Shown here: positions 1 to 42,512 of the stretch, piece after piece
How the letters are laid out: each line of letters opens with the position of its first letter
How positions within the stretch are numbered: position 1 is the first letter of the stretch
Assembly (NCBI GenBank): GCA_904063045.1
Contig: CAJFCJ010000072.1
Span: forward strand, 71,544-114,055
Direction of reading: 5' to 3'
Source: Dimorphilus gyrociliatus
Taxonomy: Eukaryota > Animalia > Annelida
Length of the DNA: 42,512 bases
Made by a program: the position numbers and the translations under genes
The notes under the pieces: model-generated
The model's input: the letters and a program-made list of their open reading frames with translations, nothing else
Databases searched by the model: none
What the model was told of the DNA's origin: nothing

Positions 1-590
1 TCCTCAGCACACATATAAGTTCCATTTTGGCAGTTATTATTAGAACAAATCCAGTGTTGTTGCACAGAATTAATAGCTGGCAAAGCAATCTCATACAAAA
101 TGTTATGTTCAATATTACAAGGAATTTTTTGTGAACAATCTATTTTCATTATATTTTTTTAATTTTCAACAAATTTTATTTCACTAACCAACAATTTGAT
201 TTAAAAAGATGACAATTTTCTGGCAATTCATCACTTCTATCTTTACATTTGATGTGATTATTGCAAGTATGTGTACCTGATATACATTTCGTTTCATCAC
301 AGTGATGTTTGTCTTTTTGACAATAGGCTTTAATTTTTTTAATTAAATTTGATTTTGGTAAAAAAGCTTGTTGAAAAAAAAATTACTTAATGTTGAAGTG
401 ATAAGTTTTGTACAAAATTCATCTGATTTATCCATGCAGTTTACTTCTCCATTACAAACATATTCTGCTTTGAGACATTGCTTATTCGAGCAATGTCTTT
501 CAAATCCATTTGGGCAATTTTCCCATGCTGTTAAAACAAAATAAAGAACTAATTTGTTTTTGTCTGGTTGTGTATAATTAAATTCTCTAT

Positions 591-666
<76 letters not shown>

Positions 667-1431
667 ATATATATTTAACAATATAATTAAATATATTAGT
701 ACCCAAGGTTTAAAATATCCCATATCTAAAATATATAGAAATGTTTAAGAAGGAAAAAGATGGTCAGCTAGTTTTAGCTAGCTGCTTCTGATTATATATA
801 TGTGTGTGTATATGTGCAGTGGTCATCAGAAACTTTGGCACTATCTGTCCATAGCATTTTTTGTCAAATTGAACCCAAAAATGTATCTTCCATAAATAAT
901 TATATATTTAAATACTGAGAAACTATTTTAATCAAAAGTCAATAATCGCTCCTTGGAAAATAACCTACATTCCTTATCTAAATGCAGATTTTATCAATAT
1001 CAGAGTTCTTTTCCAAAAAATTTTCTTTAATTGAGGCTGGAATCCATTGTATACTGGATCCTTCATGATATGCCATACACTTTCAATTGATGACATATCT
1101 GAAGCGTAGGGTATGCAAATTAGAATATTGAGTCCTGTTCTTTCAAAAAACAAGCAATTCAACACTTTTGCCCTATGAAAAGCTGCCTAATCTTGTTGGA
1201 AGAGATAACTTGAAAGTAGTTTCTAAAGTTGAATTGTTGATTTTTCATATTAAGCAGATCAGAGATTACAAACATTGTTTCAAAAATTATGAAGAATAGC
1301 AACTATTATTTTTCGTACAAAAAGAGGGATTATAGGGAGAAAAAAGTCAATAAATCCAGGATTAAAGGGTTAAATATACACAAAAGAAAAATGATACATC
1401 CTATGCCAAAGGGTTTGATGACCATTGTATA

Positions 1432-1479
<48 letters not shown>

Positions 1480-4265
1480 CATATTTCTATCTTTACTGCA
1501 AAAAGTTTCATCAGCTCCATTATTACAGTCTTTCCTATGATTACAAACAAATTGATATGGAATTGTTTGATTTTCAAGACAGTTAAAAGTTTGCACTTGA
1601 ACACAATTTTGTTCATCTTCATTTAACAAACAGTGAGCAATGCCATCACAAACTAAATTTATATTAATGAAAATATCATGTTTATAACATAGGAACATTT
1701 GTGAAGATTGCCGAGTTATTGGCTGATTTACTGGATGTAAAATACTTCTTTTATTTACATCATCTGACAAAACCAATTGGATTTTTAATAGAAACAACTT
1801 AAAAAATATTTCTCCTGACAGGCTTCCTTTTGGCAAATAAATCCTTGAAACTTCTGTGTACAACTCGTTCGCTTGTAATCTAGTTTATGACTTTTAATGA
1901 TTATAGAACAATTGAATATTCTCATATTTCTTGTTTTTTTATTGTGACAGTTGTCTTTTGAATAAATGTACTCTTGAGGATATTTCAAAAATTTTGAAGT
2001 TACTTTAACATCTCTGTTCATCTTTGATTTTATAGTGCCTGGAACTGAATAAATAACAAAAGTAACAAGCTTTAAATATCAATGAAAATAATATAAATAG
2101 GTTACCTGTTGGAATGTATGAGAATTTAAATAAGTGATTAATTCTTAAATGATTGAAGAATTGAAGAGTTGAATGGAATGCTAAATCTATTAAATGAAAC
2201 TGTTTTCTAGAACAGTAGTTTTCTGCTTCAGCAAATGTAAAAGATTTATTCTGTTCAACTAATAAATAACAATTTCCATGAACATTTAAATCTTCTTTAT
2301 CACATTCTGCAAAGACAAAAACATAAGCAAAAGTAATTTGACAAACAACCAAACTCTCATTATTCTTCACTAAACTGTTTGTTAAATTTGATTTTGAACA
2401 TTTCAAACAGATTTGATTTAGAGAATGTGTTAATCTTAAAGGAAAAGAATGCTCTTCCCTTTCACCAAAAATCATAATTTTTATTCCTTTCCATTCCTTA
2501 TAACTACTGTAATTATGATTTTTCTTAATGCACTCTCTAATATCATTAATGGATCCAATACAATTTTTTTCAATTATAGGATACGAGAATAATACATTTA
2601 ACATGTCATTTTGAAGTAAAAAAAGGAAAAGATTTTCCTGAAAAATAAAGGTTCCCATTGAAAATCCAAAATATTGACACCACATTTGAGCAAGACTATT
2701 GTTAATATCTCTTATTGGATAATAGTAAAATACATTTTGAACAGAATATTGAATGATCCCTCTGAATTCCTTTTCATTTCTACTATTATTTTGGTGAATT
2801 GAATCATTTGGATATTTAAATAATCGAAATTCAAAGTCTAAATAGAGGTTATTTTAATAAAAAAAAAGTAATGTGATTTTTTTCTCCTCATTTTCCTAAA
2901 TTCTCTACCTGGAACATTTTCAGTCTCTTCACAAGCAACATAAAACATTTGTGCATTATACAGATTTTGCATGAATTTACATCCCAAGCTGTACATATTG
3001 CTATTGCTTGTACAATTTTGAAGGAAGATATTTAATTTTTCTGTTGTACTAAATATACTTCTTTGACACAAATGATTCTGCAAAACAAAAATTCTCCATG
3101 AGACTTTTTGTCAAGTAATGACAAAAATATAACCTGATTTTCAACTGTCTTGTAGGCCTGATGTTGAAGGGATTTCCCATATAATTTGCAAATATGTTTA
3201 CCCATTTGATAATAACTGTCTGGTGATACAGAAAGTGGTAGATATCCATAGGTTTTAGAATAGATCACAAGTGTATAATAGGGATATTTTATAACATTGA
3301 ATGGTACAGTTTCAGAAATATATTTAGAAACAGGAAGAAACTTTATATCTTGAATTATAAGAATGGCAACTTATTAGTAATAAATTATTGAAAAAATATT
3401 TAAATACAACCTCTCATTTCATCAAAACTGCAAAAAACAGCAGAAGAATTTTCAACAAAATCAATTTGCAATCCTTCTCCATTAAAATACACTGGATTTT
3501 TCATCAAATTTTTATTAGAATTGATTTGATATGAAAACATAAAAAATTCAGATTGTGCACAAATTGATGATTTATAATTTGCAGTAGTGTATATTGAATA
3601 CATATGATTGAAATCTCTATAAAATGCATAGAATGGTCCCTGTAGATTTTTTGCTATTGTAAAAATATCTGTAATTGATGATGATTGTCACCATTATCAT
3701 CAATTTTCATTAGTGTTCTTTATTTATTGAATTTCTTACAGTTTTTTTTAAAACATTTCAAACAATTGCTTTGGGGAATTTTAACATTTAATACTTTTGA
3801 ACTACTATTTTGAATAGAAAATTTTATAGGTTATTGTTGATTTTGACAAATAGCTAGTATTGATTTATTGTTTTACTTACATTTCACAGCATGGAGAGAA
3901 TTTTTGTAGAATTACTGACCTTGTTACTAAATTACATAAAAAATTTGCATATAGTAATTTAAATATTTAGCACTTTTTTCTATATAAAAACCATTAAAAT
4001 CTTGACATTCTTCAATGATATAATGTAGACTATCATAATTGAAATATTTACATAGGGCATATTCATTGTGAAATCTACCACATGCATGACTTTGAACTGA
4101 ATATCTTTGTTTATCTACTGAAGAAGTAAATACTACTCTTCCAAAACTATATGTATTTGTATCTTTTATAATTTCAAATTGAACACTTCCATTTTCATAG
4201 CTATAACCTATTGATGGTTTAAATGAGAAATTGTTCAGTATAGAAAACAACAAAAGATAATTCAT
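1..4265 (-). CDS. Multi-exon mosaic extracellular protein gene (SRCR-like + C-type lectin + >=4 LDLa repeats; GRL101-like or similar receptor); continues off the left edge, 5' end uncertain
   Basis: Exon translations: SRCR-like WCQYFGF..NCIGSINDIREC; CTL start CDKEDLNVHGNCYLL..FAEAENYC and end CTQKFQGFICQK; LDLa repeats CDGIAHCLLNEDEQNC, CNHRKDCNNGADETFC, CNGEVNCMDKSDEFC, CNNHIKCKDRSDELPENC. Exon boundaries not resolved. GRL101 affinity is inference; no LRR or 7TM region is seen in the window. Confidence 0.7.
599..662. repeat. (CT)n microsatellite, intronic
   Basis: Directly visible pure CT run of ~64 bp. Confidence 0.97.
974..1200 (-). mobile_element. Degenerate Tc1/mariner (DD34E-type) transposase C-terminal remnant in an intron
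   Basis: Minus-strand translation QQD*AAFHRAK...IPYASDMSSIESVWHIMK matches the Tc1 motifs QQDNAPxH and PxSPDLNPIExxW. A possible TIR start, CAGTGG, lies at 817. Confidence 0.6.
1435..1479. repeat. Compound (AT)n(GT)n microsatellite
   Basis: Directly visible. Confidence 0.95.
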
Positions 4266-4611
4266 TGTTTTTTGAGTATTTGAAAAAGAAAGCAGTTAAA
4301 TAGACATTAAAAATAAATTTGTTGTTTATAGTACCAATTATTTCATGTCCATTTATGTAATTAGATAGATTTTTATGGTAGCTAATATCATTATTATTGC
4401 TAATAAAAAAACAATCAGTTCATTTTTCTTTCTATTCTATCCTTAAATAGTCCTACTCACTTATACCTAATTATTCTTCAGATGAACAAAATGTCTTTAA
4501 AATCTAACTTGAGAGTTGGAGTTAAAACTTCAAATTGAAGACTTCCATTATCATAGTAAATGCTCTCTGATTTCATTTAGGTAATTAGACAGACATTTTA
4601 TAGTTTTATAT

Positions 4612-4860
4612 TTACTTTTTATAATCATTCATTTGTAGAGTGTGAGAAGAGGATTGTAGTCCTTGACAAATCGTTATAAACCCATATCCCATATGTTCAT
4701 TATCAGATAAATTAACAGTTATAATTGAAGAACAATGTTTAAATGTTTCACCAAGATATTTTCCCCACTCATTATTTAGGTTACAAGAACCTAAATTTAT
4801 AATTTGTAATGTTTTACTACAAGATTTTAGTCCTATGCAAAGTTTTGTAAATCCATTCAA
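4612..4860 (-). pseudogene. Isolated ribonuclease-inhibitor-type LRR fragment (NLR-like C-terminal repeats)
   Basis: LQIINLGSCNLNNEWGKYLGETFKHCSSIITVNLSDN..GFITICQGLQSSSHTLQ fits LxxLxLxxNxL/CxxL RI-like repeats. No ATG start and no NACHT domain nearby. Confidence 0.6.
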
Positions 4861-4919
4861 TTAACCTTCCTAAATGTTGAACCTTGTAACATCCTGTTAC
4901 TAAACATAAATATAAACTA
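4855..4919 (+). repeat. 65-bp dispersed repeat, also at 34731-34795 (+) and within 35885-35950 (-)
   Basis: attcaattaaccttcctaaatgttgaaccttgtaacatcctgttactaaa(c/g)ataaatat(a/g)aacta; 2 mismatches between the 4.9-kb and 34.7-kb copies. Confidence 0.9.
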
Positions 4920-5393
4920 GACAGCTGAATTAAGTGTTAGACAGAAGAACATGGAAATACTATTGTCATTAATTTAAATTTCAAAATCAGTTTATTAAAA
5001 GAACAACAATATTTCACTCAAAGAATATTCAAATACTTAGTTTAAGTGAATGAACATTTTTTATAACAAATTTGATAGTTGAAAAAAAAAAATGATATTT
5101 AATTGAGTTTGATCTAAGCCTAAGGACCTTTACACAAAAATGACAAAGATTTCGAAACATTTTTCAATACTCATTATGGAATAAAAAGGTAGAAATAGTC
5201 TAAAAGAAGAGACTATTTCATAGCATATTGTATATATAGTTCAATTGCTCAGTCATACTGGTAAAGCTGGAAAGTATCTCTTGTAATTTTTATAAATCTA
5301 ATTCTACTGCAGAATTCACTACAGACACTTTTTATAAATGAAATAAATTATAGAAATGACTATATTGAGATTAATAACACTGGGTGATCACCT

Positions 5394-6129
5394 GTGGATT
5401 TATCTCCTACTTATTTATATATTGCATTTGTTCATTACAATGGTAATCAAGAATTGAAGAATCCACAGAATTTTCAGGGTACCTTAGCTCGAAATGAAAT
5501 TCTAAAACTTCAATTTGCCCCAGATCGACAAAAAAGAGCCATTCAAGAATCATTTGACAATTTCTATGGACCTGAAAATAATCCAAAAGCTTGTTTTCTA
5601 TCTTAAAATGAATGACCAAGTCTATGACAAATTTTAAAGAATCCAGAATAGAATAAAATCTTCACTTGCATATTTAACTTTTCCATTCTGCAATTTACTA
5701 GATAGTTTTCTTTTTTGCAGAGAAATAAGGTAAAAGAGTATTAACTATAGTCAATCAATTATTTCTTTATCATAAACTCAAGAATGTGAACCAGACTTTA
5801 CAACTTAAAAGTTTTCAAATGTTGGAGCTAGCACTGAATCATTTTGAATTATAACTACAAGAGTGTTTACAGCTCCTATGAGTGCAACTGACTTTGTTGA
5901 ACTTTCTATGATATCAACATCTGCTGAAAGTTATTTTGAAGTAAATGGTGAAGTAAAATTTAGGTTGATAAACTATATGAGTGGTATAAAAAAGAATGAA
6001 CTAGCCAATAGAATAACCTTAATAAAAATGAAAGAAGATGATACACGCAGTGTAAAATTTAAAGTACTCATTGATCAAAGTATGATGAGACCATCTCTTG
6101 TCATTTTTGCACTACCTTATAAAATATAA
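5394..6129 (+). CDS. Probable exons of an unidentified host gene
   Basis: Two open frames (70 and 88 aa) of normal composition separated by intron-like AT-rich sequence; no family recognised. Confidence 0.3.
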
Positions 6130-6283
6130 CTTTTAGTCAGTTTCATAGATGCTTTCTTCAAATACAAAAAATGTCTATCAAGAGATAATCAAGTTTTTGT
6201 TTGTGCAATATTTCCATTTTTCCTGATAAATCTATATCTTCTAATGAAGGACAGTGTACAATTATTTAGTATTAATCATAGAC

Positions 6284-7222
6284 TGTACTTTGTTGTATTG
6301 TAATTGTAGGAATTTCTGGTTCGTCACAACTGTAATCGTCCTTTCCAATCATTTACCAACTTGCCAAAGTACTGGTCCAAATAGAACCTTTAAAGTTCGT
6401 CCACAAATAGTCTAACAAAGGCAATTTCGGTAGAAATTGATTAACAAAACACCAGTATTTCGTCCAAAGAATATGTATTGAGTAAAATGAGCTTCTAGTT
6501 CTAAACAAGCTAGTTTAAACAACTAGCTGACGGTTAGAAAACTGAACTATCAACTGTTAATTTCGTAGGGTTTATATACTCTTTTAAGGGTTGATAGTTC
6601 ACAAATTTCAATGTTCACAAAAACAAAAGTAACATTTGAAGACAAAGAAAAGTTCTAAATATGGTCATGTTTTTATTGTTTTCCTCTTCTAAATAATAGT
6701 TGAATTTCGAAGGTTGGAGAGTTGCATAAGATGTAACAATTTTAGTAGGACAAGTCCAACAATCAAGAAAACATGTAGATTGTATATTTGACCGTTTTTA
6801 TATTCTACCTTAATAATGATATTCAATTGATTGAGTTAGTAAATTTAGCATCAGCATATAAGGAGGAAGTATATCTGATTAATGCATGTTAAAAAGAACA
6901 GTATTGTGTATACAATACTGTTGAATAGTGAATATAATCTAACCTTAGAATTTAAGCATAATTGATAATTAATTGAACTAGTTTTAGTTCGAAATCATAA
7001 ATTTATGGATTAATAAATTGTAATATTAATGCTAGGTTGCAAATAGCAAATATTCTTTATATAATTCAATAGGTTTTATTACTGCATAATGTGTATGCAC
7101 TGCCCTATGCGAAACTAGGTCACTACTGCTTATCTTTATCAGTGCTATCTGCATAGTACAATACTGGTTCAATACTACTTCTCTATTGTAGAATATAGCT
7201 GACGAATGTATGTGTACAAACA
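6284..7222 (-). repeat. 3' LTR of copy A (939 bp, TG...CA)
   Basis: Inverted match to 21794-22732; abuts the PPT at 7223-7234. Confidence 0.95.
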
Positions 7223-7232
7223 TCCCACTCCT

Positions 7233-10200
7233 TTAAGACCTTGCTTCCATGAAAGGTCTAGGACTTGTGACAATTATGTTATCACCACTTTTTCTGAACA
7301 TAGGATAATTTTGCAGTTCTATTTCTTCTGATTCAGCTGTTGGAGCTGAAGGTAATCTTTTTGTTTTTGTCAGTAGTTTAGACAGTCTGGTAAATTGAAC
7401 TCTTTTCAGTTTTTTCTTCCAAATAAAGTAGATGAAGAATCCAATTCCAATCAAGAGTATAATTGGCAGAAGTGTGTCTATTAGTATTTTGAAAGGTTTT
7501 CTTATCCATGAAGAAAATAGATGTTGTGTTGGTGACAAGGCTGCATCAATTCCTAAATCATTTGCAAAGTTAATATGCTCTCTATGCTTAGTCAAAGTAT
7601 CCTGTATGTATTCCAAAACTTGTTGTATCTGATAATGTTTCCTGCCCACATCTTCTTTTATACCTAGTTGTAATAATTCTGTGAGTCTGACAACTTCTAG
7701 TTTTGGTTCTTCAATTTGACTGTTGATTTTCATTCTGATTGATTGTGCTGCTGCTGTTTGGAACCTGCACCCTTTCCTTGTATAATAGATAAATGTCTTC
7801 TTGCCAGAATGTATGGCATATTGATTTTGTTCTGCATCCAAAGGATTTTTCTTGATCTTGAAGAGATGCTGAGTTTGGTCACATGTACCATATCTTATGT
7901 CTTCTTTTGTGATGTGGTAAGCATGATGAAGTATTGGATCAATTGAGAATAGGAGATCTTTATATTTGATCAGAAATTCTTTTGAACATAATCCATTTTT
8001 TGTTATAATTGTTGTGTCACAAACTACTTGAACAGTTTTTAATTCTGTACATGTATTGAGGGTTGTTAGATCTCCTAACCATGTACTATGGGTTCCATGT
8101 TTAGATCCAAGTATTGTTGGTAGTTGAGGTGATAGTGGTGTAAGTAGGGCTATCATCTTGTTTCTCATGATAAATTCTTTGCATAAAAGTTGTGAAACTT
8201 GTTTAAAAACTGTTTTTAAATTTTGAAAATTTTTGTCAATATTGTTTAGTAGTGCAGCTGTTCTTATAGCATCTTTTATATTTATTTGGTGTGATTCTGG
8301 AATCTCTATGTTTTCTAATTGTTTCCTCTTCCATTTGTGATTTATTGGTTTTCTTTGTAAAAGTGTATATTTGCCATTTTCTGTATGAATTTGAAATTGT
8401 GTATCTTTTGGGCTTTGATACCAAATGTTCATGTTTGGGAGTGGGTTGAAAGTAACTGGTTTTTTTTCCAATTCAAAATCTTGTGATCTGACTAGTCTGG
8501 CAGGTTTTAGCTTTGTTGTTTTCAGCATTTTTAGTATGTATTTGTTGTGAATATCCCAGATGTCTGGAGAAATAATTTCTTTGACAAACCAAGTCCTCAC
8601 TAATGGTGTTGCATGATTTTTTATCAGCATATGGTAGGTTTTGTCACCATCTCTATACCAATCATTATATGTTAAAATATCTTGTATTTCTGTGACATTG
8701 GCCTTTCTTAGTGATGATTTCTTTCCAATATATTTCTCCAATCTATTAACTTCTTTATTTGAAATGATCTTGTATTTTGTATCCTCTATTATTTTATTGT
8801 CAGCATAATTAGAATTTGTAAGATCAGTTCTAAGTAAGTCATATTCTTTCTGGGGTACCAATACTCTGGTACCAGGACCACCATATCCTTTGATATATCT
8901 GTCTTGGTAAGGTAAATCCATTATTGCATAGTTGGGGCAGGAAAAATATCCTCCAAGTTTTAGACATTCCACATTATGGGAAACTATTTTCCATGGTGAA
9001 ACATGGCCTAGAAGACTTTGGCCTTTTTCTGGATTAAATATAATGATTGAATCCAAAGTTCTACAAAATTTTTGTTTAATAGAACAGTCTTCTAAATATT
9101 CCAAATTTGTGGTTATTTTATCTTGACTTGGATTCCAATAAGCCTTGCCAATTTGAAGGATTGTTGTAAATTCTTCCACCACTGTGGTTCTTGGCCATTT
9201 GTAATTTGGTCCTTTGTTTTCATTATACATAAGAAGTTTGCCTTTTTCAATTAGGTTTTGTCCATTTAAGGTTTTGTGTGTGTATAGCATTGTTCTGCAT
9301 TGTTTTTCACTTAAGGCAAGTGTTTGTTTTTCAATTCTGTGTTTCTTTGCTCCAAAAAAGTAATGAGTGTAGAAATTGATTCTTCTTTTCACTAAACACT
9401 TGACAGCTTGAATTGCCAAATTGTCAGCTTTAATTTCATAGATGTTAGCTACAATTTTGATCATTTGTTTAGTTTCAAAGGTACATACTGGTTCATCTGC
9501 TAAATCAAATGATTGGTGTACTTGTTGTCCTTGACAAAACTGTACTGATGGTAGCATTCTTACAGTTATGTTTGCTTTTGTTATGGATACATTTGCTTGG
9601 ACCAAGTTTAAACAGCATATTGCTAACAGTGTATAAATTATTGATCCTCTGATAGGAAGCATTCCACCATTTGTTTGGTGTTTCCTTACTGTCACTGTGT
9701 TAACTGTTATAGGTTGTTTGTTAGCTAGTCTTAGTCTACTAGCATGATAGAATTTTCTTTTATCTGCCAATATTTGTAATTCATACAAACATTTTGTAGT
9801 ATCTGTAGCAGTTACAAGATATGGTCCACTCCATTTGCTTGTATTTATTCTGTTCATTCCTTGACCAATGTTTTCATTTCTTATGTGTACCCAATCACCA
9901 ATTTTGTAAGTTGGAGGTTTTCTTGTAATAGCTCTATTAACTCTATCTCTATATTCCTTCTTTTTTAGAACAGATTTGCAAAGTGCTGTTGCTCTAATTT
10001 CTTCAAGTTCATGTTTTCTATCAAATAAGAATTTTGTTGTTGGTTCTAATCTTGGAACTTCCATTAACAGGTCTAAAACATTTCTATTCTTCAATCCAAA
10101 TAATATTTCATGTGGGGTTTTGCCAGTGCTTCCAACTGGAATTTGATTTAAACATGTCTGAATTAATGGTAACTGTCTTGTCCAATCTGTTAATTGTTCC

Positions 10201-10865
10201 ATAACTACATGTTTATGTAGTGCTCTACGAATTTCCAAATTCTTTCTTTCTACCATTCCATTACTTTGGCTATGGAATGCTGTTGTTTTAATTTTTCGTA
10301 TTCCCATTGATGTCACCATTTCTGTAAAGATTTCCCCAAGAAAATTCCTTCCTTGATCTGTGAGAATTTCTTCTGGGATACCAAATATTGGGAAATAGTT
10401 GAAAAACAAATGTTTAGAAATTTCCTCAGCTGTTTGAGTTTTTAGAGGGAATATGTTGGTAAATCTGGACATGTGGTCTATAATGACAAGTATATACTTG
10501 TAAGAATCATGTCCAGTCAGAGGTCCCATTATGTCCATAGCTATTCTTTGCATTGGTAAAGTTGGGTGAGGTGTTTCAACCAACAGATGTTTGTTGCCTG
10601 GTGCTCTTAATTGCTCACAAAATTCACAACTCTTTATGTGATCTTTAATTGTTTTCTTTAGCTTTGGGTGCCAGAAAGCTTGCTCCAAAGTGTGAATTGT
10701 TATGTCTACACCATAGTGCTCAAATAGTTGATGTTGATGAATTTGTCCAAGTAAGTTGGTTAGAGTTGATAGTGGAATTACAAGTAGTGGTTGACAGCCA
10801 TTTAGATACCATACAAGGTCTTCTTTTACAAACATAGATTCAATAAAGTTTCCATATTCATTCAA
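7233..10865 (-). CDS. Integrase-Env fusion ORF of copy A (Env part 7233-9662)
   Basis: 1210-aa open frame: HHCC zinc finger, IAMDIMGP / ILTDQG / GMVERKN catalytic core, GPY-type C-terminus (KWSGPYLV), then signal peptide MLPIRGSIIYTLLAICCLNLVQA, ectodomain, TM helix TLLPIILLIGIGFFIYFIW and a basic tail. Confidence 0.9.
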   Translation of the reverse strand: MNEYGNFIESMFVKEDLVWYLNGCQPLLVIPLSTLTNLLGQIHQHQLFEHYGVDITIHTLEQAFWHPKLKKTIKDHIKSCEFCEQLRAPGNKHLLVETPHPTLPMQRIAMDIMGPLTGHDSYKYILVIIDHMSRFTNIFPLKTQTAEEISKHLFFNYFPIFGIPEEILTDQGRNFLGEIFTEMVTSMGIRKIKTTAFHSQSNGMVERKNLEIRRALHKHVVMEQLTDWTRQLPLIQTCLNQIPVGSTGKTPHEILFGLKNRNVLDLLMEVPRLEPTTKFLFDRKHELEEIRATALCKSVLKKKEYRDRVNRAITRKPPTYKIGDWVHIRNENIGQGMNRINTSKWSGPYLVTATDTTKCLYELQILADKRKFYHASRLRLANKQPITVNTVTVRKHQTNGGMLPIRGSIIYTLLAICCLNLVQANVSITKANITVRMLPSVQFCQGQQVHQSFDLADEPVCTFETKQMIKIVANIYEIKADNLAIQAVKCLVKRRINFYTHYFFGAKKHRIEKQTLALSEKQCRTMLYTHKTLNGQNLIEKGKLLMYNENKGPNYKWPRTTVVEEFTTILQIGKAYWNPSQDKITTNLEYLEDCSIKQKFCRTLDSIIIFNPEKGQSLLGHVSPWKIVSHNVECLKLGGYFSCPNYAIMDLPYQDRYIKGYGGPGTRVLVPQKEYDLLRTDLTNSNYADNKIIEDTKYKIISNKEVNRLEKYIGKKSSLRKANVTEIQDILTYNDWYRDGDKTYHMLIKNHATPLVRTWFVKEIISPDIWDIHNKYILKMLKTTKLKPARLVRSQDFELEKKPVTFNPLPNMNIWYQSPKDTQFQIHTENGKYTLLQRKPINHKWKRKQLENIEIPESHQINIKDAIRTAALLNNIDKNFQNLKTVFKQVSQLLCKEFIMRNKMIALLTPLSPQLPTILGSKHGTHSTWLGDLTTLNTCTELKTVQVVCDTTIITKNGLCSKEFLIKYKDLLFSIDPILHHAYHITKEDIRYGTCDQTQHLFKIKKNPLDAEQNQYAIHSGKKTFIYYTRKGCRFQTAAAQSIRMKINSQIEEPKLEVVRLTELLQLGIKEDVGRKHYQIQQVLEYIQDTLTKHREHINFANDLGIDAALSPTQHLFSSWIRKPFKILIDTLLPIILLIGIGFFIYFIWKKKLKRVQFTRLSKLLTKTKRLPSAPTAESEEIELQNYPMFRKSGDNIIVTSPRPFMEARS

Positions 10866-12787
10866 AGACCCATTATCAATGTTTCTCCTTCCAATTTGTC
10901 TACAACTTTCATTAGTGGAGTATCTAATACTTGTTCTCTATAGAAGTTTATTTCAACTGGTGTGATTTTTAGTTTCATAATCTGGGCTTGGATTTCAGTT
11001 ATGTCTTCATCATAATCATTGTCTAGATTGTCATCTAAACAATCATCTAATTCTTCTAAGTCCTCTGTATCAATATAAAAGCATTTAAGCATATCCTTTC
11101 TTTCTGCTAATTGGGGAACTGTATTGCCATTTTGTTTTTCTTCATTTAATCTTTCCTTAAGTAAATTACGAAAATCAATTACTTCATCAGTTTCACCAAT
11201 TCTTGATATCCAGTCTGCTCTATTAGTTCTTCCTGGTATGTATATTATTTCAAAATCCATATCCATAAGTGCCATCACCCATTTAACAGTACTTGTATTC
11301 AGTTTGTTTTGTACAAATGTTTGTACCAAATTTTGGTGATCAGTGTAGAGAAAAAATTTCTTATACTGTAGATAATGGGAGAATTTTTGTACTGCCCAAT
11401 ATACTGCAAAAGCCTCTTTTTGATAAGCTGCATATCTTAGTTGTGTATTGATTAGGAGCTTGGAAGCAAAAGAAATTGGTTTTCTTATTTTCTTTCCATC
11501 TTCTTCCCATTCTTGTTCTAGAACTGCACCAACTGCATAATTAGAAGCATCTGTTGTTAAATAGAATGATTTAGTAAAGTCTGGCAGTTGAAGGATTGGG
11601 GGCTCTGTCATTGCATTCCTTAGTGTTTCATAAGCTTCCTCTGCTTTTTTTGTCCATTTCAGTTTTTCTGTCTTTTGGTGTACTTTTAATAATTCTCTCA
11701 AAGGTTTTGTGATTTTTGCAAAATCTTTAAACAAATCTTCTATAATAACCACAAAATGCACAAAACTCAACAGAGTATTTGCAAACATAGGTAATTTGGC
11801 ATCTTTTATTTTTGAATCTTTTCAGGATCAGTTTCAATACATTCTGTGTAATTCTATGACCAAGGAATTGAACTGATTCTTGTAAGAATGCACATTTGCT
11901 CAGTTTAATTCTGAAGTCTTTTTCCTTGATTCTTTCCATAAGTTTCTGTAGAGCTACAAAGTGTCTTCCAATGTTTTGGTAAAAACTATAATATCATCCA
12001 TATAATTAATGCAGAAGTTTTCCAATCCATTAATAACAAAATTTGCCATGATATAGCTGAAGTGTGAAGGTGCATTTGCCAAACCAAATGGCATGCGGTT
12101 GAATTCAAATAAACCAAATGGTGTAATAAAAGCAGTTTTCTCCTTATCTTCTTCTTTAATTGGAATATGATGAAATGCACTTGTTAAATCCAATATAGAA
12201 AAATATTTGTGGCCTCCTCCAAGCTTATCAAATAAATCTTCCTGATGTGGGATTGGATAACAATTCTTTTTTGATTGCTTGTTAAGTTTTCTGTAATCCA
12301 CACACATTCTTAATGTTCCTTCTTTCTTTTTCACAAAAACAATGGGTGAAGCCCATTGGCTTTTGCTTGCTCTAATTAGACCATTTTCCAATAATCCATT
12401 TAATTGATCCCTGCATTCCTGCTGTTTGTTGGTGGCAATCTGTATGGTCTTTGTTGAAAGGCTTTATATCTTCCAATAATTCAATTGCCATTGGTGGAAC
12501 ATCTGGTGAACCAATGTCATTTTTTGTAGCAATAATATCTTCATAATTCTTTATCATTTCTTTTAATTCTTCTCTGTTCTTGTCAATATTTTTTGGACAC
12601 ATGTAAATAATTGTCAATTTCTATGTATTTGAATTAATATTGTGTACATTTTGATTAGACAAATGTTCAAATTCAATACTTTCCAACTGTAATTCTTCTA
12701 TTTCAGGAGTTACTGGATTTTTCTTTGTTCTTTTTCACTTTGATAGTTATTCCATCTTCTAATTCTATGTATTTGGTTTCATTTCCA
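10862..12787 (-). pseudogene. pol: RT-RNase H of copy A with several single-base frameshifts
   Basis: WASPIVFV, LRMCVDYRKLN, YFSILDLTSAFHHI, MPFGLANAP, YMDD, LTTDASNYAVGAVL, LYTDH, ADWISR. Breaks fall in homopolymer runs. Confidence 0.9.
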
Positions 12788-13739
12788 NNNNNNNNNNNNN
12801 NNNNNNNNNNNNNNNNNNNNNNNNNNNNNNNNNNNNNNNNNNNNNNNNNNNNNNNNNNNNNNNNNNNNNNNNNNNNNNNNNNNNNNNNNNNNNNNNNNNN
12901 NNNNNNNNNNNNNNNNNNNNNNNNNNNNNNNNNNNNNNNNNNNNNNNNNNNNNNNNNNNNNNNNNNNNNNNNNNNNNNNNNNNNNNNNNNNNNNNNNNNN
13001 NNNNNNNNNNNNNNNNNNNNNNNNNNNNNNNNNNNNNNNNNNNNNNNNNNNNNNNNNNNNNNNNNNNNNNNNNNNNNNNNNNNNNNNNNNNNNNNNNNNN
13101 NNNNNNNNNNNNNNNNNNNNNNNNNNNNNNNNNNNNNNNNNNNNNNNNNNNNNNNNNNNNNNNNNNNNNNNNNNNNNNNNNNNNNNNNNNNNNNNNNNNN
13201 NNNNNNNNNNNNNNNNNNNNNNNNNNNNNNNNNNNNNNNNNNNNNNNNNNNNNNNNNNNNNNNNNNNNNNNNNNNNNNNNNNNNNNNNNNNNNNNNNNNN
13301 NNNNNNNNNNNNNNNNNNNNNNNNNNNNNNNNNNNNNNNNNNNNNNNNNNNNNNNNNNNNNNNNNNNNNNNNNNNNNNNNNNNNNNNNNNNNNNNNNNNN
13401 NNNNNNNNNNNNNNNNNNNNNNNNNNNNNNNNNNNNNNNNNNNNNNNNNNNNNNNNNNNNNNNNNNNNNNNNNNNNNNNNNNNNNNNNNNNNNNNNNNNN
13501 NNNNNNNNNNNNNNNNNNNNNNNNNNNNNNNNNNNNNNNNNNNNNNNNNNNNNNNNNNNNNNNNNNNNNNNNNNNNNNNNNNNNNNNNNNNNNNNNNNNN
13601 NNNNNNNNNNNNNNNNNNNNNNNNNNNNNNNNNNNNNNNNNNNNNNNNNNNNNNNNNNNNNNNNNNNNNNNNNNNNNNNNNNNNNNNNNNNNNNNNNNNN
13701 NNNNNNNNNNNNNNNNNNNNNNNNNNNNNNNNNNNNNNN
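12788..13739. other. Assembly gap (952 N)
   Basis: Directly visible. Confidence 1.
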
Positions 13740-14086
13740 ATGTTACTTTGTTTTTGTGAACATTGAAATTTGTGAACTATCAACCCTTAAAAGAGTATAA
13801 AACCCTACGAAATTAACAGTTGATAGTTCAGTTTTCTAACCGTCAGCTAGTTGTTTAAACTAGCTTGTTTAGAACTAGAAGCTCATTTTTCAAATACATT
13901 TCTTTGGACGAAATACTGGTGTTTTGTTAATCAATTTCTACCGAAATTGCCTTTGTTAGACTATTTGTGGACGAACTTTAAAGGTTCTATTTGGACCAGT
14001 ACTTTGGCAAGTTGGTAAATGATTGGAAAGGACGATTACAGTTGTGACGAACAGAAATTCCTACAATTACAATACAACAAAGTACA
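13740..14086 (+). repeat. Visible 347-bp 3' portion of the 5' LTR of copy B
   Basis: Matches the distal part of 21794-22732 and ends in ...caacaaagtaca. Confidence 0.93.
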
Positions 14087-14089
14087 AAT

Positions 14090-15070
14090 ATGGCGCAGTC
14101 GACAGCCCACAATGCTACTTCAATGAATGTTATTTTGGTTTATGAGAATGACAAAGCCAGAGCCAAGGAAGTAGATGAGTATCTTTCAAAATTAATGAAT
14201 TAATGTTGAGAATTAAAAGTAGTGGAGCCAAAGTTGATGGTAATAGCTTTTTAAAGTACCATTTGATGACTGGGGCAGCTACAATTCCTGAAGGTATGGT
14301 TAATCCTGATCCTACTCAACCAAATTCAGTTATGATGGCATTCAAGAAAATGCTTTGGAAAAGACAATTGCAAGTCTTCTAATTGATGCTAATGAGAAAC
14401 CTAATACTACTTTGCTGAGACCCTATTCTGGTAGCAAAGATACTTGGGCCTTTAAGAGGAACTTTCAAACAGCTTGTGAATTAAACCTTTGGGATACAGA
14501 AGAGAAAAGAGTTCGAATGCTGAGAAAATACACTACTGGAAGAGCCAGAGATGTTATTGAAAGTTTACCCTCCATGGCAACTGAAAATGAAATTTGGGAT
14601 GCATTGGATGAAGAATTTAATCCAGTTCCTATGGCTTACAAAAAAAAATTGATAGCTTGAGACAGTTCAATGATGAAACTGTCCAAAGTTTTGTTAGAAG
14701 AAGTAAAGAACTTGTGGAAAAATTCCTACATTCAATACTACTGAAATGGCTTGTGTTACAGAAAAAGTTAGAGAGCTCCAACTTTTAAGTGTATTCAGGA
14801 TAGGTCTTAAAGGAAAAATTGTTAATCATGTGGAAAAAGATGGAAAAATTAAGTCAGTTAATCAGTATATTAAATTGGCAAAAAGAGCAGAAATATTTTT
14901 TGATAATGCAAGAAAAGAAAGCGAAAATGAATTCAAACAGTACAAAAGGAGATTTGACAACAATCAGAGTAACTCAAAATCAAAATGAACATACATTTAA
15001 ACCTTTTTCTCAAAATAGATTTCAACAACAAGAAATGGAAATGCAGGAAATAATGAAAAGGCAGCTTTAA
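14090..15070 (+). pseudogene. gag: gag, frameshifted in this assembly
   Basis: Capsid-like segments RPYSGSKDTWAFKRNFQTACELNLW..GRARDVI..IWDALDEEF and FRIGLKGKIVNHV..QYIKLAKRAE. No zinc knuckle seen. Confidence 0.75.
14091..14105 (+). promoter_or_regulatory. Primer binding site, tRNA-Ser type
   Basis: TGGCGCAGTCGACAG follows the LTR end after a 4-nt spacer. It is complementary to a CCA-ended tRNA-Ser 3' end (..CGACUGCGCCA), the primer class used by the 17.6/297/ZAM/Idefix errantivirus lineage. Confidence 0.8.
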
Positions 15071-15181
15071 CAGACTAATACATGTTGGACCTGATGAACC
15101 TAATGAAACTGAAATTTCTAAAGGAAGAATGGCAATATTTAATCTCAAAGAAGAGAAATCACACATTTTAAGTGTACTTCT

Positions 15182-18100
15182 TTGGTGAAAGGCAGAAAAG
15201 ATTTCCAATTTCGAATGAAAAATCATAATGGAAGAGAGGTTATTGCTTTATGTGATTCAGGAGCACTTTTGTCATTTATTACAGAAAAAGAAATCAGGTT
15301 AATGGATTCTAAATTCATCAAGAAAGAAACTACTGGCTTACCCAATCATCACTTCAGCAGAGGGAAATGCTTTAAAGACAAAAGGAAAACAAAACTGAAT
15401 ATTCAATTTAATGGAAGAATTATGGAACAAGAATTCTTTATTATGGAAAAACTAGATATGGCTATAATACTTGGTTGTGATTTCTTAGAAATGCTGGAGC
15501 TCTTATTGATTTTGCAACAAAAAAGTTTCTCTTCCATTCTTTATCAGAAAAGGACAACCAGTTAGAAAGTTTTGCAATATAACGAAAATCACCAAACAAA
15601 ATTTGGAAAACAAGGCAGTGTAAAAAAAGTAACTGTTGGAATGATGGGACAGTATTTTGAAGATTCTGACACTCCATCTGAAGTTTTTGATACTCCATCT
15701 GAAGTTTCAGATAGTGTGGACTCAGAAATGGAAGTTACTGATCCAGATACTGGCTATGATACAAGCAACACTCATGGTTCAAGCATAGTTTATGAGGGAT
15801 TCAATGGTTTTGATTCAAATAGCAATTATGGCACAGATGAAAGTTCCAGTACTTCTGAAATTATGATACAGAAACAAGTATTGAATCAGATCACAGCCCA
15901 GACTCAGATTTGGATATAATCAATGGTACAAGCTCATCTGAAGATGAATTAGTGATTCAACTGATTCTGATCATGGTTCAATGATTGTTATAGACTCATC
16001 TGAGGAAGAGCTTGATAACATAACTGAGCCTGATAATGATTCAATGATTGTTATAGACTCATCTGAAGAAGAGACCAGTAACACAATTGAGTCTGACAAT
16101 GATTCCATAATGGTTATAGACTCATCTGATGAAGAGACTGGAAATATACCTAAGTCTGACAATGACTCAGTTATTCTCATAAATTCTCTGAAGAAGAAAC
16201 TGAAGACTTGGCTATGGAAATGGAAATGAAACCACAATACATAGAATTAGAAGATGGAATAACTATCAAAGTGGCAAAAGAACAAAGAAAAATCCAGTAA
16301 CTCCTGAAATAGAAGAATTACAGTTGGAAAGTATTGAATTTGAACATTTGTCTAATCAAAATGTACACATATTAATTCAAATACACTAGAAATTGACAAT
16401 TATTTACATGTGTCCAAAAATAATCTTGACAAGAACAGAGAAGAATTAAAAGAAATGATAAAGAATTATGAAGATATTATTGCTACAAATCAGAATGACA
16501 TTGGTTCACCAGATGTTCCACCAATGGCAATTGAATTATTGGAAGATATAAAGCCTTTCAACAAAGACCATACAGATTGCCACCCAACAAACAGCAGGAA
16601 TGCAGGGATCAATTAAATGGATTATTGGAAAATGGTCTAATTAGAGCAAGCAAAAGCCAATGGGCTTCACCCATTGTTTTTGTGAAAAAGAAAGAAGGAA
16701 CATTAAGAATGTGTGTGGATTACAGAAAACTTAACAAGCAATCAAAAAAGAATTGTTATCCAATCCCACATCAGGAAGATTTATTTGATAAGCTTGGAGG
16801 AGGCCACAAATATTTTTCTATATTGGATTTAACAAGTGCATTTCATCATATTCCAATTAAAGAAGAAGATAAGGAGAAAACTGCTTTTATTACACCATTT
16901 GGTTTATTTGAATTCAACCGCATGCCATTTGGTTTGGGCAAATGCACCTTCACACTTCAGCTATATCATGGCAAATTTTGTTATTAATGGATTGGAAAAC
17001 TTCTGCATTAATTATATGGATGATATTATAGTTTTTACCAAAACATTGGAAGAACACTTTGTAGCTCTACAGAAACTTATGGAAAGAATCAAGGAAAAAG
17101 ACTTCAGAATTAAACTGAGCAAATGTGCATTCTTACAAGAATCAGTTCAATTCCTTGGTCATAGAATTACACAGAATGGTATTGAAACTGATCCTGAAAA
17201 GATTCAGAAAATAAAAGATGCCAAATTACCTATGTTTGCAAATACTCTGTTGAGTTTTGTGGCATTTTGTGGTTATTATAGAAGATTTGTTAAAGATTTT
17301 GCAAAAATCACAAAACCTTTGAGAGAATTATTAAAAGTACACCCAAAGACAGAAAAACTGAAATGGACAAAAAAAGCAGAGGAAGCTTATGAAACACTAA
17401 GGAATGCAATGACAGAGCCCCAATCCTTCAACTGCCAGACTTTACTAAATCATTCTATTTAACAACAGATGCTTCTAATTATGCAGTTGGTGCAGTTCTA
17501 GAACAAGAATGGGAAGAAGATGGAAAGAAAATAAGAAAACCAATTTCTTTTGCTTCCAAGCTCCTAATCAATACACAACTAAGATATGCAGCTTATCAAA
17601 AGAGGCTTTTGCAGTATATTGGGCAGTACAAAATTCTCCCATTATCTACAGTATAAGAATTTTTTCTCTACACTGATCACCAAAATTTGGTACAAACATT
17701 TGTACAAAACAAACTGAATACAAGTACTGTTAAATGGGTGATGGCACTTATGGATATGGATTTTGAAATAATATACATACCAGGAAGAACTAATAGAGCA
17801 GACTGGATATCAAGAATTGGTGAAACTGATGAAGTAATTGATTTTCGTAATTTACTTAAGGAAAGATTAAATGAAGAAAAACAAAATGGCAATACAGTTC
17901 CCCAATTAGCAGAAAGAAAGGATATGCTTAAATGCTTTTATATTGATACAGAGGACTTAGAAGAATTAGATGATTGTTTAGATGACAATCTAGACAATGA
18001 TTATGATGAAGACATAACTGAAATCCAAGCCCAGATTATGAAACTAAAAATCACACCAGTTGAAATAAACTTCTATAGAGAACAAGTATTAGATACTCCA

Positions 18101-19353
18101 CTAATGAAAGTTGTAGACAAATTGGAAGGAGAAAACATTGATAATGGGTCTTTGAATGAATATGGAAACTTTATTGAATCTATGTTTGTAAAAGAAGACC
18201 TTGTATGGTATCTAAATGGCTGTCAACCACTACTTGTAATTCCACTATCAACTCTAACCAACTTACTTGGACAAATTCATCAACATCAACTATTTGAGCA
18301 CTATGGTGTAGACATAACAATTCACACTTTGGAGCAAGCTTTCTGGCACCCAAAGCTAAAGAAAACAATTAAAGATCACATAAAGAGTTGTGAATTTTGT
18401 GAGCAATTAAGAGCACCAGGCAACAAACATCTGTTGGTTGAAACACCTCACCCAACTTTACCAATGCAAAGAATAGCTATGGACATAATGGGACCTCTGA
18501 CTGGACATGATTCTTACAAGTATATACTTGTCATTATAGACCACATGTCCAGATTTACCAACATATTCCCTCTAAAAACTCAAACAGCTGAGGAAATTTC
18601 TAAACATTTGTTTTTCAACTATTTCCCAATATTTGGTATCCCAGAAGAAATTCTCACAGATCAAGGAAGGAATTTTCTTGGGGAAATCTTTACAGAAATG
18701 GTGACATCAATGGAATACGAAAAATTAAAACAACAGCATTCCATAGCCAAAGTAATGGAATGGTAGAAAGAAAGAATTTGGAAATTCGTAGAGCACTACA
18801 TAAACATGTAGTTATGGAACAATTAACAGATTGGACAAGACAGTTACCATTAATTCAGACATGTTTAAATCAAATTCCAGTTGGAAGCACTGGCAAAACC
18901 CCACATGAAATATTATTTGGATTGAAGAATAGAAATGTTTTAGACCTGTTAATGGAAGTTCCAAGATTAGAACCAACAACAAAATTCTTATTTGATAGAA
19001 AACATGAACTTGAAGAAATTAGAGCAACAGCACTTTGCAAATCTGTTCTAAAAAAGAAGGAATATAGAGATAGAGTTAATAAAGCTATTACAAGAAAACC
19101 TCCAACTTACAAAATTGGTGATTGGGTACACATAAGAAATGAAAACATTGGTCAAGGAATGAACAGAATAAATACAAGCAAATGGAGTGGACCATATCTT
19201 GTAACTGCTACAGATACTACAAAATGTTTGTATGAATTACAAATATTGGCAGATAAAAGAAAATTCTATCATGCTAGTAGACTAAGACTAGCTAACAAAC
19301 AACCTATAACAGTTAACACAGTGACAGTAGGGAAACACCAAACAAATGGTGGA
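15182..19353 (+). pseudogene. pol: pol of copy B (aspartic protease, acidic spacer, RT, RNase H, integrase) with single-base frameshifts
   Basis: Protease LCDSGA..IILGCDFL; RT YMDD; RH TDAS/TDH; IN HHCC and DDE. Confidence 0.9.
15914..16207 (+). repeat. 63-nt (21-codon) tandem repeat, about 5 units, in the PR-RT spacer
   Basis: Units start at 15978, 16041, 16104 and 16167, plus a degenerate unit at ~15914. They encode (M/I)(I/M)VIDSS(E/D)EE..SDNDS. Confidence 0.92.
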
Positions 19354-21783
19354 ATGCTTCCTATCAGAGGATCAATAATTTATACACTGTTAGCAATATG
19401 CTGTTTAAACTTGGTCCAAGCAAATGTATCCATAACAAAAGCAAACATAACTGTAAGAATGCTACCATCAGTACAGTTTTGTCAAGGACAACAAGTACAC
19501 CAATCATTTGATTTAGCAGATGAACCAGTATGTACCTTTGAAACTAAACAAATGATCAAAATTGTAGCTAACATCTATGAAATTAAAGCTGACAATTTGG
19601 CAATTCAAGCTGTCAAGTGTTTAGTGAAAAGAAGAATCAATTTCTACACTCATTACTTTTTTGGAGCAAAGAAACACAGAATTGAAAAACAAACACTTGC
19701 CTTAAGTGAAAAACAATGCAGAACAATGCTATACACACACAAAACCTTAAATGGACAAAACCTAATTGAAAAAGGCAAACTTCTTATGTATAATGAAAAC
19801 AAAGGACCAAATTACAAATGGCCAAGAACCACAGTGGTGGAAGAATTTACAACAATCCTTCAAATTGGCAAGGCTTATTGGAATCCAAGTCAAGATAAAA
19901 TAACCACAAATTTGGAATATTTAGAAGACTGTTCTATTAAACAAAAATTTTGTAGAACTTTGGATTCAATCATTATATTTAATCCAGAAAAAGGCCAAAG
20001 TCTTCTAGGCCATGTTTCACCATGGAAAATAGTTTCCCATAATGTGGAATGTGTAAAACTTGGAGGATATTTTTCCTGCCCCAACTATGCAATAATGGAT
20101 TTACCTTACCAAGACAGATATATCAAAGGATATGGTGGTCCTGGTACCAGAGTATTGGTACCCCAGAAAGAATATGACTTACTTAGAACTGATCTTACAA
20201 ATTCTAATTATGCTGACAATAAAATAATAGAGGATACAAAATACAAGATCATTTCAAATAAAGAAGTTAATAGATTGGAGAAATATATTGGAAAGAAATC
20301 ATCACTAAGAAAGGCCAATGTCACAGAAATACAAGATATTTTAACATATAATGATTGGTATAGAGATGGTGACAAAACCTACCATATGCTGATAAAAAAT
20401 CATGCAACACCATTAGTGAGGACTTGGTTTGTCAAAGAAATTATTTCTCCAGACATCTGGGATATTCACAACAAATACATACTAAAAATGCTGAAAACAA
20501 CAAAGCTAAAACCTGCCAGACCAGTAAGATCACAAGATTTTGAATTGGACAAAAAACCAGTTACTTTCAACCCACTCCCAAACATGAACATTTGGTATCA
20601 AAGCCCAAAAGATACACAATTTCAAATTCATACAGAAAATGGCAAATATACACTTTTACAAAGAAAACCAATAAATCACAAATGGAAGAGGAAACAATTA
20701 GAAAACATAGAGATTCCAGAATCCCACCAAATAAATATAAAAGATGCTATAAGAACAGCTGCACTACTAAACAATATTGACAAAAATTTTCAAAATTTAC
20801 AAACAGTTTTTAAACAAGTTTCACAACTTTTATGCAAAGAATTTATCATGAGAAACAAGATGATAGCCCTACTTACACCACTATCACCTCAACTACCAAC
20901 AATACTTGGATCTAAACATGGAACCCATAGTACATGGTTAGGAGATCTAACAACCCTCAATACATGTACAGAATTAAAAACTGTTCAAGTAGTTTGTGAC
21001 ACAACAATTATAACAAAAAATGGATTATGTTCAAAAGAATTTCTGATCAAATATAAAGATCTCCTATTCTCAATTGATCCAATACTTCATCATGCTTACC
21101 ACATCACAAAAGAAGACATAAGATATGGTACATGTGACCAAACTCAGCATCTCTTCAAGATCAAGAAAAATCCTTTGGATGCAGAACAAAATCAATATGC
21201 CATACATTCTGGCAAGAAGACATTTATCTATTATACAAGGAAAGGATGCAGGTTCCAAACAGCAGCAGCACAATCAATCAGAATGAAAATCAACAGTCAA
21301 ATTGAAGAACCAAAACTAGAAGTTGTCAGACTCACAGAATTATTACAACTAGGTATAAAAGAAGATGTGGGCAAGAAACATTATCAGATACAACAAGTTT
21401 TGGAATACATACAGGATACTTTGACTAAGCATAGAGAGCATATTAACTTTGCAAATGATTTAGGAATTGATGCAGCCTTGTCACCAACACAACATCTATT
21501 TTCTTCATGGATAAGAAAACCTTTCAAAATACTAATAGACACACTTCTGCCAATTATACTCTTGATTGGAATTGGATTCTTCATCTACTTTATTTGGAAG
21601 AAAAAACTGAAAAGAGTTCAATTTACCAGACTGTCTAAACTACTGACAAAAACAAAAAGATTACCTTCAGCTCCAACAGCTGAATCAGAAGAAATAGAAC
21701 TGCAAAATTATCCTATGTTCAGAAAAAGTGGTGATAACATAATTGTCACAAGTCCTAGACCTTTCGTGGAAGCAAGGTCTTAA
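19354..21783 (+). CDS. env: Env-like class III fusion glycoprotein of copy B (809 aa from the internal Met; in frame with integrase)
   Basis: Signal peptide, N-glycosylation sequons (NVS, NIT, NVT), fusion-domain-like C..FFGAK..SEKQC, long central helix ending LLCKEF, GDL..LNTC..V..CSKE motif, C-terminal TM helix. The class III assignment rests on motif recall. Confidence 0.8.
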   Translation: MLPIRGSIIYTLLAICCLNLVQANVSITKANITVRMLPSVQFCQGQQVHQSFDLADEPVCTFETKQMIKIVANIYEIKADNLAIQAVKCLVKRRINFYTHYFFGAKKHRIEKQTLALSEKQCRTMLYTHKTLNGQNLIEKGKLLMYNENKGPNYKWPRTTVVEEFTTILQIGKAYWNPSQDKITTNLEYLEDCSIKQKFCRTLDSIIIFNPEKGQSLLGHVSPWKIVSHNVECVKLGGYFSCPNYAIMDLPYQDRYIKGYGGPGTRVLVPQKEYDLLRTDLTNSNYADNKIIEDTKYKIISNKEVNRLEKYIGKKSSLRKANVTEIQDILTYNDWYRDGDKTYHMLIKNHATPLVRTWFVKEIISPDIWDIHNKYILKMLKTTKLKPARPVRSQDFELDKKPVTFNPLPNMNIWYQSPKDTQFQIHTENGKYTLLQRKPINHKWKRKQLENIEIPESHQINIKDAIRTAALLNNIDKNFQNLQTVFKQVSQLLCKEFIMRNKMIALLTPLSPQLPTILGSKHGTHSTWLGDLTTLNTCTELKTVQVVCDTTIITKNGLCSKEFLIKYKDLLFSIDPILHHAYHITKEDIRYGTCDQTQHLFKIKKNPLDAEQNQYAIHSGKKTFIYYTRKGCRFQTAAAQSIRMKINSQIEEPKLEVVRLTELLQLGIKEDVGKKHYQIQQVLEYIQDTLTKHREHINFANDLGIDAALSPTQHLFSSWIRKPFKILIDTLLPIILLIGIGFFIYFIWKKKLKRVQFTRLSKLLTKTKRLPSAPTAESEEIELQNYPMFRKSGDNIIVTSPRPFVEARS

Positions 21784-21793
21784 AGGAGTGGGA
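21782..21793 (+). promoter_or_regulatory. Polypurine tract
   Basis: AAAGGAGTGGGA lies immediately before the TG of the 3' LTR and overlaps the env stop codon. Confidence 0.85.
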
Positions 21794-22732
21794 TGTTTGT
21801 ACACATACATTCGTCAGCTATATTCTACAATAGAGAAGTAGTATTGAACCAGTATTGTACTATGCAGATAGCACTGATAAAGATAAGCAGTAGTGACCTA
21901 GTTTCGCATAGGGCAGTGCATACACATTATGCAGTAATAAAACCTATTGAATTATATAAAGAATATTTGCTATTTGCAACCTAGCATTAATATTACAATT
22001 TATTAATCCATAAATTTATGATTTCGAACTAAAACTAGTTCAATTAATTATCAATTATGCTTAAATTCTAAGGTTAGATTATATTCACTATTCAACAGTA
22101 TTGTATACACAATACTGTTCTTTTTAACATGCATTAATCAGATATACTTCCTCCTTATATGCTGATGCTAAATTTACTAACTCAATCAATTGAATATCAT
22201 TATTAAGGTAGAATATAAAAACGGTCAAATATACAATCTACATGTTTTCTTGATTGTTGGACTTGTCCTACTAAAATTGTTACATCTTATGCAACTCTCC
22301 AACCTGAGAAATTCAACTATTATTTAGAAGAGGAAAACAATAAAAACATGACCATATTTAGAACTTTTCTTTGTCTTCAAATGTTACTTTTGTTTTTGTG
22401 AACATTGAAATTTGTGAACTATCAACCCTTAAAAGAGTATATAAACCCTACGAAATTAACAGTTGATAGTTCAGTTTTCTAACCGTCAGCTAGTTGTTTA
22501 AACTAGCTTGTTTAGAACTAGAAGCTCATTTTACTCAATACATATTCTTTGGACGAAATACTGGTGTTTTGTTAATCAATTTCTACCGAAATTGCCTTTG
22601 TTAGACTATTTGTGGACGAACTTTAAAGGTTCTATTTGGACCAGTACTTTGGCAAGTTGGTAAATGATTGGAAAGGACGATTACAGTTGTGACGAACCAG
22701 AAATTCCTACAATTACAATACAACAAAGTACA
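21794..22732 (+). repeat. 3' LTR of copy B (939 bp, TG...CA)
   Basis: TGTTTGTACA...CAAAGTACA; differs from the copy A LTR by only a few bases. Confidence 0.95.
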
Positions 22733-23096
22733 ATGATTTTTTTTATTTTTTGAATATAGCCTTATAACATATTACTAAAACACATATCAAAAATTAAAAA
22801 AAATTGTGGGCTTGGAATTAGAGATATTAAGCATTGAAGTTTGTGCTTGATACAATGGTTTTTGACTAACCCATGTTTTATAAAGAAAATGTTTATTGTA
22901 ATCAATGTTTTTCAGATTATAGAAACAAATATATTATTAATACTGAGCAAAATGGCATCTAACAAACTGTTAAGAATACTATAAACTGGTTTTTCCCTAA
23001 CAATCCACAACTTGTTTACATACATAAGGAACATTAACAGAAATTTGTAAATTTGATGTTGACTATAATAGTTTAGGTTAGTTGTAAGGCTGATAT

Positions 23097-24098
23097 CTAA
23101 CCCTGAACAGAATCTGTAGAAATTAAATAAAGATAGTGCAGATTAAAACCGACTATTTTATTGAACTTACCTATTGTAACTTGATTTACAATGGGATTAT
23201 AATGGTAATCTTTGTACATTAAGCAGTGGATCTGGTTAATGTTGGCATCATGCATATTTGTCATTTCCACAATTATGTATTTATGAAACCATTTACCATA
23301 TACAATGATTTTCTTGGTAAATAATTGCGAAAATGCTTCTATCTCAATAGAACCCCCCCAACCTAAACTGTAATACATGGTTTTTTTATAATTATCCATA
23401 TTCTGATACTCCCATTTGATCCTTTTTTTCAATGTTACATTTCCAAATAAACTTTTATTCCCCAGATTTCCACATAGCAAATGTCCCACAATAAATTTTC
23501 TTAAAACATTTGGACATGTAAACCTTGTCTGAAAGTAAAGTAGAGAGCTAAACAGGCAATTTCCATCCCCTGGTACAATGACATATGTTAAATGTTGACT
23601 GTTGGTGATATTATAAACCCTGATTTGGTGACCTTTTCTTTCTTTCAGCTGTTCTCTATTATTATTATTATTGTTGTTGTTGTTGTTGGTAGCTGGTGCT
23701 GATAACAGACATTTGAAATTTATAATTTTGAATGCCTGTTGCTTTGTAATTGTAACTCCTGCTGCTAACCCTGATTTATTGTGATTTGTTAGTTGATTGT
23801 TGTCATCATCAAATACATCATCATTATCATTGTGTATTAGCTTTTGTAAGTTGAATAATATAACTTTCTGCTGGTATTTACACCCTAATTTTTTAAGTTG
23901 AACATGACACTGTGTATTTTGTATTATAGATTGAAAATCTTTTTGTATATGGTTTTTAGTCATTTTCAATCTATAATTTAATTTAAGTTTTGTAAACTCT
24001 ATAACACAATTAATGGAATGAAGTTTGATTGTAGGTTGAAGAAAGGATTTTTTCCCTAAAATATCTTTATCAATATTAATTTTGTTTCTCATTTTCAT
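23097..24098 (-). CDS. Intronless ORF with a C-terminal OTU-family cysteine protease (deubiquitinase-like) domain
   Basis: VPGDGNCLFSSL (Asp/Cys), LRK, WGGSIEIEAFSQL and HYNP (His) are the OTU signature blocks. The frame stays open upstream of the annotated start to about 24245. Confidence 0.8.
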   Translation of the reverse strand: MKMRNKINIDKDILGKKSFLQPTIKLHSINCVIEFTKLKLNYRLKMTKNHIQKDFQSIIQNTQCHVQLKKLGCKYQQKVILFNLQKLIHNDNDDVFDDDNNQLTNHNKSGLAAGVTITKQQAFKIINFKCLLSAPATNNNNNNNNNNREQLKERKGHQIRVYNITNSQHLTYVIVPGDGNCLFSSLLYFQTRFTCPNVLRKFIVGHLLCGNLGNKSLFGNVTLKKRIKWEYQNMDNYKKTMYYSLGWGGSIEIEAFSQLFTKKIIVYGKWFHKYIIVEMTNMHDANINQIHCLMYKDYHYNPIVNQVTIGKFNKIVGFNLHYLYLISTDSVQG

Positions 24099-24628
24099 TC
24101 TTCTTGTTATGATTTGATTGGGAATGTTGAATTGTTTATCTGCTTCAGTAAGGTTTATACATAGTGTTCTGTTGAATTGTTTCCTTTTGGTAACAAACTT
24201 ATTAGGATATTTTTCACCAAACTTTTCATAAATATCTTGAAGTAATTTTTTTCAACTTGAAAATGTTTTATAAAATCCACCTCCTCTAACTTGAATAGTA
24301 AACTTGTTTTTGTATGTTGTACAATTTGTAAACAATTATCCATCTGTTGAAGAATCCTTGATTTATTTACTGGTTTTTTTTTTCAATTACCCTCTGTTAT
24401 TGAGAAATCTTGACTATTGAAAAATATCAAATGGTCTGACTTGCAATCATTTGGATTTTCTTTGCAAATTTGAATTATTGGTAATGGTTTATTAGGCTGA
24501 GTTGTATTGTTGTCAGTTATAGACAAACTTTCAATTTTGTTGTGTAAATTATTATTGCAAGTGATATTTCCAGTAAAGCTGATGTTAATATATGGACATT
24601 TCCATTTCTTCCAATAATTGGAAAATAT

Positions 24629-25363
24629 TCAAAGTGAGCTATAGATTTTAATTAATAAATGTATGTGTTCCTCTCTTGGTGGCTTTTGGCTTTTACCCTT
24701 ACCAAATTTATAGGCTTCAGCTAATTTTAATATGTGATATATATTATAGAAATAATCAGCCAAATCAATATGTCTTTTACATTCTTGGATATTTAAATTA
24801 TTTAATTGAAATAATTTATAAACATTTCCACCACCTAATATCTTATTGGCAACTTTAATTCCTTCTTCCATGTTGATGTTTCTAATTCTTGTCTCCAAAC
24901 ATAATTTGTGTAAGAATTTTTGATTTCTCTTTAAAATGTCAATTAATTTTCTGAACATACAATATCTTAGATGAATAGCCTTATTTGTTCTTGGTTCAGC
25001 TTCATAACCCATTTTATTAACAGCTTTAATGATATGTATAAGGCCACTTTGGTATAATTTAATTGCAATATTATTATTATAGACTGAAGGATTAGGAGGT
25101 AAATATTTAATTAATATACCTCCGAAACCTCCACCAATTCCATAAAGAATAGGAAAAGTTATACCATGGCTTTTTGGTATTTTAAATAAATGTAACTTGG
25201 TTGTTCCATCATCATCACCACCACCACCATAAGCTGCTATTCTGACTTTATATATTTTGTTAGCTAATAAAGTTTTTATAACAATTAAAGTTGATACCAG
25301 TTGATTTGAATTTGATAATAGGTAGTTTGAAGTTTTCAATGTGAATTGTCTCTGCTTCGGCAA
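24629..25363 (-). CDS. Intronless 244-aa ORF of unknown function, possible TBP-like fold
   Basis: Long open frame in very AT-rich DNA. The segment GFGGILIKY..NIAIKLYQSGLIHIIKA..YCMFRKLIDIL resembles the TBP repeat pattern (weak, by eye). Confidence 0.5.
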   Translation of the reverse strand: MPKQRQFTLKTSNYLLSNSNQLVSTLIVIKTLLANKIYKVRIAAYGGGGDDDGTTKLHLFKIPKSHGITFPILYGIGGGFGGILIKYLPPNPSVYNNNIAIKLYQSGLIHIIKAVNKMGYEAEPRTNKAIHLRYCMFRKLIDILKRNQKFLHKLCLETRIRNINMEEGIKVANKILGGGNVYKLFQLNNLNIQECKRHIDLADYFYNIYHILKLAEAYKFGKGKSQKPPREEHIHLLIKIYSSL

Positions 25364-25589
25364 ATTCCCAAACCAATGTTGTTAAATCTGTTAGAAATTA
25401 TTGAAATCAGTATTAACAATGCTGTACATAAATAAAAATAAAGCAGAAGAAAATCTGATAAGAAATAGCTGGCTAACCCTAAATAATTTAGAGATATATG
25501 TATGTTGGCCATGTTAACACTATGTGTAGAAAATTTGGATATTAACATAGCTAAGGAAGTAGTTGATAGATGTTAATTATGTTTGAAAT

Positions 25590-25945
25590 TTCAGAACTGG
25601 CATAAATAGATGTATAAAGTTGTAAAAAATCAAAAGGATTGGATAAAAATTACAGTAAAATGAATTTTTTGCTGTTGTTTTCTTTAACTGTGTAAAAGGA
25701 AAATGCGTGAAATCTTTAAGTGGACCTTACTCAGTCAATAATTGATGGATTTTAAGTCTGTTTAATGATTTAGAACTGGCATAAATAGATCTATAACGTT
25801 TTAAAAAATCAAAAGGATTGGATAAAAATTACAGTAAATTGGAATTTTTCCAGTTGTTTTCATTATAGGTATATAAAGAAGGAAAATGCCTAAAATCTTT
25901 ATTTTGACCTAAGTCAGTGAATAATTGACCGATTTTAATTCTGTT
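25590..25945 (+). repeat. Tandem duplication, ~179-bp period, 2 diverged copies
   Basis: agaactggcataaataga..aaaaaatcaaaaggattggataaaaattacagtaaa recurs at 25593 and 25772. Confidence 0.88.
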
Positions 25946-26424
25946 TGAAGCATATTAATCTACATAATCTTAATCTACATAATAATATCTATAATAATAT
26001 CTATAATATTTTCTATTTTAGTTTTTACTTGTTATTTATTTTTATCTTCCATTTCAACTTTTATGGTTACTCCAATCATGGTTGCTATTATTTAACCAAC
26101 TTATTTTATTCCATATCACTTACACCATTCTTTATTTCTACAATTTTTGTTTTTTCTGTGCTTTTTTGTATTTCCAAACTGTCAGGGTTAGATATTCCCC
26201 CAATTTACCATCCTTATTACATTTTTTTCAAGTCCATATATTTGTCATTCTCTTTACCTTCTTATTTTAAAAGTTTTAAACTATTTTCTTATTTTTTACT
26301 TTTTATTTATTTATTTTTTTATTTTTATTTACTTTTAATTTAATTCCAATTTTACCTCACAAGAATCTTTATCAACAAATAAATATACCATAAATCTGTA
26401 GAGAAACTTCTTATTAAGATTCTC

Positions 26425-26684
26425 AAACCTCTCTTTCTTTCTTTTGGTGTAGTAGACCCTGAAGAGTCCCAGGTTTAAAAATTTATTAGAGAGGGGGACG
26501 AAACCACCATAGGTCGAGTAGGTAGGAATTTATTACAAAATTCAGAAAAAAATTTTTTCTTTTGGAAATTGTTTTAAATGTCAATTTTGGTGTATTTTTT
26601 CTTTGACTGCTTCCCAAAATCATTTGGGACTCTTGAAATGTGAGAATTCTGTTTCTCTTTTTTGATTTAATCAAAAAAAAACCT
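26425..26684 (+). repeat. Hammerhead-containing direct repeat, copy 1
   Basis: Aligns with 27290-27557 (roughly 80-85% by eye); e.g. cttcccaaaatcatttgggactcttga and gagaattctgtttctcttttttgatttaatcaaaa are shared. Confidence 0.9.
26455..26522 (+). ncRNA. Type I hammerhead ribozyme, core intact, stem I degraded
   Basis: CUGAAGA (26459-65), stem II GUCCC/GGGAC, GAAA, stem III ACC-accaua-GGU, C17 at 26515. Confidence 0.7.
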
Positions 26685-26696
26685 CTGCAAAAACCA

Positions 26697-27160
26697 CTTA
26701 AGCACTGTGAATTTCACAGAAAATGCACTCATACAATGGAGGAATGCTTTATCTTAAAAAAAGCAGCCAAAATTATCAAAAAGAAGCCCAACAGATGCAG
26801 ACATCATAGCCAGTAAGGTGCGAATCAATTCTGCATCAGGTAATCCTATTAATATTGTAGGACAAGTTATAAACCTTCCAATTACAATAGGAGGAGAAAA
26901 AATCACTTTTAACCTATTTGTCACAGAAAGTAGTCCAGAATATATTATAAATGGCAGCCCAATTCTCCAAATTGTGTAACACCCACACCTCTTAACTGCC
27001 ATCTTGGCTCAGCAAAATCAGAAAAAGAGGCAAACTTATGAGGCAAGTCTGATAAGGTCTTGGCATATTGTCTCAATTGAGAAAAATTATGATAAACTGT
27101 TTAAACACAAGATAGAAGAAATGACAGTGTGTACAGTGACTGAACATTATAAGAAATCAC
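26697..27160 (+). pseudogene. Remnant of a different gypsy family: Gag C-x2-H-x4-H-x4-C knuckle, C-terminal half of the aspartic protease, pre-RT linker
   Basis: KHCEFHRKCTHTMEECFILK; VRINSASGNPINIVGQVINLPITIGGEKITFNLFVTESSPEYIINGSPIL; KNYDKLFKHKIEEMTVCTVTEH. Frameshifted, and the catalytic D(S/T)G half is absent. Confidence 0.65.
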
Positions 27161-27289
27161 TGAATTGCAATACACTGGGTTGAGAAATTGGAGTAGGATA
27201 TTCAGAAACTACTAACAAACAAGATAATCAGAGAATTGTAAAGCCCATGGTGCTCTAGAATAGTCCCAGGGTTAGGGTTAAAAGTCTCT

Positions 27290-27557
27290 TCAACCTCTCT
27301 GTAGGTTCTTAGATCCTGATGAGTCCTTGGTAATGAATAGAGAGAGGACGAAACCACAGTAGGTCGACTAGGTAGGAAATTATAAAAAATTTCAGAAAAA
27401 AATTTTTTGAAAATTTTTTGAAAAAATCTTTTCTTTTGGAAATTGTTTTAAATATCGATTTTGGTGTATTTTGTCTTTGACCACTTCCCAAAATCATTTG
27501 GGACTCTTGATGGGCGAGAATTCTGTTTCTCTTTTTTGATTTAATCAAAAAAAACCT
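27290..27557 (+). repeat. Hammerhead-containing direct repeat, copy 2
   Basis: See copy 1. Confidence 0.9.
27308..27372 (+). ncRNA. Type I hammerhead ribozyme, apparently complete
   Basis: Stem I cuuag(a)uc/gacuagg (7 bp, one bulged A), CUGAUGA (27316-22), stem II GUCCU/AGGAC, GAAA, stem III ACC-acagua-GGU, GUC cleavage triplet ending at 27365. Confidence 0.85.
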
Positions 27558-28759
27558 TTTGCTAACCCTAAATCTATATTATCATATGCTATGCGCTTTG
27601 ATCATCTACAAAATATTAAAAACTTTTATTGATTTTGATAGAACTTCAAAGATAAAAATTATTTAAGGAGATTTCTCATATTTGAAAGATATTCAGCAAA
27701 GAAATTTGAAAAAAGAAAAAATCTGTGGAGACAAAACTTAGTTTATTTATTGTACAGAAAACAAGTGTTTCTCAAGTTAAAGTGCCATTTATAAGAAACA
27801 TAAATTAAAAGATGCACTATTTAAATAATGGTTAATAAAATAAATATGAATTGGGTTGGTTTATGCCTTTTTAAAAAATATTTGGAATGAAACCTGTTTG
27901 TTCTTTTGAGCAGTTTCTAAACCATAAATTAATAATTAGAGTTAATATGATTTATTTAATTTTATTCTAAAAATCTAGAAGGCTCCCATAAGAGGTTAGT
28001 CAGGGTCTCCAGTAAAAAACAGAGATATGGTTTTTATCCACTAATCTGTGAACTTTACATCAAGTCAATAAATTTGAGTTTTTTTCTAAAAGTCTAGCCA
28101 TTTTATTATTGGCCTAATTTACAGTATTCTCTCCAACAATGAGCTTTGTCGGTTAATTTATAACAATTATTATTTTTGGTCCAACAACTTTTAATCAAGT
28201 TTTTTGCATGGTTTTGGGTAATTGAATTTATTGATAGCACTCACTTGTTTGAACTCCTCAACTTCTGATGAGCTATTCGCTGAGGTTTTTTAATAAAAAT
28301 TTACTAATATAATTAAAATTGACAATAATAGATAAACTTAACTTGGAGAATTGAATAAGTCAAAAAAATTTCTGTTTACAACATTTTTTTAAATGACAAA
28401 CCAGAAATCAAGTGTCTGTACCAATAATTATGAAGCGTGGCCAAATAAAGAAAAAATTCATGAAAATTACTCAAAATATGTTGCTAATAATATTCCCAAA
28501 TATCATCATTTTCTCAATTTTTTTCAATATTACGTAAATATTACTCTTTATCTATATAAATTTAGACAAAAAAAAACAATTATCGTGGGAAAAAATGTTT
28601 TTAACCATTATTTTAAATCTGGCCTATCAGAATTTAGGGTGTACCAAAATTTATGTGGACTATTATATACAAATTCTGATATGCAGTATCATAATACATA
28701 GCACTTTCAATATGATAATATTAAAAAAAACCAGAAGAAGTGAATTCCCTATTGGAATC

Positions 28760-28810
28760 CTTCAACTTCGCTGTAGGTGTAGGTTAATAGACCCTGATGA
28801 GTCCTTGATA
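28760..28810 (+). repeat. Third, partial copy of the hammerhead repeat (5' half only)
   Basis: cttcaactt..tgtaggt..tagaccCTGATGAGTCCttg matches the 5' ends of the other two copies; no downstream GGACGAAAC. Confidence 0.65.
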
Positions 28811-29626
28811 TTACAAGTGTTAGATGACAGATAATGAAAAACTAAGCATGGTAATTTTAAACATCAGCACTAAATAGCACTCTTTGAACGATAAGACTTT
28901 AATCAACCTATTTTATTTTATTTTATTATTGTTTTCTTGAAAACGTTTTTTCATTCCAATTAACAAATGTTTTAAGAATAATATTTGGAAAAGGATTTCT
29001 CTTATATTTTTATTCAGTAATATTGTTGTTTGTAATTTTTGTACTTTTGAAAGAGAATGAGTGATAATCTTCCTGATTTCTTTTTCAAACAAAAAAAAGT
29101 GAACTCTTTTATATTCTTATCTAGTTTTTTTTACTAGTAATAGCCTTTAAAAGGTTGATTTATCTTTAAAATTAAACTTTGAACGAGATTTTAATCAGCC
29201 AGGGAAAAGTATTTGACATACATGAATAGGCTAATGAGGGTTTTTGTAGGAATTTAAGCATAGACAAATGACAAATTTCGCCATCAGTTATAATTATCGA
29301 AAAATCTTTCATTTTTGTCCTTCCCTTTTCGGTAATTTAAACAGGAAAAATTATGCCAAATCATGCTTTCTTAAACTTAACAACTTGAAGTTTAAGAAAA
29401 AAGTGGATATCTCAACAAATATTTCATTGTATTTACTCTTTTCTGGGTTGTTGCTGAATGGATTTTTTTGCATTAGGGATAAAGGATAAATCAGGGTTAG
29501 GCTTAGGAAATTATTCTGTTGAGTCATTGTTAAAATCCTCTTTCAACTAAAATGCTAACCTATTTAAAAAATGCTACACATTCATATTTATAAATGGGTG
29601 GTGATGAATCTATAAGAAAATCTTAG

Positions 29627-31398
29627 TTTGTTACTAGAATTGATCAAGTAGGCGCAAGTTTTGTTTGTCCTGTTGATTCTGATCAAAAGCCAATTAATGG
29701 AGTTTTTAAGGATTCGTTCAACTGTGAAATTTATCATAATTGCTTTAATGGTACTGCAACTTCGCATCGATGCCCAGTCAATCAACATTTTAAGATCACC
29801 TACATAGATTTTCAATATTTTGTCTGCGTTCAACCAAATCTATCCGATTGTTCACCAGCAAAGAACCCTGAGCCACAAACTGAAAGTTTCCCTGAGCAAA
29901 ATGCAGATACCACTGTTGCCGAATGTCGACCAAACCTGAATTCTACTGTTCCAAGTGCATCGGACAACAGCTTTTATTATAATTGCGTAAATGGACAAGG
30001 TTGGCGGCAAGTTTGTCCTCCAGGAACACAATTTAAACCTTCTCTGAGTTTGGAAAATAGTAAGAGTGTAAGAGCTGCTCCTTGCGGTAATGGAGTTGAA
30101 GGAAGGGAACGAACTTGTAGCAGTCCACCACCAGCGAATGGAGATAAAAATTGCAGGGGAAAGTCTCTGGAAGAAAGACCCTGCAATAACGGTCCTTGCG
30201 CAGAGCCGGCCTTTATGGTTTCGTTAAAACGTACTGTGAACATTAATCCGGGAGTAATGAATTGAACGTCGATTGATTTGAATGTAAACAAAATGTTCGA
30301 CCCTGAAACAAATCGCGTTTCCATTAAGAAACCAGGATTGTATTTTTTCTCTATGACAACAAGCTGTCCCACAAAAAAGTCAATTGATGTAATACTAGAA
30401 AGCACAGGTAGAAATGTTAGACTAGTTCGGCAAGCCGACACGAAGTCGACAGGAGCGGAAACATTTTCCAGATCTGGACTGTTTGTTCTTAGCTGATTAT
30501 TCAAACTGGTTTTGAAACAATTGATTCGGTCGACGCTGTACAGTTCAGAGATTGGTAAAGAAACATCTTGGCTGGGTTTCCACTATGTATCAGATGAATG
30601 TCTATTTTGTGGAAGTGACAAAAATCTAGAGTTTGGAACAGTCAAATGGCCTATCATTTCGGTGATGAAAGGATTTCAAGAAAATAGTGTATTGTCGCAA
30701 TTTAGACCCTCAAAAAGCGGCTTATATCTCGTGAATGCATGAATGAAAATAGGCTATTCCCACGTAAACACTCGATACAAAGTGAGTTTATCAATCAATG
30801 TGGATAGGAATTACAATGTTTTTCAAACACCGCTCGAGCTGAAGGGAGCAATTACATCTCACGGTTTAAGCGATACATTTTCGAGGAGTGTTCTTGTCCG
30901 ATTGACAGCAGGGGATGTGTTGAGAGCAGAAATGCATAGGCCTTTTCTTCCTATGCGTCCAATCGAATCGGGACAACGAATAGACACTTATATGTCTGCA
31001 TTTAGATTAAATGAAATTCTACCCTACTTTCAAGCAGTATCAACGGACAGCACGTGTAGACAGTTTAGACGTATCAATTTGAAATCGACTTCCTACAATT
31101 CGGAGAGATCGTGGAATTCGAAATTACACGAGTATAACATCAAAAAGCCTGGAATCTATTACATAGAATTTACATTTTCGAAATATCGTACTTCGAAGGT
31201 GGATGTAAGAATGTTCTTGAACAAACAAATGGTTGCAGTTTCAGCAAAACAAAGTATGATTGACGAGAACAATCATTTCACACATCTGTTTTGATGAATT
31301 TGAAAGTGAATGATAAAATTCATTGGAAAAACTATGGATGCGTTGACAGTGACGCTTCCATTACGATAATCTGTACTAGTGCATTATCTCGAAATTAA
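29627..31398 (+). pseudogene. Intronless chitin-binding (CBM14 x2)-TSP1-C1q-like (x3) gene, disrupted
   Basis: One frame from 29627: CPVD..FNCEIYHNC..HRCP..C, FYYNCVNG..QVCPPGTQF, CGNGVEGRERTCSSPPPANGDKNC..RPCNNGPC, then C1q-like AF..GLYFF..TFSRS..TSWLGF repeats. In-frame TGA at 30263, 30494 and 30740; frameshift near 31290. Confidence 0.75.
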
Positions 31399-32234
31399 GT
31401 TTCAAAACATGAACATGTTTAGTTAAATAACCAACATTTCAACTTTAGTTGATATTTTCCTTTTTGTTCATTTCCAATATAATAACAATGATGATGACAA
31501 TTGCAGATCAACTGTTTAGTATGTATAGTGTATTTGATATTAAATCAGCTAGTAGTCAATCATTTCAGGTAGAGGAAAAGTACAAGCATACACACTTTGA
31601 ATAGTGCAAACTGTAGAAAGACATTTTCACAGGATTTTCCATGTCGGTATTAGTTGTTTTTCTTCTTTTTCCCAAGAAAAAATCTACTTGGAAAAGATTT
31701 TCAGGTGAAAAAGCGATAATATTATCATTTTTACGAGGATGTTGACTTAAATACTCTGAAATACTTTCAACAAGATACAAGACAAATGACAAAAGAAAAA
31801 AGTAAAATTGCCTGCTTCACTCGTAAGTTTGCCAAGCTCTAAGCTTTTGATTTCCAATTTGGCAATTGGTAATGACTAGAAGGTCACTAGTACTTTTTCA
31901 TCATTGAAAAAGTATATTCTTTGAAGATTAATATTATAAAGTATTGATTGATTGATTGAATGAATGAATGAATGAATGAATATATGTTGATATCATACCG
32001 TCAATAAATTGAAACGATACATAAGCTGGATTTGTCAATCCTAATTGCACTTTGTATCCAATTTCAATATCTTCTTTTGATAAGTTTACTAGAATAGCTG
32101 ATTCTCTGCTGTCTGACAGAGTATAGGCTATTGAGTGAGGTGTTTCCCTCTCGACTACAGTGGCAGGAGCTGACATTTCAGATGGAATTATTATCTTAAA
32201 TATGTCAGTATTTACAGTATATACCAAAGTAGGA

Positions 32235-32732
32235 TTGTACACATACATTCGTCAGCTATATTCTACAATAGAGAAGTAGTATTGAACCAGTATTGTACTA
32301 TGCAGATAGCACTGATAAAGATAAGCAGTAGTGACCTAGTTTCGCATAGGGCAGTGCATACACATTATGCAGTAATAAAACCTATTGAATTATATAAAGA
32401 ATATTTGCTATTTGCAACCTAGCATTAATATTACAATTTATTAATCCATAAATTTATGATTTTGAACTAAAACTAGTTCAATTAATTATCAATTATGCTT
32501 AAATTCTAAGTTTAGATTATATTCACTATTCAACAGTATTGTATACACAATACTAAATTTACTAACTCAATCAATTGAATATCATTATTAAGGTAGAATA
32601 TAAAAACGGTCAAATATACAATCTACATGTTTTCTTCATTGTTCAACTTGTCCTACTAAAATTGTTACATCTTATGCAACTCTCCAACCTTCGAAATTCA
32701 AATATTATTTAGAAGAGGAAAACAATAAAAAC
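32235..32732 (+). repeat. Partial LTR (5' half) of the same gypsy family with a ~45-50 bp internal deletion
   Basis: Matches the start of 21794-22732 up to ..aacaataaaaac; deletion at caatact^aaattt. Confidence 0.92.
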
Positions 32733-32890
32733 GGATGCGACAGAAAATGTCCATGAAAGAAAATGTCCATGAAAGAAAACGTCCATAAACCGAAAGAAAA
32801 TGTCCATGAACTGAAAGAAAACGTCCATAAAGTGAAAGAAAATGTCCATAAACTGAAAGAAAACATCCATGAATCAAAAGAACACATAAA
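32733..32890 (+). repeat. Short tandem repeats (GAAAAYGTCCAT core, ~16-21 bp), probable left end/TIR region of the MULE
   Basis: Starts with GG exactly where the LTR match stops. About 7 units lie upstream of a FLYWCH-MULE ORF. The TIR role is inferred; no partner end was found. Confidence 0.6.
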
Positions 32891-33287
32891 ATAAAGAAAT
32901 TTTCATTTAAATATAAATATATGTTGAAAAAAAATTAACCCAAACTTTAAAAAAACTGGTAGAAATGAAGAAATCTTCAGGAAAAGAGATACAAAATATC
33001 AACTTCCTCTCCTATTTTCACTCTCTTGAGGTAATATGAAATTTTTAATTTTTAGAGGTTTTTTTTGTTCTTAATAATCTCTGTGATTAAAAACTTATTG
33101 ATTATTTTATTAATAATCAATCTAACATAAATTTAGCAATTTTATTTGTTAATGAAGTTTTTTTTCAATGTTATTGTCAAAATACTAATTGTTACATAAA
33201 TAATCATAATAATGATATGACAAATTCATTTATTAATTTTGGTTTAGCTCTTCTTTTTCTCCAATATTTTAGAAAAAATATTGAATA

Positions 33288-35490
33288 ATGGACAAGTGTT
33301 CTATTTGCAATGATAAATTTGTTGGTAGGCAAATAAAAGGCCAATGCTCATTGTGCCTGCATATTTGTCATATAAAATGCCTGCATGGTTTGTACTATCT
33401 TCTATTTGAAAAACATTTACTGTTTTTTTTTCTTCCAGATTCATCAACAGCATCACCACTCTGTTTTATTTGTTATAAAATAAGTAAAAAAACCTGTTTT
33501 GTGATGTTAAAGAGAATTGATGAACCAAAAAAATGCAGGGAAAGTGTACCAATAAAAAGTAATTCTACTGCAAAACTTAATGAGAAGGAAGAAGCAATTG
33601 TTGAATATCCAGAAAAGAATATTGAGGAGAATATCAGCATGACTGAGGAAAAATTAAAAATTGATGAGAAAGGAGACAATAATCAAGGACAAGAAAAGAG
33701 TACTGAAGAGTTCACAGAAGAATTGAGGTTATCTATATCATGGAGTAGCAATGACAATAATGATGAAAGTATAAACACAAAGGTTGACAAAGGAAATATC
33801 ATTAATGGAAGTGATATTGAATATGATAATGAAATTGAAGTTGAAAATTTTGAAACAATTCAAAATGCATATATAGAATCTGAAAAAATTGAGGAAGAAT
33901 CTTTTGAAAGTGAAACATCTGCCAAAGAAAATTCTTCTGACAATTTTCATTTTAAAATTCTGCCACATGGAAGTCAAAAAGGCAAAGACTTACTTTTTCA
34001 CAAAGGTTTTTCATATACTATTAAATTAAAAACAAAAACAACTACTGTATGGACTTGTTCTGTCAGAAGCAAAAAAAGAAAATGTAAAGCAAGCATCAAG
34101 CATAAAGGAAGCAATTTTGCAATTGGGACAAACATTCATTGTCATTCACCAATAAAAAATTTAGAAACCAGGATTTGTATAAGAAATGAAATCAAAGACA
34201 ATTGTTCTAGTGATATAAATTCTTCAGGTAAAAGAATTGTTGAAAATGTTCTTGTCAAGTATTCTAGTGCTTCAAACTTACCAAATATAATTAATTGTAA
34301 AGAAGTGGCAAATTGGAATAGAAGGAAGAACAGGCCTATTGTACCCAATGATAAAAACTTTGAGCTGAATATGACATTCATTCCTCCTGAATTTTTAAAG
34401 AAGGATATAAATATGAATAATGAGAGGATCATTATCTTTGCAACAAATCATCAATTGGAGCTTTTGTCAAAGGGGAAAATTTGGTACCTTGATGGTACTT
34501 TTAAGATTGCCAATGAACCTTTTGTACAACTTTGGTTATATTTTACATGCTTGAACTCTATTATTTTATGCAACATATACATGTACATCTTAAAACCTAC
34601 GCAAGAAAATGCTATAACATTGGCCAAACATAAGTCTGATTAGTCAGCTTGAAGGCTCATCTTTAATTACCAATAAAGGTTTGGCCAAGTTATAATTTAA
34701 TTAACTTGCCTAGGGTGTGGCCAAGTTATAATTCAATTAACCTTCCTAAATGTTGAACCTTGTAACATCCTGTTACTAAAGATAAATATGAACTACACAT
34801 TTCGGCAACTGTAAAGTGATGATTGGATGTCAGAGACAAACCTCAAAGTATATAAATTCTCATTATTCTCATTTGGCATGCAGCTTCCATCTGGACCCAA
34901 GGACCTGGGAAAATCATCTGGAAACAACCTCCACTGGAACCATCCATCTACTCCTCAACATTGGAAGACAGTTTGGTAATTTGGCAACCTGCTTTTACAA
35001 ACTATCTACTCTGCTATCGAACTCTCATATTGTTACTTGCTTAAGTATTATTATTGCGAATAAACCGTTTTAATTTAAACATTTGTTTAAAGGTTCGAGT
35101 AGAACCAGTATTGTTATAACTTGCAAACGCATAGATTTTGCCAGCAAGAGCAGTACACTTTCATTCAAATGTACTCTATTCATGTATTTTTGAAAAAAAA
35201 TGGACAGCTTAAGCAAGTTCCTTTGCTTTTTTCTTTTCTGTCTTCTAAAAAAAAGAGAGCATATAAACTACTTTTCCAGGTAAGAATTACATTTCATAAA
35301 TATACTTACTAATAAGCAATCATGTTAAATTTTTAAGGCTGTGAAGGATTTAGCTGAAAATTGTGCTCCTAAGAAAAGAGTCTTAGACTATGAAAAGGCT
35401 GTTTGGAAAACTTTACAAAATATATGGCCTGATGCTATCTTGACTGGATGTTCATTTCACTGGTCTCAGGCAATATTTAGAAAAATTCAG
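33288..35490 (+). mobile_element. PHD-like + FLYWCH + MULE transposase (Phantom-type Mutator), interrupted and 3'-truncated
   Basis: N-terminal CxxC..CxxC..HxxC..CxxC; FLYWCH-like LFHKGFSY..WTC..C..HCH; WYLDGTFK; exon QMYSIH..VPLLF; GT-AG intron 35280-35337; exon 35338-35490 with LDYE and GCSFHWSQA. Confidence 0.85.
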
Positions 35491-36148
35491 GTTTATTGAT
35501 TTCTAAAATTTTTAACAATCCAATTGTACTGCTCTTGCTGGCAAAATCTATGCGTTTGCAAGTTATAACAATACTGGTTCTACTCGAACCTTTAAACAAA
35601 TGTTTAAATTAAAACGGTTTATTCGCAATAATAATACTTAAGCAAGTAACAATATGAGAGTTCAATAGCAGAGTAAATAGTTTGTAATAGCAGGTTGCCA
35701 AATTACCAAACTGTCTTCCAATGTTGAGGAGTAGATGGATGGTTCCAGTGGAGGTTGTTTCCAGATGATTTTCCCAGGTCCTTGGGTCCAGATGGAAGCT
35801 GCAGGCCAAATGAGAATAATGAGGATTTATATACTTTGAGGTTTGTCTCTGACATCCAATCATCACTTTACAGTTGCCAAAATGTGTAGTTCATATTTAT
35901 CTTTAGTAACATCCTGTTACAAGGTTCAACATTTAGGAAGGTTAATTGAATTATAACTTGGCCACACCCTAGTCAAGTTAATTAAATTATAACTTGGCCA
36001 AACCTTTATTGGTAATTAAAGATGAGCCTTCAAGCTGACAAATCAGACTTATGTTTGGCCAATGTTATAGCATTTTCTTGCGTAGGTTTTAAGATGTACA
36101 TGTATATGTTGCATAAAATAATAGAGTTCAAGCATGTAAAATATAACC
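34534..36148. repeat. Inverted repeat: 624-bp arms (34534-35157 and 35525-36148), 367-bp spacer
   Basis: The arms are reverse complements with about ten differences (~98%). Confidence 0.95.
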
Positions 36149-37300
36149 TTGTTTTCCAAATTTTGTTTGGTGATTTTTGTTATATTGCAAAAACTTTCTA
36201 ACTGGTTGTCCTTTTCTGATAAAGAATGGAAGAGAAACTTGTTTTGTTGCAAAATCAATAAGAGCTCCAGCATTATCTAAGAAATCACAACCAAGTATTA
36301 TAGCCATATCTAGTTTTTCCATAATAAAGTATTCTTGTTCCATAATTCTTCCATTAAATTGAATATTCAGTTTTGGGTTTCCTTTTGTCTTTAAAGCATT
36401 TCCCTCTGCTGAAGTGATGATTGGTAAGCCTGTAGTTTCTTTCTTGATGAATTTAGAATCCATTAACCTGATTTCTTTTTCTGTAATAAATGACAAAAGT
36501 GCTCCTGAATCACATATAGGAATAACCTCTCTTCCATTCTGATATCCTTTTCTTTAATGCTTTCCATCAATTTTTGAAGAGCAATGAAATGTTCTTGTAA
36601 AAACAATAATGTCCTCCATATAGTTGATACAAAAATTTTCCAATCCATTTATGACAAAATTAGCCATGATGTAACTAAAATGTGAAGGTGCATTTGCCAA
36701 ACCAAAAGTCATTTGATTGAATTCAAATAGACCAAATGGTGTAATGAAGGCAGTTTTCTCTTTATCTTCCTCTTTAATGGGAATGTGGTGAAATGCACTT
36801 GTCAAATCTAGAATAGAGAAGTATTTGTGTCCTCCTCCAAGTTTGTCAAATAAATCTTCTTGATGTGGAATTGAATAGCAATTCTTTTTAGACTGTTTGT
36901 TGAGTTTTCTGTAATCTACACACATCCTCAATGTTCCTTCTTTTTTCTTAACAAAAACCATGGGTGAAGCCCATGGTTTACAATAACTGCCTGAATGTGT
37001 ACAAACATCCCACTCCTTTAAGACCTTGCTTCCATGAAAGGTCTTGGGCTTGATTCAATCAAGGTTTCTCCATTCCTTGTAAATGTTCATCAAACATTTT
37101 GTGGTATCACTAGCAGTTACAGGGTATGGTCCACTCCATTTGCTTGTATTTATTCTGTTCATCCATTGACCAATGTGTTCATTTCTTATTTGTACCCAGT
37201 CACCAATTTTGTAAGTTGCAGGTTTCCTTGTGATAGACTTATTCATTCTATCTCTGTATTCTTTCTTTTTCATGACAGATTTGCAGAGTGCAGTTGCTCT
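36147..37300 (-). mobile_element. Scrambled fragments of a diverged member of the same gypsy family (IN C-terminus, env tail/PPT/LTR start, RT, PR)
   Basis: Each block aligns to copy B. RT here reads YMED and MTFGLANAP; env is almost entirely absent; domain order is permuted. Confidence 0.88.
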
Positions 37301-37759
37301 GGGATGGGGGTGCAAATGTACCCATGGCAGGTTGAAGCCTACCTTAATATATCTGAAATTGAGTGTAATATCTGTGTTTTTTTTATTCCCTAACCCTAAA
37401 TTGCAGCCCCTCTAACAATAAATTCATCCAAATAGTCAAACTAACCCTTTCCTAAAATGTTTTCTTGGCTGGAAATATTTGCTAACAGGTACATTCCCAC
37501 CCAACCCCATTGCTCTGATTTCCTCTAGTTCATGCTTTCTATCAAATATAAATTTGAATGTGTACAGAGTGTAAGAGAGGTTTATACTAATAAATATATA
37601 AGTATTACTCATAAACAAAATGAATGATAAGAAGGGGTTAAGAACACCTTTAAAAATTATATAAAACAACAATATTGACATAATGATAACTTGGCTTACT
37701 ACCAATTTAGGTGATGTGCTTTTTGACTACAGACAATTATACAGAAAGCCCTGAAAGGA

Positions 37760-38095
37760 TGTTTGTACACATACATTCATCAGCTATATTCTACAATAGA
37801 GAAGTAGTATTGAACCAGTATTGTACTATGCAGATAGCACTGATAAAGATAAGCAGTAGTGACCTAGTTTCGCATAGGTCAGTGCATACACATTATGCAG
37901 CAATAAAACCTATTGAATTATATAAAGAATATTTGCTATTTGCAACCTAGCATTAATATTACAATTTATTAATCCATCAATTTATGATTTCGAACTAAAA
38001 CTAGTTCAATTAATTATCAATTATGCTTAAATTCTAAGTTTAGATTATATTCACTATTCAACAGTATTGTATACACAATACTGTTCTTTTTAACA
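37760..38095 (+). repeat. Partial LTR (first 336 bp) of the same family
   Basis: Starts at the LTR TG, preceded by GGA like the PPT end; the match stops at ..ctttttaaca. Confidence 0.92.
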
Positions 38096-38333
38096 CGTAA
38101 AAGATGACAAGGCCAAATATTACCTTTATTTTTTTGGCCTCTGTCACCTTGAGAGCAAATATTCTTTATATATGCACGTGAAACATGTCAAACCAGTTTT
38201 TCAGGTCTTTTAGTTAGTCTAAATACTTTCAAAGGATATATATATATATATTTGTGTGTGTGTATGTAAACTCTACACTTTGAATATAGCTTGACATTTT
38301 TTGGCTAATAAAATCTTTAATCTTTTTCGCAAA

Positions 38334-38635
38334 ATGAAATACATCCTCAATATTTGTCTGGTTTTAATTCTGGCTAATTTGGCATTTTCTACACTTTTAG
38401 AAGATGAATTGATGGAACTATTATCTAAAAAAGATGACATATTAATGGAAAAACTTGTAATGAGAGAACTACTAAAAAAGGTATAGCAAAAAGATAGTTT
38501 GGCTGTCTCTTATATTTCTCATTTCAGAGTTCTGCTCAAGTAGAATACACATGCAATTATTGTAAAACCTCTTACAAAAATTATTGTGGACGTTATAAAT
38601 ATATTTGCTCTAGAGATTATGGTATAACATTCTAA
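38334..38635 (+). CDS. Two-exon 84-aa secreted prepropeptide (exons 38334-38480 and 38528-38635)
   Basis: A phase-0 47-nt GT-AG intron joins MKYILNICLVLILANLAFS (signal) + TLLEDELMELLSKKDDILMEKLVMRELLKK (acidic propeptide, dibasic end) to SSAQVEYTCNYCKTSYKNYCGRYKYICSRDYGITF*. Confidence 0.75.
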
Positions 38636-39391
38636 TCAACTTAGATTCATGTCAACAAATAATAAGTTTCCTATATACTTAACCTGAGCTGAACAGTTGT
38701 GTATATTTCTTCATAAACAATACATTCTTTTAAATTTTTATGTTGTATTTTCCATTGTATTTTATTGATGAGGCATTGTAGAAATTTCTTGTAAATTGCC
38801 AAGATAGATCTTTTTTCTTGGCTCAATCTGGCCCTGTAATTATCTGAGGAAATCAGGGAACAACTATATGACCTACTAGAGCTGTTGTCAACATAGGATA
38901 AATTTAATTTTAATATTTGAGTTGAATATCAATTATCTACAATTGGCTGTAGAATTAAAGAAAACCATAGTGATGTGTAAATAGAGTATTGCTCTATACT
39001 TATTTAAAATTACATATGCATGGTTGAGCTAGTCTGATGAATATACTTTTAATGCCTTTTTTTGTTGTGTATTATAATTCATACAAAAATATGGTATCAA
39101 TATATTCTGTTAAAGAATTTTTAGGAGCACTTTTAATGTACATTCACACCCTAACTCCATTAAAAACAGACACTAAACACTATATTTAACAACAAGTGAG
39201 ACCTCAAACACATTGGATAATTATGAAAAATTGATATCATTAGATTCAAAAATTTGGCATAGCACAATAAAAAGGTAAATTTAAAAATAAGAGAAACAAA
39301 ATCTATGGTTACTTTTTTAAAAAAAAAAATTCTAAGGGATATAATTGAAAAATTGAATTTGGATAAGAAATTTTCTCTGTTCAAGATCACA

Positions 39392-42300
39392 ATGGAAAAG
39401 ATAAAGGGACAGTTTTCCTAATAATACTTGCCAGATTGCTCATTGTTTGTGTTATGTGTTGTTTTTACTTGAATAGAATTTTTAAACAGAAACACTATGT
39501 TTTAAAGCTGTGTTCCAGGTTTGCTGTACCATTTTTAGTGCATAACCTACTGAAAGAACTATTAAATGCAGCAACTGGAAAAAGCTATTTAATAGTACTA
39601 ATCATAAGTTAGCTATAATTATTTAAAACCATTTATATATTGATATCTTAACTTTAACAGCATTCTGTTCATTGCTTGAAAGCATCATTTTAAATTATGT
39701 CATTATTTCATTAACAAAATGTGGCCTTGGTTTAAAATCTGGTCTAGGATGTTGTATTTTTCAAAAGATTTTAAAAATTGATTATGAAAGTTTACACAAA
39801 GCAACAGCTGGAAAAATTATGGCAATTTTCTCTACTGACCTAGAAAAAATACCATATACCATGCTATATTTTGCTCTAGCCATTGGATCAATTATAGCCA
39901 TATTTACAACACCAATTGTTATTGGCATTCTTCATGGTTATCCTTCAGGATTTGCTTGCTTTCTAACAATTATTAGTATTTCAACATTTCAGTCATATAA
40001 GGCATATGAGCAAGGTTTTCAGAGATCAAAGATTGCATCTAAAACTGATAAAAGAATACATTATATGAATGAAATTTTAACTGGAATGGAAACAATTAAA
40101 ATTCAAGTTTGGGAAAAATATTTTTCTGAAAAAATTTCTTTTCTGAGAAAAAAAGAAATATTGAACCTTTTAAAATCCTTTAAACACACAATATTATTTA
40201 GAGTCTTTAGTACAATTGGCATCAAAGTTGTTATTATCTCTTCTATTGTAGTAGCAAAATTAACTAGGCCAGAAACATTAAACTCTCCTTCAATAGTGAG
40301 ATTTATTGGTCTAGTTTTCCTTTTGCATACTGATATCTTTTTCCTTTTCCCAGAATTTATTCATGGTTTAAAAGAGTATTTAATCTGTTTGAAGAAAATA
40401 GAGGCTGAGTAAAATGAATTTTTAAGCATATCAATTAATTGTATATTTTTTAACCATACAGGATATATTACTTATAAATAATAGATTAACAAATAGAAGT
40501 ATGAAAATGCCATCTTTGAATGACAAAGACAACAGCAATTTAAATTTCATGCATTTAAAAAATGTTGATTTTAGCTGGGAAGGAAAAGATAATTCCAAAT
40601 TGATTTTTAAAAATATAAACCTATGTACTCAATCTCCATCTTTAATTGGCATCTATGGAAAGACTGGCTCTGGAAAAACTACACTACTGCTAACAATACT
40701 TGAAGAGCTTAGCCCAATAAATGGGTCTATTAACATTCCACTAAAAAAATCCTATTTATCCCAAGATTCTTGGCTGTTAAATGAATCAATTATGGATAAT
40801 ATAGTATTCGGAGATACATTCAATTTCATAAAATATTCCAAAGTTTTACAAATATGTTCACTTCAACAGGTAGAAAAAAAATAAGAGAAATATATAATTT
40901 GTTTTTAATTTTGCCAAATTGAATATTCCTTTTAAGGATCTGGAAAATTTTCCAAATGGCGATAAGACAATTATTGGAGAGAGGGGAGTTATTCTCAGTG
41001 GTGGTCAAAAGTCTAGAAAATGCCTTGCGAGAGCGGTTTATAGAGATGCAGATATCTATATATTGGATGATCCTTTTAGTGCATTAGATAAAACTGTTGC
41101 AAGGCAGGTAATGAATAATTGCATACTTGACTACCTAAGGGAAAAAATAGTATCTCATCAAGTACACTTTCTGCAACAAGCAAATAGAGTGTTTTTGTTA
41201 GAAAATGGTACACTAAAACAAGTTGAAAAGATGCAAATATCAATTGCAGATTATAGAAAAACACAGAATAATAAATTAATTTCATATCAGGAGGATGAGC
41301 AATACATGGATGAAAAAGCTAAAGATGGATTATCCAACTGGAAAACTTATAAAGCCTACTTTGATAGTGGTAGCTATATTGTACTTGGCCTATATGTGAT
41401 TTTATTTGGTCTAATGTTTACTTTGAAAATTTATATTGATACTAAAATTAATGCTTTTGCTACAAATTCATGGTCAACAAATAATCTCTTTCAAGTTATT
41501 GTCATCTTATTCCTCATTATTATAATAGAACTTGGAAGACAAATGCTTTATTATATAAACATTTGCTTATGCTCTGTGAATCTTCACAATGAAATGTTTA
41601 CCAAAGTAATGTCAGCTGGCATGAGATTCTTTAATATTTGTCCAAAAGGAAGAACTCTGAACAGATTTTCAAGAGATATGGGTTTAATAGACTTGTATTT
41701 GTACTTCAATGTTGACTCAATAATCATTTACACTGGAGGAATGATGTTCTCACTAGCTCTTGCTGCATGTAATATAAAAATCTTACTTATACCAATAGTC
41801 CTATTATTTATAGCTACCTATTTTACAATTGCAAAGATAGCCCACTATCCCAGTAAATTAAAGAGGCTTGATAGTATAACTGCAAGTCCTATCTATGAAA
41901 TGTTAGATACTACTCTAACAGGACTTTCAACCATTCGATGTTTTGAACGAGAAGAGCAGTTGATGGATAAATTTTATGAAATTAACAACACGAATCTCCA
42001 ATATTTCTATATATTGAATGCTTACAATATTTTCTTAGGTAGAATACTATTTTGTTGGGTTTTTATAGCTCAGTTATGCACAAATATTGCTTGTGTTTAC
42101 TTCTCAACTCCTAAGACTGCATTTATTAATATTTTGGCTATACTTTACATTGCTAATGTAGTGGTTGGATTAATTTAGGGTCTAAGAACTTTTATTACAG
42201 TAGATGGAATTGTAGGTGTTTTCTTTGGCTTTTTTTTAATTTTTTGAATATTCTAGAATAATTTATAAGCAATCATTATACATTATATTATATATATGAT

Positions 42301-42512
42301 TTAGATGACATCAGTTGATCAAATAAAGGAGTATTCTAATCTTCCATCAGAAGAGTGCAAAAAATACTTGAATGAGGAGAGATCATCACTGGTACAATCC
42401 AGCTGGCCTTGTAATGGAAATTTACAGCTTGTTAATGTTTCAATGAGATACGATACCAAATTACCATACACACTCTTCTCTATTAATTTATATATTAAAT
42501 CTGGAGAAAAGG
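39392..42512 (+). CDS. ABCC (MRP4-like) ABC transporter, multi-exon; start uncertain, runs off the right edge
   Basis: TMD1 (DKRIHYMNEILTGMETIKIQVWE), NBD1 Walker A GKTGSGKT, signature LSGGQK, Walker B YILDDP, TMD2 GRTLNRFSRD..GLSTIRCF, start of NBD2 at the window end. Confidence 0.88.

What the first reader, a model, noticed from the sequence alone, without database searches (positions are those of the whole stretch)
15914..16207. Tandem SUMO-interacting-motif (SIM)-like array inside the retroelement Pol polyprotein
Seen: about five 21-aa repeats (IVIDSSEEE, IVIDSSEEE, MVIDSSDEE, plus degenerate flanking units) in a ~700-bp acidic Ser-rich spacer between protease and RT, which gypsy elements usually lack. 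Known: a hydrophobic V/I core followed by Ser and an acidic stretch is the canonical phospho-SIM (PML, DAXX, PIAS), and clustered SIMs bind poly-SUMO (RNF4). SUMO is also central to TE silencing (TRIM28; Su(var)2-10 in the piRNA pathway). Inference: the element may release a poly-SIM peptide that decoys or targets SUMO-dependent silencing. I know of no such module in Ty3/gypsy Pol.
Basis: partly seen in the sequence, partly recalled or inferred. Interest (0 to 1): 0.78.

Follow-up and report, generated by a model that had tools for sequence, protein, structure and literature searches.

The report
SUMO-grip repeats in a worm retrotransposon
An envelope-carrying jumping gene, likely the Dingle family of a miniature marine worm, has an acidic linker with about four repeats that match known SUMO-binding motifs and vary in number between copies; they would likely let its particle grip SUMO-tagged host proteins, but binding is untested.

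Summary
The repeat is real: a 63-bp unit, 4.2 copies, at 15933-16197. It encodes three intact SIM-like motifs (MIVIDSSEEE twice, IMVIDSSDEE), a fourth cut by a frame break, and one degenerate unit. It sits in a roughly 210-codon acidic spacer between protease and RT of a young Ty3/gypsy element with a herpes-gB-type env, very probably Dingle / Dgyr_errantivirus_1, which is already published. As assembled, the array is out of frame with pol. Short-read contigs differ at 8 of 9 breaks, and a named paralogue holds the last unit in one ORF with RT, so the breaks are likely assembly errors. Variants with one or two fewer units keep the frame. The motif half is invariant at codon positions 1+2 (0/20, against 11/22 in the linker), but pN/pS shows no purifying selection, so DNA homogenisation is not excluded. 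No array was found outside this family. SUMO binding is untested. Best reading (0.45): a family-specific, expandable SUMO-binding handle carried in the particle. Main rival (0.35): a neutral acidic linker. The silencing-decoy idea is unsupported but not excluded.

The parts
15933..16197 (+). 63-bp tandem array, 4.2 copies, 21-codon units
   Evidence: pairwise unit identity 49-51 of 63
15981..16010 (+). SIM-like motif 1 (MIVI core, DSSEEE tract)
16044..16073 (+). SIM-like motif 2 (MIVI core, DSSEEE tract)
16107..16136 (+). SIM-like motif 3 (IMVI core, DSSDEE tract)
16170..16198 (+). SIM-like motif 4 (VILI core), broken in the window near 16185; unbroken in paralogue P0002 (VILVNSSEEE)
15910..15945 (+). 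degenerate upstream unit (LDII core, Ser/acid tract)
15659..16282 (+). acidic Ser-rich spacer (206 codons, 49% D/E/S) between protease and RT; holds a second, 21-bp repeat at 15658-15713
13740..14086 (+). visible 3' part of the 5' LTR (the rest lies in the N gap 12788-13739)
14091..14102 (+). primer-binding site; same 12 bases as listed for Dgyr_errantivirus_1; overlapped by the first gag ATG (14090)
14090..15142 (+). gag region (inferred from position; broken in the window; no Pfam hit for the one piece scanned)
15143..15560 (+). aspartic protease (DSG motif near 15254)
   Evidence: Pfam RVP 2.4e-4
16562..17750 (+). reverse transcriptase and RNase H (approximate limits)
   Evidence: Pfam RVT_1, RT_RNaseH on the 99.4% identical second copy
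18240..19350 (+). integrase (approximate limits), running in frame into env
   Evidence: Pfam Integrase_H2C2, rve on the second copy
19354..21783 (+). env, class III fusogen type (herpes gB / rhabdovirus G like)
21783..22732 (+). polypurine tract and 3' LTR (about 940 bp, TG...CA)
6284..12787 (-). second copy of the element, 99.4% identical, cut by the N gap just downstream of the array, so its array is not visible

Best explanation
The 63-bp repeats are a variable-copy array in the acidic protease-RT spacer of an env-carrying Ty3/gypsy element, likely translated as part of its polyprotein, and each unit is predicted to be a SUMO-interacting motif that would give the particle a multivalent grip on SUMO-modified host proteins. 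Shown: the array, its motif match, its place, its copy-number variants. Inferred: (1) the spacer is translated as a disordered segment and packaged with Gag-Pol; (2) CK2 phosphorylates the serines; (3) two to four weak SIMs bind SUMO chains or multi-SUMOylated complexes by avidity; (4) since retroelement proteases act inside particles (established knowledge, recalled), the segment would act after entry or at integration, most likely docking the pre-integration complex on SUMO-rich nuclear sites such as closed chromatin or the pore. Step 4 is the weakest.
For: Motif: 4 of 4 cores have at least three V/I/L and end in Ile; 3 of 3 intact units are followed by D-S-S-acid with CK2 spacing, as in the review's definition and the IE2 and PML SIMs. 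Coding: X3, X4 and X5 (two studies) differ in length from the window at 8 of 9 break places; all ten pieces between breaks are stop-free; P0002 carries the last unit, the rest of the spacer and RT in one protein. Length variants: 5 of 7 joints with a known insert length keep the phase, including the three deepest (depths 3057, 601, 191); two remove exactly two units and one unit. Constraint: across three units codon positions 1+2 vary at 0 of 20 sites in the motif and 11 of 22 in the linker (Fisher p 0.0002; p 0.003 allowing any 10-codon window); the 3 motif changes are all third-position (M/I, I/M, E/D). Context: viruses commonly carry SIMs, HIV integrase SIMs are needed for nuclear localisation, and TEs of the likely host concentrate in closed-chromatin islands (figure legend).
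Against: pN is not below pS in the motif (pN 0.08, pS 0.06; linker 0.31 and 0.39), so DNA-level homogenisation of the motif half can also explain its conservation; only three units could be compared. Only 2 of 4 cores meet the strict V/I/L-only pattern. SIMs arise easily by chance in acidic disordered regions (1-2% in shuffles). No relative outside the family shows the array: 1 of 105 proteins (P0002 only) and 0 of 6 loci match. The closest other relative, P0001 (79% RT identity), has only a short acidic spacer, though it may be a spliced gene model. Copies with fewer units exist at appreciable depth, so four units are not required. 2 of 7 joints break the phase (depths 146 and 4). Clustering in closed chromatin may reflect selection rather than targeting.
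Confidence: 0.45

Rival explanations
1. Neutral or charge-only linker: a tolerant acidic junction (like the Ty3 J segment) that grew by slippage or template switching; the SIM likeness is incidental and the motif half is kept alike by repeated DNA exchange between units.
For: Linker codons vary evenly at all three positions and motif pN/pS is not below 1; a second, unrelated 21-bp in-frame repeat lies in the same spacer; spacer length varies among subfamilies; Ty3 has a J segment here; no array in relatives.
Against: All 3 variable motif sites are third positions, about 1 in 27 under uniform homogenisation (my arithmetic); core changes in unit 4 and P0002 stay hydrophobic; no unusual RNA structure over the array (z -0.89) to explain nucleotide conservation.
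Confidence: 0.33
2. One reading: the spacer is released as a poly-SIM peptide that soaks up SUMO chains and weakens SUMO-dependent transposon silencing.
For: SUMOylation links piRNA recognition to heterochromatin in Drosophila (bioRxiv 10.1101/2021.07.27.453956, abstract). If gag and pol are one ORF (1 of 2 long contigs fits; the supplement names the protein GAG-POL), the spacer would be made at Gag levels.
Against: No effector domain next to the SIMs (no Pfam hit); cleavage sites not shown; processing inside particles would keep the peptide away from the producer nucleus (recalled); SUMO-dependent silencing is not shown in this host (0 mentions of SUMO or PIWI in the genome paper).
Confidence: 0.12
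3. The hydrophobic four-residue core is kept for another ligand: repeated cleavage sites for the element's own aspartic protease, or a beta-strand motif for some other basic host surface.
For: Retroviral-type proteases cut within short hydrophobic stretches (recalled), and a PR/RT boundary must lie in this region; protein-level constraint on the motif fits any ligand.
Against: One cut site would suffice; the acidic CK2-type tract is as conserved as the core; LIR and SPOP patterns do not match the repeat units.
Confidence: 0.1

Closest known systems
Dingle (PMC7854359) / Annelida_Polychaeta_Dgyr_errantivirus_1 (PMC13524379, supplement 1)
   Same: Ty3/gypsy element with herpes-gB-type env; identical 12-base PBS four bases after the LTR; LTR-end to LTR-end 8646 bp here against 8684 listed; a Dimorphilus gyrociliatus gene model shares the spacer-RT region.
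   Different: Neither main text mentions SUMO; the eLife text also has no 'acidic' or 'linker'. The eLife paper reports a chromodomain in that element, which Pfam did not find here. Sequences were not compared directly.
HCMV IE2 SIM and PML SIM (PMC5646861)
   Same: Hydrophobic core followed by Ser and an acidic run; both bind C. elegans SUMO at the canonical groove (108 and 31 uM).
   Different: Those are single, tested motifs in nuclear regulators; here the motif is tandem, untested and inside a retroelement polyprotein.
RNF4-type clustered SIMs (PMC12751080)
   Same: About four closely spaced SIMs in a disordered region, suited to avidity binding.
   Different: No RING or other effector domain, so it is not a SUMO-targeted ubiquitin ligase.
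Ty3 J segment (PR-J-RT-IN; PMC5371799)
   Same: Extra segment between protease and RT of a Ty3/gypsy polyprotein.
   Different: Longer here, strongly acidic and repetitive; that J is about 10 kDa and dispensable is recalled, not read here.
HIV-1 integrase SIMs (PMC10144533)
   Same: SIMs within a Pol-derived protein, tied to nuclear steps.
   Different: Isolated motifs within a folded enzyme, not a dedicated variable-copy array.

Membership tests
Parallel phospho-type SIM | Four-residue hydrophobic core with at least three V/I/L | tested here: met
   4 of 4 units (MIVI, MIVI, IMVI, VILI); only 2 of 4 meet the strict V/I/L-only pattern; definition
Parallel phospho-type SIM | Fourth core residue L/I/V (HS1 pocket) | tested here: met
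   Ile in 4 of 4 units, Val in P0002
Parallel phospho-type SIM | Acidic and phosphorylatable tract after the core, CK2 spacing | tested here: met
   3 of 3 intact units; the fourth is broken in the window and intact in P0002
Parallel phospho-type SIM | Lies in an accessible disordered region | tested here: inconclusive
   49% D/E/S and no Pfam family; judged from composition only
Parallel phospho-type SIM | Binds the SUMO beta2-alpha1 groove, core-dependently | not testable with these tools
   needs a binding experiment
SUMO-targeted ubiquitin ligase (RNF4 type) | RING or other E3 domain joined to the SIMs | tested here: not met
   no such Pfam hit in the element pieces scanned
LIR/AIM (Atg8-binding motif) | Aromatic residue, two spacers, L/I/V | tested here: not met
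   no aromatic residue in the repeat units; one loose match downstream at 16285-16368 (pattern recalled)
Ty3/gypsy LTR retrotransposon | Order protease-RT-RNase H-integrase | tested here: met
Ty3/gypsy LTR retrotransposon | LTRs (TG...CA), PBS, polypurine tract | tested here: met
   5' LTR cut by the gap; target-site duplication not visible
Dingle / Dgyr_errantivirus_1 | env of herpes gB / class III type | tested here: met
   Foldseek best hits HSV-1 gB 1.8e-6 and VSV G 2.5e-6 from a partly confident model (mean pLDDT 55); weak profile hits to the same class
Dingle / Dgyr_errantivirus_1 | PBS sequence and element span as tabulated | tested here: met
   12 of 12 bases; 8646 against 8684 bp; the same PBS string occurs 26 times in that table, so it is not unique to the family
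Dingle / Dgyr_errantivirus_1 | Chromodomain after integrase (reported in PMC13524379) | tested here: inconclusive
   no Pfam chromodomain at E 0.01; the paper used structure prediction
Dingle / Dgyr_errantivirus_1 | Sequence identity to the published element | not testable with these tools
   no genome held; the supplement rows seen give coordinates, not sequence

The most novel reading that the evidence does not exclude
An animal LTR retroelement has evolved a dedicated, expandable poly-SIM module, a transposon-encoded SUMO-chain reader that travels in the particle and steers integration to SUMO-rich chromatin or shields the incoming element from SUMO-dependent silencing, with unit number tuned among subfamilies.
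Probability: 0.3. Interest if true: 0.75.

Novelty: new variant of a known kind. Interest (0 to 1): 0.45.

Why it matters
SUMO is central to transposon silencing in animals, and DNA viruses answer it with SIMs, but my five paper searches listed no transposon-encoded SIM array. If the repeats bind SUMO chains, they give a simple peptide-level test of whether retrotransposons read or counter the SUMO system, and a candidate targeting device alongside chromodomains. If they do not, this is an ordinary expanding linker in a known element. On present evidence it is confined to one family.

Tried and rejected
Complex prediction of the repeat piece with a stand-in SUMO: no verdict (score 0.00, controls not folded, peptides and disordered chains untested by the tool); not used either way. 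Homologue search with the repeat piece: 0 of 4771 candidates scored (low complexity). With the protease piece: 0 of 33. PDB sequence search with the repeats: one chance hit, E 1.9. Related loci: none in viral contigs; 6 distant metagenome loci (35-44% identity) without the motif. Env search of 1.84 billion representatives: 11 hits, none longer than 627 aa except P0002, so none reaches a spacer. The protein Atlas gave no answer. No RNA holder was listed, which says nothing on expression. RNA structure of the array: not unusual. No tRNA gene in the window. No earlier findings. Rejected: sequencing artefact for the array (short-read contigs cover it); private to this copy; STUbL; LIR. A loose SIM pattern matched 34 of 95 RT relatives, mostly in a conserved RT stretch, which shows how unspecific loose patterns are; the strict pattern was used instead.

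Full report
Observation. Tandem Repeats Finder gives a 63-bp unit in 4.2 copies at 15933-16197. In one frame it reads three 21-residue units ending MIVIDSSEEE, MIVIDSSEEE and IMVIDSSDEE, then a fourth core, VILI, cut off by a frame break near 16185. A degenerate unit lies just upstream. The three intact motifs are the only strict matches in the six-frame translation of the window. They sit in a 206-codon stretch that is 49% D/E/S with 4 basic residues. A shuffled unit yields such a motif in 1.2% of trials and the shuffled spacer in 1.7%; the duplication makes this one event.

The element. The array lies between an aspartic protease and RT in a Ty3/gypsy element (order PR-RT-RNase H-IN) with a PBS, a polypurine tract and a TG...CA LTR of about 940 bp. 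A second copy, 99.4% identical, faces it across an N gap and is cut just downstream of the array. The env folds in part like class III fusogens (best hits HSV-1 gB and VSV G; mean pLDDT 55). The closest named relative is a Dimorphilus gyrociliatus gene model, P0002. That species' genome paper describes Dingle, its most abundant TE, with a gB-like env (PMC7854359; passages and a supplement search). A 2026 survey lists Dgyr_errantivirus_1 with HSV-type env, 7 copies, the same 12-base PBS and a similar span (PMC13524379; abstract, first parts of sections 5 and 6, sections 14 and 22, passages, supplement rows). The element is therefore very probably known; I could not compare sequences, and its reported chromodomain was not found by Pfam. 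Figures, including the Dingle domain map, could not be seen and may show the spacer.

Is the array coding? In the window it is not in frame with pol: the frame changes nine times between 15143 and 16933. Short-read contigs of runs X3, X4 and X5, from two studies, differ in length from the window at 8 of these 9 places; the ninth lies at the edge of the stretch laid, and 6 rows of that table were not shown. One study may be the source of the window, so it is not fully independent. All ten pieces between breaks are free of stops. P0002 carries the last unit, the rest of the spacer and RT in one protein. The breaks are thus likely long-read consensus errors. Whether gag and pol form one ORF is weakly supported: the net length of one long contig fits, the other does not on the rows shown.

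Variation. Of 10 joints listed, 6 had a known insert length, giving 7 records; 5 of the 7 keep the phase. These include a form two units shorter (depth 601 against about 7100 in X4), a form one unit shorter (depth 191 against 214 in X5; short side only 24 bases) and an 18-codon shorter spacer (depth 3057). The two that break phase have depths 146 and 4. Leaving out whole-unit changes, which keep frame by construction, and the depth-4 record, 3 of 4 keep it, which is weak by itself.

Selection. Across the three intact units, codon positions 1+2 vary at 0 of 20 motif sites and 11 of 22 linker sites (Fisher p 0.0002; 0.003 allowing any window). Third positions do not differ (3 of 10 against 5 of 11). 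Against this, pN is not below pS in the motif (0.08 against 0.06), on very small counts. Protein-level constraint is suggested, not shown; exchange between units could give a similar picture.

Distribution. The strict motif occurs in 1 of 105 fetched proteins (P0002) and 0 of 6 loci. The PR-RT distance is about 468 codons here against 194-349 in 17 of 19 relatives with both motifs; the other two were 41 and 730. P0001 (79% RT identity) shows only a short acidic spacer but may be a spliced model. The searches were limited by low complexity and the lack of close relatives, so absence elsewhere is weakly shown.

Mechanism. The units meet the sequence definition of parallel SIMs with CK2 sites (PMC12751080; passages and sections 16 and 21) and resemble the IE2 and PML SIMs that bind C. 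elegans SUMO (PMC5646861; passages). Repeated SIMs typically give avidity. I commit to a SUMO-binding handle carried in the particle and acting after entry, most likely docking the integration complex at SUMO-rich nuclear sites (0.45). Rivals: neutral acidic linker (0.33), silencing decoy (0.12), protease or other ligand site (0.10). Translation is strongly inferred; phosphorylation, binding, cleavage and role are untested.

What is known. PR-RT inserts are known: Ty3 J (PMC5371799, one passage) and dUTPase (PMC6431247, passage). SIMs in HIV integrase are known (PMC10144533, passages), and a possible SUMO site in errantivirus Gag has been noted (PMC3383448, passage). SUMO in piRNA silencing: abstract of bioRxiv 10.1101/2021.07.27.453956 and the listing. 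Five searches (top 15-20 listings of each, open-access library only) showed no SIM array in a retrotransposon polyprotein; passages of PMC5741268 and PMC6338049 held nothing relevant.

Verdict. Real feature, known element, known motif type, apparently undescribed combination, function untested and so far confined to one family: new variant of a known kind, interest 0.45.

Noticed in passing
window 7233-10937 (-) and 18604-21783 (+): Integrase runs in frame into env in both copies, with an internal signal-peptide-like stretch near 19354; with gag and pol possibly in one frame, the element may encode one Gag-Pol-Env ORF of about 2,560 codons.
   Followed up: partly
window 14087-14108: The first gag ATG overlaps the primer-binding site.
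   Followed up: no
window 6284-22732: Two 99.4% identical copies stand head to head around a 952-base N gap with different 3' flanks; either two insertions or a scaffolding artefact.
   Followed up: partly
window, within ORF 17657-18766 (+): A second acidic stretch lies between RNase H and integrase.
   Followed up: no
window 15658-15713: A 21-bp repeat (2.7 copies) in the same spacer, also a multiple of three.
   Followed up: no
window 33285-37300: A FLYWCH-containing ORF (likely MULE transposase) followed by a 627-bp inverted duplication (34534-35160 / 35522-36148) and shuffled fragments of the same retroelement (integrase end, RT, protease) on the minus strand.
   Followed up: partly
window 32226-32732 and 37754-38095: Partial LTR copies, 96-99% identical to the element's 3' LTR.
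   Followed up: no
window 23097-24251 (-) and 24629-25381 (-): An ORF with an OTU-like protease domain (E 1e-4) and an unassigned 250-codon ORF; possibly a Helentron or virus-like insert.
   Followed up: no
window 343-4295, 29627-31294, 39627-42178: Host-like genes: LDL-receptor class A repeats; chitin-binding, TSP1 and C1q exons; an ABC transporter with long exons.
   Followed up: no
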